Counted from the stretch's first letter, positions 1 through 64,000 are shown. The stretch is DNA of 64,000 nucleotides from Dehalococcoidia bacterium (GCA_030740155.1 JASLXV010000038.1:1-64000); one strand, 5' to 3'. Numbers and translations are program-made. Notes: a model not told the origin generated them from the letters alone.

Positions 1-1092
1 GCGGACCGACATGAACTACGATCAGGGTTTCCAGACCTTTGTCAACATTCTCGGACAGCACGCGAAAGGCCCGGGCTATCCGCACCACGAGGCTTTCGAC
101 GTCCGCGCCGCCTGGCGGTGCGAGGCGGACCGGTGTGCCCCTCAAACGATAACCGCCGCCGAGCGGTGGTTGGAGGAGCACCACAAGGAGGACTTCTTCC
201 TGTACGTGGACACCTGGGACCCCCATGAGCCATGGGATGCTCCGGCATATTACACGGAGCTTTACTACCCCGGCTACGACGGGGAAATAATCAACCCGCC
301 CTATGCTTACTGGCAAGAGATACCGTGGCTTACCGAAGAGAAAGTGAGGAAGGCCTATGCCACCTATTGCGGTGAGATCAGCATGGTGGACCGGTGGGTG
401 GGCCATCTGCTTAGCAAACTCGAGGTCATGGACCTGATGGACAACACCTGCGTGATCTTCACCTCCGACCATGGCTTCTGCTTCGGCGAGCATGGGGGCC
501 TGTTCGGGAAGGGCCTGGGGACCAGGCGGGAAGACGGCAGCGCCATCCCCGTGAGTGAGCTGGGGGATAAACGTGAAGGCTGGAGGCGCAGTCTCCGCTA
601 TGGGAGGAGATCACCCATATCCCGCTGCTGCTCTACGCTCCCGGCGTCAAACCCGGAACCGTGTCCTCCTTGACCTCTGCGGTGGACTTGATGCCGACGG
701 TCCTGGACCTGGCCGGGCTCCCGGTCCCGGATGCGGTCCGCGGCAGGTCCCTGGCGCCGCTTCTTCGAGCCGAATCCGCGGTAGGACCAGAGTTCTTGGT
801 GAGTTCCGCCCCTCTTTCCAACGTTGGCGACATTGTCCGGCAGATCGATGGCTTTGCGCGCCCCGTTCTCGAACCAGTGGTCAGCACGATCACCACCTCG
901 GAGTGGAGCCTCATGTACAGCATCGCGGGAGCGCGGGCAGAGTTGTACAACTTGGTGAAGGACCCGGCCCAGCAAGACGATGTCATCGCGGCCCACGGGG
1001 ACGTGGCGGCCAAGCTTCATCAGATGTTCGTGTTGGTACTGCAAGAGAGCGGTGTCCGCAAAGATCTGCTGGAGGCCCGGCTGAGCCTGTAA
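1..1092 (+). pseudogene. Sulfatase family protein, 5' truncated by window edge, with an internal frameshift near 580-595 (pseudogene or sequencing error)
   Basis: ORF 11..673 has sulfatase motifs (FFLYVDTWDPHEPW, Y.GEISMVD..VG, IFTSDHG...GEHG). The continuation SPLWEEITHIPLLLYAPG...VSSLTSAVDLMPTVLDLAG...ELYNL..DP is in the frame of ORF 661..1092. Confidence 0.8.
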
Positions 1093-1183
1093 TCGACGCG
1101 TCCGACCCGGTGGTCTAACACCACATCTGCTTCCGGTAAGCTCCCGCCGCCGCCGCCGCTTCGCCCGGCCCCTGGCCCGCCGG

Positions 1184-2485
1184 TCAAGCCTGGGGGCCAG
1201 CCGGAGCGGCCGGCTGGCGGGCCATGAGGACCAGCAGGGAACTGGCCACCGCGATGAAGCCGAACAGAACAAAGGCGTCCTGGTAGCTCCCCGTGGCGTC
1301 GAAGATTACGCCTGATATCAGCGCCCCCGCAGCGAAGCCAACTACCTGGGAGGCCCTGCTGACTCCGTAGATGGAGCCCAATGAGGATCTCCCGTAGAAG
1401 CTGGCCCACACCAGCGGAGACAGGATGTTGACCCCGGTGGTTGCCACCCCCTGGATCAGGGCGAACAGGTAAGCCTCGGCAGGGCTGTCAGCCAGAATCA
1501 AGACCGTCATGCTGATGGCGGGCATCAGTGTCACCAAAACCATGAGCCGCCGTGGTGGTATTCGCTCCGAGATGAACCCCAAAGCCAGAGTGCTCGCCGC
1601 GCCGGAGGCGGACATTACGCTGATGACGGCCACCGCCGGTCCCCCAACGAGCCCTTGCTGGTTCAAGTGGGGTATCAGGTGCAGGCCGACCCCGGAACTA
1701 GCGGTGCTGCTGATGAGCAAAGAAACCATCAGCAGCCAGAAAGCCGGCGTCCGGACCACTTGACCCAACGCCCACTGGGCCTCTTCTTCCGGGGAAACCT
1801 GCGGGGAAACCTGGTCGTTCGCGGAGAGGGCTTGGGTCCGGATTGGGGGTGGCTTTTCCGTCGTTGCGCCGTCCACCGCAAGGCCCATGTCTTCGGGCTG
1901 ACGCCGGACCACCAGGGCGCTGGGCACCACTCCAACCACGAGCATCACACTTCCCAACACCCACCAGGCGGCGCGCCAGCCCCACGCGCTGATCACCATC
2001 TGCACGATCGGGGCCATGACCAGGATGCCCGCCGAACCGGCGAAAAAGACCAGGGAGACGGCCCGGCCCCGGTAGCGGCGGAACCATTTGCCCACCGCCG
2101 GCGAGGCGCCGGCCTTGATCAGGCCCTGGTCGGCGGTCCGGGCAAAAGTGAAGGCAATGTAGAATCCCAGGAGGGTTTGCGCCTCTGCCAGGTAGAAGCA
2201 GGCCAGGGCGACAACTATGCCGCCCCCCGCGAGGAGAAGCCGGGAGCCAATCCGGTCGACCAACCGGCCCGTGAACGGGGCCAGAGAGGCTCCGATTATG
2301 GCTCCCACGCTGGTGGCCCCCGAGATCTGAGTCCGGCTCCAGCCAAACTCATCGGTCATGGGGGTGACGAAAATGGTCAGGATGCCTATGGCTGAGGCCG
2401 CGTTGGCGAATTCCGTTCCGGCGGCCGCGGCGGCCACGAACCAGCCATAGTAGACACGGGAGACACGTCTACTCAAGTTGGCCAT
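1184..2485 (-). CDS. MFS transporter
   Basis: 433 aa with about 12 hydrophobic segments, MFS motif GRLVDRIGSR and WF.RYRGRA. Confidence 0.9.
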   Translation of the reverse strand: MANLSRRVSRVYYGWFVAAAAAGTEFANAASAIGILTIFVTPMTDEFGWSRTQISGATSVGAIIGASLAPFTGRLVDRIGSRLLLAGGGIVVALACFYLAEAQTLLGFYIAFTFARTADQGLIKAGASPAVGKWFRRYRGRAVSLVFFAGSAGILVMAPIVQMVISAWGWRAAWWVLGSVMLVVGVVPSALVVRRQPEDMGLAVDGATTEKPPPIRTQALSANDQVSPQVSPEEEAQWALGQVVRTPAFWLLMVSLLISSTASSGVGLHLIPHLNQQGLVGGPAVAVISVMSASGAASTLALGFISERIPPRRLMVLVTLMPAISMTVLILADSPAEAYLFALIQGVATTGVNILSPLVWASFYGRSSLGSIYGVSRASQVVGFAAGALISGVIFDATGSYQDAFVLFGFIAVASSLLVLMARQPAAPAGPQA

Positions 2486-2663
2486 TGAGGATGACTAATC
2501 AGCTCCCCGTGGCGCAAATTTGCCAGCCGCATTCTCGTACCGAGGGCGGGAGGCATTGCCATGGTAACAGGAAAGCTCCGGCTCCGTCGGGAATGCGGCG
2601 GACCGGGCCGGATGGGGACTGGATCGACTGGTTCCTGGTTTCGGAAATAGCCGCTAGGATCAT

Positions 2664-2727
2664 CCGCTCGCCCTGAGCTTGTCGAAGGGCCCTGAGGCCG
2701 GTGGTTCGACAAGCTCACCACGAGCGG
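2664..2727. repeat. REP-like palindromic element (CTGAGCTTGTCGAAG / TTCGACAAGCTCA family)
   Basis: Inverted pair TGAGCTTGTCGAA...TTCGACAAGCTCA. A second copy with the arms in swapped order lies at 15623-15684. Confidence 0.75.
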
Positions 2728-2815
2728 CGTTGGTGATGCCCACCATTAAACGGCGTTGGTAACGGCCATTATCGACACGAACGGCGTTGGTAACGCCCAA
2801 TACCGAAAGGAAGTA

Positions 2816-3637
2816 CTAGTTCCTGGTGTGAGGAGGGGGCTGCTTCTGGGTGAAGGACTTCGCACCCTCCTTGGAGGAGAGGACCTCCCGGCCGATGTAG
2901 GAGAAGCGTAGCGCCTGGCCCAGGTCCATGTCCATGGATGCGGCCATGGCGGCCTTGGCCATGGCCAAGGCTTGGGGACGCATGGCGGAAAACCGTTTCG
3001 CCAGCGCGACGGCGCCCTCCACCAGCTTGTCGGGCGCAAACACATGGTTAGCCAGGCCGATGTCCACGGCTGCTTGGCCGCCCATGGGCTGACCGGTAAA
3101 CATAATCTCTTTCGCCCAAGCCGGTCCCACGGCGCGCGCCAGCCGGACGGTGACGCCGCCGCCGCCGATGGCGCCCAGGTTCTTGATGTGCAGGTCGCTT
3201 ATCTGGGCGGTCTCCGAGGCCACCCGGATGTCGCAGGAGAGAGCAAGCTCCAGGCCCCCGGCGGTGCAAATGCCGTCGATGGCGGCGATGGAGGGCGTGC
3301 CCAGGGTCTCCAGCCGGTCGCAGAACCCGGCAAGCCAGGGGCCGAAGCTCCGGTCCACCAACGCCCGGATGGTTCCCAGCAGCGCTTCCTCGCTCTCTTC
3401 CCGGTCCGCCTGCTCGTAGAGGTCCGCCCCGGCCGAGAAGCAGGGGCGCCCATCGGCGCGGGGGGCCCCGGTGAACACCAGCACCCGCACGTCGCCGGCT
3501 TCCTCCACATGGTCCACCACCTGTTCCAGTTCGCTGACGAGTTGACGGTTCAGGGCGTTGAGGCGGTTGGGACGATTGAGGGTGACCAGCGCCACGTTAT
3601 CCCCGACGTCTTCGTAAGTAATGCATTCATACGCCAT
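2816..3637 (-). CDS. Enoyl-CoA hydratase/isomerase family protein
   Basis: LNRPNRLNAL, FSAGADL, GGLELALSCDIR. Start placed at MAYEC after a GGAGG RBS. Confidence 0.9.
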   Translation of the reverse strand: MAYECITYEDVGDNVALVTLNRPNRLNALNRQLVSELEQVVDHVEEAGDVRVLVFTGAPRADGRPCFSAGADLYEQADREESEEALLGTIRALVDRSFGPWLAGFCDRLETLGTPSIAAIDGICTAGGLELALSCDIRVASETAQISDLHIKNLGAIGGGGVTVRLARAVGPAWAKEIMFTGQPMGGQAAVDIGLANHVFAPDKLVEGAVALAKRFSAMRPQALAMAKAAMAASMDMDLGQALRFSYIGREVLSSKEGAKSFTQKQPPPHTRN

Positions 3638-3763
3638 GGCACGCACCTCCTTTACTGTTCCAGGGTCACATCACCGGCAGGCGCAGCCCCGAAGGCCAGA
3701 CCGAGGCCTCCGGGGAGCGCGAGAAGAGTACTGGGTAACCGGGGCCGGACTTGGCCAGCCCGG

Positions 3764-4576
3764 CTAGACCATCGTGTATCCGCCGCTAACGCTGATGGTC
3801 TGGCCGGTGACATGCCCGGCGCCGGAGGGCGACGAGAGAAAGACCACCATGTTGGCAACGTCCTGCATCTTTCCGAACTTCCGCAGCGCGTACACTCGAA
3901 GCGCCCGTTTTTCGCGCTCCAAATAGGCCTCCGCCTCTTTCTCGCCAACGGCCAGCGCGGCCTCTCGGTCCGCGATGCCGCGAGGAGTCTGGGTCCGGCC
4001 CGGCGCCACGCAGTTGACCCTGATCTTGTGGTAGCCTAGCTCCAGGGCCAGACCCCTGGTAAGGCCGATTATGCCGGCCTTGCTGGCCCCGTAGGTTACC
4101 TGCCGGCTCTCGCCGCCGCGGCCGGCGTCGGATGCTATGTTCACGATTGCGCCGCTCTTCGCCTTCATCATGGGCTCCGCTATGGCCTTGCAGCAATTCA
4201 TGGAGCCCAGCATGATGACGTTCATTTCCTTGGCCCAGCTGGCGGGGTTCGATTCCCAGAAGTAGCCGTTCTCCCACCAGGCTGCGCCGTTGACCAGCAC
4301 GTCGATCTGCCCGTAGGTCTCCATCACCTCGTCCCGCATCTTCATCACGCTGTCGAGTTGGGTCACGTCGGTGTGGATGTAGCTGGCCCGGACGCCGTGG
4401 CTCATGCACTCCTGCTCGGTGGTCGTGCCGTCGTCCCCCACCCGGGCGTCGTCGGGCAGAATGTCCGCGGCCACCACGTTGGCCCCCTCTCTGGCGAAGG
4501 TGGCGCACATGACACGGCAGATGCCGCGGCCACCGCCGGTCACTACGATTGTGCGGCCTTTGAAATCCAAATCCAT
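3764..4576 (-). CDS. Short-chain dehydrogenase/reductase (BadH-like 3-hydroxyacyl-CoA dehydrogenase type)
   Basis: TGGGRGI, NIASDAGRGG, YGASK catalytic motif, GQTISVSGG. Start MDLDF after a GAGG RBS. Confidence 0.9.
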   Translation of the reverse strand: MDLDFKGRTIVVTGGGRGICRVMCATFAREGANVVAADILPDDARVGDDGTTTEQECMSHGVRASYIHTDVTQLDSVMKMRDEVMETYGQIDVLVNGAAWWENGYFWESNPASWAKEMNVIMLGSMNCCKAIAEPMMKAKSGAIVNIASDAGRGGESRQVTYGASKAGIIGLTRGLALELGYHKIRVNCVAPGRTQTPRGIADREAALAVGEKEAEAYLEREKRALRVYALRKFGKMQDVANMVVFLSSPSGAGHVTGQTISVSGGYTMV

Positions 4577-4737
4577 GGCTTCCTCCTTATGGCGCCAAAA
4601 CGCGTCGCGCCACGTACATTTGCTGGCTTCGCGAAGCTCGAAGGCCAAGCCCGCCGATTGGCGAGGCACTAGGAAGGACGGTGCGCCGGTACCGAGGGGC
4701 CGGCCCTCGCCTTCGGTCCTGCGGCTAGGTTTGCCGG

Positions 4738-5622
4738 CTAGCTGTCCTGGATAATATCCTCGTCACGCAGTCCCTTACCGATGATGTTCTTCCGGAACTT
4801 GACGAAGTTGGGCTCCCGCCTCTCCAGGAAGGCGTACTTTCCTTCCACGGCCTCACCGCCCTCTCCGTAGAAATCGGGGTTAACGTCTCCCACCACGGCC
4901 CCCATGTCGGTGTGGTCCCGGAGCCAGAGATAGGTGTCCCGGAAGGTGTACTTGAAGACGGCCAAGCAGGTTGGGCTCTTCACGACTATCTCCCGGCACC
5001 ACTGGTCCACCTCTTCGTCCAGCTTGTCATGGGGTATAGCCACGTTAGCCAGGCCCATATCTACGGCTTGCTTGGCAGAGTACCTCCGGCACAGGTACCA
5101 GAGTTCCTTGGCCTTCTTCATGCCCACGATGGCGGCCAGGTCCTGGACCATGTGCCCCGAGGCGGGGCTGGCCACGCGGGCCCCGTTCTGTCCAAACTGG
5201 GCGTGTTCCTCGCAGGCGATGGTGAGGTCGCAATGGTAGGCCAGGTGATTGCCTCCGCCGACGGCGAAGCCGCACACCCGGGCAATTACGGGCTTCAAGA
5301 TGTCTTCTATGCCGCCGTGGGCCCGGATGCGAACGTTCTTGGAGGGTTGCGCCTCCTCGTCCGGGTGCTCCCCGATATCGCCGCCGGCGCAGAAGGCCTT
5401 GTCCCCCTGGCCGGTGAGGACGACGACGCCGATGGTTACGTCCTTATCGGCATCTTCAATGGCGGCTTCTATCTCGCGCCAGGTGCGTCGGGTGGTGGCA
5501 TTACGACGATCGGGGCGGTTGATGGTGATCCAGGCCGCGCCCTCCACCCGATGGTGTTTCTGGTAGATGATCTCCCGCATCTCGAGGCCATCCAAATCGG
5601 CTATATTCTGTGCTGTTACCAT
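4738..5622 (-). CDS. Crotonase-fold hydrolase, MenB/BadI-like
   Basis: INRP.RRNA, AFCAGGD, GFAVGGGNHL...CDLTIA, VGMKKAKELWYLCRRYSA, EG..AFLERREPNF. Confidence 0.85.
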   Translation of the reverse strand: MVTAQNIADLDGLEMREIIYQKHHRVEGAAWITINRPDRRNATTRRTWREIEAAIEDADKDVTIGVVVLTGQGDKAFCAGGDIGEHPDEEAQPSKNVRIRAHGGIEDILKPVIARVCGFAVGGGNHLAYHCDLTIACEEHAQFGQNGARVASPASGHMVQDLAAIVGMKKAKELWYLCRRYSAKQAVDMGLANVAIPHDKLDEEVDQWCREIVVKSPTCLAVFKYTFRDTYLWLRDHTDMGAVVGDVNPDFYGEGGEAVEGKYAFLERREPNFVKFRKNIIGKGLRDEDIIQDS

Positions 5623-5881
5623 CCTTCCCCTCCTTGACTGCTATCACGGTGTTTGTATCGAACTGGCGCCCGGCCCGGGCCGGATCGGCCCCCGGTTCCA
5701 GCTTTTTCCTTGCCGGTGAGCCACACCGTCGCCGGGGTGGCGCTGCCATAATAACACAGGTCGGCATTGGGCCGAATCCCTGGTTTGGGACCCCCCGAAG
5801 AACCCCTCCGGAAGCGTGATTCCAAGTATCCAAGCGGGCTCGGTACGGCGGGATGTGCCGCCGGGAAAGCTCTGGCCTAAT

Positions 5882-7018
5882 CTACACGTCCCGCAGAATG
5901 TTGCGCGCCACGACCATCCGGTGGACCTCACTGGGACCATCGGCGATGCGCAGGCCCCTGATGGTGCGGTAGTGGACTTCTATGGGCAGGTCGGTGCTGT
6001 AGCCGGCGGCGCCATGTATCTGCAACGACCGGTCGATGATCTGGGTGGCGGTCTCAGTGGCGAATACTTTTACGATCGACGCGTCATGGCGAACGTCCAT
6101 CTCTTGCTCCGCCTTCCAGGCCGCCTGGAAGGTCAGGGCTCGAATGGCTTGCAGGCCTATTTCCGATTCGGCGAGCATGAACTGGATCGCCTGGCGGTTC
6201 GCCAGGGGCTGCCCAAAGGTGGAGCGGGTTTTGACGTACCTGAGCGCCATATCCTGACAGCGCCCGGCCAACCCCAGGCTCTGGGCCCCGAACAAGTACC
6301 GGGCCGTGGTCCAGCGGGCTTGGGCCACGCTCCAGGCGCCCCCTTCGGGGGTGGTACGCTGGGAGTCCGGGACGAAGCAGTCCTGGAAGTGCCATTCGCC
6401 GAACAATGCGAAGCCCAGCGTCGGAATCGTGCGAACGTAGGTACACCCAGGGGCACCCCGGTCCACCAGGAACAGGGTATGGCCCTCGCGCCGCTCGGTC
6501 CCCTTCATGCGGGCCAGCACCGCGACGTAGTCGGCGCGTTCCGCGTTGCTGGACCAAATCTTGCCGCCGTTGATGACGTAGCCGCCTTCCACCTTCTCGG
6601 CAGTAGTCGTTATCCCGGCCACGTCGCCCGCGGCGTCGGGCTCGCTGAACCCGGTAGCCCCGCGCTTCTCCGAGCGTATCGTGGGCATCAGATACTTTTC
6701 CCGGATCACATCGGAATCGTGGTACAGGTACTCGTTCACCCGCGGCCCCGTCATGTTCCGGGCCAGGACGCTGCGCCAGGTCTCTTCGGTCACGACGGCC
6801 AGCCCGATCTTATCGATGCCTCCGCCGCCCAGCTCCACCGACACGGCCGGCTGCCATAGTCCGGCGGCCTTCACTTTCTCTTCAATGGGACGTAGCGCCT
6901 CGTCAGGTAGCTCGACCATCCCCGGGTATTCCCTTTCCAGGGGGATGATCTCGCGATCCACGAATTGGCGCAGGGTCCGTCCTAACATTAAGTGGGCTTC
7001 TGAAAGGCCGAAATCCAT
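5882..7018 (-). CDS. Acyl-CoA dehydrogenase
   Basis: FSEPDAAGD, INGGKIW, R.TFGQPLA..QAIQF, QIHGAAG, RIADGPSEVHR. Confidence 0.92.
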   Translation of the reverse strand: MDFGLSEAHLMLGRTLRQFVDREIIPLEREYPGMVELPDEALRPIEEKVKAAGLWQPAVSVELGGGGIDKIGLAVVTEETWRSVLARNMTGPRVNEYLYHDSDVIREKYLMPTIRSEKRGATGFSEPDAAGDVAGITTTAEKVEGGYVINGGKIWSSNAERADYVAVLARMKGTERREGHTLFLVDRGAPGCTYVRTIPTLGFALFGEWHFQDCFVPDSQRTTPEGGAWSVAQARWTTARYLFGAQSLGLAGRCQDMALRYVKTRSTFGQPLANRQAIQFMLAESEIGLQAIRALTFQAAWKAEQEMDVRHDASIVKVFATETATQIIDRSLQIHGAAGYSTDLPIEVHYRTIRGLRIADGPSEVHRMVVARNILRDV

Positions 7019-7242
7019 CAGGTTCCTCCTCGAAGTGATTGAGCAGCTCCATGACGCCGGAGATTGCCGGAGGATAGGAGATGCCCACGCAAAAACGCGG
7101 CCCTTAGGCTGGAGGGGATGGAAGCCGTAGCGCCGGGCCGCAAGGGAACCAGAGCCGAAAAAAGTCGGGCGCTACCTCCCCCTCCTGCCAGGGATAAAGG
7201 TAATCGCCCATCGTTGCCACGTCAAGGGCCGGTCGATCCCGG

Positions 7243-8037
7243 TCAGATCGCCAAGTCTCTACGCTCGAAGGTTATCAGGGCTGCGGCCAGCGCCACGAGC
7301 GACATTCCGATCAAGACGCCCACATGAAGGAGGTCCAGCCCATTGGTCAGGGGGTCGGAGCCGAGGTAGTAGTAGAAGGGCGACAGCTTCTCTTCCAGCC
7401 CGGCCACTATGGGCCCCATGGCGTTGATGAAGTAGGCCGCAATACCGAGGGCGGCCGTCACCCAGATGCTCATGGCCCGCTTGCCGAAGGCGCAACCAAC
7501 CGCCAGGGCGATCGAGCCGAAGGCCAGCCCCAATAGGGTGGCGCTCAGGGAAGCCTCCGCGACCCGTACGACGCTGATGTCCATGCCCACGGCCCTGGCG
7601 CTTACGGCCGTTCCCAGCCATAGGGCCAGGCCCAGCACCGTTATCCCGACGGTCATCGCGATGAACTTCTCTGCCACCACCCGCCAGCGCTTCACCGGGT
7701 TGGCAAGCAGCAGGTCCAGGGTCCCCTTTTCCTCTTCGCCGGCGATGGCGCCGCTGCCGACGTTCAGGGCGTATACCAGAAACAGCAGCGGCACCATCAA
7801 GATAAACAGTTGGCTGTTGAGAAACCCCACGGGCGATGTGAAATCGGCGACCCCTCCCGCGAACGCTCTCAGGAGCGCCTCGGGCATTTGCTCAGCCAGA
7901 TCATCGAATTCCGGCGCGTCGCTGATGCTCGGATAGAACAGCACCGTGACCGCGATCAGCGCCACCATGCCGATCACCCACCACGTGAGAGGCCGGCGCA
8001 GGTCCCGCACCGTCTTCAATAGAACGCTAGTCAGCAA
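7243..8037 (-). CDS. ABC-2 type transporter permease
   Basis: Hydrophobic protein with AGEEEKGTLDLLLANP and C-terminal FERRDL. The TTG start overlaps the stop of the ATPase gene. Confidence 0.85.
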   Translation of the reverse strand: MLTSVLLKTVRDLRRPLTWWVIGMVALIAVTVLFYPSISDAPEFDDLAEQMPEALLRAFAGGVADFTSPVGFLNSQLFILMVPLLFLVYALNVGSGAIAGEEEKGTLDLLLANPVKRWRVVAEKFIAMTVGITVLGLALWLGTAVSARAVGMDISVVRVAEASLSATLLGLAFGSIALAVGCAFGKRAMSIWVTAALGIAAYFINAMGPIVAGLEEKLSPFYYYLGSDPLTNGLDLLHVGVLIGMSLVALAAALITFERRDLAI

Positions 8038-8929
8038 CGTCGTTTTCTCCGCTGTAGTAGGCCAGGAAGACCTCTTCCAGATCAGGCTCGTGGCTGATGA
8101 TGTCCAGGACCTCATAGCCGGCGGCGGCCTTTACTACCGCGTCCACTGAACCCGTGATCTCGCAACGCACGACCGAATCCTGGACCGTCACGTGGCGGAC
8201 CCCCGCCAGGCCGGCGAAGGCGTCCTGGGGCACCGGGGCCGCGAAATGGAGTTCCAGCCGCCGCAGGGACCGGGCCTTCAGGGCGCTGACGCTCTCCACG
8301 GCTACCAGCCGCCCCTGGCGGATGATGCCCACGCGGTCGCAGACCCGTTCCACCTCAGGCAGGATATGGGAGGAGAGAAATACCGTCCGGCCCTCCGCCC
8401 TGACTTCGACGAGTAACCGGTGGAATTCCTGTCGCGTCAGAGGGTCCAGGCGGCTGGTGGGCTCGTCCAGGATCAGCAGCTCCGGCCGGCGCATCAGCGC
8501 CTGGATCAGGCCGATCTTGTGCTTGTTGCCGGAGGAGAGGGAGCGGAACGGTACTGACAAGCTCGCATCCAGCCGCTCCGCCAACTCTTCAACGTAGCGC
8601 CAGTCCACGCCGCCCTGCAGATGCCCAAGGTAACTAAGCATCTCTTCGCCGGTAAGCCTGTCGTACATTGTCAACTCGCCGGGTAGGTACCCGGTCCGCC
8701 GGTGGACCTCGCAGACATCCCGGCGGGCGTCCAGCCCCAACACGTGGATGGAGCCCCCAGTAGGGCGGATGAAGTCCATGGCCAGGCGAATGGTGGTGGA
8801 CTTGCCGGCTCCGTTCGGACCCAGGAAACCAAAGATCTCGCCTTCTTGAACTTCCAGGTTGAGGCCTTCAATCCCCCGGGACTTGCCGTAATACTTGGTG
8901 AGATTGTCGGCTTGGATCACCCCACCCAT
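8027..8929 (-). CDS. ABC transporter ATP-binding protein
   Basis: Walker A GPNGAGKST, LSSG signature, LLILDEP, H-loop SSH. Confidence 0.95.
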   Translation of the reverse strand: MGGVIQADNLTKYYGKSRGIEGLNLEVQEGEIFGFLGPNGAGKSTTIRLAMDFIRPTGGSIHVLGLDARRDVCEVHRRTGYLPGELTMYDRLTGEEMLSYLGHLQGGVDWRYVEELAERLDASLSVPFRSLSSGNKHKIGLIQALMRRPELLILDEPTSRLDPLTRQEFHRLLVEVRAEGRTVFLSSHILPEVERVCDRVGIIRQGRLVAVESVSALKARSLRRLELHFAAPVPQDAFAGLAGVRHVTVQDSVVRCEITGSVDAVVKAAAGYEVLDIISHEPDLEEVFLAYYSGENDVAD

Positions 8930-9142
8930 TACCTTTTCTCCTCGGCGGCTCTCTCGGCGCGAAACGCCGCCGGGGCCGGACGAGGTTCCGGCACTACCCG
9001 CCCGGCCTCGCCAGAATGCCTGAATTTCACTGGCCGAGTTGACATAACGTGCCTAGCCTCATCGAGAACGTCTATGAGGCCCCACGGACGGACGGTAATG
9101 GATTCTCGCATTGTGCCGTTCTCCCTCCGGCTCCGGCCCGGC

Positions 9143-10147
9143 TTAGCCGGTGCGGAACGCCGGCAGTACCTCTTCGATGCAACGCTGTAGCTGGCCCTTC
9201 AGGTCGGGAGACACGAAGCGGAGCACCGGCGTGGTGCAGCCGGCGTCGATGTACGCCTGAATCTTCTCTATTACCGCCTCGGGTGGGCCATAGGCCAGCC
9301 ACAGTTCGGCCCGCTCCTGGGAGACCGCGCCGGCCCCGTAGTAGGACGATAGAAAGGTTGTCGCCTCTTTGAACGCCTGCTCCCGGTCCTCATTGATGTT
9401 GACCATGAGGTGGAGGCAGGACTCGAACTTGGACGGGTCGCGTCCCCGCTTTTCCGCGTAGTCTTGGATCTTGGCGAAACGGTCGCGGAAGGTCTCCACC
9501 GGCGTGGCATCGGTCTGCCAGCCGTCGGCGTGGGTTGCGACGCGGCGCAGAATGCGGTCCACGATGGGCTCGGCGACAATCCCAGGTTTGGGGTTGGCGG
9601 CAATCAGGATCGGCATCGGCTGCTGAACGGGCTTGGGAAGCATTTCCACGTCTTTGAACTGGTAGTACCGCCCGTCGTAGCTGACCCGGTCCTCGCCCCA
9701 GAGGCGGCGCAGGATCTTGACCCCTTCGACCAGGCGACCGACCCGCTCGGCCGAGACCACCCCCATCGCATCGAGTTCGTTGGCGAACTGGGGGCCGAAG
9801 CTTGCCGGGGCGCCGCTGCAGACGGACAGGATAGTGCGGCCGTGGGATAGAACGTCCAGGCTGGCCCATTGCAGCGCGAACAGGATCGGGTGGCGCAGCG
9901 GAAAGCTGGCCAGGCAGATTGTGCCCAGCTTGACCCGCTCGGTCCGGGCAGCGATGGCGGATAGGGTTACGATGGCCTCGACCCTGGGTTTCGAGAGCAG
10001 GTTGTCTCCAACCCAGATGCCATCGAAAAGACCCGAATCCTCCGCGGTCCGCGCGGCGTCGATAACGTCGTCCATGGTGCCCCAGTCGAAGAGCACAGCC
10101 CGGGTCGATAGGCTGACGCCGAATTTCGCCCGCATGTTTTGAGGCAT
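9143..10147 (-). CDS. LLM-class (luciferase-like) flavin/F420-dependent oxidoreductase
   Basis: LSAIAARTERVKLGT, RHPILFA..WASLDVLSHGR, PKPVQQPMPI, ADGW. Confidence 0.9.
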   Translation of the reverse strand: MPQNMRAKFGVSLSTRAVLFDWGTMDDVIDAARTAEDSGLFDGIWVGDNLLSKPRVEAIVTLSAIAARTERVKLGTICLASFPLRHPILFALQWASLDVLSHGRTILSVCSGAPASFGPQFANELDAMGVVSAERVGRLVEGVKILRRLWGEDRVSYDGRYYQFKDVEMLPKPVQQPMPILIAANPKPGIVAEPIVDRILRRVATHADGWQTDATPVETFRDRFAKIQDYAEKRGRDPSKFESCLHLMVNINEDREQAFKEATTFLSSYYGAGAVSQERAELWLAYGPPEAVIEKIQAYIDAGCTTPVLRFVSPDLKGQLQRCIEEVLPAFRTG

Positions 10148-10313
10148 GTCATTCCTCCTGCAAATAGGCCCCGCACGCCGGCCCTGTTCTTTCGCCGGCC
10201 CTGTTCTTTCGAAAGAGGGCTAGGGTGAGAGTTGTCCTGGCCCCGATATCTCTTCCTCCGGGGCCTGCATCAGGCATGTCGAGGCAAGGCCTGGTCGTGG
10301 AGAGCGACGACTA

Positions 10314-10348
10314 AATCCCCCTAATCCCCCTTTAGTAAAGGGGGATTT
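10314..10348. repeat. REP-like palindrome (CCCCCTTT..AAAGGGGG family)
   Basis: AATCCCCCTTTAGTAAAGGGGGATT hairpin. A related copy lies at about 20215-20255. Confidence 0.6.
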
Positions 10349-10395
10349 CGTCCGCTATCGACGCTCTGGATTGAGTCTAGCTGTCGATGCGACGA

Positions 10396-11493
10396 TCAAT
10401 TGCTCCCTGGTAACGTGATTGCCTTGGTGACGGCATACCCCCCGTAGGCGCCCCAACCGGCGGAGAAGCCGACCCACCACTGGGACTCGCCGCCCACCAC
10501 GGCGACATGGATGTCATCCGGCGTCTCCACCATCGGGAGTATGGCGTCGTCGGGGAGGTTAAATGGGTTCGGCGGGTCGTCAACCGCGTGACCCCAATAG
10601 TGCTGGTCTCCGACCTGCCCGACCAGGATGCCGCTCTGCTTCAGCCACCCCACGTTGTACCCGGCGTTCTTCCAGAGCCACTCCTTCAGGGCTTCCTTGG
10701 AGTAGCCGCCCCGGTCCAGCTCTTGGGCCACCTTACCGCTGAAGGAAATGAGACACTGCCCCGCCGAGTGGAACATGTTGATGGCCACCGTGGGCAGGGA
10801 GCAAGCAAGCACCTTCAGAATGCGCTCCGCCTTGCCCGGCGCGAACAGGGGGTTTGGTGACTGGCAGGCGAAGACCGTCACCGCGTTCTGGTCCCGGTCC
10901 ATGCCGGCCCGCTCTTCGTGCAGCAGGGTCCAGGGGCTGGATTCTTCGTTCTCCGCCACGCAGAAGGAGAACTTGGCGGGGCTGCCCAGGGTGGACATGT
11001 CGGTGACGCCGGGGATACCGCCGCCGATGTTCCAAAGCACCAGCCGGACCGCCCGGCCGATGGCGGCGTTGGCGCGGGACCCGCCCCCGAAGGCCCCCTC
11101 CCGGACGTTGAAGCCCAGGTCCCGGGCGATGGGGCCGTTGACGATAACCAGGGGGGAGCAGGGGTTGGTGGTCGACTGGACGCCGTGGAGGTTGAACTCC
11201 GGCTCCAGCATTGCCTCGATGGCCGCGATGACCACCGGCACCATTTGGGGGGTGCATCCGGCCATGACGCAGTTGATGGCCACCTGCTCGATGGTGGCCA
11301 CCCCCTTTTGGGGCTCGATGACGCCGAGGGATTCCTGGGGGTCGCGGCCCAGGTAGTCGATGACGGCGCCGACCCGGTCCTCCGTGGGCGGGCAGAGGGG
11401 CAGGCCGTCGGTCCAGCCCTGGCTCAGGGCCAGCTCGAAGAACTCCCAGTAGTCGGCGATGTCCGCGGCGGGCGAAGAGTAACGGCCAGCCAT
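10396..11493 (-). CDS. Uncharacterised protein, stand-alone copy of the large domain associated with UGSC selenoproteins
   Basis: Shares motifs GWTDGLP..PPT, E.VAIN.VMAGC.P, NGPI, RANAAIGRA..L...N.GG and C.AENEE.SPW with 18644..19996, 20695..22038 and 22366..23475. Confidence 0.85.
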   Translation of the reverse strand: MAGRYSSPAADIADYWEFFELALSQGWTDGLPLCPPTEDRVGAVIDYLGRDPQESLGVIEPQKGVATIEQVAINCVMAGCTPQMVPVVIAAIEAMLEPEFNLHGVQSTTNPCSPLVIVNGPIARDLGFNVREGAFGGGSRANAAIGRAVRLVLWNIGGGIPGVTDMSTLGSPAKFSFCVAENEESSPWTLLHEERAGMDRDQNAVTVFACQSPNPLFAPGKAERILKVLACSLPTVAINMFHSAGQCLISFSGKVAQELDRGGYSKEALKEWLWKNAGYNVGWLKQSGILVGQVGDQHYWGHAVDDPPNPFNLPDDAILPMVETPDDIHVAVVGGESQWWVGFSAGWGAYGGYAVTKAITLPGSN

Positions 11494-11861
11494 CGTAGTT
11501 TGTCTCCTGAAGCAGATGGGGCGAGCTTCCCAGCTTTTCTAGGCGAAGGGAGCCGGTCGGGACGGGCGCCGGGCCCGGCAGAAGTAGCGTAGGGGGCGTG
11601 GTCAGCCCTGTCAAGTGGCGTTAGGGAGTGACGCAGGGCCTTCTAATTGTCACCCGGAGCGCCGGCGAAAGGTAGCGGCGCACCACGTCTGAGATGCCTC
11701 GCTTCGCCTAGCGTGACAGTTTGGTTCGTGGCCCGTGTACAATACTCGGGAAGCGGCTCGGGCCAGCCGGTTTCGGGCGGGTTTCAGAATTAATAGGCCC
11801 GCTCCGGAGCCTCTCGCCCGGTCGAGGACCGGGCCTATGCAACCGCAAGCGGAGGTCGGAC

Positions 11862-12465
11862 ATGCAGTTCGGATTCGTGCCACGTCGTTTGATGGGAAAT
11901 CCCGGAGACGTGGACCCTTCCCGCCCCTTCGATGAATGGATCAAAATCCTCCGATCATTGTCCCCAGCCAAGCCCACCGGTCGGCCGAGCGCGCCGGCCG
12001 CATTGCCGACGGCATCTGCATCGCCCCGCGGTGGGCCACACCGAGGTGGCGGCGCTGGCCAAGACCTTCAGGGAGGCGTACGCGGCGGTCCATCACGAGC
12101 AGCCCACCTACGTGAACGCCAGGCGCGACTTTATATTGGGTCCGGACCCGAGGGAAGCCTCGGTTCAGGCGGGACGCAACGAGCCGTACTTTCAATTCGG
12201 TCCCGGCCACCGGTACATAATTGGCGGGCTGCAAGAGTCGACGACGGTCGATCTGCACCTGGCCAAAGTGGAAGATGACGCCACGGGCTTCGCTTTTTGC
12301 GGCGCCTACCAGGACATGGCCGAGCAGTTTGCCAAAGTGCAGGATGAGGCAGGGTTGACCCACGCGACTTGCTCTTTCTACAACCTGCCCGGCAGCTTCC
12401 CGGCGCGGCTGGAGTTCCTCCAAGGCTTTGGAGAAGAGGTGATTCAGAAGCTTCGCCAGTCCTGA
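11862..12465 (+). pseudogene. Decayed LLM-class oxidoreductase (internal deletion and frameshifts)
   Basis: GGAGG RBS then MQFGFVP in one frame, AERAGRIADGICIAP in a second frame, and an LLM C-terminus (FLQGFGEEVIQKLR) in a third. Total length is only about 600 nt. Confidence 0.65.
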
Positions 12466-12783
12466 CCGGATCGGAGCCGGTCCGGTTCCCTGCCGTTCTA
12501 AAAGTGATGCCAGGTGGACGCCGAGACAGCGGCCGGCCGCTAGGGTGTACATTATCTACGGCGCCAAGCTGAAGGGACGCAGCGGGGCGCCAGAGACGCG
12601 CCGGGCGTGGACGCGATCATTGACGGGAGACTTAATCCGCGGGGTTCCCACGGGCGAAACCGGTTGGTATCCTTCATAGGGAAATCTCCGGCATCCCAAC
12701 CGCGCAACGGGTTCGCGGCCGGGGCGCCCAAGATGCCTGGCAATTGAAGACTGGGTCCCCAACTGACACTGGAGGTTACGACT

Positions 12784-14133
12784 ATCACAAGCGGCAGCGG
12801 TCCCACCTCGAAGCTATGTCGCTGGGTGTGTTCCACCCGGCACCAGGACCTGCCCGCCGAGGTGCGGGAAGAGACGTTGACCCTCCTGTACGATCAGGTG
12901 GGCTGCATGATCGCCAGCGCCACCCTGCCATCGTGCCAACCCGTGGTGGACCTGGTGGTCAAACTGGGCGGCCCCGAGGAATGCACGATCGTGGGTCACC
13001 CGGTGCGGACCTCGGTGTTGAACGCCGCCCTGGCCAACGGCGCCATCGGACACGGCGACGAGGTGGACCCCACGGGCCAACGGGGCACCGGGCACTACGC
13101 CGCCACCACGGTGCCGACGGCCCTCAGCGTCGGGCAGTACGTGGGGGCATCGGGTGAGGAGTTTGTCCGGGCCCTGGCCCTGGGGTCTGAGGTGGCCGCC
13201 CGTTGTCAGAGCGTCCTGGCGCACTACGGAACGAGAGAGCAGTTTGTCGCCAGTGTGGGCGGCACTCTCGGCGCCGCGGTTGTCGCAGGGCTGTTGCTCG
13301 GGCTGGACGCCGACGGCATGGAGCACGCCTTGGGGTTGGCCGCCTCCGGAGCCTGCGGTATTTCCTGCCATCATCTTGAGGAGTTGCACCAGATCAAGTC
13401 GCTGAACCACGGCCGGGCCGCGCAAGCGGGTGTCCTCTCCGCGCTGTTGGCCCAGCAGGGCTTCCACGGCCCGCCAGAAGTCCTGACCGTGGAAAACGGG
13501 TTCTTCGACGCTTTCCTGGGGCTGCCGTGGGCCGGCAACGATGTGGCCCAGGGGCTGGGAGAGGAGTACCTGATGCGGCAGATCGCCTACAAGCGTCACC
13601 CGGTGGGCGGCCCCGACCAGACTCCGGTGTACGCCCTCCTGGAGTTGATGAAGGCCCACAACCTGGGCGCCGATGACATCATGGAAATCCAGGTATCGGT
13701 ATCCCGTCACGCCTTCCATATCGTCATGACCAACCAACACCCATCCGTGCACATGGAGACGGTCCTCTCTCTGGCCGCGGTGTACGGAGAGGTAGCTTTC
13801 AAGCACATACACGACCCCATCTATCGCCAGGACCCTCGGTTCAAGGCCTTCCGGGAGAGGGCCCGCATCCTTATCATCCCCCGCCCGCAACCGGCCACCT
13901 TCGGAGACCGGTTGGAGATGGGTATCACGGTGCGGACCCAAGCCGGGGAGACGCTGCGGCAAGACCTCCGCTACCCCCTGATGACCGCTGAAGAGATACA
14001 ACAGAAGTTCCGAGGCCTGGTGGGAATGCGGCTCGGCGGCGACCAGGTCTCCGCCCTGGAGCGGAAACTGAAAGAGGTCGAGACGGTCGCCGACGTTGCC
14101 CCGCTAATCAACGATCTCCAAATTGGCTACTGA
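12784..14133 (+). CDS. MmgE/PrpD family protein (start uncertain)
   Basis: DLPAEVRE, NAALANGAIGHGDEVD, IKSLNHGRAA..GV.SALLAQQGFHGP, YKRHP. The frame is open upstream of GTG 12826 back to a GGAGG at 12771. Confidence 0.85.
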   Translation: MTSGSGPTSKLCRWVCSTRHQDLPAEVREETLTLLYDQVGCMIASATLPSCQPVVDLVVKLGGPEECTIVGHPVRTSVLNAALANGAIGHGDEVDPTGQRGTGHYAATTVPTALSVGQYVGASGEEFVRALALGSEVAARCQSVLAHYGTREQFVASVGGTLGAAVVAGLLLGLDADGMEHALGLAASGACGISCHHLEELHQIKSLNHGRAAQAGVLSALLAQQGFHGPPEVLTVENGFFDAFLGLPWAGNDVAQGLGEEYLMRQIAYKRHPVGGPDQTPVYALLELMKAHNLGADDIMEIQVSVSRHAFHIVMTNQHPSVHMETVLSLAAVYGEVAFKHIHDPIYRQDPRFKAFRERARILIIPRPQPATFGDRLEMGITVRTQAGETLRQDLRYPLMTAEEIQQKFRGLVGMRLGGDQVSALERKLKEVETVADVAPLINDLQIGY

Positions 14134-14196
14134 CTGCCCGGTCAATGCATTGGTGACCCTCGCCAGAGCAACCCCAGGAGAGGTTTCTTGAAGGGG

Positions 14197-14233
14197 TCTG
14201 GGGGAACTTCTTTTCCAAAAGAAGTTCCCCCAG
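14197..14233. repeat. Intergenic palindrome / possible terminator or REP
   Basis: CTGGGGGAACTTCTTTTCCAAAAGAAGTTCCCCCAG perfect long hairpin. Confidence 0.55.
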
Positions 14234-14270
14234 ATAAAGACCGTCCCAGCATCTGACACCGGAGGATAAA

Positions 14271-15620
14271 ATGGACAAGATCACCGAATACCTGAGTTCC
14301 TACGCAGCATCCCTGAAGTTCTCCGATCTACCCCCGCATGTCGTCGAGAAGACGAAGCGGGTTATGCTGGACACCCTCGGGTGTGCCCTGGGGGGCTACA
14401 CCAGCGAGCCCAGCAAGATCGCCCGGTCGATGGCGGAGGTCACCTGCGCTCGTCCGGCCACCGTCATCGGCAGCGGGCAGAAGACCACCCCCGACCTGGC
14501 TACCTTCGCCAACGGGGTGATGATCCGCTACCTGGACTTCAACGACATCGTCCTCTCCAAGCGCGGCGCCGGCCACCACAGCGACGATATCGCCGCCGTT
14601 CTGTCTCCTGTCGAGGTGGTCCACGGAAGCGGCCGGGACGCGATCACCGCTACGGTCCTCGCCTACGAGGTCAACTGCGCTTTTACCGAGCAGATCGACA
14701 TTCGGGCCGGGGGTTGGGACGCTTCGGTATTCGGTGTGATCGCCTGTGGGGTGGCGGCGGCCAAGGGCTTTGGCCTGAGCAAGGATGAGATTGCCCATAC
14801 CGTCAACCTGAGCGTGGTGCCCAATATGGGCCTCTTCCAGGCCCGCATCGGCGCGGTCTCCCATTGGAAGGGAGTGGCCATGGCCAACGCCGCCCGCAAC
14901 GGGGTCTTCGCCGCCCTCCTCGCCGCCAAGGGGATGACCGGGCCGGACCCCATATTCGAAGGCCCCGGCGGGCTCTTCAACGCAGCCACCGGTCCCTTCG
15001 GTCTGGACCCGTTCGGCGGCGACGGCCGGCCCTTCGCAATCCTGGGGGCCACACTCAAGCACTTTCCACTGGGCTCCGTGGCCCAGACGGCGGTGGAGGC
15101 GGCCATCAGAATACGTCCGAAGCTGGCGAGTCTCGATGACATCCAGGAGATCCACGTCGAGACTTCCGGCCCGATCATGTCCGGAGACCCGGAAAAGTGG
15201 GACCCTCAGACGCGAGAGGCGGCCGACCACAGCATGCCGTACAGCGTGGTGGCGGCCCTACGTTACGGTCCGGTTCAGGTCCACCACTACCTCCCCGAGT
15301 ACTTCCGAGACCCCAAGAACCTGGAGTTGATGCAGAAGGTCACGGTGGAGGTGACGGAGGAGGGACGCCGCTCTCGGCCGGACGGAAGCCTGAATGTGGT
15401 GGAGGTGGTCACCAAATCAGGGGAGCGCTACAAAGAGCGGGAGGCCTACCACCGGGGGCACCCCAAGAACCCCATGACCGACGAGGAGATGGAAGCGAAG
15501 TTCCGGTCCATGGCCCGGGTGCTGCTCAGCGAGCGGCAGGTTCAGCTGGTGTTGGAACGGCTGTGGAACTTGGAGCAGGTCGATGACCTCGGAGATGTGT
15601 TGGAGCTTCTCGCGGTGTAG
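14271..15620 (+). CDS. MmgE/PrpD family protein (2-methylcitrate dehydratase-like)
   Basis: FANGVMIRYLDFND, H.SDDI, SHWKG.A.ANAARNGVFAALLA..GMTGP, TREAADHSMPY, GHPKNP. Confidence 0.92.
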   Translation: MDKITEYLSSYAASLKFSDLPPHVVEKTKRVMLDTLGCALGGYTSEPSKIARSMAEVTCARPATVIGSGQKTTPDLATFANGVMIRYLDFNDIVLSKRGAGHHSDDIAAVLSPVEVVHGSGRDAITATVLAYEVNCAFTEQIDIRAGGWDASVFGVIACGVAAAKGFGLSKDEIAHTVNLSVVPNMGLFQARIGAVSHWKGVAMANAARNGVFAALLAAKGMTGPDPIFEGPGGLFNAATGPFGLDPFGGDGRPFAILGATLKHFPLGSVAQTAVEAAIRIRPKLASLDDIQEIHVETSGPIMSGDPEKWDPQTREAADHSMPYSVVAALRYGPVQVHHYLPEYFRDPKNLELMQKVTVEVTEEGRRSRPDGSLNVVEVVTKSGERYKEREAYHRGHPKNPMTDEEMEAKFRSMARVLLSERQVQLVLERLWNLEQVDDLGDVLELLAV

Positions 15621-15622
15621 CG

Positions 15623-15684
15623 GGTGGTTCGACAGGCTCACCACGAACGGGTGAAATCCGTTCGCCCTGAGCCTGTCGAAGGGC
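15623..15684. repeat. REP-like element (TTCGACAGGCTCA / CTGAGCCTGTCGAAG) between convergent genes
   Basis: Same family as 2664-2727. Confidence 0.75.
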
Positions 15685-15732
15685 TCAACCTCAAACCTGG
15701 CTGCTTCTCCGATGGGCCGCTTGTCGCGCCGG

Positions 15733-16944
15733 TCACAATAGGGCAATCCCCTGCTTGAACCGCGACTCCATGGCTTTCCCGATCTTCAGCCGGGCAATGG
15801 ATTGGGTCCCGCCGGCGTGGTGCAGCATCACCATCGCATCCCGCACGTACTTCTCCATGGGCAGGTCCCGCATTACGCCCACGCCCCCGAACAGTTCCAT
15901 GGCCGATAGGGTGATCTTCAGACTCGCGTCGGCGCAGAAGGCCTTGCAGGCACTGGCCAAAACCCCGTCTGGTTCCTTGTAAGAGGAGGTCCAAGCCGTC
16001 CGCCATACCAGGGTCCTCGCTGCCTGAAGGGTGATGTAGAGGTCCGCCAGGATAGTTTGCACCGCCTGGTGCTGGATAATGAACTTGCCGCCCTGGAACC
16101 GATCGTTGGCGAATTTCACGGCGGCGTCGAACGCGGCCCGCGCGACGGCCATTGTATGGGCTGAAAGCTCAACATTACTTGTGGTGCTCATATAGGTCTC
16201 CGCGGAGGCGCCTCCCGCCTTCCCGCCGAGCAGGTCTTCCGCCGGGATTTTCACGTTCTCGAAGATCAGTTCGGCCTGGGGATAGGCCCTGAAGCCAACC
16301 TTGTCGTGGGTGCGGCCGATGCTGAACCCCGGCGTGTCGCGGGGCACGATGAAGTGGCTCAGTCCCAGGGACTGGTTCACCGTGGGGTCCGTCCGGGCCT
16401 TGATGATATACAGCTTGGCCACCGGGCCATGGGCGATCAGGTGCTTCATGCCGTTCAGGACGTAGTGGTCCCCCTTTCGCTCCGCGCGGAGCATGATGCC
16501 CTGGCCCGGCGGAGGATCGTAGTAGCCCACGTTATCTGAGCCCGAATTGGGCTCGGTGTTGGCTTGGGCCAGGACGAAGGTGTCGTCCTCCACGAATTGG
16601 GGAATGTACCGCTTCTTCTGGTCCTCGGTGCCTCCCAGGTAGAGATGCCGCGAGGCCTTCCAGCATTGGCTGAAGATCTTGCAGCAGCTCATGTCGGCGT
16701 AGGCCAGTTCGTCGATCATCACCACCTGGGTGAGGAGGTTGGCCCCCACGCCCCCCCACTCGGGAGGCAACGCCATGGTGCGAAAACCCAGCTTGGACCC
16801 CTTCTTTACCATGTCCCAGGGAAAGCTCTCCCGGACATCCATCCGGTCCAGTTCCACGGCAATGGGGCGGATCTCATTCTCAGCGAAGTCGTGGGCCAGG
16901 CTTTGCAATGCCTTTTGTTCCTCGGTCAGCTCGAAATCCAACAC
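15733..16944 (-). CDS. Acyl-CoA dehydrogenase
   Basis: TEPNSGSD, LNGMKH.I, RFQGGK.IIQHQAV, ELFGGVG.MRDLPMEKYVRDA. Confidence 0.92.
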   Translation of the reverse strand: MLDFELTEEQKALQSLAHDFAENEIRPIAVELDRMDVRESFPWDMVKKGSKLGFRTMALPPEWGGVGANLLTQVVMIDELAYADMSCCKIFSQCWKASRHLYLGGTEDQKKRYIPQFVEDDTFVLAQANTEPNSGSDNVGYYDPPPGQGIMLRAERKGDHYVLNGMKHLIAHGPVAKLYIIKARTDPTVNQSLGLSHFIVPRDTPGFSIGRTHDKVGFRAYPQAELIFENVKIPAEDLLGGKAGGASAETYMSTTSNVELSAHTMAVARAAFDAAVKFANDRFQGGKFIIQHQAVQTILADLYITLQAARTLVWRTAWTSSYKEPDGVLASACKAFCADASLKITLSAMELFGGVGVMRDLPMEKYVRDAMVMLHHAGGTQSIARLKIGKAMESRFKQGIALL

Positions 16945-16990
16945 CTTTCGCCTCCCAATGATGACGTGCTCGGGAAACCGTTGCCGGGCT

Positions 16991-18055
16991 TCAGCCGGCC
17001 ATTCGCCGAAGCTCGCGGCGGATGAAGTTCCCCACCTGGGTGGTGGAGAGATTGCCCCCGAGATCGGGCGTGGTGTAGCCGGTCTTCACGGCCTCCGCCA
17101 CGGCCGACTCGACCATCATGGCCGCTTCCGCGTGCCCGGCGTGCTCCAGGAGCATACTCCCGGCGAGGATGGCGGCCATGGGATTGGCCACCTTCTTTCC
17201 AATGATGTCGGGCCCGGTGCCGTGAATCGGCTCGAAGTAGCAGAAATGACGGTTGGGGTTGAAGCAGCCCGTGGGGGACAGGCCCCGGCCACCCTGGATG
17301 GCCCCGGCGATGTCGCTAAGAATGTCCCCCGCCCGGTTCTCAGCCACGATGACCTGGAGCTGTTCCGGCGAGATCAACATCGCGTAGGCCAGGGTGTCTA
17401 CGTGGGTATGGTGCTGCTCGATCTTCGGGTACCCCTCCCCCACCTCCTGGAACGTCCGGCCCCACAGGCCGTTCGGCAGCCCCTTCTCGGCCATGTCAAT
17501 GCGGCTGTGGCCGTGCTGATGGGCGTAGTCGAAGGCGTATTCGATGATGCGGCGCACCCCTTTGGCCGTGTTGATCTCCGGCCGGATCTCCACCTCGTCG
17601 GGTGTGCCAACCTTGAGGGTGCCGGCACTGCCCGACTCATAGCCTTCGGTGTTCTCCCGGAAGACCACGAAGTCGATATCCTGTTCCGTCTTTCCTTTCA
17701 GGGGAGTCAGGCTGGCGTCCAGGAGCCGGCAGGGCCGCAGGTTGGCGTATAGGTCGAGGCGCCGGCGCAGCCCCCGCAAGACCGGGCTGGCCACTTGATC
17801 CGGAGGGACCCGGGGGTCGGTGCCTGCGGCGCCGAACAGGGCGGTGTCGAAGCGATCGGGCAGGCCGTCGATGATCTGGTCGATGTCGTCGGGGATGGCT
17901 TGGCCGGTCTTCAGGTACCGTTCGGCGCCGAAATCGAAGAACTCGAACTCAAGCCCAAGGTGGAAGAGTCTGTCGACGGCCTTGAGGACCTTCACCGCTT
18001 CCGGGACCACCTCGTTCCCGATACCGTCGCCGGGGATCACGGCAATCCTGGTCAT
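16991..18055 (-). CDS. Isocitrate/isopropylmalate/tartrate dehydrogenase family protein
   Basis: IAVIPGDGIGNEV, DLYANLRP, RENTEG, GDILSD, FEPIHG..PDI, TPDLGG. Start MTRI after a GAGG RBS. Confidence 0.9.
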   Translation of the reverse strand: MTRIAVIPGDGIGNEVVPEAVKVLKAVDRLFHLGLEFEFFDFGAERYLKTGQAIPDDIDQIIDGLPDRFDTALFGAAGTDPRVPPDQVASPVLRGLRRRLDLYANLRPCRLLDASLTPLKGKTEQDIDFVVFRENTEGYESGSAGTLKVGTPDEVEIRPEINTAKGVRRIIEYAFDYAHQHGHSRIDMAEKGLPNGLWGRTFQEVGEGYPKIEQHHTHVDTLAYAMLISPEQLQVIVAENRAGDILSDIAGAIQGGRGLSPTGCFNPNRHFCYFEPIHGTGPDIIGKKVANPMAAILAGSMLLEHAGHAEAAMMVESAVAEAVKTGYTTPDLGGNLSTTQVGNFIRRELRRMAG

Positions 18056-18134
18056 CGTTTGCCACCTCGCTTCGGTGCGCTGGGCGCTCTTGTAGCCCTC
18101 TGTATATTCTTTGGCGGCGGCCCAGTCAAGCTCC

Positions 18135-18203
18135 GATGCCCTCACCCTCGGTCCCTCTCCCGCGGGAGAGGGATGCCCTGGCGCAGCCTGGGCTGGGTGA
18201 GGG
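18135..18203. repeat. REP-like element (CCCTCACCC...CCCTCTCCC..GGGAGAGGG family), about 70 bp
   Basis: A near-identical copy lies at 33142-33211. Confidence 0.75.
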
Positions 18204-18240
18204 TGGTGGCCGGCAAGCTCCGGTCACTGAGAAGTTGATC

Positions 18241-18270
18241 TTGACACTTTGACTGAGGTGGCGGTAACCT
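18241..18270 (+). promoter_or_regulatory. Sigma70-type promoter of the first UGSC fusion gene
   Basis: TTGACA-N18-TAACCT, with the same architecture at 20062-20091. Confidence 0.55.
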
Positions 18271-18331
18271 GAGCGCGCCAGGCATCGCCACCCGTAGCCT
18301 GATCAGCATCCATTAGTGAAGGAGACCCAAC

Positions 18332-19996
18332 ATGCCCGGAGATTTTGAAGTTTTGAACCCGGTGGCCCAGCTGGCCTCGGAGCTGGGTGTGCCGCCGCCC
18401 GCTCCACAGCGGCCGCGCACCCTCGAAGGCGCCCGGGTGGGCCTGTACTGGAACCGCAAGCCGGGAGGCAACTACGCCCTGGAACGGGTGGAGCAGCGGC
18501 TCAAAGAGCGTTTTCCCGGCATGGTGACCAACTTCTTTCACGGCCGAAGGCCGATCTCCGCGGACCTCATGAACGACATCAAAGAGTCCTGCGACGTTGT
18601 GGTGGGCGCCACTGCGGATTGAGGCTCCTGCACGTCGTACCTTGTGCACGACATGATTGAGATGGAGCAAGCCGGCCTCCCCACCGTGGCCGTCACCGCC
18701 CGGGGTTTTGAGTCCGACTTCAAGGCTTCCGCCCGCGTATTCGGGTTCCCCCAGCTTCCCTTCGTGGTGATTCCGTACACCATGACCAGCCGCAGCCGCG
18801 AAGAAGCGGCCACCGATCTGGACGGAGTGTTCGACGAGTTGGCCCGGATCCTGGTCACCGAGCCTCCCCCTCCGGCCCGCACCAAGAAGGGCACAGTGGT
18901 CGCGGCGGCGCTGGAGCGGTTCAGCGGCGCCGACCGCCATGAAGGCTGGGAGAAGTTCAACGCCGACTTCTTGGACCGGGAGCTGGGCGATGGCTTTCCA
19001 CTCATCGCTCCCACACCGGGGTTGGTGGATGCCTTCCTGAAGTCGGTCAAACGAGACCCGTTGGAGGTGCTGGGGCATCTGGCGCCCGGCGACGGCGCCG
19101 CCACCGTGGAGAAGGTGGCGATCAACGCCGCCATGGCCGGATGCAAGCCGGAGCACCTCCCCATTCTGATCGCCGCCGTCGAGGCGATTACCCAAACGCC
19201 TCAGAACATCTTCCCATCCCGCACCATCGCCATCTCCACGGGGCCCCACGCGATGATGCTGGTGCTCAACGGGCCCATCATCAAACAGCTCGGCATCAAC
19301 TCGGGCCGCTGCACCCTGGGTCCGGGCAAGCTCGGCCAGGTCAACACCGCGCTGGGAAGGGCGCTGCGGCTCATTCTGATGAACGTGGGCCACTGCTATC
19401 CGGGCAGCGGAGACATGGACACCATCGGCAGCCCGCTGAAGTACAGCATGTGCGTCGCGGAGAACGAGGACCAGAACCCCTGGGAGCCCTTCCACGTGGA
19501 AAAGGGCTTCGAGAGGGAGCAGAGCACCGTCACCGTCTTCGGCACTATCGACGTCATCCACAACTCCAACTACAAGCGGGAATCCGACCAGCTCCTCATG
19601 GCCTGGGCGGCCCGGGTCTCATCGTCCGGCGCCTACCCGCCGCTGATCCCCAGCCGGTCGGAGTTTGACGATTCCCACTTCACCATGCTGATGTGCCCTG
19701 ACCATGCTCGGGTCCTGGCCCAGGACGGCCACACCAAGGCGTCCATCCGGGAGTACATCTCCCAGAACGCCAAGAGCCCGCTCAAGTACGTGCTGGCCAG
19801 CACGCTGGTGTCCCTGGACTCGTTGTCCGCGGATCTCCAGTGGATCCTGCAGCTCGACCCCGACACTCTGGTGTCCACCGCGCCGGACCCGGAAACCGTC
19901 AATCTGCTGGTGGTCGGCGGACCGACCGGGAAGAGTGATCTGGTACGGAACATTGGGGCGCCCACCATCACCAAAGAGATCTGCGGCACCGCCTAA
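18332..19996 (+). CDS. UGSC-family selenoprotein fused to a large uncharacterised domain (554 aa, Sec at residue 97)
   Basis: ORFs 18332..18622 and 18644..19996 are in one frame, separated only by TGA 18620-18622. Read-through gives ATAD-U-GSCTSYLVHDM. AAGGAG RBS at the start. Confidence 0.88.
18634..18652 (+). promoter_or_regulatory. Candidate bacterial SECIS hairpin
   Basis: GTCGT-ACCTTGTGC-ACGAC starts 11 nt after the UGA. Confidence 0.55.
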
Positions 19997-20061
19997 TCAA
20001 CGGGCGGCGGAACGGCGGGAAACGAGGCCGCCGGCCCGCTGCCCGGGCGCCAATTCGGTTC

Positions 20062-20091
20062 TTGACACCCAGAACTGCGTGGCGGTAATCT
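20062..20091 (+). promoter_or_regulatory. Sigma70-type promoter of the second UGSC fusion gene
   Basis: TTGACA-N18-TAATCT. It shares GTGGCGGTAA with the 18241 promoter. Confidence 0.55.
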
Positions 20092-20373
20092 AGCCACGGC
20101 AGGCAACGCCGCCCGTGGGAACTGTACGGCCTCTTGAACGGTCAATGGCGAGTTGATGATCGGAAGTGGTTACCGGGCCTTGAACAAGTTGCAATTCCCG
20201 GCGACGAGGGAGTGCCCCTGTATCCCCCTTTGGTAAAGGGGGATACAGGGGGATTTGGCGCATCGATCGAGCACGTCCGCCTACTCAAAGGCCATTGCTT
20301 GGAAAAGGATGGGACCCTGACGGCCGAGGCCGATTCTGAAAAACTTTCCCAGACAGAAGGAAGGAGACCTGAT

Positions 20374-22038
20374 ATGGCAGCAGATTTGGAAATTCTGGAC
20401 CCGGTGGCGCAGCTAGCCTCGGATCTTGGCGTGCCCCCGCCCGTACCGGACCGGCCGAAGTCTCTGCAAGGGCTCCGCTTGGGCCTGTACTGGAACCGTA
20501 AACCGGGGGGCAATTACGCCCTGGAGCGGGTGGCGGAGCGGCTCAAGGAGCGGTTCCCCGGCATGGAGACCCATTTCTACAACGCCCGGAGGCCCATCCC
20601 CGAGGATATGATCCGCGACATCGGCGCCGAGTGTGACGTGGTGGTCGGCGCCTCCGCCGATTGAGGGTCCTGCACGTCGTACCTTGCGCACGACATGGCT
20701 GAACTGGAGAAGACCGGACTTCCCACCGTGTCCATCGCCGCCCGAGGCTTCGAGGCAGATTTTCAAACCTCGGCCCGGGTGTTTGGAGTCCCCCAGCTTC
20801 CTTTCATCGTTATCCCCTACACGCTGACCAGCCGCAGCCGCGAGGAGACGGAAGGGGACCTGGATGCGGTTTTCGACGGCATTGCAACCGCGCTGGTCAC
20901 CGACCCGCCCAAGCCGCCCCCGGCAAGAAAGGCCAACGTTCTGCCCGCCGACCTGGAGCAGTTCGCCGGTATCGACCGCCTGGAGGGCTGGGAGAAGTTC
21001 AACCGGGATTTCATGGACCGGGGCCTGGGCGACGGGTTTCCCCTCGTCGCTCCCACGCCGCAACTTGTGGAGGCCTTCCTGAAGAACGTCACCCAAGACC
21101 CGCTTGAGGTCGTGGGTTATCTGGCGCCCGGTGAAGGCGCCGCTACCGTGGAGAAGGTGGCCATCAACGCGGCGATGGCCGGCTGCGAGCCGGAGCACCT
21201 TCCCGTTCTGATCGCCGCGGTGGAGGCCGTCACCCAGACGCCCCAGAACATCTTCCCGACCCGCACCATCGCCATGTCCACGGGTCCCCACGCCATGATG
21301 ATGCTGGTCAACGGGCCTGTCGTCCAACAGCTGGGCATCAACAGCGGCCGCTGCACCCTGGGTCCGGGCAAGCCCGGCCGGGTCAACACCGCGCTGGGGA
21401 GGGCCCTGCGTCTCATCCTGATGAACGTGGGGCATTGTTACGCGGGCAGCGGAGACATGGATACCATCGGCAGCCCGCTGAAGTACAGCATGTGCCTGGC
21501 GGAGAACGAGGGAGAGAGCCCCTGGGAGCCTTTCCACGTGGAGCGAGGCTTTCAGAAGGAACAGAGCACCGTTACCGTGTTCGGTACCCTGGATATCCTC
21601 CACAACGCCAACTACCAGCGCGATACCAGCCAGCTCCTTCTGGCCTGGGCGGCGCGGGCCTCCGCGGCCGGCGCCTACCCGCCGGTAATTCCCAGCCGGG
21701 TCGAGCGGGACGAGAACCACCTGACGATGCTGATGTGCCCGGACCATGCCCGGAACCTGGCCCAGGACGGCCACAGCAAGGCGTCAATCCGGGAGTATAT
21801 CGCAGAGAACTCCAAGAGTCCGATCAAGTACGTGCTGGCCACCGGCCGGACCTCTCTGGACTCGTTACCCAATGACCATCGGTGGATCCTGAACCTTGAC
21901 CCGGAAACCCTGGTATCGACCTACCCGCAACCCCACCTTGTCCACCTCCTGGTGGTGGGTGGACCCACCGGGAAGAGCGATATGGTCCGCAATATCGGAG
22001 CGCCCACCGACACCAGGGAGATCTGCAACATAGCCTGA
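20374..22038 (+). CDS. UGSC-family selenoprotein fusion, paralog 2 (554 aa, Sec at residue 97)
   Basis: ATG 20374 after AAGGAG. In-frame TGA 20662-20664 gives ASAD-U-GSCTSYLAHDM and continues into ORF 20695..22038. Same length and Sec position as paralog 1. Confidence 0.88.
20676..20694 (+). promoter_or_regulatory. Candidate bacterial SECIS hairpin
   Basis: GTCGT-ACCTTGCGC-ACGAC starts 11 nt after the UGA. Confidence 0.55.
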
Positions 22039-22365
22039 CCTCGGCGGTTCGAACCCAAGCCACCCGCCGGCGGCGAACGGCGTGGAAGGGCGATCCGGCA
22101 GGCAAACCGTTGTGGTGCGCCATCATCATTCGTGATGATAGCCGGCACTTGGTATCACTGTCGCGCGCCTGCCGGGCGGGTGCCGGCGCTTGCCTGACGG
22201 TGGCGCATCGACTATGATAGCAGGGGTCTGGCCGTGCCGGTATCCGTGGCTGTGAGTGCGGCCATTGGCTTGAGGACGGACAACGATTAGAGAGGATTTG
22301 GCGCGGCTCCCTCACCCTGCCGGTCCGGATGCGTACTAGCGATTAGGGTGGACAGGAGGAACACC

Positions 22366-23475
22366 ATGGCATTGAAGAACTGGAGTTCCGAGCTAATTGA
22401 CGCTGACGACCTGTCCGCCGCCATGGACATCTTCTGGGAAAAAGGCTGGACCGACGGGCTGCCGGTGGTGCCGCCCACGGAGCAGCGGGTGGCGGAGTTC
22501 TTGGACTACGTGGGAATGGAGCCCGATGAGGTGGTGTGCCGCATCGCGGACCGAAACCGGGTCATCACCGCCGAGAAGGTCGCGATCAACTCCGTCATGG
22601 CCGGGTGCCTGCCCGAATACTTTCCGGTGGTGCTCGCCGCGGTCGAATGCCTGGGGACCGACGAGTTCAAGATCAACCACATCGCCAGCACCGGCAGCTT
22701 GTGGATAATGATGGTGGTCAACGGCCCCATCGTGAAACAGATCGGTCTGAATTCTGGAATGTACTGTTTTGGCGCCGGGACCAGGGCCAACACCACTATT
22801 TCCAGAGCCGTAAGCCTGCTGCTGGCCAACTGCGCCGAGGCCAAGATGGGCGGAATTCAGCGGGGAGAGTGGGGGTATTCCGGGAGGTTCAACTGCTGTG
22901 TGGGTGAGAACGAGGATGTGGGGTGGGGACCGACCATGGCCGAGATGCAGGGATTTGACTCGTCGACGAGTACCGTGACGATCAAGGAAGTGGTGGAGGG
23001 GCGCACTCAGATAAGGTGCAACTTCACCACCGCCGACGGGCTGCTGAAGACCATGGCGGGCTTTTGGCCCCACGTGGGGGGCAAGGACCTCCTCTTCCTT
23101 CCTCCCCAATATGTAGATGTATTCAAGAAGGCCGGGGTGAGCCGCGAGGACGTCCGCCACTACCTCCGGGAGAACATCTGCCATTCGGTAGCGGAACTCA
23201 AGCGCCGCGGAGCTTACCACGACCTGGACAGCGGGGAGCTTAGCGGTGTCATGCCTGAGGTGAAGCCGGGAGACGAGAACAAACTAGTGTACCCGTTCAG
23301 CGGGAAGGGCAAGGACGCCCAACAGCTCGGCGGTCTGGGGCCCCAGGAGGCGGTGAGTGTACGCCAGCCGGACATCATCCCAATCGTGGCAGGCGGCGAC
23401 GCTGGCCTGATGGTGTACGTGGTGCCGGGCACCGATGATTGGCCGTTCATCACCAGGGAGATAAGGACACGGTAA
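22366..23475 (+). CDS. Uncharacterised protein, stand-alone large UGSC-associated domain
   Basis: GWTDGLPVVPPT, EKVAINSVMAGCLPE, NGPIVKQIGLNSG, RANTTISRA, CVGENED. AGGAGG RBS. Confidence 0.85.
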   Translation: MALKNWSSELIDADDLSAAMDIFWEKGWTDGLPVVPPTEQRVAEFLDYVGMEPDEVVCRIADRNRVITAEKVAINSVMAGCLPEYFPVVLAAVECLGTDEFKINHIASTGSLWIMMVVNGPIVKQIGLNSGMYCFGAGTRANTTISRAVSLLLANCAEAKMGGIQRGEWGYSGRFNCCVGENEDVGWGPTMAEMQGFDSSTSTVTIKEVVEGRTQIRCNFTTADGLLKTMAGFWPHVGGKDLLFLPPQYVDVFKKAGVSREDVRHYLRENICHSVAELKRRGAYHDLDSGELSGVMPEVKPGDENKLVYPFSGKGKDAQQLGGLGPQEAVSVRQPDIIPIVAGGDAGLMVYVVPGTDDWPFITREIRTR

Positions 23476-23615
23476 GCGCCCCGGTCGTTGGACTGGGGCG
23501 TTGTACGTGCGTGTTGTACGTGCGTGTTGGAAAGACAGCGAGACCCGGGCCAGCGCGGGTCCGTTTTGGGCACCGGCAGATTCGAGCCAGAATCTTTAAG
23601 CTGAAGGAGGGTGTG

Positions 23616-24152
23616 ATGGGAGTGCGATTTCTGAACCCGAGCTTGGAAGGCGACATGGGGTTTCAGGAGGCTGCCAGAGTAGCGACCCTCAACGGGAAGG
23701 TCCTTGGCATCTTGTACAACGGCCGGGCCGGGGGAGAGGTAGTGCTCAAGGAACTGTTGAACATGCTGGAAGCGAAGTACAGCCTCGAAGGGGTTGTATT
23801 CCGGACCAAACCCCACGCCTGGGTCTCCGCTCCGGAAGAGATATTCGAGGAAATGGCCAAGTCTGTGGGGGTCGCAATCACCGGGGTGGGTGATTGAGGG
23901 TCCTGCACGTCGGGCAGTGTGCTCGACGCGATTACTCTTGAGCGGCGCGGGGTTCCCAGCGCGGTCGTCGCCACCGAGAAGCTGGCCAGGACCACCGGCC
24001 GGGCAATGGCCCGAGCGCAGAGGGCGCCGGACTTCCCCATCGCCACCGTCGAGTTCCATACCGGGCTGATGACCAACCTGGACTCCATGGACGATGCGAT
24101 ACGAATGGCCAAGGAGGCCTTCCCGCAGGTAGAGAAAATCCTGGTAGAGTAA
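23616..24152 (+). CDS. Stand-alone UGSC-family selenoprotein (178 aa, Sec at residue 94)
   Basis: ATG 23616 after AAGGAGG. In-frame TGA 23895-23897 gives GVGD-U-GSCTSGSVLDAITLERRGVP and joins ORF 23919..24152. Confidence 0.88.
23908..23928 (+). promoter_or_regulatory. Candidate bacterial SECIS hairpin
   Basis: CGTCGGGCA-GTG-TGCTCGACG, a 9-bp stem with one G-U pair and a G-containing loop, 10 nt after the UGA. Confidence 0.6.
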
Positions 24153-24357
24153 TCGGTTGACGCCGGCACTATTTCGCATGCCGGGCCGGCGCCGATCTTG
24201 GAAGGTTGCGGCAGCGGGAACGTGATGCCCCGGTGACGCTGGTCCGAGCGGGCCACCGTAGCGGCCTGCCCGGCCCGCTTCTGGCGTCGCGGACGGCGCG
24301 TCCCAGGGTACGGTACCGCCCCAGACCACTTTAGAAAACTGAAAGGAGTTTCCGAGC

Positions 24358-25371
24358 ATGGCCACTCGCGTAGCAGCTATTGGCGTCAACCATTGGCACT
24401 CGCTGTATGACGCCTCCTACCTTGTCCACCTGTCCAAGATGGACGATATTCAGATCGTCGCTCTCCAAGACGATGATCAGGGGATCGTGGACCACCGGGT
24501 GAAGGAGCTTGGCGGCAACATCGCTACCTACACCGACTACCGGAAGATGGTGTCCGAGGTCAAACCCGATTATGTATTGGCTCTGGGCCGTCACGATATG
24601 ATGGCCGAGGTGGCGCTCTTTCTGCTGGATAGCCGCATCCCGTTCACCATGGAAAAACCAATGAGCCACAGCGCGCGGCAGTTACGTGGCGTGTTGGAGA
24701 AGGTGGAGGCGGCCAACGGATTCGCATCGGTGCCGCTGAACTTCCGGTACCAGCCCTTTCTCGGGAAAGCCAAGGAGTTGATCACGGCGGACACCTACGG
24801 CCCGTTGACCCACTTCTACATGCGGATCAACCGGCCGAGTTCGTCACGGTATTCTCCCTGGGGTGCGCCGTGGATGCTCGACCCGAAGATCGCCAACGGC
24901 GGGTGCCTGCGCAACCTCGGCGCCCACGGCCTGGACGCCTTCGCGAATCTCACCGGTGAAGGCGAGGACATTGAAGTCACCGGCGCTCAACTCAGTTGGG
25001 CCGGCCGGGCGATGAAGATAGAAGACTACGCGTCGGTCTTGATCCGGTCCAAGAGCGGTGTGCTGGGTACTATCGAGGCCGGAAACGGGTATCCCAGGGA
25101 CGGGACCGATGGCGAGTGGAAAGCGGCTTTCCGGGATGCCATCCTCACCTTCAAAGATAACGTGCTCAAGCTGAACACCGGCGACGGAGAAGAGATTTTG
25201 CCGTCGGAGATGGCCGATGCTCCGGCAGCCCTCGCGTTGCGCGATGCCATCAGCTGCGCGGCAGCGGGCCGGCCGGCGCCCATCAGCATGCGCGACTGCT
25301 ACTATGCCGTGCGCCTCATCGATATGGGCTACATCGCGGCCGGCAACCCCTACGGAACGGCGGCAGTCTAG
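24358..25371 (+). CDS. Gfo/Idh/MocA family oxidoreductase
   Basis: N-terminal Rossmann fold, MEKPM, GGCLRNLGAHGLD, EDYA. Confidence 0.88.
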   Translation: MATRVAAIGVNHWHSLYDASYLVHLSKMDDIQIVALQDDDQGIVDHRVKELGGNIATYTDYRKMVSEVKPDYVLALGRHDMMAEVALFLLDSRIPFTMEKPMSHSARQLRGVLEKVEAANGFASVPLNFRYQPFLGKAKELITADTYGPLTHFYMRINRPSSSRYSPWGAPWMLDPKIANGGCLRNLGAHGLDAFANLTGEGEDIEVTGAQLSWAGRAMKIEDYASVLIRSKSGVLGTIEAGNGYPRDGTDGEWKAAFRDAILTFKDNVLKLNTGDGEEILPSEMADAPAALALRDAISCAAAGRPAPISMRDCYYAVRLIDMGYIAAGNPYGTAAV

Positions 25372-25424
25372 CGCGCACCTTCCGCCGCCCGTAAAATTAC
25401 GCTTTCGAAGCAGGAGGTCAATTC

Positions 25425-26798
25425 ATGTCAACTAGAGAGACAATCCGCGAACCGGCGAAAGATATTCCAGTTTTTCGCCGTTGCAACGTTTTGGTGGTCG
25501 GAGGCGGCCCCGCCGGCAGCGCCGCTGCGGTTTCCGCGGCAAAACTGGGCGCCGACACCATCCTGGTCGAGCGATACGGCCACTTAGGTGGAATGTCCAC
25601 CGGGGGCTTTGTCAGCTACATCGTGCCGATGACCGACTGGACCGGCCGCCAGGTAATTGCCGGCTTCGCCAACGAGATCTTCGACCGGCTGCCAAAGAGC
25701 GCGGTGGTTGGGCCGCCCGATGAGCTATGGGGTTCAAGAGACCCGGATTTAGTCCGGTACTGGGGCGACCGCCACAACGCCAAACACGGCATAATCACCT
25801 GGTCGCCCACCGTGGACCCCGAGATGCTCAAGATCGTGTCCAACGACATGGTACTGGAGCAGGGCGTAAAGCTGCTGCTTCACTCCTGGGCAGTGGCCCC
25901 GATTCAGGAGGGGAACGACATCAAGGGAATCGTCTTCGAGAGCAAGTCGGGACGCCAGGCCATCCTCGCCGATGTGGTGGTTGACGCCACGGGCGACGGC
26001 GATATCTTTCACATGGCCGGCTCTCCCTGGGAGTCGGATATTCAGGACGACGACATCCATCATACGATCAACGTGGCGTTCCACTTGGGCGGAGTCGACA
26101 TGGAGAAATTCTATGCGTTCCGCGGCGATCAGCCGGAAGAATTCCGGTCGATGATGGCCAAGATGAAGGCGGCCGGTATTGCCGCCGACGCCACGCCCCA
26201 CGCGTTGCCGCGCAACGACACGGTCCTGTTCATGGGGCCAAGACTGAAGGGGTACAGCGCCATCGACGTGGAAGACCTGACTCAGGTAGAGATCCAGTCA
26301 CGCAAGGACATGTTGCAGGTGCTGGAGTTCTACAGGGGTAACGCACCCGGCTTCGATGGTGCTTGGCTCATGGTCTCAGCGCCACAGATGGGCACCCGGC
26401 ACAGCCGCAGGCTGACGGGCATGAAGACAGTAACCCGGGAAATGTGGACCAGTGGTACCCTGCACGAGGACGAGATCGCCATCTCGCCGCCGCCCAATAC
26501 CCGCAACCCCAATGTGTCCATTCCTCTGGGGTGTCTGATCCCTCCGAGCTTGAACAACATCCTGGCCGCCGGTAGGAACCTCTCCTGCGACCCCACGACG
26601 CACACCTTCCTGCGGCTGGTTCCCCAGTGCTGGACCATGGGTCAAGCCGCCGGCGTGGCCGCGGCGGTAGCCGTGAATTCAGGCGTGCCGGTGCGCGACG
26701 TTGATGTGAAGCAGGTGAAGGGGGAGCTGGTAAAGCAGGGCGTGGTCTTGCACGGTGAGGCGGGAGGCCCGAAGAGCCCAAACCAGCCCCTGGAATAG
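25425..26798 (+). CDS. FAD-dependent oxidoreductase
   Basis: VLVVGGGPAG.AAA..AA, ERYGHLGGMST.G, VDATGDGD, IPLGCLIP....NILAAGR.LS. Confidence 0.9.
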   Translation: MSTRETIREPAKDIPVFRRCNVLVVGGGPAGSAAAVSAAKLGADTILVERYGHLGGMSTGGFVSYIVPMTDWTGRQVIAGFANEIFDRLPKSAVVGPPDELWGSRDPDLVRYWGDRHNAKHGIITWSPTVDPEMLKIVSNDMVLEQGVKLLLHSWAVAPIQEGNDIKGIVFESKSGRQAILADVVVDATGDGDIFHMAGSPWESDIQDDDIHHTINVAFHLGGVDMEKFYAFRGDQPEEFRSMMAKMKAAGIAADATPHALPRNDTVLFMGPRLKGYSAIDVEDLTQVEIQSRKDMLQVLEFYRGNAPGFDGAWLMVSAPQMGTRHSRRLTGMKTVTREMWTSGTLHEDEIAISPPPNTRNPNVSIPLGCLIPPSLNNILAAGRNLSCDPTTHTFLRLVPQCWTMGQAAGVAAAVAVNSGVPVRDVDVKQVKGELVKQGVVLHGEAGGPKSPNQPLE

Positions 26799-26860
26799 CA
26801 GCCCTGTCCGGGAAGCACGAGACAGCGCACCCCGGTAGAACACGGGGACTCGAGTTCCAG

Positions 26861-27401
26861 ACGTAGGGGCACAGCATGCTGTGCCCCTACCCTGTGTAAT
26901 TAACCAAGGTCCGGATGCCCTACCCTTAGCGGTGCCTTTACATCGAAATACAGCTCACGATCAAGATTGGTGGACGGTTTGAGGAGCCTGCGTGGCTGGA
27001 ACGAGAACTGACCCGCAATGGGTCCGGTACCAGCGGAATTCAATTAAACCGATGGGCGCTACCGAGCATCTCATCGAGACGGGGGTCCTGTCCCTGATCG
27101 TGCCCCTACCCTGCCCGCCCCGGACCATGACACGGGGGTCCTGTCCCTGATCGTGCTCCTACACCCGCCTGCCCTGGACCATGACACGTAGGGGCACAGC
27201 GTGCTGTGCCCCTACACCTGTGTAATTAACCAAGGTCCGGATGCCCTACCCCTGGCGGTGCCTTTACGTCGAAATGCAGCTCACGATCAAGTTGGGTGGA
27301 CGGTTTGAAGGGCCTGCGTGGCTGGAACGGGAACTGGCCCGCGATGGGTCCGGTACCACCGGAATTCAATTAAATCGATGGGCGCTACCGAGCATCTCAT
27401 C
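26861..27401. repeat. Composite repeat: two diverged copies of a ~215-bp unit (26861-27075, 27186-27401), each headed by a GTAG-type REP, with two degenerate REP-like units between them
   Basis: GTAGGGGCACAGC(A/G)TGCTGTGCCCCTAC followed by the shared TGTGTAATTAACCAAGGTCCGG...GCTACCGAGCATCTCATC. GGGGGTCCTGTCCCTGATCGTGC(C/T)CCTAC occurs twice between the copies. Confidence 0.85.
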
Positions 27402-27539
27402 TTATGAAGACGCAACACAGAGGGGCGTTAACCGGGACCGGGTGCCCGGCGCCAGAACCTTCTGGCTGTCCGGAAGCCCGGCCCGCTCTCCCGTTGGCAG
27501 AGCTGAAACCACGGGAATTTCAACAATAGAGGGGAAACC

Positions 27540-28173
27540 ATGGCGAAAGAGGCGGCAAACGGAGACATGGCGGCGCCGGCAAAAGAGGCCGGCGGTAAGC
27601 CGCGAAGGAACCTCCTGTGGTTCGGCGCCATTGCCGGAACAATCCTGGTGGGGTGTGCTGCTGGCCGTTGCCCTGCTGAGCGGTGACGGAAGCTCGGCGC
27701 CCGGCGTCGGCTCGACGGCGGATACGGCCCCCGACTTCTCCTTCACGTTGTATCAGGGCCAGGGCCAATTGGGCGCCGATGCTCTGAATCTCTCGGATCT
27801 CCAGGGCACGCCGGTGGTCGTTAATTTCTGGGCCGGCCTGTGCCCGCCGTGCCGGGCTGAGATGCCCGACTTGCAGGAATTTCACGAAGCCTTCAAGGAT
27901 CGGGTAATCCTGGTCGGCGTTGATCTTGGACAGTTCACCGGCTTGGGCAGCAAGCAGGACGCCCAGGACCTCTTGACCTCTCTGGAAGTTACCTATCCTG
28001 CCGGTTTCACCAACGACGCCGGCGTGGTCTCCCGCTATCAGGTGCTGTCGATGCCCACCACCCTTTTCATCAACTCCAAGGGGGAGATATTCAAGAAGTG
28101 GAGCGGCGCATTGAACGGGGACGTGCTGGCAAAGGTTACCGAAGAGATGCTGAGCGAGGAGTCCGCGGGGTAG
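27540..28173 (+). CDS. Membrane-anchored TlpA/ResA-family thiol-disulfide oxidoreductase, with an apparent +1 frameshift in the G-run at 27650-27653
   Basis: VVVNFWAGLCPPCRAEMP and MPTT.FI. The ATG at 27540 (GAGGGG RBS) reads MAKEAANG...LLWFGAIAGTILVG and joins VLLAVALL if one G is removed. Confidence 0.8.
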
Positions 28174-28281
28174 ACCCGGGTAATGGCTTGCCCTCGCCTC
28201 CTCGCCCGGGAGACCGGGCGTGAAGTGCCACCATCTCTCCACACATGAATCATCCCGCGAATCATCCAAGGAGGATACCCG

Positions 28282-30763
28282 GTGAACGTTAAGCGCATCT
28301 GGACCCTGGGAATCGGGTCCGTGGTCGGGATATTCCTATTCGTTGCCTGCGGCGCCAGCGCGACTTCTACCCTGGTCCCAACGCCTGTGCCGACCCCGGC
28401 TCCCGCGGCAACGGCGGCCCCCGGCTCGGGGCAAACCGGCGTTGCCACACCCAGCCCCGCGGCGTCTTTGGGTGACGCCGAGTCGACCCAGGCCTCCGCC
28501 GAAACCGCCAACGGCTACGTCTGGCAGGTCTCCACCGTGGACGACAACGGGGCCAAGCCTTCGCTGGCCGTGGACGCGGACGGCGTGCCGCATATCGCCT
28601 ACCTGCTGGAAGACATGCCCGGCTTCGTCAAGCACGCGGTGATCCAGGGGGACGGCTGGGATATCTCCACCGTGGCCACCGGGTACTTCTACGGGCCTCT
28701 GGACATCGAGGTGGACCGGGATGGTGCGCCTCACATTTCCCGGCACAACCACGACGAAGAAAATGAGGCCTACGCCGTCTTCACCGACGGCGAGTGGGTG
28801 GTCCACGATGTCGATCATCCGGGTCACGACGGGTGGGACAACAACGTGGCCCTGGACTCCCAGGGTCTGCCCCACACTATATCCATCGATCCGTCCCAGT
28901 TCGGGAGCGACTCCGGTGTCGAGTACGCCAGCTTCGACGGCGAGTCCTGGTCGGTGGAAGAGGTCGGCAGCGGCCCCACACCCTATGAGTTCGGCACCGG
29001 CATCGCGCTGGACTCCCAGGACCGGCCCCACGTGGTGTGGTTCGACTCCGGCGACAAGTCCTTGAAGTACGCCGTCAAGGAAGGCGGCTCATGGACCATC
29101 TCCACCGTCGACAGCGAGGGAGATGTGGGCCGCTACCCGTCTCTGGCCCTCGACGGGCAAGACAACCCGGTCGTCAGCTATTTTGAGACCACGAGCAGCA
29201 AAACCGGATATATCAAGCTGGCCCGTTGGGATGGCGGCAAGTGGAGCCTGCAACGGTTGGACCAACTCGAGAATGTCTTCCCGGGATTCCTTGGCGCCAC
29301 GAAGACCAGCTCCCTAGTGCTGGACGGCGGCGGCAACCCAGTCGTGGCCTACTCTGACGAAAAGGTCGTCAAACTGGCCCGGTGGGACGGCGCCGGTTGG
29401 AACCTGGAAACGGTTGCCACCGCCGGGGATTCGCCCTTTGGACAGCAGGTTTCGCTGGGCCGGGACATCCGCGGCGGGCTCCATCTGACCTTCGCCGATG
29501 TCTCCAGCAAGAGCAGTCCCGGTGTGAAGGGCGCCGTGAAGTACGCCAGGGGCACGCTCAAGGCCGTTCTCTCGGCCAACCCCCCCGGCAACTCCCGGAG
29601 CGGTACCCACCCCGACGCCTGCTCCCGTCGCTGCACCAAGCTCTTCATCGGAAGCCCGGCCTTCCGCCGCGCCGGGCGTAGAGCCGGACCCGGATTTCCA
29701 GGCAAAGCTGAACAGCTCCCGTCTCTCAACCTCCGTGTGGAAGACCGACTTCAGCCGGCACACCGTGGCCTTCGACGAGATCTTCTCGGGTGGGCCCGGC
29801 CGGGACGGCATTCCGCCCATAGACAATCCCAAATTCACCACCCCGGACCTGGCCAATGAGTGGCTCGGTGACCTGGAACCGGTCATTGCCTTCGAGCTTG
29901 ACGGAGACGCCAGGGCCTACCCTCTGCAAATCTTGATGTGGCATGAGGTGGTGAACGACGTGGTGGGCGGCGAGCCGGTGCTGGTGATCTTCTGCCCGCT
30001 GTGTAACTCGGCCATCGTCTTCGAGCGGACCCTGGACAGGGTGGTCTTGGACTTTGGGGTCTCAGGTAACCTGCGCAACAGTGACCTAATCATGTGGGAC
30101 CGCCAGACCGAGAGCTGGTGGCAGCAGCTCCTCGGAGTTGGGATTGTCGGAGAGTTGGCCGGAAGGCAATTGACCTTCCTCCCCGCGCCCATCGTCGCCT
30201 GGTCGGACTTTCGGGACGCCCACCCGGACGGCAAGGTGCTGTCGCGGGAAACCGGGTTCAGCCGTCGCTACGGTCAGAACCCCTACGTCGGCTACGACCG
30301 TGTCGACAACCCTCCCTTCCTGTTCAGTGGAGATCTGGACGGGCGGTTGCAGCCCAAGGAGCGCATCGCCGCGGTCACCATCGGTGACGCGGACGTGGCC
30401 TTCCCTTTCTCCGTTCTGGAAGATGAAAAGGTGGTCAACCATAACGTCGGCGGCCAGGACCTGGCGATCTTCTTCAAGCCGGGGACCCGCACCGCTCTCG
30501 GCGGACCGTCCATCGATAGTGCAGCCGAAGTAGGCGCCACCGGCGTGTTCGACGCCAACCTTGACGGCCGGAAGCTGACTTTCCGGGCCGAAGGCGGCGC
30601 CTACATGGACAACGAGACAGGCAGCACCTGGAGTATCCTTGGCACGGCCACCGACGGCCAGCTGGCCGGGTCGAAGCTCACGCCGATCACCCATGCCAAC
30701 CACTTCTGGTTCGCCTGGGGCGCGTTCAAGCCGGACACCATGATCTACCAGGGGGCGGGCTAA
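28282..30763 (+). CDS. Lipoprotein with repeat (beta-propeller-like) domain, Pro/Thr linker and C-terminal DUF3179-like domain; apparent +1 frameshift in the C7 run at 29580-29586
   Basis: Lipobox FVAC, repeated SLA.D..G.PHI.Y units, then in the other frame ATPGAVPTPTPAP...WKTDF, GGPGRDGIPPID.P, ARAYP..ILMWHEVVND, FCPLCNS, FGVSG.LRNSDLIM.DRQTESWWQQ. Confidence 0.75.
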
Positions 30764-31044
30764 GCCGGACAGGGCGGCCCGGCCCCCGGCGAAGCCTTGT
30801 CAGCCGGAAGGGCTACCCGAGTGGTAGCCCTTCCAGCGTTTTGAAAGCCGCAGGCTGTATCCGGTCCTTCCCGAGGAACTCCACCTGAGAAAGCAGCAGT
30901 TTTCAGCTGAGAGAAGCCGCCCCTGAACCGTCGGGAGCGGCTCGACGGGCCTCCGCCGTGACTTGCCACCCCGCCGCCCCGGAAGTATCATGCCTTAAGC
31001 TGCGGTATGGCCTCCGGTCACCGGCCGCCGCGAGGGAGCGGGAC

Positions 31045-33132
31045 ATGCCTCATTTCCGAGTGGGCGTGGATATCGGCGGCACCTTCACCGACGTTGTCTT
31101 CCTGGGCAGCGACGGCACCGTGCTGGCGCGGAAGATAGCCAGCACCCCCGATGACTACAGCAGGGCGGTGCTCGACGGCGTCAAGGGCGGCATCGCCGAA
31201 CTCGCCATCGGCGCTGGAGCCGTCTCCGAGATCAGCCACGGATTTACCGTCGCCACCAACGCCATCATCGAGCAGAAGGGCGCCCGGATGGCTCTGGTCA
31301 CCACCGAAGGGTTCCGGGATATCCTCGAATTGCGCCGGAATCGCATTCCCCGTTTGTACGACCTGTACTACGAAAAGCCGCCGGCCCTGGTGACGCGCCA
31401 GCTCCGGCTGGAGGTGGGGGAACGCTTGAACTTTCGCGGCGAGGTCCTCCGGCCCCTGGAGACCGCCGACGTGGAAAAGGCCGTCGACCGGATCATCGAG
31501 GAAGGCGTGGAATCGGTGGCCATCTGCCTCCTGCACTCATATGCCAACCCCGACCACGAGCGGTATATCGCCAAGGTGCTGCGGGAGCGGGCGCCCCATG
31601 TGATCCTGACCTTGTCCAGCGAACTCCTGCCCGAGATGAAGGAGTATGAACGCACCAGCACCACGGTAATCAACGGCTACGTCCGTCCCGTGGTGGAGCG
31701 CTACCTGACTCGCCTGACCGACGGCCTGGATGGCATGGGGATCAAGGTGCCCCTCACGGTGATGCAGTCAAATGGCGGCCTGGCTACCTCCGGGATAGCG
31801 AAGGAGAGGCCGGTTTACTGTATCGAGTCGGGCCCCGCCGCCGGGGCGGTGGGGGCCTACCACCTGGGCAAGCGTCTGGGGCTGGGCAACCTGATGACCC
31901 TGGATATGGGTGGGACCACCGCCAAAGCGTCGATCATCGAGAACGGGGAGATGCTTCAGGCGCCGGAGTACGAGGTAGGCGGAGGCGTGAGCGTCGGCCA
32001 CCGGCTGCTGCGGGGTTCGGGCCACATCCTGAGGGTGCCGTCCATCGACCTGGCCGAGGTGGGGGCCGGCGGAGGCAGCATCGCCACCGTGGACAAAAGC
32101 GGCTCCCTGCGAGTTGGGCCGCAAAGCTCCGGCGCGGTGCCGGGGCCGGCCTGCTACGGCCAGGGCGGCCAGGAAGCCACCGTCACCGATGCCGATGTCC
32201 TCCTGGGGTATCTGAACCCCGGCCACCTGCTCGGAGGAGCGTTTACCCTGGATGTGGAGTTGGCCCGCCAGGCCGTCATCCGGAGCGTGGCCCAACCCCT
32301 GGGTTTCACCGAAATTGAGGCCGCTCACGGGATTCATACCCTGGTTAATTCAAACATGGGACGGGCGCTCCGGGCGGTATCCAGCGAGCGCGGGCGAGAC
32401 CCTCGACGCTTCGTCCTCTTCGCCTTCGGCGGCGGCGGTCCGGTGCACGCCGCGGGCTTGGCCGAGATGCTGGACATCACCAGCATCGTCGTCCCTCCCT
32501 TCCCCGGAGTCTTCAGCTCCTTCGGCCTCCTGGTTGCCGACGTGGAGTACCACTTCGTTCAAACGTACTTCAAAACGTTTGACGAGCTTGACATAAGCGC
32601 ACTTCGAACGATCTTGGAAGGGCTCTGGGAGCAGGGCCACCGGGAGTTGCTCGCCGAAGGGTTCGAAGACGCCAGCCATCAGGTCCTCACCCAGGTTGAC
32701 ATGAAGTACCAGGGGCAGGCCTCAGAGCTGACCGTGTTGATGCCCCCGGGGGAGGTCACCCGGGAAACCTTGACCAGGTTGGGGCAGGATTTCGAGGCCG
32801 AGCACGAGAAGAGTTTTGGCTACCGTGCCGATGCCTCCTATCAGATGGTAAATCTGAGGGTCATCGCCCGCGGCCTGTCCCAGGAGTCCCGAATGCCGGA
32901 GCGGATGCAGCTGTCCGCGGCGGCGCGGCCTGCGGCGGAGTCACAGCGCCGGGTCTACTTTGGGCGTCGCCACGGCTGGACCGACGCCCCCGTGATCGAC
33001 CGGAGCGACCTGGACGGCGCCGTCACGGAAGGGCCTTTGATCATTGAGGAGTACGATTCCACCAGCGTGGTGCCGCCCGGCTGGAAAGCGTCGGTGGACC
33101 AGTGGAAGAATATCCACCTCGAGAAAATGTAG
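31045..33132 (+). CDS. Hydantoinase/oxoprolinase family subunit A
   Basis: GVDIGGTFTD, EYERTSTT, ESGPAAG, DMGGTT, GAGGGSIA, AFGGGGPVHA. Confidence 0.93.
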   Translation: MPHFRVGVDIGGTFTDVVFLGSDGTVLARKIASTPDDYSRAVLDGVKGGIAELAIGAGAVSEISHGFTVATNAIIEQKGARMALVTTEGFRDILELRRNRIPRLYDLYYEKPPALVTRQLRLEVGERLNFRGEVLRPLETADVEKAVDRIIEEGVESVAICLLHSYANPDHERYIAKVLRERAPHVILTLSSELLPEMKEYERTSTTVINGYVRPVVERYLTRLTDGLDGMGIKVPLTVMQSNGGLATSGIAKERPVYCIESGPAAGAVGAYHLGKRLGLGNLMTLDMGGTTAKASIIENGEMLQAPEYEVGGGVSVGHRLLRGSGHILRVPSIDLAEVGAGGGSIATVDKSGSLRVGPQSSGAVPGPACYGQGGQEATVTDADVLLGYLNPGHLLGGAFTLDVELARQAVIRSVAQPLGFTEIEAAHGIHTLVNSNMGRALRAVSSERGRDPRRFVLFAFGGGGPVHAAGLAEMLDITSIVVPPFPGVFSSFGLLVADVEYHFVQTYFKTFDELDISALRTILEGLWEQGHRELLAEGFEDASHQVLTQVDMKYQGQASELTVLMPPGEVTRETLTRLGQDFEAEHEKSFGYRADASYQMVNLRVIARGLSQESRMPERMQLSAAARPAAESQRRVYFGRRHGWTDAPVIDRSDLDGAVTEGPLIIEEYDSTSVVPPGWKASVDQWKNIHLEKM

Positions 33133-33141
33133 CCTGGGCCA

Positions 33142-33211
33142 GATGCCCTCACCCTCGTTCCCTCTCCCACCGGGAGAGGGATGCCCCGGCGCAGCCGGGG
33201 CTGAGTGAGGG
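33142..33211. repeat. REP-like element (copy of 18135-18203)
   Basis: GATGCCCTCACCCTCG.TCCCTCTCCC...GGGAGAGGGATGCCC.GGCGCAGCC.GGGCTG.GTGAGGG. Confidence 0.75.
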
Positions 33212-33270
33212 GCAGGAGAGATCGAAGCAACCGGCAGGTGTCTCGAAAGAGTGTGGGAAAGGAGGCCGCC

Positions 33271-35010
33271 ATGCGGCAGGGTACCGACCCAGTTACCAGA
33301 GAGATCATCAAGAACGCCCTCATGGGCGCCGCCGATACCATGGCCTTGACGGTGGTGCGCACCGCCCGGTCCGCGGTTATCAAGGACGGCATGGACTTTT
33401 CCACCGCCCTCTTTACCGCCGGTGGACAGCAGGTCGCCCAGGGGCTGACTCTCCCGGCTCATCTGGGCTCCATGGCCCCGGCCCTGGAGGGGGTCCGCAA
33501 CGCCTTCGGGGACGATGTCCACCCCGGTGACGTGTTCGCCAACAACGACCCCTACGAAGGTGGCAGCCACCTTCCTGACATCTTTCTCTTCAAGCCCATA
33601 TTCGTTCATGACACCCACATCGGCTGGAGCTGCTGCATTGGGCACCAGACGGATATCGGAGGCAGAGTCGCCGGGGGCAACGCCTGCGACAACACGGAGA
33701 TCTATCAGGAGGGGCTGCTGATACCCCCGATCAAGCTCTACGAGGCCGGGGTCTTGAACCGGGCGGTGTGGCGAATCCTGGAGAAGAACGTGCGGGTGCC
33801 GGAGAAGGTGCTGGGGGACGTTCAAGCGCTGCTGGCCGCCGTCCGGTTCGGCGAACGGGACCTGCTGCGCCTGGTGGACGAGTACGGCCTGGAGGAGTTG
33901 AAAGGCTACATGGCCGACATTCTGGACACTACGGAGCAACTCACCCGGGCCGAGTTCGCCGCCCTGCCCCATGGAGAGTGGGAGTTCACCGACTACATCG
34001 ACAACGACGGCATCGACCTCAGGCCCATCGCCATTCATGCCAAGGTGAAGATCGAGGGCGACGAGGTGTTCGTTGATTTCGCCGGCACCTCGCCGCAAGC
34101 CAAGGGGTCCATCAACCCCAACTTCGCCTACACCAAGTCCCAGGTCTACGCCGTGATGAAGTGCCTGATAGACCCGGCCATCCAGTCGAACAGCGGCTTC
34201 TTCAGGCCCTTCCACATAACCGCCCCGGAAGGGTGCTTCGTCAACCCCCAGCACCCGGCGCCGGTGGCCGCCAGGGGCCTGGCCGGTTTCCGCATCTGCC
34301 ACGCCCTGTTCGGCGCCATGGCCCAGGCGTTGCCGGGCAAGGTCCCCGGCGCTTGGGGTGGCGGTGAGGTCGGCCTCAGCTTTGGAGGCTACCACCCCGA
34401 CCGCAAGGCGTGGGTGTACCTGGAGTTCAACAACGACGGTCCCCGCGGGGGCGGCCCCTACATCGACGGCGCCGACGGACTGGCCGCGCCCATTCACAAT
34501 ATGGCCAACACTCCCATTGAGAGCATCGAGGCGGACCAGCCGCTTCTCGTGGAACAGTTTGGGCTGGTCGCCGACACCGGGGGCGCTGGCAAGTACCGTG
34601 GCGGCTTGGGCATCGTCCGGCAGTTCCGGGTCCTGGCCGAGGAAGCCACCTTTCAGCTCCGTTCCGACCGTACCGACTTTCTGCCCTGGGGTGCGGAAGG
34701 CGGCAAACCCGGCACGCCCACCAAGAACTACTTGAACCCGGATACCGAGAACCGGGAGCTGCCCGGCAAACACCTGATGACCCTGAAGAAGGGGGATGTC
34801 TACCGGCTCATCCAGGCCGGAGCGGGAGGGTATGGAGATCCCCTGGACCGGGATGCCGCCGCAGTGCTGGAGGATGTCCGGCAGGAGAAGCTGACCGTGG
34901 ACCACGTGCGCCGTGAGTATGGTGTGGTTGTCAGCCCGGACAAGCTGGAATTGGACCAGGAAGCAACCGAAGAGCTTCGGGCAAAGATGAGAGCAGGGGA
35001 GACCGATTAG
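33271..35010 (+). CDS. Hydantoinase B/oxoprolinase family subunit B
   Basis: NDPYEGGSHLPD, HQTDIGG, EIYQEGL.IPP, DTGGAGKYRGG, GAGGYGDP. Confidence 0.93.
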   Translation: MRQGTDPVTREIIKNALMGAADTMALTVVRTARSAVIKDGMDFSTALFTAGGQQVAQGLTLPAHLGSMAPALEGVRNAFGDDVHPGDVFANNDPYEGGSHLPDIFLFKPIFVHDTHIGWSCCIGHQTDIGGRVAGGNACDNTEIYQEGLLIPPIKLYEAGVLNRAVWRILEKNVRVPEKVLGDVQALLAAVRFGERDLLRLVDEYGLEELKGYMADILDTTEQLTRAEFAALPHGEWEFTDYIDNDGIDLRPIAIHAKVKIEGDEVFVDFAGTSPQAKGSINPNFAYTKSQVYAVMKCLIDPAIQSNSGFFRPFHITAPEGCFVNPQHPAPVAARGLAGFRICHALFGAMAQALPGKVPGAWGGGEVGLSFGGYHPDRKAWVYLEFNNDGPRGGGPYIDGADGLAAPIHNMANTPIESIEADQPLLVEQFGLVADTGGAGKYRGGLGIVRQFRVLAEEATFQLRSDRTDFLPWGAEGGKPGTPTKNYLNPDTENRELPGKHLMTLKKGDVYRLIQAGAGGYGDPLDRDAAAVLEDVRQEKLTVDHVRREYGVVVSPDKLELDQEATEELRAKMRAGETD

Positions 35011-35043
35011 GGCCTGTTGCGAAGGCGCGAGGCCGGGCGGATA

Positions 35044-35372
35044 CCGTGACGTAGGGGCGCAATATATTGCGCCCCTACACCGACATTCATCCTGACGCTA
35101 GATCGCCGAACACCTCTCTTGAACCAGCTTGGGCGGGTACCATGTGGCATGGGCGCAATATATTGCGCTCCTACACCGACATTCATCCTGACGCTAGATC
35201 GCCGAACACCTCTCTTGAACCAGCTTGGGTGGGTACCGTGACGCAGGGGCGCAATATATTTCGCCCCTACACCGACGTTCATCCTGATGCTAATTTGCCA
35301 GACATCTCTCTCGAACCAACTTGGGCGGGTACCGTGAGGTAGGGGCGCAATATATTTCTCCCCTACACCGAC
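35044..35372. repeat. Tandem array of a 96-bp unit (about 3.4 copies) containing a GTAG-type REP
   Basis: GTAGGGGCGCAATATATTGCGCCCCTAC and variants at 35051, 35147, 35243 and 35339, with near-identical intervening sequence. Confidence 0.9.
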
Positions 35373-35378
35373 TCCCGG

Positions 35379-35576
35379 CTACTCCAGGTAGGTCGAGGGG
35401 TCGGCCATGAACTTGCTACGGCACTCCAGGCCGCAGAAGTAGTACCACTTCCCGTCGTGGAACCTTCGAGTGCCTTGGTTTGGGTCCACCTCGGCCGCGC
35501 CAAACTGGGTTTGGCCCGTCTGGGCCCGCGCCTGGGCCTCGTCAATCTCTTTTCCGCAAACTGGGTCTTTGGCCAT
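35379..35576 (-). CDS. YHS domain protein
   Basis: DPVCG...YYFCGLECRSKF..DP..Y. Confidence 0.85.
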   Translation of the reverse strand: MAKDPVCGKEIDEAQARAQTGQTQFGAAEVDPNQGTRRFHDGKWYYFCGLECRSKFMADPSTYLE

Positions 35577-35617
35577 CGATCATTCTCCAATGGTGAAATT
35601 CGCCCTGAGGAGGGTGC

Positions 35618-36793
35618 TCAGGGTACCGGGGCCACGGGCACCCCTAGCCGGACTCGGCCCGGCTGGTCCAAAAGCGCCCGGGCTACCTTGGCCCGATGCT
35701 CGAAGGTGGTGCCCAGCCGCATGGTCCAGGCCGTGACCCGCCGGTACCACAGGTGGAGGTCGAACTCCATCATGAATCCGATGCCCCCGTGGATCGACTG
35801 GGAGGACCGCACCACGGCCAGGCACTTTTCGTTACAGAAGGCCTTGGCCTGGGATACCTCGACACCGGCCGGCATCCCCTGGTCCATCTTCCAGAGGGCC
35901 TCATAGGTCAGGAGGTGGCCTCCATCGACCCAGATGATCATGTCGGCACACAGATGTTGGATGGACTGGAAGGAGCCGATGGGCCGGCCGAAGGCCACGC
36001 GGCCCTTGGCGTACTCGATGGCCATTTCGGCGTCTTTTCTGGTGGCGCCCACGATCTGGCAGCAGAGCAAAACCGTGGCCTCTTCCAGCATCCGCTCGGC
36101 GATGGGCCAGCCCTGGTTTAGCTCGCCCACCAGGTTCGCCTTGGGCACCCTCACTTTGTCAAAGGTGACCCGGCTTTGCTTATCCTTCGCCAGGGTGGTG
36201 AACAGGGTGTGACATATACCGGGGCTGTTGGTATCCACTAGGAGCAATGAGATGCCCTTGCTGCCGGAGGATCCCTTGGCGGTACGGCACGCCACCAGAC
36301 ACTTCTCGGCGGCATTGAAGTTGTCCACGAACATCTTGGTCCCGCTGAGGACGAAGCTGTCCCCATCGACGGCCGCTTCAGCCTTGACGGCCTCGGGTGT
36401 CAAGCGGGGGTCCCGCTCCTGGAACGCCCAGGTCATGACCATCTCTCCCCGGCACACCGCCGGGAGGGTCGCCTGCCGCTGCTCTTCGGTTCCTTCCCTG
36501 GCGATGGTCAGAGCGGGGACGCTGGTGCTGTGCAATGGGATGGGAGCGAGGGACCGGCCGATTTCCTCCAGGATGAGACCCAAGTAGGTTAGGGGCAGCC
36601 CCTGGCCGCCGTAACTCTCCGGGAGGGCCATGCCAAACCAGCCCAAGTCGGTCATCTTCTTCATCAGCTCGGGAGGGTAGCCCAGGTCATCCTTCTCCAT
36701 TTCCCGGGCCAGGTTGGGCGAACACTCTCCCTCCAGGAATTCCCTGGCCAGGTTTTTCACCATCTGTTCTTCTTCGTTTAGCACCAAGTCCAT
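35618..36793 (-). CDS. Acyl-CoA dehydrogenase family protein (partner-subunit type)
   Basis: LSGTKMFV, RVAFGRPIGSFQSIQHLCADM, IHGGIGFMMEFDLHLWYRR. Confidence 0.9.
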   Translation of the reverse strand: MDLVLNEEEQMVKNLAREFLEGECSPNLAREMEKDDLGYPPELMKKMTDLGWFGMALPESYGGQGLPLTYLGLILEEIGRSLAPIPLHSTSVPALTIAREGTEEQRQATLPAVCRGEMVMTWAFQERDPRLTPEAVKAEAAVDGDSFVLSGTKMFVDNFNAAEKCLVACRTAKGSSGSKGISLLLVDTNSPGICHTLFTTLAKDKQSRVTFDKVRVPKANLVGELNQGWPIAERMLEEATVLLCCQIVGATRKDAEMAIEYAKGRVAFGRPIGSFQSIQHLCADMIIWVDGGHLLTYEALWKMDQGMPAGVEVSQAKAFCNEKCLAVVRSSQSIHGGIGFMMEFDLHLWYRRVTAWTMRLGTTFEHRAKVARALLDQPGRVRLGVPVAPVP

Positions 36794-36889
36794 GGTGTTC
36801 CCCTTAGAATCCCCCCTCGTCTCCATTTCCTGAAGGTGGCGAGGGGGGGGATTGGCCGCGTTTTGTTGGGAAGGGAATCAGCCGGTTTG

Positions 36890-38092
36890 TTATCCCCGAG
36901 GCATGCCGAGGCCCCGGCGTGCCACCTGGTCGCGCATGACCTGGACGCTGCCGTGGTTTATCCCCGACTCGAAGGCGCCCATGAGGTTGTGGGCGAACAG
37001 TCCGTCCTCGATGTTGTCCTCGGAGCTGCTCAAAAGCTGGGCGTAGGGCCCAAGAATCTGGCTGATGGCCTCGGTGGTCTTGACCCCGTGCTCCGGCGCC
37101 CACACTTTTTCAGCCGAGCCCTCGTAAGTAAAGTGGCCGCCATGCTCCACGATGGACATGCTGCGCATGGTCATCAGGCGGCAGACCTGGGCTTCGATCC
37201 ACAGCTCCGCCAACTTGTCCCTGACCGCCGGGTCTTCGGTCAAGGAATGGCCGTCCATCTTGTTCTCCTTGACCCAGTTGATGATGTCCTCGTCTCGGCG
37301 CACCGAAATCAGATACCGGTTGGCGCCCACTCGGTCCAGGTTCAAACCCATGGCGCCAACGTACCATCCCCGGTTCTCCTCGCCCAGCAAAGCCGACGCG
37401 GGGACCCGCACGTCTTCGTAGAAGGTCTCGTTGGTCCGCTTGTTGCCGTAGGTTGTGCCGGTGGGTGCGGGGGGATCGCTCTGAATGGTCCAGAGCGGAC
37501 GCACGGTGATGCCCGGGGTATCCATGGGCACCAGGAAGATGGAGATGCCCCGGTGCCTGGGGGCGTCCGGGTCGGTGCGGCACATCAGATAGACGTGGGT
37601 GGCATAGTGAGCCGAGGAAGTGTACATCTTCTGGCCGTTGATTACGTAATCGTCGCCATCCTTCACCGCCCGGCATTGAAGGCCCGCCAGGTCGGCGCCC
37701 GCCTGAGGCTCGGTAAACCCCAGGGCAAAGGTGATCTCCCCGTTGATGAGGCCGGGAAGGAAGTATTTCTTCTGCTCCTCGGTGCCCGCCGCCAGGATCG
37801 CCGGAGCACCGCTACCGGCGCTGCCCATGGTTACCCCGACCCGGGCGAACTCCTCTTCGACGATGTACTGGTCCAAACGGCTGCCACCCTGGCCGCCGTA
37901 CTCCTTGGGCCAGCTGATGCCCATCCAACCCCGGTCCGCGGCCTTCTTCTGCAGCGCCCGGAGGTTGGGCCCTCGGCCCCCTTCCAGGGTGTCTTCTATT
38001 TCCGACAGCACTTCCGGGGTAACGTTCTCCTTGATGAACTGGCGCACATCCTGGCGAAGGTCTTCCTGTTTTGTTGCGAATCCAAAGTCCAT
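36890..38092 (-). CDS. Acyl-CoA dehydrogenase family protein
   Basis: GISWPKEYGG, GFTEPQAGADLA.L, INGQKMYTS, RTDP...RHRGIS, VARRGLGMPR. Start MDFGF after a GAGG RBS. Confidence 0.9.
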   Translation of the reverse strand: MDFGFATKQEDLRQDVRQFIKENVTPEVLSEIEDTLEGGRGPNLRALQKKAADRGWMGISWPKEYGGQGGSRLDQYIVEEEFARVGVTMGSAGSGAPAILAAGTEEQKKYFLPGLINGEITFALGFTEPQAGADLAGLQCRAVKDGDDYVINGQKMYTSSAHYATHVYLMCRTDPDAPRHRGISIFLVPMDTPGITVRPLWTIQSDPPAPTGTTYGNKRTNETFYEDVRVPASALLGEENRGWYVGAMGLNLDRVGANRYLISVRRDEDIINWVKENKMDGHSLTEDPAVRDKLAELWIEAQVCRLMTMRSMSIVEHGGHFTYEGSAEKVWAPEHGVKTTEAISQILGPYAQLLSSSEDNIEDGLFAHNLMGAFESGINHGSVQVMRDQVARRGLGMPRG

Positions 38093-38349
38093 GGCGTACC
38101 TCTTATAGCTTCGCTTGTCTGCGGAACGGCAGGGCGTCCCGGCCTGGCGGCAAGCCCAACGCCCCCTCTGAAACCCGTGCTCCGTGGGATGGATTCGCCC
38201 GCGGCGGATGAATGAGGGTGATGTCTTGCTGGTGAGCCTTTCGATTGGCAGGCGCCGGAGGAGGAGCGGTGGATATTTTGGACCCAGGCAGCCCCTCGGT
38301 ACCGCAGTGGCTCCCGCACCTGCCATTTTGCTTCGCCGGATGCCTGGTG

Positions 38350-39717
38350 TCAAGTGGAGGAGGATGGGGCGCGGCTCAGCAGCCCCGCCAGTTCCAAAAC
38401 ATCCTGGCCGATGGCGTCGTCCAGGTCTTCCACGCTGTCTATCATCTCCTCGATCCCGTCTTCGCTGAGGACCCGCGCGGCGCACTGGCGCACCTTGGCC
38501 AGCCGTTCCTCCCGGCTGAGCGGGTTACCCCAGATTCCCCGGGGCCGGTCACACCTCACGGAGTACTCGGCGCCGTCTTCGGTCACGACCGTGACGATAA
38601 TCCACATCTGGTCGAAATCCGTCGGGATGTTTGGGTCCATCGTAAGACGGGTTTTGGCGAGCAAAGATTGCGGCCCGGGCCGGTGCAGCATTCGCTCGGT
38701 GAAAGTATCCATGGTAATCTGGCCGTCCCATAGAGCCGACGCCACCGTGTATTGGAAGCTGAACTTCCCGTCCAGCCCGGTGCTGGGCGATGGACGGTCG
38801 ACGTACTGCATCACCGGGGTCTCGATATGCACCGACCGAATCTTGGCCGGGTCGATGCCGTGGGTTTGGCGAAGCTCCAGGGCGGCGTCTATGCCCCGGT
38901 GGGTGCCGTACTGGCTGGGGTGCTTTTTGATGGCGATTCCGGGGTCCACCATGCGATAGGGGTTGCCGAAGTCTCGGGTCACCGCCGGCAAATCGAAGCC
39001 CTCTCCGAACAGCACGGCGACGTAGCCGTTGCGGTGCTCGAACACGTCCGGGTTGGCGGTGAACCCCTTGGCGGCCAACAAGGCCGCCTCCAGCCCCATC
39101 CTGCCGGCGTTGCCGCAGTGGGTGGACTTGGTCATGGTGCCGGTGTTGGCGGATACGGTCCCGGCCCGGGAGGCGGCGAGACCGAGGGCCATGCGGGTCT
39201 GTTCCGGGGTTAGACGCAACATGACCGCCCCGGCGGCGGCGCTGCCCATCACCCCCACCAGTCCCGGCGGATGGAATCCCCGGGGCTCGACACCGGCGGA
39301 CGCTACCCGGATGCGCCCTTGCACCTCGAATCCCGTTACCAGGGCCGTGATGATATCCCGGCCGGATGCCTGGTGTTTCTCGGCCAGGGCCAGGATGCCG
39401 GGAAGGGTGGGGGAAGTGGCATGGGTCGGCGGGTACCACATGACCTCGTAGTCCAATACGTGCCCCGCCACGCCGTTGGCGAAAGCCGCCATCACCGGCG
39501 AGGTTTTGAGGCCTTGGCCGAAGACCGTGCAGTGGGGAGCCCCGCCCATCTCCCGGGTGTATTCAGCCACTATCCGGGCCGCCGGCTCGGTAGAGCCGGC
39601 CAGGGTCACCGCCAGGCCGTCCAGGATAACGACCTTGGCGGCTTCCACGGCCTCCGGGGGAAGTGAACTGAACTCCGCCACGGAGATCAGGTGCGCCAGC
39701 TCTTCGGTAATTGACAT
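38350..39717 (-). CDS. MmgE/PrpD family protein
   Basis: AAFANGVAGHVLDYE, GTMTKSTHCGNA..GLEAALLA..GFTA, KKHPS, GKFSFQY. Confidence 0.9.
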   Translation of the reverse strand: MSITEELAHLISVAEFSSLPPEAVEAAKVVILDGLAVTLAGSTEPAARIVAEYTREMGGAPHCTVFGQGLKTSPVMAAFANGVAGHVLDYEVMWYPPTHATSPTLPGILALAEKHQASGRDIITALVTGFEVQGRIRVASAGVEPRGFHPPGLVGVMGSAAAGAVMLRLTPEQTRMALGLAASRAGTVSANTGTMTKSTHCGNAGRMGLEAALLAAKGFTANPDVFEHRNGYVAVLFGEGFDLPAVTRDFGNPYRMVDPGIAIKKHPSQYGTHRGIDAALELRQTHGIDPAKIRSVHIETPVMQYVDRPSPSTGLDGKFSFQYTVASALWDGQITMDTFTERMLHRPGPQSLLAKTRLTMDPNIPTDFDQMWIIVTVVTEDGAEYSVRCDRPRGIWGNPLSREERLAKVRQCAARVLSEDGIEEMIDSVEDLDDAIGQDVLELAGLLSRAPSSST

Positions 39718-39777
39718 AACACCTCCCAAAGTCTGCACCTCAAGCTCTGGTTTTTTCTGAAAGGTTCCCCAGCGTCC

Positions 39778-41163
39778 CTACCTCGCCAGCGGGTGGGCGG
39801 CAATAATCTCCTCCCGCACCCGGGCGGCGAGCTGCTCCAGCCGAGGACTGATGGACACCGGGTAACGGGGCGGCTCGACAAGCTCTTTGAACCGATCGCC
39901 AAGGCCGCGAAAGTCTTTGGAGAACCGCTCCCGAATCTCCGCCAACGCCGGGTCGGGGCCGGTGCGGCGGCCCTCTGCCATTACTTGGGTCAGCAGAGGG
40001 GTCCCGCCGGGGATACTCTCGTCGTGCAACCCGATGATGTCCCGATCGAGCTGCCCGGCGCCATCCCGGAACCGGAAGACCTGTTTGGCGCCGGGCAACG
40101 AGACCTTGTCCGTGCTGAGCTTCATCACCGGCCGCTGGTCGTAGGACACCAGTTTGTAGGCTATGTCCGTCCAGGGGGCATCCGCCGAAACCCCCGCCTT
40201 GGTACCCACCCCGAACGTGTCGATCGGCGCCCCGGCCCGCACCAGAGCGTCCAGCTCATATTCGTCCAGGCCCCCGCTGGCCAGGATTCTGACGTAGTCC
40301 AGCCCGGCGTCGTCCAGAATCCGCCGCACGCTCCGGCTCAGCGAGTCGAAGTCCCCCGAGTCCAACCGGACCGCCAGAAGCCGGTGGCCCGCCGCCTCCA
40401 TTTCCTTGGCCACCTCCACAGCTCTGTGTGCCCCCTCGATAGTGTCGTAGGTATCCAGCAAGAAAATGCTGCGGTCGGGGAATGTGGAGGCATAAGCGCG
40501 GAATGCGTCGGTCTCCAAAGTGAAGCAGGATATGAAGGAGTGAGCCATGGTCCCGGCCGGGGGTATGCCGTACCGTTGGGCCGCCAGGACATTGCTGGTG
40601 GATTGGAACCCTGCGATGTAGCTAGAGCGCGCCATCTTCATGGCCGCGTCCGTTCCTTGCGTGCGGCGGGTGGCGAAATCGCTCAGAATGCGGCCCTGGG
40701 CCGCCCAGACGCATCGGGAGGCCTTGGTTGCCAGCAGCGTTTGAAGGTTGATCTGGTTGAGGATGAAAGTCTCGGCCAGTTGGGCTTCTATTATAGGCGC
40801 TGTCACTTCGATGGGCGGCTCGTCGGTGAAAAAGAGCCGGCCTTCGGGGATGGCCCGGACGCTGCCGGTGAAGCGGAGGCCGCCGAGATAATCCAGGAAC
40901 TCTTCCGTGAAGATGCCTGTCGAGCGAAGGTAGTCCAGGCCGGCGCCGCTGAAATGTAGGCCGGACAGGTAGTCCAGCACGTCTTGCAGGCCCGCGGCAA
41001 CGAAATAGGCCCGGCGGTGAGGGTATCTGCGGATGGACAAGCTGAAGGTGGCCGGGGCGAACATGCCCTGGCTGAAGTAGGCCTGGGCCATGGTCAGCTC
41101 ATACAGGTCGGTAAACAGGCCCAATTCTTGCCCCGGGAGAGAGGGTTCGGAGATATCCATCAC
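39778..41163 (-). CDS. pncB: Nicotinate phosphoribosyltransferase
   Basis: LFTDLYELTMAQAY, DF.TRR.QG, TSNV, GTMAHSF, LLDTYD, VRLDSGD, ASGGLDE. Confidence 0.93.
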   Translation of the reverse strand: MMDISEPSLPGQELGLFTDLYELTMAQAYFSQGMFAPATFSLSIRRYPHRRAYFVAAGLQDVLDYLSGLHFSGAGLDYLRSTGIFTEEFLDYLGGLRFTGSVRAIPEGRLFFTDEPPIEVTAPIIEAQLAETFILNQINLQTLLATKASRCVWAAQGRILSDFATRRTQGTDAAMKMARSSYIAGFQSTSNVLAAQRYGIPPAGTMAHSFISCFTLETDAFRAYASTFPDRSIFLLDTYDTIEGAHRAVEVAKEMEAAGHRLLAVRLDSGDFDSLSRSVRRILDDAGLDYVRILASGGLDEYELDALVRAGAPIDTFGVGTKAGVSADAPWTDIAYKLVSYDQRPVMKLSTDKVSLPGAKQVFRFRDGAGQLDRDIIGLHDESIPGGTPLLTQVMAEGRRTGPDPALAEIRERFSKDFRGLGDRFKELVEPPRYPVSISPRLEQLAARVREEIIAAHPLAR

Positions 41164-41395
41164 CCGCTAACCAGCAGCCCGGCCGTAATGCCGAATACCA
41201 CTGAACAGGGCATGGAATATGCTAACTCTGAACTTCTCATTGCGGGTCGTATGCGGGGGCAGTTCAACGGTCCTTGCGGCAGGCAAGGCCTATTATGTTG
41301 TGACCCGCGAAGCCCTGTCAACCGGAGGCAGGCGGCTCAAGCCCTTGGCTAATGCCATCGCCCCTCCCACGGGCTCGTGGCGCAACCGCAAATCC

Positions 41396-41424
41396 TTGAC
41401 ATGATAGCCCGCCCTTAGTACCAT
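41396..41424 (+). promoter_or_regulatory. Sigma70-type promoter of the mtnA operon
   Basis: TTGACA-N17-TACCAT upstream of the riboswitch. Confidence 0.6.
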
Positions 41425-41457
41425 AATTCCTGTTAACAATCGAATAGCGCAATAAAA

Positions 41458-41595
41458 CCCTTTATCCAGAACGGCAGAGGGGACGGCCCGAAGAAGCCTG
41501 GCAACCGGTCCTTGCCCGAGACACGATCCCGGGCAAGATACGGTGCTAATTCCGGCGTCCTTCCAGCGAGTGCTGGAAGGACGAGAGATGAGGGG
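41458..41595 (+). ncRNA. SAM-I riboswitch (S-box)
   Basis: P1 CCCTTTATC/GATGAGGGG, core ATCCAGA..GGCAGAGGGGACGGCCCGAAGAAGCC.GGCAACC, GGTGCTAATTCC, and P4 CGTCCTTCCAGC/GCTGGAAGGACG. It lies upstream of SAM-cycle genes. Confidence 0.93.
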
Positions 41596-41611
41596 GCTTG
41601 GGATAAACTTG

Positions 41612-41639
41612 AGCTTCTCTCCTATGAGAAGCTTTTTTT
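41612..41639 (+). terminator. Intrinsic terminator (riboswitch expression platform)
   Basis: AGCTTCTC-TCCTAT-GAGAAGCT followed by a T-run. Confidence 0.85.
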
Positions 41640-41677
41640 GGTGGGCGGAACTGGCCGGCCTGGGGGAGAGACCGTTG

Positions 41678-42718
41678 ATGGAAATCAGGCCGGTCCAGTG
41701 GATCGGCGGTAACCTGGCCCTCTTGGACCAGACAAGACTCCCATTGGAACGGATCACCCTGGAGGTGCGCCGTTACCAGGAGGCTGTCGAAGCCATCCGG
41801 CAGATGCAGGTGCGCGGCGCGCCGGCCATCGGAGTGACGGCGGCTTATGCCGTCGCCTTGGCAGCTCGCCAGATCGCCGCCGCCGGGGAGCAAGACTTCC
41901 TGGAGAAACTCCGGGAGGCGGCCGACGAAATCATTTCCGCTCGCCCCACCGCCGTCAACCTGCAATGGGCGGTCCACCGGATGCTGCGGGTGGCCGAGTC
42001 CGAATCCGGCGATCCGAGTGCCCGCCTGCTGGCCGAAGCTCAGCGGATGCAGGAGGAGGACGAGGCCATCAACCGCCGGATGGGCTGCCACGGCAAAGAG
42101 TTGATCCCGGACGGGGGCTCCGTCCTGACCCACTGCAACGCCGGCGCTCTGGCTACCGCGGGGTTCGGCACCGCCCTTGGGGTGATCCGGGCCGGCTGGG
42201 AAGCGGGCAAGCGGTTTCAGGTGTTCAACACCGAGACCCGTCCCTTTCTCCAGGGGGCACGGCTGACGGCCTGGGAGTTCCAGCAGCTGGGAATTCCGGC
42301 GACCCTGATCGTGGACTCGGCCGCCGGAATGCTGATGAATCAAGGCCGGATCGGCTGCGTTATCACCGGCGCCGACCGGATCGCCGCCAATGGGGACACG
42401 GCCAACAAGATCGGCACCTACTCCCTGGCCGTGTTGGCCAAGGAGAACGGCATCCCGTTCTACGTTGCGGCCCCAACGAGCACCGTCGACCTGAGCCTCG
42501 CAACCGGCAAGGAGATTCAGATCGAGGAGCGGCCCAGCGAGGAGGTCACTCACGTGCAGGGCGTGGCTACCACTCCTCCGGGGGTCGCGGTCATCAACCC
42601 GGCTTTCGACGTAACGCCCCACGGCTACGTGAGCGCGATAATCACCGAGTTTGGTGTGGCCCGGCCCCCCTTCCTGGAGAGCCTTTTGGAGGCGGCGGGC
42701 GGTGGTCATGCGGGGTAA
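41678..42718 (+). CDS. mtnA: S-methyl-5-thioribose-1-phosphate isomerase
   Basis: [71 protein letters not shown]. Confidence 0.95.
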
Positions 42719-42755
42719 CCCGCGCCGGCCCAGCGCACCGACCGAGTAATATGTA

Positions 42756-43625
42756 ATGACCAAGAAAGAAGCAAGTATAGGCGTCATCGGCGGCAGCGGC
42801 CTCTACCAGATGGAGGGGCTGACCGGTGTCGTGTCTGTCGAACTGGACACGCCCTTCGGGAAGCCCAGCGATGCCATCGTCTTGGGATCGCTGGAGGGAG
42901 TGCCGGTGGCGTTTCTCCCCCGGCACGCCCGTGGACACCGGTTGAACCCTACCCAGATACCGGTGCGGGCCAACATCTACGCCCTGAAGAGCCTGGGTGT
43001 GGAGCGGATCATCTCGGTCAGCGCGGTGGGCAGCCTCAAGGAAGAGTTTGCTCCCCTGGACCTGGTGGTGCCCGATCAGTTGATCGACCGCACCCGGCTG
43101 CGGGAAAGCACTTTTTTCGACCAGGGAATAGTGGTCCACATCTCCGTTGCCGAGCCGTATTGCTCCGCCACCAGGCAGGTGATACACGACAGCGCCCAGG
43201 AGATGGGGATCCAAGCCCACTCCGGCGGGACCATGGTGGTGATGGAAGGCCCCGCGTTCTCCACCAAAGCCGAGTCTTTCATGTATCGATCCTGGGGCGC
43301 CGGCCTTATCGGGATGACGGCGCTCCCCGAGGCCAAGCTGGCCCGGGAGGCGGAGATTTGCTACGCCACCATGGCCTGGGTCACCGATTACGACTGCTGG
43401 CGGGAGAGCGAGGAAGCGGTCACGGCGGAGATGATCATAGAGACCCTGTTACAGAACGTGGCCACCTCGAAGGATCTGCTGCGTAAGGTCGTGCCGGTCC
43501 TAGCCGGTGAGCGGGACTGCCCCTGTGTGTCGGCGTTGAGTACCGCCATCATCACCCCCCCGGATAGTGTCCCGGAGGAGATCAAACGGAAGCTGGCCCC
43601 CATCGTGGGCAAGTATATGAGCTGA
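42756..43625 (+). CDS. mtnP: S-methyl-5'-thioadenosine phosphorylase
   Basis: IGGSGLY, TPFGKPSD, FLPRH, SAVGSL, MEGPAFSTKAES, IGMT..PEAKLAREAEICY, TDYDCW. Confidence 0.95.
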   Translation: MTKKEASIGVIGGSGLYQMEGLTGVVSVELDTPFGKPSDAIVLGSLEGVPVAFLPRHARGHRLNPTQIPVRANIYALKSLGVERIISVSAVGSLKEEFAPLDLVVPDQLIDRTRLRESTFFDQGIVVHISVAEPYCSATRQVIHDSAQEMGIQAHSGGTMVVMEGPAFSTKAESFMYRSWGAGLIGMTALPEAKLAREAEICYATMAWVTDYDCWRESEEAVTAEMIIETLLQNVATSKDLLRKVVPVLAGERDCPCVSALSTAIITPPDSVPEEIKRKLAPIVGKYMS

Positions 43626-43645
43626 AGGTCCCAGAAGGAGAGGGA

Positions 43646-45336
<1,691 letters not shown>

Positions 45337-45363
45337 GTCCCAGTTCAACCAGGAGAAAAATGC

Positions 45364-46590
45364 ATGGCTTTACTGTTCAATGAATCCCCCAAGTATTTGC
45401 TGACCTCGGAGTCGGTCACCGAGGGTCATCCGGATAAGCTTTGCGACCAGATTTCCGACGGTGTGCTGGATGCGGTGCTGCGCACCGACCCGATGGGGAG
45501 GGTGGCCTGCGAGACCTGTGTCACCAACGGGCTTGTGGTGGTCATGGGTGAGATAACCACCTCGTCCTACGTGGACGTCCCGGAAATCGTCCGGGCAACC
45601 CTGCGCAACGCGGGGTATGTCAACGCCGACTACGGTATCGACTCCAAGAGCTGCGGGGTGTCCGTTTCCATCCAGGAGCAGTCCAAGGACATCAGCGCCG
45701 GGGTGAGCCGCGCCATCGAAGTTAGGGACCAAAGCCAGGACGGCCGCGAACAGGATTTGGACGCCACCGGCGCCGGTGACCAGGGAATGATGGTGGGGTT
45801 TGCCTGTAACGAGACGCCCGAGTTGATGCCCTTGACCGTGAGCCTGTCCCACAAGCTGGTCCATCGGCTGAGCAAGGTCCGCAAGGATGGGGTCCTGGGT
45901 TACCTGCGGCCCGACGGCAAGTCCCAGGTGACAGTGGAGTATCGCTTTGGCCTCCCGCACCGGGTTGACACGGTGGTAATTGCCGCCCAGCATGGCCCGG
46001 AGATCGGCAACGATCAACTGAAGAAAGACATCACCGAGCAGGTGATCCGCAAGGTGATACCGGCCGAATTGTTAGATGGCGACACCAAGATACACGTCAA
46101 CCCCAGTGGCCGGTTCGAGATCGGCGGCCCCGCCGGGGACACCGGGCTTACCGGCCGTAAGATTCTGGTGGATACCTACGGTGGCATCGCCCGCCATGGT
46201 GGCGGCGCCTTCTCGGGCAAAGACCCCACCAAGGTCGACCGCTCCGGCGCCTACGCTGCCCGTTACGTGGCCAAGAACCTGGTGGCCGCCGGGCTGGCCG
46301 ACCGAGCCGAGGTGATTGTGTCCTATGCCATTGGCATGGCTCACCCCATCTCGGTCTCGGTGGAGACGTTCGATACCAGCCACGTCGACAGAGAGACCAT
46401 CGACAAGCTGGTGGATAAGCACTTCGACCTGCGTCCCGCCGCCATCATTCGAGACCTGGACCTCCGCCGCCCCATCTACCAGCCGGTGGCCGCCTACGGC
46501 CACTTCGGCCGGGAAGAGCTGGGACTCAGTTGGGAGCGCACCGATAAAGCCGCCGCCCTCCGGGCGGATGCGGGATTGCCGGCCCGCTAG
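45364..46590 (+). CDS. metK: Methionine adenosyltransferase
   Basis: [52 protein letters not shown]. Confidence 0.97.
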
Positions 46591-46664
46591 ACCCCTGGCC
46601 TGCCATCGTGGCGTGCGCACCCTGGGGCCGGTCAGCGGCCATGTGGTATTTCTTGCGCCGCCGG

Positions 46665-46865
46665 GGTGGGATAGCCCGGTGCGAACGCGGCAGAACTCGT
46701 ACCCGGTGGGTCTAGTCACGAGCGGATTCAACCCCGTTCGCCCTCCCCTGGTGAGTGCGGCCACGGTCACCGCGCCAAGAGCTTTTGGAATCCGAACCCG
46801 CTTGAGGCGGGCTTGGTCCCAGTGCCCGGATTAGCCAGGCCGGGCCACTCGCACCTTAGGGGCAG
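46665..46865 (+). other. Structured 5' leader, possible cis-regulatory RNA
   Basis: Several stems, and CCCCT-GGTG-AGTG...CACT-CG-CACC-TT-AGGGG would sequester the RBS of the next gene. Confidence 0.3.
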
Positions 46866-46870
46866 CCACG

Positions 46871-47290
46871 TTGACGGAAAATTCTTTCCCGGAAACCCAA
46901 CGTTTCCTTGCGGTCATGGAGCGGACCATGGAGTTGGTAGGCCAGGGCGTTCCCCGCGGCTCCCTCCGTGAAGTGGCCAAGGTGTTCCATACCCTGTGCT
47001 GGAGGTTTCCGGACAACGGCGTCGAAATGTACTTTCTGGTGGACGACGACGGCGGCGTGAGTTCCGCCACCGACTGGACCGGTTCGGTGGACGGCGTCAT
47101 CACCTTGGACGCGGCCGTGTTCCACGCCGCCGCTTTCGGCAAGGCAAATCTCGCCACCGCAATGCTGATGGGCAAGCTGCGGATCAGCGGCATATCCGTC
47201 TTGCATCTGGGCAAGTTCGCTCCGCTCCTCAAGCCCTTCCAGAGCAGCTACCGGCAGGCATGGACTGAAGTGAATGAACCCGCCGCCTGA
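46871..47290 (+). CDS. SCP2 sterol-binding domain protein
   Basis: GKANLATAMLMGKLRISG motif typical of SCP2-like domains. Confidence 0.75.
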   Translation: MTENSFPETQRFLAVMERTMELVGQGVPRGSLREVAKVFHTLCWRFPDNGVEMYFLVDDDGGVSSATDWTGSVDGVITLDAAVFHAAAFGKANLATAMLMGKLRISGISVLHLGKFAPLLKPFQSSYRQAWTEVNEPAA

Positions 47291-48302
47291 ACCGCGATTC
47301 GTTCAAGAGGCGGATGCGGACCTGGGAACATTGGAAGGCAGGCGCATCGCCACTGTGGGCTACGGCAACCTGGGCCGGTCTCTTTCCCTCAACCTGAGAG
47401 ACAGCGCCACGGCCCCCGTCGTCGTGGGGGAGATCCCGGGCCCTTCCTGGGACCGGGCCGCGGCCGACGGGTTCACCGTCACCCCGGCCTCAAACGCCGC
47501 CGCCGAGTCCGACATCGTTTTCGTGCTCCTGCCCGATGAGGTGGCGCCCAATGTTTACCAGCGGGAGTTGGCGCCGGCGATCCGTCCGGGGAGCGCCCTG
47601 GTGTTTGCGTCGGGATACAGCCTGGCCTTTGGTCAAATCCAGCCCGCCCGGGATCTGGACGTGCTTCTCATTGCCCCCCGCATGATGGGCGTCGCCGTTC
47701 GGGACCTGTACCGGAAGGGCCTGGGATTCCCGGCCTTCGTTTCCCTGGAGCAGGATGCCACCGGCCAGGGGTGGCCGGTTCTTTGCGCCCTGGCCAAGGC
47801 GGTCGGCTCCCTTCGGACCGGGGCCCTGGTGGTCAGCGCGGCCCAAGAAGCCCACCTTGACCTTTTCGTGGAGCAGACGGTGGGTCCGGACCTGGGCAGC
47901 GCCATTCTCACCGCTTTCCAGGTGGGCGTGGAGGCCGGCTTGCCGCCGGAGGCCTTGCTGCTGGAGCTGTACATGTCCGGAGAGATGGGAAAAACCTTTC
48001 AAGCTATGGCCGATCTGGGGTTCTTCGAGCAGGTGAAGCTTCACGGTTTCGCCGCCGCTTTCGGGGGGCTGGTCCGTTTTATGAGCCTGGACCGGGAGTC
48101 CCAGGAACGCGGATACCGGGAGGTGCTCCGAGACATTATGGACGGGGGCTTCGCCGAGGCGCTGCAAGCGGAGGCCGAATCCGGATTCCCTTCCCAGGGA
48201 TTGCTGGACCAGATGCTGGATGGTGACAACCCCATCAGCCAGGCCGAGAAGCGCGTTCACAGCATGATGCGGCTGAGTGGTAGACCCAAGGGTAGAAGTT
48301 AA
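47274..48302 (+). CDS. Ketol-acid reductoisomerase-like protein (divergent IlvC family)
   Basis: VGYGNLG....LNLRDS, LLPDE, FASGY, APRMMG..VR..Y..G.GFP, DLFVEQ. Confidence 0.85.
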   Translation: MNPPPEPRFVQEADADLGTLEGRRIATVGYGNLGRSLSLNLRDSATAPVVVGEIPGPSWDRAAADGFTVTPASNAAAESDIVFVLLPDEVAPNVYQRELAPAIRPGSALVFASGYSLAFGQIQPARDLDVLLIAPRMMGVAVRDLYRKGLGFPAFVSLEQDATGQGWPVLCALAKAVGSLRTGALVVSAAQEAHLDLFVEQTVGPDLGSAILTAFQVGVEAGLPPEALLLELYMSGEMGKTFQAMADLGFFEQVKLHGFAAAFGGLVRFMSLDRESQERGYREVLRDIMDGGFAEALQAEAESGFPSQGLLDQMLDGDNPISQAEKRVHSMMRLSGRPKGRS

Positions 48303-48333
48303 ACCCGTCGACCCCTTACCAACGCCTCTATGG

Positions 48334-48531
48334 GGCTCTGAGCTGGGTCCACGGGCGTGCTGGGACCGGCCCCGGTCACCGCTCCGCCCTGGGGAGACCC
48401 GCAGTGAGCCTGGACCCATCTCCCCAGACCCCTCGCTTCCCTCGGGGTGACATGCTCAGGGTACTGTGTCGACATAACCAGGATAATTCTTGAGGCAAGA
48501 CCTCACCGGCGTACCCGGAACACTCAGAGCC
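48334..48531. ncRNA. Candidate structured ncRNA of about 200 nt (6S-like size and closing stem)
   Basis: The ends pair (GGCTCTGAG/CTCAGAGCC, extended by GGGCGTGCTGG/CCGGCGTACCC). Internal stems are CTGGGGAGA/TCTCCCCAG and TGAGG-CAAGA-CCTCA. Confidence 0.4.
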
Positions 48532-48725
48532 AGGCACATTTCTAATCCTGCATCCCGGTGCTCTCCGGAGTCTCAGCGGCTTTGTCAGGAGATCGTAGCG
48601 GATGCCCGTCAACCGCAGGCGACTGGGCTTCCGCGGTACTCTATCCGTGAGAGGAAATGGTTGAGCAATCTCGGGTTGCTCTATAATCAACTTGCGGGAA
48701 CCAAGCGACCAGGGGGGAGGCTGCT

Positions 48726-50141
48726 ATGGTGAAGGACATCCGTTTCGGGACTGACGGCTGGCGGGCCATTATTGCCGAGGACTTCACGTTCGCGAACGTG
48801 GCCCGCTGCGCTCAGGGGCTGGCTGACTTTTTGAAGAGCCGCGGCACGGCGGAGCAGGGGCTGGTCGTCGGCTACGACACGCGCTTTCTGTCGCGTCAAT
48901 TCGCCGAGAAGGTGGCCGGCGTATGCGCCGGAAACGGCGTCAAGGTCTACCTGGCTCGAGAAGCGGCGCCGACCCCGGTAATCAGCTTCAACGTTCTGGA
49001 GCACAGGGCGGGCGGCGCGGCAATCCTCACCGCCAGCCACAACCCCGCCATCTGGAACGGCTTCAAGTTCAAACCCGAATACGCGGGCAGCGCGACCCAG
49101 GAGATAACCGACCGGCTCGAGGACGCCATCGCCGCCACGGGAGAGATCCAGGACGTTTCGCTGGAGCGGGCTCGGGGGCAAGGCCTGGTGGTCGACATCG
49201 ATCCGGCACCGCCCTACCTGGAGCGGATCGGCGAGCTGGTAGATTTGCGGGCTATAAGAAACGCGGGGCTGAGAGTCGCGGTGGACGCGATGTTCGGCTC
49301 CGGCGGCGGCTACCTGCCTGCCCTGATATCCGGGGGAAGTACGACTGTCGAGGAAATGAACGGGCTTCCAAACCCGGCCTTCCCGGGAATGGAGCAGCCG
49401 GAGCCAATCGCTCACAACTTGACCCGCCTTATCGAAAAGATCAAGGCCGGAGGCGTGTCCGTGGGACTGGCCCTGGACGGCGACGCCGACCGCATTGGTG
49501 TGGTGGACGAGGATGGGCGGTTCGTCACCACCCTGGAAGTGTTTTCCGTCCTCGCCCTGTACCTCCTGGAGCACAAGGCCCAGCGAGGCCCGCTGGTGAA
49601 AGGCGTCACCTCTTCGATGATGCTCAATAAACTGGGCCGCAAGTTCGGGGTGGACGTACATGAGATGCGGGTTGGCTTCAAGTACATCGGCCCCAAAATG
49701 ACCGAGGTCGATGCCGTGATGGGGGGAGAGGAGAGCGGCGGGTTTGCCTTCCGGGGACATATCCCCGAGCGGGACGGCGTCCTCAGCGGCTTGTATCTGC
49801 TGGAGTACATGGCCCAGACCGGCAAGACCCCGGCCGAGCTGGTGAACCACTTGTTTGACCAGGTCGGCATCCATAGCTACAGCCGGAGGGACGTGTCGTT
49901 TGATCCCAAGGACCGGGGGCGGATTGAGGAACGTCTGCGGAGCGAGGAGCTGTCCGAGCTGGCGGGGATGCCGGTGAGGTCATCCGACGAGATCGATGGG
50001 CGCCGTCTGGTCTTCGATGACGCCTGGCTGGTATCCCGGTTTTCGGGCACCGAGCCGTTGCTGCGGATCTACGCCGAAGCCGCCGGCCCAGACAAGGTGG
50101 AGGCCTTGCTGAACGCGGCGGCTGAATACCTGGGGGTGTAA
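48726..50141 (+). CDS. Phosphoglucomutase/phosphomannomutase family protein
   Basis: FGTDGWR, TASHNP, DGDADR, GGEESGG, SGTEPLLRIYAE. Confidence 0.95.
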   Translation: MVKDIRFGTDGWRAIIAEDFTFANVARCAQGLADFLKSRGTAEQGLVVGYDTRFLSRQFAEKVAGVCAGNGVKVYLAREAAPTPVISFNVLEHRAGGAAILTASHNPAIWNGFKFKPEYAGSATQEITDRLEDAIAATGEIQDVSLERARGQGLVVDIDPAPPYLERIGELVDLRAIRNAGLRVAVDAMFGSGGGYLPALISGGSTTVEEMNGLPNPAFPGMEQPEPIAHNLTRLIEKIKAGGVSVGLALDGDADRIGVVDEDGRFVTTLEVFSVLALYLLEHKAQRGPLVKGVTSSMMLNKLGRKFGVDVHEMRVGFKYIGPKMTEVDAVMGGEESGGFAFRGHIPERDGVLSGLYLLEYMAQTGKTPAELVNHLFDQVGIHSYSRRDVSFDPKDRGRIEERLRSEELSELAGMPVRSSDEIDGRRLVFDDAWLVSRFSGTEPLLRIYAEAAGPDKVEALLNAAAEYLGV

Positions 50142-50146
50142 GCGGC

Positions 50147-50566
50147 TTACCGCTTGGTGTACTGAGGCGCGCGGCGGGCCCGCTTGAGGCCGTATTTCTT
50201 GCTTTCTTTGATCCGGGCGTCCCGGGTGATGAAACCGGCGCGGCGAAGGCCGGCTTTAAGCGTCTCGTCGTAGACCACCAGCGCGCGGGAAATCCCGTGG
50301 CGGATGGCCTCCGCCTGGGAGTTCACTCCACCGCCCTGGACCCGGACGGCCACCTGGAACCGGTTGACGGTTTCGGTAATCCGGAAGGGCTCGGTGATGA
50401 TGCCCTGCCATGGCTTCCAGTTGAAATACTCGTCCATGGGCTTGCCATTGACCAGGATGGTGCCGCCCTCGTCCGGATAGAGCCGAATCTTGGCGATGGA
50501 AGTCTTCCGTTTGCCCGTTCCGTAGTAATACGCTTGTTCAGTTGAAGCCCGTACCAACGTGGCCAC
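50147..50566 (-). CDS. rpsI: 30S ribosomal protein S9
   Basis: GTGKRKTS, GGG...QAEAIRHGISRAL, ARRAPQYTKR. Confidence 0.97.
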   Translation of the reverse strand: MATLVRASTEQAYYYGTGKRKTSIAKIRLYPDEGGTILVNGKPMDEYFNWKPWQGIITEPFRITETVNRFQVAVRVQGGGVNSQAEAIRHGISRALVVYDETLKAGLRRAGFITRDARIKESKKYGLKRARRAPQYTKR

Positions 50567-51013
50567 CTATCCTTCGTCCTGATTTTGTCCGGGAGCCGCC
50601 TGAGCCTCATGGGGATGGTCGGCCCCGGCGTATACCTTCAAGCGCCGGAGCATCTGGCGCCCCTGGTGGTTGCGGGGAAGCATGCCCTTGACCGCCAGTT
50701 CAATAACCCTCTCGGGGTGATTTTCCAGCACGGTCCGCAGCTGAAAAGACTTGAGATTGCCCACGTAGCCACTGTGCCGGTAGTACATCTTTTGTTCCAG
50801 CTTGTCGCCGGTGACCCGGATCTTGGAGGCGTTGAGAACCACCACGAAGTCTCCGGTGAGAACGTGGGGCGTGTAGGAACTCTTGTCTTTACCCTGCAAG
50901 GCTACGGAGATATTGCGGGCAAATCGGCCCAGAATCTGGCCGGTAGCGTCCATCACCCGCCAATTGGCGGGAATCTCGTCGTTCTTGGGGAAGTAGGTGC
51001 TGGCCCTTTTCAT
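50567..51013 (-). CDS. rplM: 50S ribosomal protein L13
   Basis: YTPH..TGDFVVV.NA, YYRHSGY.G, AVKGMLP, HPHEAQ. Confidence 0.97.
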   Translation of the reverse strand: MKRASTYFPKNDEIPANWRVMDATGQILGRFARNISVALQGKDKSSYTPHVLTGDFVVVLNASKIRVTGDKLEQKMYYRHSGYVGNLKSFQLRTVLENHPERVIELAVKGMLPRNHQGRQMLRRLKVYAGADHPHEAQAAPGQNQDEG

Positions 51014-51284
51014 TGGTTACTTCACTTCTCCGTCCGTTTACCGGGTACCGGTTCACAGTGTAACCCAGGTTGGCGGAAACTTAAACTGGCTGGGTGTCCA
51101 ATCTCGCGCCCGATCATCGTCCGTCTGCCGCCGGGCGGGCGAACCGGATACGGCGCCGGCCGTTGGAGCGGGGTCGAGGCCGGTCGTCTCGCAGACTCTC
51201 CGACAACTGGAAAGCCTGGAGCGGCGGTGTGGATTTTCTGGCGGTCCCGTGGGCGGGACACCATCCGGATGTCACGGTTTTCGA

Positions 51285-52199
51285 TCACAGTCCCGGCCCC
51301 GTTCCGCACCCGACGGGCGAAGAAGACTGACCGGCAGCCGCGGCGGGACGAGAAGGAGCCCGGTAGGTCACCTTCATCAAACACAATCCATGAGCCGGCG
51401 CCTGAGGGCACGCCAGCCGAAGGGGCAGTGTCCCCTCCAGGGCGTTCTTCACGGTGCTATTCGGGAGCCGGCCCTTCCCGACCTCGAGCAAGAGGCCGTT
51501 GGCCCTCCGAATCTGATGTCTCAAGAACCCGTTGGCCTCGCACTCGATGATAACCGTGTCGTCTTCTCGCCAGACCTCCCAGCGGTGCACCCGCCGGACG
51601 GAGCTTTTTTCCGGAGGTAGACCCACGGCGAACCAACGGAAGTCGTGGTCACCCACCAGGCCCTGGGCCGCGGCGGCCATTTCGGGGACCTGCAGCTCGT
51701 TTCTGACCCAATAGTGGGTATGGCGTCGCAGCGGCGAGGGCCACGGCCGGTTGAGGATGTGGTACCGGTAGGTGCGGCTAACCGCGTCCCTTCGGGAGTG
51801 AAACTCGGGTGACACTTCCCAAGCGGATTGGACCTCGATATCGTTGGGTAAGTAGTGGTTCAGCGCCCTCGGAAAGCGGTCCACCGGGTGGGCGCTACGG
51901 GTGGGGAAGTCGACGACCTGGCCCAGGGCGTGGGCACCAGAATCGGTCCGGCTGGCGCCTCGGATGCGAACCGGTTCACCGGTGAAACGGGCGAGCCCCC
52001 GCTCTATCTCACCCTGGATTGTAGGCTGTTCGGCCTGGAGTTGAAATCCCATGTACTTGCTTCCGTCGTATTCCACTACCAGGGCCAGCCGGCGTGTTGG
52101 AGCCGACGCCGATCCACCCGGCGCCCCATTGCAATACAAGGGCTCGGGAGAGTTGGTAGCCCCCGCAGGGGTAGTCTGTCGATTATCTTGGCTTTGCAT
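51285..52199 (-). CDS. truA: tRNA pseudouridine(38-40) synthase
   Basis: YDGSKYMGFQ.Q, ASRTDSGAHA.GQ, ANGFLRHQIR, APAHGL.L..V.Y. The start is uncertain. Confidence 0.92.
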   Translation of the reverse strand: MQSQDNRQTTPAGATNSPEPLYCNGAPGGSASAPTRRLALVVEYDGSKYMGFQLQAEQPTIQGEIERGLARFTGEPVRIRGASRTDSGAHALGQVVDFPTRSAHPVDRFPRALNHYLPNDIEVQSAWEVSPEFHSRRDAVSRTYRYHILNRPWPSPLRRHTHYWVRNELQVPEMAAAAQGLVGDHDFRWFAVGLPPEKSSVRRVHRWEVWREDDTVIIECEANGFLRHQIRRANGLLLEVGKGRLPNSTVKNALEGTLPLRLACPQAPAHGLCLMKVTYRAPSRPAAAAGQSSSPVGCGTGPGL

Positions 52200-52307
52200 A
52201 GCGTGGCCGAGAGGAATTTGCCTCGCTAAATCCGGAGGCGTTCCCCGCCCGCTTCCGGGTAAGGGAGTGGGCTTCGGGCCTGTTGCATCCTCGGAGAGGC
52301 AGCGGCG

Positions 52308-52661
52308 CTAGACCAATTCGATCATGGCCATCAATGCGGCGTCGCCCTGGCGTGGCCCCAGTTTGATGATTCGGGTGTAGCCCCCGGCCCGCTCGGTATA
52401 CCTGGGAGCCACGTCATCGAACACCTTTTTCACCACCTTCGTGTTCGGCACCTGGGCCAGCGCCAGCCGCCGGTGATGCAGCGTCCCCTTCTTGCCGTGG
52501 GTTATGAGTTTTTCGGCGACCACCCGGGTCTCTTTTGCCTTGGCCAGAGTAGTGGTGATGCGCTCATGGCGGATCAACTCGACCACGAGCCCCCTGAGCA
52601 AGGCGCGGCGCTGGTCACGCCGCCGGCTCAGTTTTCTGCCTGTTACTCGATGAGATGCCAT
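52308..52661 (-). CDS. rplQ: 50S ribosomal protein L17
   Basis: [28 protein letters not shown]. Confidence 0.97.
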
Positions 52662-52672
52662 GGTTAGTTGGG

Positions 52673-53851
52673 TTACTCCTCGTCCTCGGATTCCGCCGGC
52701 CGGTCGGCCTGGTCGTCCTCATTTTCCTCTGGCCCGGAGGGGTCTTCCATGTCCACGTCCTGCTCCGCCGGCGGAGCGTCTCCAACGCCGATAAGGTTTT
52801 GGATGTCCTCGGACGATAGTTCGGAGACCGCTTCTTGCGGCCCGGCGTCGGCGTCGGCCTCGGGTTCAGTTTGCGCGGAGGGGTGGGGCGCGATGCCACG
52901 CTCGGCCAGCTTCTCCCGCAACTCAACCAGGGACTTCTCGCCGAAGTTGCGAATCTTGAGGAGTTCGTCGTCGGACAACTCCAAGATTTCGCCCACTTTG
53001 GTGATGTGGCCCCGCTTGAGGCAGTTGAGGGTTCTGGGCGAGAGTTCCAACCTTTCGATGGGGGTTTGGTAAATCTCCGGAGAGACAATCATGGAGGGGC
53101 GTTCCACCCCGGCTTCCGTCGCCCGGTCCAGGTTGGTGAACAGGAAGAAGTGGGAGACCAGGGTGTCGGCCGCCTCCCTTACCGCCTCCACCGGCTTGAT
53201 GGTGCCGTCGGTCCATACTTCCAAGACCAACCGTTCGTAGTCGGTAATCTGACCGACCCGGGTACGCTCGACGCTGTAGTTCACCTTTCGCACCGGGCTG
53301 AAGATGGCATCCACCGGCAGGACTCCGACGGGAGGAGCGGAGGGCCCGTCCATCTGGGTTGCCGGCTGGTATCCCACCCCCTGTTCCACGTTGAACTCGA
53401 TGGAAAGGCGAGCGCTGTCGGAGTCCAGCGTTGCCAGGTGAAGCTCGGGGTTCACGATCTCGAAATCGCTGGAAGTGGAGATATCCCCCGCGCAGACGCG
53501 CCCTTCGCCGGCCACGTCCAGCCGCATCTTCCCGGCCCGTTCCGATTGGGCCCGGACCCGGATCCTTTTGATGTTGAGGAGGAGTTCCATCACCTCTTCC
53601 TTGACTCCGGTGATGGCGCCGTACTCGTGGACCACATCGTCGATCTTGACCCAGGTAATTGCGCTGCCGTTTGTGGAGCTGAGCAGTATCCGGCGCAAGG
53701 GGTTGCCGATGGTCAGGCCGAAACCCCGTTGCAGGGGTTCCACTGCCACTTTTCCGTAGGTGTCCTCCGACTCCAATACGTGGACGTCGGGTTTGAGTGT
53801 TTCTGGTCCTGCCTCGGCTTCTGCCGGAGGCAGGAGAAAGGTTTCTAGCAT
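52673..53851 (-). CDS. rpoA: DNA-directed RNA polymerase subunit alpha
   Basis: [53 protein letters not shown], plus an acidic C-terminal tail. Confidence 0.97.
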
Positions 53852-53859
53852 CAGGCTTG

Positions 53860-54486
53860 TTACCTCGAGTAAAACTCCACGATCAACCGTGAGTCGATAG
53901 TTTGCAGTAGGTCTTCATCGGCCGGCACGGACATGATTCGGCCACTGACCTCCGACGTATTCAAATCAATCCAGGCGGGTACCGGGCGCTTGGGCAAGCC
54001 GTCGGTGCGCTCCTTGAAGAAATCCGTCGATTTGACCGACTCTTTCCAGGAGATAACATCGCCGACCTTCACCTGATAGGAGGGAATGTCGGTTTTTGTT
54101 CCGTTGACCCGGAAATGGCCGTGCATCACGAATTGGCGGGCCTGCTTGCGCGAGTCGGCAAAGCACATCAAAAAGATGACGTTGTCCAGCCGGCGTTCCA
54201 GGGTTCGGAGCAGGTTGAAGCCGGTGATTCCCGGCGCGTTGAAAGCCTGGGACATATACCGGCGGAACTGGGACTCCAGCACGCCGTATATTTGTTTGGC
54301 CTTCTGCTTCTCCCGCAGGTGGACACCATAGTCGGAGGGTCGCCGGCGCCGGCGGCTCTGGTCGCCCGGGGGGGCTCGGCGGCGTTCGAATGCGCAACGG
54401 GGGGTGAAGCAACGGTCCCCCTTGAGAAAGAGCTTTTCCCCGGCCCGGCGGCACAGCCGGCAGTTAGGTCCTGTGTATCTACCCAT
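53860..54486 (-). CDS. rpsD: 30S ribosomal protein S4
   Basis: MGRYTGP.CRLCRR, LREKQK, LERRLDNV, IVEFYSR. Confidence 0.97.
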   Translation of the reverse strand: MGRYTGPNCRLCRRAGEKLFLKGDRCFTPRCAFERRRAPPGDQSRRRRRPSDYGVHLREKQKAKQIYGVLESQFRRYMSQAFNAPGITGFNLLRTLERRLDNVIFLMCFADSRKQARQFVMHGHFRVNGTKTDIPSYQVKVGDVISWKESVKSTDFFKERTDGLPKRPVPAWIDLNTSEVSGRIMSVPADEDLLQTIDSRLIVEFYSR

Positions 54487-54495
54487 ACGGTTAGC

Positions 54496-54879
54496 CTACA
54501 CCCTCCTTCGTTTCGGTGGCCGGCACCCGTTATGGGGTATCGGCGTTACGTCCCGGATACTGCGCACCGCGAGTCCGGCCCCTTGCAGGGAACGGATTGC
54601 TGCCTCGCGGCCGGCCCCTGGGCCTTTGATCATTACATCCACCTGGCGCAGGCCCTGGTCCATCCCACGGCGGGCGGCCTGCTCGGCGGCCCGCTGGGCG
54701 GCAAAGGCAGTTCCCTTGCGGGAGCCTTTGAATCCCACCGTGCCCGCGCTGGCGGAAGAGATCACGTTTCCCTGGGGGTCGGTGATGCTGACCATCGTGT
54801 TATTGAATGTTGAATAAATGTACGCTCGTCCCAGCGGTACGTTGCGGCGTTCTCGGCGCCGTGATCTTGGTCTTGGCAT
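54496..54879 (-). CDS. rpsK: 30S ribosomal protein S11
   Basis: [37 protein letters not shown]. Confidence 0.97.
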
Positions 54880-54889
54880 GAGGTTTTAC

Positions 54890-55282
54890 CTACTTCTTAC
54901 CCCCGGTACGGCGGCCGCGGCCGGCAACGGTGCGGCGAGGGCCCTTCCGGGTACGGGCGTTGGTCCTGGTACGTTGGCCGTGGGCCGGCAGGCCCCGGCG
55001 GTGGCGCAGGCCCCGGTAGGAGCCTATTTCTATCAAGCGCCGGATATTTTGGTTGACCTCGCGGCGCAGGTCACCCTCCGCGATATATTCCCGGTCCACC
55101 AGTTCCCGGATCCGGTCCACCTGGGCCTCAGATAGCTCGTTCATTCGGGGTGAAAGCACGGGGTCAATCTGAGCCTTGGTCAGTATTTCCGCGGCCAGGG
55201 TGGGGCCGATACCGTAAATACGACGCAGGGCCACGTGGGCCTTCTTGCGATCCGGCACGTCTACGCCGGCTATACGAACCAC
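54890..55282 (-). CDS. rpsM: 30S ribosomal protein S13
   Basis: RIAGVD.P, IYGIG, EGDLRR, YRGLRHRRGLP..GQRTRTNARTRKG. Confidence 0.97.
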   Translation of the reverse strand: MVRIAGVDVPDRKKAHVALRRIYGIGPTLAAEILTKAQIDPVLSPRMNELSEAQVDRIRELVDREYIAEGDLRREVNQNIRRLIEIGSYRGLRHRRGLPAHGQRTRTNARTRKGPRRTVAGRGRRTGGKK

Positions 55283-55318
55283 TGGTTACCTCCTAGATCC
55301 CGCAGGCAGCCCACTGGG

Positions 55319-55432
55319 CTAGCCCTGCCGCTGGGAATGTCTCGGATTGGAGCAGATGATCCTCACCACTCCCTTGCGTTTGATCACCCGGCACTTGTCG
55401 CACCTGGGCTTAACCGATGCCGATACCTTCAT
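55319..55432 (-). CDS. rpmJ: 50S ribosomal protein L36 (not in the ORF track)
   Basis: Manual translation gives [37 protein letters not shown]. Confidence 0.95.
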
Positions 55433-55450
55433 TATTAAATCACCCGCGCC

Positions 55451-55669
55451 TTACTTGAACCGGTAGGTTATGCGGCCACGGCTCAGGTCGTATGGCGATA
55501 ACTCCACGAGAACCCGGTCGCCCGGCAGCACGCGAATGAAGTGCTTCCGGATCTTGCCCGACACGTGGGCCAATACCTTGTGGTCGTTGGGCAGCTCCAC
55601 CCGGAACATTCCGTTGGGCAGGGCTTCTTTCACGCTGGCTTCTACTTCTATGGCCTGTTTTTTTGGCAT
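55451..55669 (-). CDS. infA: Translation initiation factor IF-1
   Basis: EALPN.MFRVEL, SGKIR...[24 protein letters not shown]. Confidence 0.97.
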
Positions 55670-55726
55670 ATGCGTCCTCTGCTGTCACCGTTCCCCGTCC
55701 GCCGGCGGGCCGGGGTGCGATGCCCG

Positions 55727-56533
55727 CTAGTCGTGGCTGGTCAGAACCTCTGGCCCCTCTTCGGTTATGGCGATGGTATGCTCAAAATGGGCCGACAGTT
55801 TCCCGTCCGCCGTTACCACCGTCCACTGGTCGTCCAGTATCCGGGTGTGCCAATCTCCAACGTTCAACATCGGTTCGATGGCAATGCACATGCCGGGGCG
55901 CAGAAGCGGTCCCAGGCCCGCCTGCCCGTAGTTGGGAACCTGGGGGTCTTCATGGAGGAACCGGCCCACACCGTGGCCCACGAACTCCCGGACTATTCCG
56001 TATCCCCTGCTCTCGCCGAAGCTCTGGACGGCCGCCCCAATATCGCCAATCCGGTTCCCCGGCACGGAAACCTTGATTCCCTCTTCCAGGCATCGGCGGG
56101 TAGCTTCCATCAACGCTGCCGCCTCCCCGCTCACTTCACCCACCGCCAGCGAGATGGCTGCATCTCCGATAAGCCCGTCCAGGGTCGCCCCCACGTCCAC
56201 TTTGATTATATCCCCTTTTTTCAGAACCCGCTTCCCGGGGATCCCGTGTACGATCTGCTCATTCACCGACGTGCAGATACTGGCAGGAAACCCCCGGTAG
56301 CCTTTGAAGGTAGGCCGGGCGCCGTGGCGGGTTATTTCCTTGAAGGCGATCCGGTCCAGGTCCTTGGTGGTCATTCCCGGTTCCACCGAGCGCTTCAACA
56401 AGGTGAGCACCGCACCCACGACAGCGCCGGCACGGCGCATGGCGTCCAGTTCCTGGGCGGATTTTATCGTAATCCCCCCTTTGTAGGTGGTCGGCGAGTT
56501 CGACGCGGTTTCAACCTTTCTGCCGGTATTCAA
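55727..56533 (-). CDS. map: Methionine aminopeptidase type I
   Basis: CTSVNE..VHGIP, GHGVG..LHEDP, AIEPM, SAHFEHT. Confidence 0.96.
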   Translation of the reverse strand: MNTGRKVETASNSPTTYKGGITIKSAQELDAMRRAGAVVGAVLTLLKRSVEPGMTTKDLDRIAFKEITRHGARPTFKGYRGFPASICTSVNEQIVHGIPGKRVLKKGDIIKVDVGATLDGLIGDAAISLAVGEVSGEAAALMEATRRCLEEGIKVSVPGNRIGDIGAAVQSFGESRGYGIVREFVGHGVGRFLHEDPQVPNYGQAGLGPLLRPGMCIAIEPMLNVGDWHTRILDDQWTVVTADGKLSAHFEHTIAITEEGPEVLTSHD

Positions 56534-56557
56534 CCTTTCTATTCTACCCCTGTTCGG

Positions 56558-57283
56558 TTATCTTGAAAACCCGGCCTTGGATACCGGCCCTTGCGCTATT
56601 GCTTTCAGCACCAGGGCATGGATACTTTCGACACTTCCTTCACCCGGAATGTCAGCCAGGAGGCCTCTTTGCTGGTAGAAACTCAAGAGGGGAACGGTTT
56701 CGGTGTGGTATACATAGAGTCGCCGACGGAGCGCTTCCGGGGTGTCGTCGGCCCGCTGGTAAAGTTCACCTCCGCAATCGTGGCACCGCCGTTCTCCTTT
56801 TCCCGATGTTTCCTTGCTTGCTTCCTCGCTTCCCTCATCTGGTGATGGTAGGCCAATGGTGTGTGGGGCCTGGCACCTCCGGCAACTGTAGCGGCCCCCG
56901 ATGCGCCGGAACACCTCCCGCTCGGGGACGTCGATGTGCACTACTTTGTCCAGGCCTCGGGACCGCTGCTCCAATGCCCACTCCAGGGCCCTGGCCTGGT
57001 GCAGGTTTCGGGGGAACCCGTCCAGGATGAACCCCACCCGCGGCTCCAGGGAGAGCACCTTGTCCAGAATGATATCGATTGTGACCTCGTCGGGCACCAA
57101 CAGCCCCTGGTTCATGAACCCGGCCACCTGGAGACCCAGCGCGGTTTGCTGCTGCAGGTGTTCGCGGAACAGGCCCCCGGAACCGATGTAGCGTATCCGG
57201 AGCCGCCGGGTCAACAGCTGCGCCTGGGTGCCCTTTCCCGCGCCCGGGGGGCCGAACAGTATCAGTCGTGTCGCGGGGATCAA
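56558..57283 (-). CDS. adk: Adenylate kinase
   Basis: GPPGAGKGTQA, G.LVPDE, LDGFPR, zinc-type lid (C..C...C..C), QRADD. Confidence 0.93.
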   Translation of the reverse strand: MIPATRLILFGPPGAGKGTQAQLLTRRLRIRYIGSGGLFREHLQQQTALGLQVAGFMNQGLLVPDEVTIDIILDKVLSLEPRVGFILDGFPRNLHQARALEWALEQRSRGLDKVVHIDVPEREVFRRIGGRYSCRRCQAPHTIGLPSPDEGSEEASKETSGKGERRCHDCGGELYQRADDTPEALRRRLYVYHTETVPLLSFYQQRGLLADIPGEGSVESIHALVLKAIAQGPVSKAGFSR

Positions 57284-57284
57284 T

Positions 57285-58613
57285 CTATTTCAAGAATCCT
57301 TCATAATTCCGCATCATGAGTTGTGCTTCCAGCTGGCGCAAGGTGTCTAGGCCCACCCCGACCATGATCAACAAGCTGGTGCTGCTCAGGGAAATTGCCT
57401 GGACATCGGTCACCAGGGACGCTAGCCATGGAACGATGGCGATAAACCCCAAGAACAAGGCGCCCCCCAGCGTTAAGCGCACTATCACCCGGTTCAAATA
57501 GTCCTGGGTGGGCTTGCCCGGCCGGATCCCCAGCACGAAGCCCCCGTTGCGTTGGAGGTTCTCCGCCAGGTTCTGCTGGTTGAACACTACCAACGTGTAG
57601 AAAAAGGTAAAGGCAACCACCAGGATGAACACCATTACCCAATAGAGCATTGAAGTGGGCACCAGCAGGTCGCCGAAGAAGACTGCCGCGTCGCCGATCC
57701 AGCCGCCGCTGGTGGATAGGTAGGTGGCGATGGTTCCGGGAAGAATCACGATGGAAAAGGCGAAGATCAGCGGGATCATTCCAGCCGAGTTGATCCTGAG
57801 AGGCAGATAGGTTGCGCCACTCTGACGGTACATTCTACCGCCCCTGAAGATGCTGCGCCCGTATTGAACCGGAATGCGCCGGTGGGCTTCGTTGAACAGC
57901 ACGATCATCGCGATAATCATCACGCCGATTATGGCGAAGAAACCGATGCCGAGGACGTTGTCCCGATCGAGGAACCCCTGGGCCAAGAGGCCGGGGAAGC
58001 CGGCCACGATTCCCGCGAAGATGATCAGGGAGATACCGTTGCCGATGCCCTTCTCGGTGATCAACTCGCCCAACCAGACCAGGAACAGGGTCCCGGCGAC
58101 GATGGAAATGAGGGCGGCGACGGTGGGCAGCAGGTTGCTGCCGGAGAACCCCACGAAGTTCAGCACGTTGCTCTGTTGAAGGAGCACCAGTTGCCCGTAG
58201 CCCTGGGCCAGGGCAATGGGCACGGTCAGCCAGTGAACGAAGCGGTTCATCTTGGCCCGGCCCGCTTCTCCCTCCCGGGAGATTTCTTGAAGGGCCGGTA
58301 TAACCGGGGTGAGTAGCTGCATGACGATGGAGGCGGTGATGTAGGGGAAAACCCCCAGCGCCACGATGCTCATCCGTCTCAAGGCGCCGCCGCTGAACAG
58401 GTCCAAAAAGCCCAGGAGCTGGTTGCTGTCGAACAGGACATCCAGCTGGTCGGTGTCGATGCCGGGCAGCGGAATGTGGGCCGCAAAACGGTAAAGCGCC
58501 AGCAGCGCCAGAGTGAACAGGATTTTGGCCCTGAGGTCCGGCAAGCTGAAGGCGTCGATTGCAGCCTGGAGCAGGCGAGGGAATCGCCCCCCCTGGGTTT
58601 CCGCGGTCATCAT
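57285..58613 (-). CDS. secY: Preprotein translocase subunit SecY
   Basis: LGVFPYITASI, WLGELITEKGIGNGISLII, IPVQY, GIRPGKPT, TSLLIMVGV. Confidence 0.97.
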   Translation of the reverse strand: MMTAETQGGRFPRLLQAAIDAFSLPDLRAKILFTLALLALYRFAAHIPLPGIDTDQLDVLFDSNQLLGFLDLFSGGALRRMSIVALGVFPYITASIVMQLLTPVIPALQEISREGEAGRAKMNRFVHWLTVPIALAQGYGQLVLLQQSNVLNFVGFSGSNLLPTVAALISIVAGTLFLVWLGELITEKGIGNGISLIIFAGIVAGFPGLLAQGFLDRDNVLGIGFFAIIGVMIIAMIVLFNEAHRRIPVQYGRSIFRGGRMYRQSGATYLPLRINSAGMIPLIFAFSIVILPGTIATYLSTSGGWIGDAAVFFGDLLVPTSMLYWVMVFILVVAFTFFYTLVVFNQQNLAENLQRNGGFVLGIRPGKPTQDYLNRVIVRLTLGGALFLGFIAIVPWLASLVTDVQAISLSSTSLLIMVGVGLDTLRQLEAQLMMRNYEGFLK

Positions 58614-58618
58614 TAGAC

Positions 58619-59062
58619 CTAAAGCTCCTGTACTGTTCCCTGGGCTGCTTCGATCTTCTCTCGTGCCGAGCGGGTGAATCTGTGGGCTACCACGGTGAGG
58701 GCCTTGCTGACCTCGCCGTCCCCAACAATCTTGATCGGCTTGTTGAGGTTGCGCAGGTAACCCCGCTCCTTCAGCACTTCGGGCGTGACGCGTTCGCCGG
58801 GCTCGAAGCTATCCAGCGATCCCAGTTTCACCAGGGCATAGTAAACCTTGAACCGGTTGGTGAAGCCGCGCTTCATCGGCAGGCCTTTGATCAATGCCAT
58901 CTGACCGCCTTCGAAGCCGGAGCGGATCGCCCCGCCTGAACGGGATTTCTGGCCCTTCATGCCCCGGCCAGCGGTGCTGCCCTGGCCGGCGGCGTCGCCC
59001 CGGCCCACTCGTTTCTTGGGTCTTCTGGCCCCCGGGCTGGGGACCAGTTGGTGTTCCATCAT
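58619..59062 (-). CDS. rplO: 50S ribosomal protein L15
   Basis: RVGRG...G.G.TAGRG.KGQKSRSG, GFEGGQ. Confidence 0.96.
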   Translation of the reverse strand: MMEHQLVPSPGARRPKKRVGRGDAAGQGSTAGRGMKGQKSRSGGAIRSGFEGGQMALIKGLPMKRGFTNRFKVYYALVKLGSLDSFEPGERVTPEVLKERGYLRNLNKPIKIVGDGEVSKALTVVAHRFTRSAREKIEAAQGTVQEL

Positions 59063-59271
59063 TTGGTGCCACTCCCCGATGGGCTGGCTTCTTCCGCTAC
59101 TTCAACGGTGACCAGGTGGTTGACCTTTTCAACCATCCCGCGGATGGTCGGTGTGTCGCCGTGAATCACCGAATGGTGCAGCCGGTGCAAGCCAAGAGAT
59201 TTTATGACCCTCCGCTGGGATTCGGGCCGGCCGATACAACTTCTTATCCAGGTAATTTTTAGCTGGGCCAT
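59059..59271 (-). CDS. rpmD: 50S ribosomal protein L30
   Basis: LKITWIRS.IG, LGL, DTPTIRGM..KV.HLV.VE. Confidence 0.95.
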   Translation of the reverse strand: MAQLKITWIRSCIGRPESQRRVIKSLGLHRLHHSVIHGDTPTIRGMVEKVNHLVTVEVAEEASPSGSGTK

Positions 59272-59451
59272 CGTACGTCTTTCCTAAGTTCCCTAGTTCC
59301 CTGTGTGTAACCCGCCGGTTCGCCCCGCGCGGCGTTGGGGGAGGCCTCGGACGGGGCTTTGGGCCCAAGGGCAGTGTCCCAGGGCGGCCTCCGGCCGGCG
59401 AGCTTGAGTCAGCTTACGGATAGCGCCTGATCGCTTGGTTTTCCGGGGCCG

Positions 59452-59988
59452 TCATCTACGTCGAGGGGCCTCGTAGGCGCGCTCGGCCCGCATTGCCATC
59501 TCCTTCACCGGGTCACGGAGTTGCCGCAAAGCTTCCATGGTAGCGTAGACGATGTTAATCGGGTTTCGGGAGCCCAAAGACTTGCCCACCACGTCTTTGA
59601 CCCCGCCAAGCTCCAGCATGGCGCGCATGGCGCCGGCGGCGATGACGCCCGTTCCTTCGCGTGCCGGCTTGATCATGACGATGGTGGCGCCTTTCTTGAC
59701 CGTGATCCGCTGGGGAATAGTGCTTCCCTGGATCGGGATCTGGACCAAGTTGCGGCGGGCGATGGCGTTGCCCTTGCGCACCGCGTCGGGAATCACGAGG
59801 GCCTTGCCCAGCCCAACTCCCACCTGGCCTTCGCCGTCGCCCACTACCACGAGGGCATTGAAGCGGAGGCGCCGGCCTCCCTTGACCACTTTAGCAATCC
59901 GCCGGGTGTAGACCACGCGCTCCGACATGCCAGAGGCATCGTCATCCCGGAATCGGCCGTATGGGGCCCTGTTAAACGCCGAAACCAT
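59452..59988 (-). CDS. rpsE: 30S ribosomal protein S5
   Basis: AKVVKGGRR.RFNALVVVGDG, PA..GTGVIA.G. Confidence 0.96.
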   Translation of the reverse strand: MVSAFNRAPYGRFRDDDASGMSERVVYTRRIAKVVKGGRRLRFNALVVVGDGEGQVGVGLGKALVIPDAVRKGNAIARRNLVQIPIQGSTIPQRITVKKGATIVMIKPAREGTGVIAAGAMRAMLELGGVKDVVGKSLGSRNPINIVYATMEALRQLRDPVKEMAMRAERAYEAPRRR

Positions 59989-60048
59989 TTGAAACTTCGA
60001 CCTCCTGCCGTTGTCGGACGATTATATGCTGGCTGCGTAGGGCAACCA

Positions 60049-60417
60049 TTAAAACTCGAGTCCACCTTCTCTGGATGCTTCGGCCAAGGCCTTGACCCGG
60101 CCGTGATACTTGTAACCGCCCCGGTCAAACACCACCTGGGAAATGCCCAGGGCCAGGGCCCGCTCCGCCACGAGCTTGCCCACGGCTTGGGAGGCATTGA
60201 CCTTGGGCTGGATGGGCGATTCCCGCTTTTCGCCACCCTCCTGGCTGGAAGCGGCCGCCAAGGTGTGACCATTGGCGTCGTCGATTACCTGGGCATATAT
60301 GTGGCGCAGGCTGCGGAACACGCAGAGCCGTGGCCGTTGCGGGCTGCCGTGTACCTTTCTCCGCACCCTGGCGTGGCGGACAACCCTCAGTTTTCGAGCG
60401 TCTCTATCTTTGGGCAT
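60049..60417 (-). CDS. rplR: 50S ribosomal protein L18
   Basis: [35 protein letters not shown]. Confidence 0.96.
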
Positions 60418-60419
60418 GA

Positions 60420-61010
60420 TCAGGCCTTACGGGCGGCTGCCTTACCTGGCTTGAAGTGGAGCACCTCGCCCTGATACCGAATCCCTTTTTCTTTGTAGGC
60501 ATTGGGAGGCCTTACCTTGCGCACTTGAGCCGCCAGGTTGCCTACCTTTTGTTTGTCGATGCCGCGAACGTGGACCCGGTTGTTGCCCTCCACCTCCATG
60601 GTTACCCCTTCGCCGGGGTGAATCTCTACGGTGTGGCTATAGCCCACGCTCAGGATAATGCCGTCTCCGGCCTGCGCGACCCGGTAGCCCACTCCCATCA
60701 GCTCTAATGTCTTGGTGTACCCGTCGGTGACCCCCGTGATGGCGTTGGCGATGAGGCTGCGGGTGAGCCCATGCAAAGCGTGATGGAATTTCCGCTCGGA
60801 GAACCGCTCCACGAAAACCATTCCATCCTCGACCTTGACGACCACGTCGGGGTGGTAGTTTTGAGTCAGGCTCCCCTTGGGTCCTTTCACCGTCACGCCG
60901 CCGTACTCGATCTCTACCTTTACCCCGGAGGGGACGGGGATCGGCTTACGCCCAATGCGGGAGAGCGTCCGGCCTTGAGTTTTTGCCTTCACCGCGGTGT
61001 TACCAGACAT
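60420..61010 (-). CDS. rplF: 50S ribosomal protein L6 (start uncertain)
   Basis: [23 protein letters not shown]. The nearest ATG overlaps the end of rpsH. Confidence 0.93.
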
Positions 61011-61398
61011 AACACAACAACTCCCCGCCGATTCCACGCCGCCAGGCCGCCTGCCCTGCCATAACCCCTTGGGAGGTGGAAAGGATGGCCAAACCCAGAC
61101 CGCCGTAAACGCGGGGTATTTCCCCTTTGCCCACGTGACTCCGCAAACCCGGTCTGCTGACCCGTTTCAGGCCGTTGATGGCCGGTACCCGGCCTTCTCG
61201 GTAGGCGAGGTGCAGCCGAAGGGTTGGGTGGGCGTGTCCCCGGGGCATGTCGAAGTCCCGGATGTAGCCTTCGTCTTTCAGAATCCTGGCCAGGGCCAGT
61301 TTCAGCTTTGAGTGGGGCACTAGGACGGAGTCGTGACGCACGTGGATGGCGTTACGGATCCGGGTCAGCATATCCGCCACAGGATCGGTGACTGGCAT
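61000..61398 (-). CDS. rpsH: 30S ribosomal protein S8
   Basis: [40 protein letters not shown]. Confidence 0.97.
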   Translation of the reverse strand: MPVTDPVADMLTRIRNAIHVRHDSVLVPHSKLKLALARILKDEGYIRDFDMPRGHAHPTLRLHLAYREGRVPAINGLKRVSRPGLRSHVGKGEIPRVYGGLGLAILSTSQGVMAGQAAWRRGIGGELLCYVW

Positions 61399-61477
61399 TC
61401 TAATCTGTCTCCCCGCTGCTTACGATCATCGGAACTTTGGTGTGGTCCATGTGGATTCTTCGCTTCAAGAGAAGCCT

Positions 61478-61663
61478 CTACAGGCTGGCCTTGCGCACGC
61501 CCGGCAGCTCGCCGGTCAGCGCCAACTGTCGGAAGCATATCCGGCAGATCCCAAAGAAGCGGATGTAGGCCCGCGGCCGGCCACACCGGTGGCACCGGCT
61601 GTGAACCCGGACCGGAAACCTGGGTGTCTTTGACCATTTCTGGATTTTCGACGTCTTAGCCAA
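61478..61663 (-). CDS. rpsN: 30S ribosomal protein S14, short zinc-binding type
   Basis: TTG start after GGAG, reading MAKTSK...[23 protein letters not shown]...[10 protein letters not shown]. Confidence 0.93.
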
Positions 61664-61673
61664 GAAATCTCCT

Positions 61674-62477
61674 TTACGCCTGGCGGACGAACGGGAAGCC
61701 GTACAACTCCAGCAGGCGAATCGCCTCGGCGTCGTTTCCGGCGGTAGTGGTAATTGTAACCTGAAGGCCCCTGAATTTGTCGATCTCGTTGTAGTCGATC
61801 TCCGGAAAGATGATCTGCTCCCGGATGCCGATGGTAAAGTTTCCCCGCCCATCGAAGCCCCGGCGGGGAACACCCCGGAAGTCGCGGATTCGGGGCAAGG
61901 CCATGTTGACCAGCCGATCCAGGAAATGGTACATCCGTGTCCCCCGGAGGGTTACCGCGGTGCCGATGGAGTTCCCTTCCCGGATCTTGAACCCGGCGAT
62001 GGACCGGCGGGCCTTGGTGATTATCGGCTTCTGCCCGCTTATCGTGGTCAAGTCTCGGGTGGCGCCTTCCATGGCACGGCTGTTGGTCAATGCTTCGCCC
62101 ATCCCGATGTTCAAAACGATCTTCCCGATCCGGGGCACGCGCATCGGATTGTTAAACCCGAACTCTTGCATCATAGCGGGCACGATTTCGTTTCGGTAAA
62201 CATCCCGAAGCCGAGGCGGGGGTGGTCCTTCCGCCTCGGGAGGGGCTTCATCCGCGGCCTCGGCTTCGGCGCGCTTCCCACGGGTCGATCTTCCGCTTTG
62301 GGCGGGCCGTCGTCCGGCAGGAGCTGCTTTGGCCTTGGGCTGCTTCTCGGCTTTGGCTTTGGGCGGCGTTTCGGCGGTAGCCTCAGGCGGCTCGTCGGTA
62401 GCTGCTTCGGGCTGCTGCTCGCCTGAAGCCTCGGGCTGCTCCTCGCTCTGGGGCTCCGGCTTGGCTTCACCTGGCAT
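61674..62477 (-). CDS. rplE: 50S ribosomal protein L5 with an N-terminal low-complexity extension
   Basis: [44 protein letters not shown]. Confidence 0.95.
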
Positions 62478-62787
62478 CGTCGATCACTTCCTTACACTTG
62501 GGACAACCCCTGACCCTGACCCCGGTGTCCAGGAGGACAGAGGTGGGTTTCACGGGCCGGTTACACTTATTGCAAAGCAAAACTACGTTGGAAATGTGGA
62601 TGGGGGATTCTTGCTGCACCCTGCCCGATTGCCTGACTCCGGGGCGCGCGCGCACGTGCCGGGTCACCACGTTTACACCTTCAACCACCACCCGGTTTTG
62701 CTTAACCAATTGCCGGTCTACTCGCCCGGTTTTGCCTTTGTCCTTTCCGGCCGTGACCAGCACGGTATCACCATTTCGGATGCGCAT
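62467..62787 (-). CDS. rplX: 50S ribosomal protein L24
   Basis: GDTV.V.AGKDKGK.G, VVVEGVN, E.PIHISNV. Confidence 0.96.
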
Positions 62788-63155
62788 TATACCACCTCGG
62801 ACGCCAGGGACACGATCCGCATGAAACCTTTGTCCCGCAACTCGCGGGCCACCGGCCCAAAGATACGGGTGCCCCGAGGCAGCCGGTTATCCAAGATGAG
62901 TACCGCGGCATTGTCATCGAATTTTATGTAGGTCCCGTCGGGCCGGCGGCGGCCCTGGGCCTGCCTGATGACCACCGCTTTGACCACTTCGCCCTTTCTG
63001 ACCGGGGAGTTGGGGGCTGCCTCCCGAACGTTGCAGACGATCACATCGCCCACGTGGGCGTACCTGCGCCGGCCGCTGCCGGGAATATTGATCAGCCGGA
63101 TCACTTTGGCCCCGCTGTTGTCGGCCACGGTGAGCCGTGTGTAGGTCTGGATCAT
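62787..63155 (-). CDS. rplN: 50S ribosomal protein L14
   Basis: [34 protein letters not shown]. Confidence 0.97.
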
Positions 63156-63559
63156 TCTTCAGAGTCCTCGGTTTCTTCGCTGTCCGCTGCGGGTTCCTCG
63201 CCCTCCGGCTCAGCTTCGCCGGGTTCACCGGCTACGGGCTCCTCGTCCACTTCGTCGACAACCACCACGGCGTCGGCCTCCAGGTCGATGGCGCGCACGT
63301 CCGCAACTTGCCGCCGCTCCAGTATCTCCATCAAGCGCCAACGCTTGGTTTTGGAGATGGGCCTGGTCTCCTCGATTCGGACCACATCACCCAGGCGGCA
63401 CTGGTTGAGGGCGTCGTGAACGTGGAAACGGGCCACGCGCCGCACCTGTTTGCGGTAGAGACGGTTGCGTTGTTTCCAAACCATCTCCACAACCGCCGTT
63501 TGGCCTCGGGGCGTCCGCACCACCGAGCCGGTGCGGACTTTACGCATCGATTTCGCCAC
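63152..63559 (-). CDS. rpsQ: 30S ribosomal protein S17 with an acidic C-terminal extension
   Basis: [20 protein letters not shown]. Confidence 0.95.
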
Positions 63560-63561
63560 TC

Positions 63562-63759
63562 TTACCTCTGTGCCAACTGGCGCTCTCTGATGACTGTGCG
63601 CAACCTGGCGATGGACTTCCGCACCCCGCGGGGTAGATTGGAATTGGGCAACTGGCCGGTGGTAGCCCGGAAGCGCAAGTGCATATACTCCCGGTAGGTC
63701 TTATCCAGCTCCTCCTTGAGTTGCTCGTCGGTCAAGGCTCGTATTTCGTGGATCTGCAT
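63562..63759 (-). CDS. rpmC: 50S ribosomal protein L29
   Basis: LRF...TGQL.N, VRKSIARLRTVIRER. Confidence 0.95.
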   Translation of the reverse strand: MQIHEIRALTDEQLKEELDKTYREYMHLRFRATTGQLPNSNLPRGVRKSIARLRTVIRERQLAQR

Positions 63760-63771
63760 GACGCTCCCTCC

Positions 63772-64000
63772 CTAGCCGGCCCCGCCGGCCAGAGCCGCCA
63801 TCCGGTTGCGGTGGACGGTCTTGGTGGGAATCGGCAGCTTGTGAGAGGCCAATTCCAGAGCGTCGACGGCGTCTTGTGGCGGTACTCCGGCAACCTCAAA
63901 GAGAATCCGGCCGGGCCTGACCACGGCAACCCAATGGTCGACGGCGGCCTTGCCGCCCCCCATCCGAACTTCGGCCGGCTTCTTGGAAACCGACTTATCC
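63772..64000 (-). CDS. rplP: 50S ribosomal protein L16 (5' truncated by window edge)
   Basis: [17 protein letters not shown]....[14 protein letters not shown]...A.HKLP..T. Confidence 0.95.

Follow-up and report, generated by a model that had tools for sequence, protein, structure and literature searches.

Fused and split forms of a UGSC selenoprotein module and its large partner domain in a Dehalococcoidia bacterium, a candidate two-module reductase

The stretch of DNA analysed here (the window, 64,000 nucleotides from a Dehalococcoidia bacterium) carries four copies of a two-module system, two of them fused, one split and one present as the large module alone. This pairing of a UGSC domain, whose selenocysteine (Sec) is generally encoded by an in-frame TGA, with a large domain spans bacteria and archaea. 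The two modules probably constitute a Sec/Cys reductase recycled by thioredoxin reductase.

The UGSC-large fusion itself is not a new observation. Indeed, a 'UGSC/Unknown_1' fusion was published by Zhang and Gladyshev in 2008 (PMC2398784, Fig. S1A), with no function assigned in the available part of that article, and the window shares with this family the UGSC motif, the Sec at TGA and the same fused partner domain. A 2026 review, in its available part, places the UGSC family among selenoproteins of largely uncharacterized function. Compared with print, the new elements are the near-universal co-occurrence of both modules, the fusions with thioredoxin reductase (TrxB) or ferredoxin:thioredoxin reductase (FTR) domains, and a flavodoxin-like model of UGSC; the available part of PMC2398784 mentions neither the TrxB/FTR links nor the near-universal co-occurrence. 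What the window contributes is a tandem duplicate, an orphan large domain and a split pair whose order is reversed.

Anatomy of the two modules

Both fusions are located on the plus strand and encode 554 aa, residues 1–175 corresponding to UGSC and residues ~200–554 to the large domain. In fusion 1 (18332..19996), UGSC extends over ~18332-18865 and the large 'Unknown_1' domain over ~18941-19981, and our own profiles recognize them with E-values of 7.5e-62 and 8.1e-124, respectively. Its sole in-frame TGA (18620-18622) corresponds to U97 and the ORF reads through without any further stop. Fusion 2 (20374..22038), a tandem paralogue that is 74% identical to fusion 1, likewise has a single in-frame TGA (20662-20664, U97) and no further stop. 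The split pair displays the reverse domain order relative to the fusions: a stand-alone large domain (22366..23475, plus strand, 369 aa from the ATG, GTG 22348 being an alternative start; 32% identity to fusion 1; large profile E 8.5e-89) is separated by 140 nt from a stand-alone UGSC selenoprotein (23616..24152, plus strand, 178 aa, U94 encoded by TGA 23895-23897). The orphan large domain (10396..11493, minus strand, 365 aa, 34% identity to fusion 1) lies 248 nt upstream of a luciferase-like monooxygenase (LLM) gene assigned by Pfam (9143..10147, minus strand), and the UGSC profile, used at maximum sensitivity over 9001-13000, retrieved nothing better than E 0.85. The original prediction had described precisely two fusions, a split pair in reverse order and an orphan upstream of an LLM oxidoreductase, and the ORFs, their single internal TGA and the profile matches bear this out.

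The UGSC domains of the window belong to the Pfam family PF24696 (172 model positions, gathering cut-off of 25 bits). This model matches residues 7-175 of fusion 1 (E 3.9e-35, 122 bits, model positions 2-171) and fusion 2 (E 2e-34, 119.6 bits, positions 2-170), as well as the stand-alone UGSC (E 3.8e-37, 128.5 bits, positions 15-171). With 101.3, 102.9 and 95.5 bits, respectively, all three fall below the 125-bit cut-off of the NCBIfam equivalog NF041046. In each of them, the TGA sits within the motif D-U-G-S-C-T-S. Among the 94 UGSC domains of the sampled loci and the window, the motif carries a TGA in 85 and a Cys in four, and is absent from the stretch found in five. In an alignment of 82 sequences, the Sec/Cys column is invariant, and the Gly at +1 and the Cys at +3 are conserved at 90% or more. 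Cys forms (CGSC) occur in haloarchaeal plasmid loci, and their existence argues for a thiol/selenol chemistry that is not selenium-specific.

A SECIS-like hairpin is found at 18634..18652 (plus strand; nt 15-33 from the U of the UGA) in fusion 1, with plus-strand equivalents at 20676-20694 in fusion 2 and 23909-23927 in the stand-alone UGSC gene, where compensatory changes are observed. At least six of the seven base pairs of its stem are kept in 70 of 90 Sec-type UGSC genes, compared with 0-3 of 90 for slid controls; as the stem falls on the codons of the conserved S-W-x-x-H-D residues, this signal partly reflects protein constraint. No SECIS match attained the Rfam gathering scores in the window, no selA, selB or selD family was found among the 45 window ORFs scanned with Pfam, and no tRNA, including tRNA-Sec, was detected in the 64 kb.

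The predicted model of fusion 1 (pLDDT 94.8, pTM 0.94) forms one compact body. The best structural matches of its UGSC domain are flavodoxin-like (E 1.3e-4 to 3e-3, target-normalised TM 0.26-0.50) and include flavodoxin, the FMN reductase MsuE and azoreductases, from which UGSC differs by its weak similarity (10-16% identity) and its U-x-x-C redox centre. Among the 45 matches listed (E up to 3e-3), those of UGSC-domain length (~150-230 aligned columns) are for the most part flavodoxin-like, and no thioredoxin is present in the list. The UGSC domain thus models as a flavodoxin-like alpha/beta domain rather than as the thioredoxin fold suggested in print, PMC2398784 grading it, in its available part, as 'likely Trx-like fold'.

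The large domains of the window align with the block published in Fig. S1A of PMC2398784 (A(V/I)N.VMAGC.PEY.P...VNGP in the available figure), including its conserved Cys, and thus belong to 'Unknown_1'; the block reads AINAAMAGCKPEHLP...LNGP, with equivalents in all four copies. As predicted, MAGC.P, (V/L)NGP and ENE can be read in the four copies, although the MAGC Cys is not universal in the family. Two longer motifs had been proposed and stand only in part: AINAxMAGC is exact in the two fusions, but the other copies read AINSVMAGC and AINCVMAGC, while GxxDGxP..PT holds for two stand-alone copies (GWTDGLP..PPT), the fusions keeping only DGFP...PT. Across 106 large-domain copies (89 loci and the window), Asp220, Arg343 and Glu377 are invariant. 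Cys271 (the MAGC Cys), placed at a helix N-terminus in the predicted model, is replaced by Ala in 20 copies, Cys374 is replaced in 18, and both are absent in one clade. These losses indicate that the cysteines of the large module are not essential and that a relay from Sec to the MAGC Cys cannot be the whole mechanism. All copies with Ala271 are still paired with a Sec-type UGSC wherever the motif is seen. Searches of Pfam, NCBIfam and the PDB retrieved no relative of the large domain, and structural comparison of a predicted model gave no fold match (the model of the stand-alone domain 22366..23475 has a pLDDT of 87.6 and a pTM of 0.89). Therefore, neither sequence nor structure comparison maps it to a well-characterised enzyme working independently, an outcome that would have spoken against the partnership originally predicted.

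Partnership and links with thioredoxin reductases

Of the 106 large-domain copies, 105 have UGSC either in the same protein or in a same-strand neighbouring gene, the window's 10396..11493 being the sole orphan. The arrangements are UGSC-large fused (66 copies), UGSC-large split (27), large-UGSC split (11) and large-UGSC fused (one). Since a fusion served as the reference for the similarity ranking of the 89 sampled loci, the sample is biased towards fused forms. When the orphan large domain served as query, all 12 plasmid loci retrieved contained UGSC, and in each of the 16 plasmid records with a UGSC match, a large-domain match lies no more than 250 nt away from it. On a rough NJ tree, about 15 switches between fused and split forms are counted (mean of 32 and minimum of 25 for shuffles), together with about 11 changes of gene order. 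Altogether, these data support the predicted obligate partnership of a Sec redox module with divergent large subunits. The 365-aa relatives of the orphan amount to at least 6664 matches, and stand-alone large domains may be common beyond the sampled loci. Furthermore, up to four divergent paralogues occur in tandem inside catabolic clusters (the window, L003, L027, L040 and L066); paralogues that are only 31-34% identical suggest different substrates.

Among 48 long relatives, nine are fusions of the large domain with a TrxB-type Pyr_redox_2 domain, seven in one order and two in the other. Two other proteins carry FeThRed_B, the catalytic domain of FTR, associated either with the large domain (P0253) or with UGSC and the large domain (P0217). 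A TrxB-like gene is found near 11 of the 89 loci; none was found in the window (coverage of at least 50%, E up to 1e-10). The arrangements include trxB-trxA-large-UGSC in an Arthrobacter operon, large-UGSC-trxB in a Roseovarius operon, an upstream trxB in Variovorax, and a TrxB-Trx fusion protein encoded upstream of a UGSC-large fusion (L011). Because the large domain is fused to TrxB or FTR and neighbours trxB/trxA, the redox reading is strengthened, in line with the predicted role of UGSC as a Sec redox module serving divergent subunits.

Proposed mechanism and rival explanations

We infer the following electron path, chemistry and substrates. The UGSC module (~175 aa) carries the redox pair U-G-S-C, U being Sec, between a beta strand and a helix start, and the large module (~350 aa) would be the catalytic or substrate-binding part, with Asp220, Arg343, Glu377 and usually Cys271. 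The modules, fused or encoded side by side, would form a fixed 1:1 complex. The selenolate, aided by Cys271 in most members, would attack a small molecule bound as substrate by the large module; the intermediate would then be resolved, leaving an Se-S bond with Cys100. A flavoprotein of the thioredoxin reductase type, alone or together with thioredoxin, would reduce this bond again, a task that would fall to an FTR-like iron-sulfur domain in some lineages. Overall, the substrate would undergo a two-electron reduction paid by NAD(P)H or ferredoxin. Organic acids or CoA esters metabolised by the neighbouring catabolic clusters are the probable substrates. More tentatively, the system may represent a new class of thioredoxin-reductase-driven selenoenzyme, with a catalytic subunit fold devoid of any solved relative, that radiated into many substrate-specific paralogues reducing small organic molecules in carbon-degrading clusters of Chloroflexota, Betaproteobacteria, Rokubacteria-like bacteria and haloarchaea.

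Glycine and D-proline reductases (GrdA/GrdB/GrdE; PrdA/PrdB) associate Sec-bearing and substrate-binding components, and they rely on thioredoxin and thioredoxin reductase, whose genes frequently belong to the same operon, to recycle their oxidised Se-S bond. The trxB-trxA-large-UGSC order resembles that of grd operons, and the Gly-Cys junction of the large module lies at a helix turn. A similar enzyme, whose large module would self-cleave between the Gly and Cys of MAGC to give a pyruvoyl group and would bind an amine substrate (like GrdE and PrdA), and whose Sec module (like GrdA, GrdB and PrdB) would reductively cleave the C-N bond, with recycling by thioredoxin, could therefore be envisaged. 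A UxxC Sec motif common to UGSC and PrdB (table in the available part of PMC2398784) and a divergent GRDB-family gene (PF07355, E 4e-111) adjoining the L008 fusion point in the same direction. However, this explanation is quite unlikely: the candidate pyruvoyl Cys271 is not conserved and the Ala found in 20 of 106 copies cannot yield pyruvoyl, GRDB adjoins only one locus among those scanned, and, unlike glycine/D-proline reductase, no protein C-like partner was seen with the pair. Sequence families do not link them either, as the large domain has no Pfam match and UGSC domains match PF24696 only, without GRDB or GRDA at E up to 10, a scan in which HMMER filters lose most matches above E ~0.1. 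An antioxidant or repair enzyme is unlikely too. Oxidants or oxidised biomolecules would be the targets of its Sec, which thioredoxin would recycle, as in peroxiredoxins, methionine-sulfoxide reductases (MsrA/B) or arsenate reductases (ArsC), the large module being only a scaffold or specificity domain. The TrxB, Trx and FTR links fit this proposal, and these enzymes share with the pair a nucleophilic Sec/Cys, a resolving Cys, and Sec and Cys forms interchangeable between lineages; a flavodoxin-like domain with a strand-helix nucleophile also recalls low-molecular-weight phosphatase-type arsenate reductases. Nevertheless, the UGSC pair is not homologous to them (no Prx, Msr or ArsC family matched in Pfam and NCBIfam) and its UGSC module requires a dedicated 350-aa partner, whose invariant Asp/Arg/Glu triad suggests a defined small, probably anionic, substrate, and arrays of up to four divergent paralogues in catabolic clusters fit substrate diversification better than housekeeping defence.

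A non-redox isomerase, lyase or transferase, in which Sec/Cys would be a covalent nucleophile and the thioredoxin system would only keep the enzyme reduced, appears decidedly improbable. Certain thiol enzymes operate through a nucleophilic Cys without consuming any reductant, 78 of the 89 loci lack a nearby TrxB, and the context includes MmgE/PrpD, CoA-transferase III and PEP-mutase/isocitrate-lyase family genes; however, independent large-TrxB fusions in both orders and the FTR fusion are hard to square with mere maintenance, and the conserved vicinal U/C-x-x-C pair is a redox signature. As to an annotation artefact, with the TGA as a true stop and each 'fusion' being in fact two genes, the first of them short, gene callers do split the fusions and many database relatives of 440-460 aa start just past the Sec position. 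This is scarcely credible and already contradicted by the sequence: in-frame protein similarity continues across the TGA in the three window genes, full-length CGSC homologues exist, the TGA falls exactly at the invariant Cys column in 85 of 94 domains and is followed by the hairpin, and the family is classed as a selenoprotein family by both NCBI and Pfam.

Neighbouring genes

All the catabolic neighbours named in the original prediction were recovered by Pfam: MmgE/PrpD (12826..14133 and 14271..15620), acyl-CoA dehydrogenase (15733..16944, minus strand), Iso_dh (16991..18145, minus strand), GFO/IDH/MocA (24358..25371, plus strand) and FAD_oxidored (PF12831; 25425..26798, plus strand). Beyond the window, neighbours are heterogeneous and no conserved metabolic partner emerged from the 145 of 334 neighbour ORFs scanned. 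The GFO/IDH/MocA and FAD_oxidored genes may share an operon with the upstream split pair, and the PF12831 flavoprotein may be an electron donor. A 31% identical FAD oxidoreductase is encoded directly after the fusion gene on a Sporomusa termitida plasmid, the only one of the 89 other loci to display this association.

Organization and selenocysteine codons of the UGSC genes

The 18332-24152 region of the + strand carries four genes. The first two, fusion 1 (18332..19996, +) and fusion 2 (20374..22038, +), each encode 554 residues and are interrupted by one stop only, the TGA of codon 97, within the motif D-U-G-S-C-T-S; their proteins share 74% identity. The Pfam family PF24696 ('UGSC family') matches residues 7-175 of both fusions (E 3.9e-35 and 2e-34) and NCBIfam NF041046 ('UGSC family (seleno)protein') scores 101-103 bits against both, i.e. 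below its 125-bit equivalog cut-off; residues ~200-554, which correspond to the large domain, have no match in Pfam or NCBIfam. The same modules are then found as a split pair, a gene encoding the large domain only (22366..23475, +, with a GTG at 22348 as alternative start) and, 140 nt downstream, a gene encoding the UGSC domain only (23616..24152, +), with a TGA at codon 94, again in D-U-G-S-C-T-S. Another large domain is encoded by an orphan gene (10396..11493, -), with a luciferase-like monooxygenase gene 248 nt downstream of it; no degraded UGSC was detected beside the orphan when 9001-13000 was searched with the profile at maximum sensitivity. The ~1.3 kb between this gene and the first MmgE/PrpD gene (11494-12825) includes just two overlapping ORFs devoid of any Pfam match, 11932..12465 (+) and 11941..12552 (-), and the frame of the latter reads like non-coding sequence. 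The fused and split modules and the orphan large domain described by the original prediction are thus borne out by the ORFs and by Pfam, the motifs that it listed for the large domains are present with small deviations, and Pfam confirms the catabolic neighbours that it named.

Similarity to Cys-type homologues continues in frame across the TGA. Among 94 UGSC domains from 77 related loci and the window, the motif has TGA in 85 and Cys in 4, the other five having no recognisable motif in the stretch found; the Sec/Cys column is invariant in an alignment of 82 UGSC sequences. A 7-bp stem lies at 15-33 nt, counted from the U of the UGA, and at least 6 of its 7 pairs are kept in 70/90 Sec-type genes (0-3/90 when the 3' arm is slid by 1-3 nt), this evidence not being fully independent because the stem shares nucleotides with the conserved S-W-x-x-H-D codons. 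In the stand-alone UGSC gene of the window, the stem is maintained through compensatory changes. The 64-kb window holds no Sec-insertion genes, with no tRNA found in it and no such family among its 45 scanned ORFs. In the parts of the window that were read, no gene other than the three UGSC genes is interrupted by a TGA; a redoxin/AhpC-TSA protein (27241..28173, +) with CPPC and a DUF3179 protein (29735..30763, +) with CPLC are both Cys forms, and a review table lists DUF3179 as a family having Sec forms elsewhere.

An exhaustive search of representative proteins with fusion 1 gave 4724 matches at E <=1e-3. The best 150 of them include full-length fusions, many with CGSC, many proteins of 440-460 aa that start just past the Sec position and correspond to fusions cut by the gene caller, and large-to-UGSC fusions that end at the Sec codon. 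Likewise, dozens of representative relatives of 410-470 aa begin at a residue aligned to fusion positions 102-120. Gene callers thus routinely truncate UGSC/large genes at the Sec codon, which matters for annotation: with the call restarting past the Sec TGA, UGSC domains and fusions alike are systematically under-represented in public protein sets. The same cutting of Sec genes explains why a homologue search with UGSC alone returned just 2 matches.

Association of the UGSC and large modules

The pairing as such was described in 2008 by Zhang and Gladyshev (PLoS Genet 2008, PMC2398784), who placed the 'UGSC-containing protein' among the selenoprotein families that are commonest in the Global Ocean Sampling data; UGSC proteins rank with the most abundant selenoproteins of ocean and freshwater metagenomes (PMC2398784). 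In the material available from that paper, the block AVNGVMAGCRPEYMP...VNGP of supplementary Fig. S1A corresponds to the large domain of the window and is given no function. UGSC is presented as a selenoprotein without known function in the accessible text of a 2007 paper, and without function in that of reviews from 2022 and 2026; the portions of the literature on UGSC selenoproteins that could be retrieved yielded no function assignment. Among the literature matches listed for a query on the UGSC family and thioredoxin reductase, none names 'UGSC family'.

What is new is that the co-occurrence is bidirectional and near-universal, and that fusion and fission have been repeated. A genome scan with the family alignment as query and one genome per species gave 573 relatives, of which the best 80, in 77 loci, were kept; this sample is biased because the ranking was by similarity to a fusion. 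A less biased sample came from a tblastn search of a plasmid collection with the orphan large domain, which gave 24 records. UGSC was fused or adjacent, according to profile search, in all 12 loci fetched from these, and 6 of the 12 records already have a neighbouring gene annotated as 'UGSC family (seleno)protein'. Reciprocally, the stand-alone UGSC used as query found 16 plasmid records, all within the 24 large-domain records, each UGSC match lying at most 250 nt from the large-domain match. Over 106 copies of the large domain, UGSC precedes it in a fusion in 66 and as a separate gene in 27, and follows it as a separate gene in 11 and in a fusion in 1; the sole orphan is the 10396..11493 gene of the window. 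This count covers the 89 fetched loci and the window; as the orphan has many close relatives (at least 6664 matches, nearly all ~360 aa and unnamed), stand-alone large domains may be common.

On a rough NJ tree, the fused or split state changes ~15 times (mean 32 and minimum 25 in 500 label shuffles) and the gene order of the modules ~11 times. The modules have therefore been repeatedly joined, separated and swapped, yet kept together. The obligate partnership that had been proposed from the sequence of the window is thus supported, with UGSC accompanying 105 of the 106 large copies and a large domain lying beside 16/16 plasmid UGSC matches. Judging from this co-occurrence, UGSC would essentially always be one half of a two-part enzyme.

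Tandem arrangements of the large module were also observed. Database relatives (P0168, P0181, P0185, P0226 (~715 aa) and P0277 (861 aa)) include tandem large-large fusions and one UGSC+large+large protein, and Halalkalicoccus jeotgali carries a large-UGSC-large gene trio (L088, 5992-8640). Such arrangements hint at a dimerising large module or at a single UGSC shared by two large modules.

Predicted structure and candidate electron path

The model of fusion 1, built from a 143-sequence alignment (pLDDT 94.8, pTM 0.94), predicts with confidence a compact two-domain body. The Sec directly follows strand 89-95 and lies where helix 98-113 begins, and Cys271 lies between helices 259-268 and 273-288. 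Together with the co-occurrence, this fused model suggests that the products of the split pair bind each other. When the fusion model was compared with the PDB by Foldseek, the UGSC-sized matches (~150-230 aligned columns) were mostly flavodoxin-like, such as the flavodoxin core of flavorubredoxin (E 1.3e-4) and MsuE, flavodoxin and azoreductases (TM normalised to target 0.26-0.50). The predicted flavodoxin-like UGSC module does not fit the published suggestion of a 'Trx-like fold'.

The large domain modelled alone, from the split copy (pLDDT 87.6, pTM 0.89), has no match among PDB folds at E <=1e-3; Foldseek, the search put forward with the original prediction, thus linked it to no characterised enzyme. 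Its best match, the class I fumarate hydratase 7xky_A (E 1.6e-2, probability 0.28, TM 0.20-0.24), and the next ones, 'Toblerone-fold' amide hydrolases (probability <=0.16), have scores too weak to rely on. The large-family profile has no match at E <=10 among PDB sequences. A similarity of residues 51-145 of the orphan to the thioredoxin reductase 4jnq_A (PDB sequence search, E 8.3e-4) was judged to be due to chance because the family profile did not reproduce it, and the ESM Atlas gave only 'hypothetical' or automatically named clusters. The models thus add two features to the system, a flavodoxin-like Sec module and a putatively catalytic large module that, within reach of the tools used, is without solved structural relative.

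Links with reductases, covalent as well as operonic, are also new. Among 48 longer relatives retrieved with the large domain, 9 are fusions with a thioredoxin-reductase-type (TrxB) flavoprotein (Pyr_redox_2), 7 in large-to-TrxB and 2 in TrxB-to-large order; some sources label such fusions 'thioredoxin reductase'. In two other relatives, the large domain is followed by a ferredoxin:thioredoxin reductase (FTR) catalytic domain (PF02943, E 1e-16), and one of these proteins has a UGSC part in front as well. A TrxB-like gene occurs in 11/89 loci, and the search, at the thresholds used, detected none in the window. Observed arrangements are trxB-trxA-large-UGSC in Arthrobacter sp. ERGS1:01 (plasmid NZ_CP012477), large-UGSC-trxB in Roseovarius, trxB ... 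SDR-large-UGSC in Variovorax, UGSC-large followed by a TrxB-like flavoprotein gene in Haloterrigena, and a gene encoding a TrxB-thioredoxin fusion directly upstream of the fusion gene (L011).

Asp220, Arg343 and Glu377 are invariant in the 106 large copies. Cys271, the cysteine of the MAGC motif, is Cys in 86 and Ala in 20 of them, and Cys374 is Cys in 88; a Desulfatiglans-like/Thermodesulfobacteriota clade has neither cysteine, although its UGSC is of the Sec type. Because both are replaceable and this clade does without them, the redox pair proper would be U-x-x-C, the large module probably providing a charged pocket and auxiliary cysteines. A pyruvoyl mechanism of the large module, like that of glycine or proline reductase, is weakened by the same data, i.e. 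Ala instead of Cys271 in 20/106 copies and the absence of both cysteines from a Sec-type clade. Electrons would pass from NAD(P)H through TrxB, with or without thioredoxin, or through ferredoxin/FTR, to the U/C-x-x-C pair and then to the substrate. Both this path and the overall mechanism are proposals, concrete and testable, that are new for UGSC. Natural all-cysteine versions occur in cultivable Arthrobacter, Paracoccus, Variovorax and haloarchaea. Along with the co-occurrence and the reductase fusions, they open a long-standing unknown to experiment, through TrxB/(TrxA)/UGSC/large reconstitution with substrate screening.

Genomic context and possible substrates

No single conserved metabolic partner was found in the 89 loci, Pfam having been run on the first 145 of 334 neighbour ORFs. 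CoA-transferase III is found in 16/89 loci and MmgE/PrpD in ~10/89; other neighbours vary and include acyl-CoA dehydrogenases, GMC oxidoreductases, sulfatases and, in Betaproteobacteria, TctC-type binding proteins. DUF6282 genes are near the pair in 5 loci (L062 3013-3864, L069 1061-1921, L080 7062-7913, L085 7021-7854, L049 ~13577-14407), in two of which, L062 and L069 from Dehalococcoidia, they separate the UGSC and large genes; in some lineages the DUF6282 protein may be a third component. Tandem arrays of 3-4 divergent copies are present in L003, L027, L040, L066 and the window, an arrangement that fits a family of substrate-specific enzymes.

Annotated phosphosulfolactate synthase genes are located near the pair on plasmids of Arthrobacter (L079, 3725-4513) and Natrinema zhouii (L085, 2853-3320); these neighbours, in 2/12 plasmid loci, are a possible hint of sulfonate chemistry. 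In another Dehalococcoidia locus (L008), a gene of the GRDB family (PF07355, E 4e-111; 8378-9439, -), i.e. glycine/sarcosine/betaine reductase selenoprotein B, is located upstream of a UGSC-large fusion, in divergent orientation.

The window also carries a cluster of ribosomal-protein, rpoA, secY, adk and map genes (50147-62477, -) and is therefore chromosomal. The rest of it is rich in paralogues (5 acyl-CoA dehydrogenases, 3 MmgE/PrpD and 2 enoyl-CoA hydratases), as well as hydantoinase A/B and a sulfatase fragment. A SAM (S-box) riboswitch (41459-41594, +; Rfam RF00162, 67 bits) lies upstream of a + strand gene run (41543..46590) encoding an IF-2B family (MtnA-like) protein, a PNP_UDP_1 phosphorylase, a rhodanese, an S-adenosylhomocysteine hydrolase and a SAM synthetase, which looks like a SAM-controlled methionine-salvage/SAM-cycle operon.
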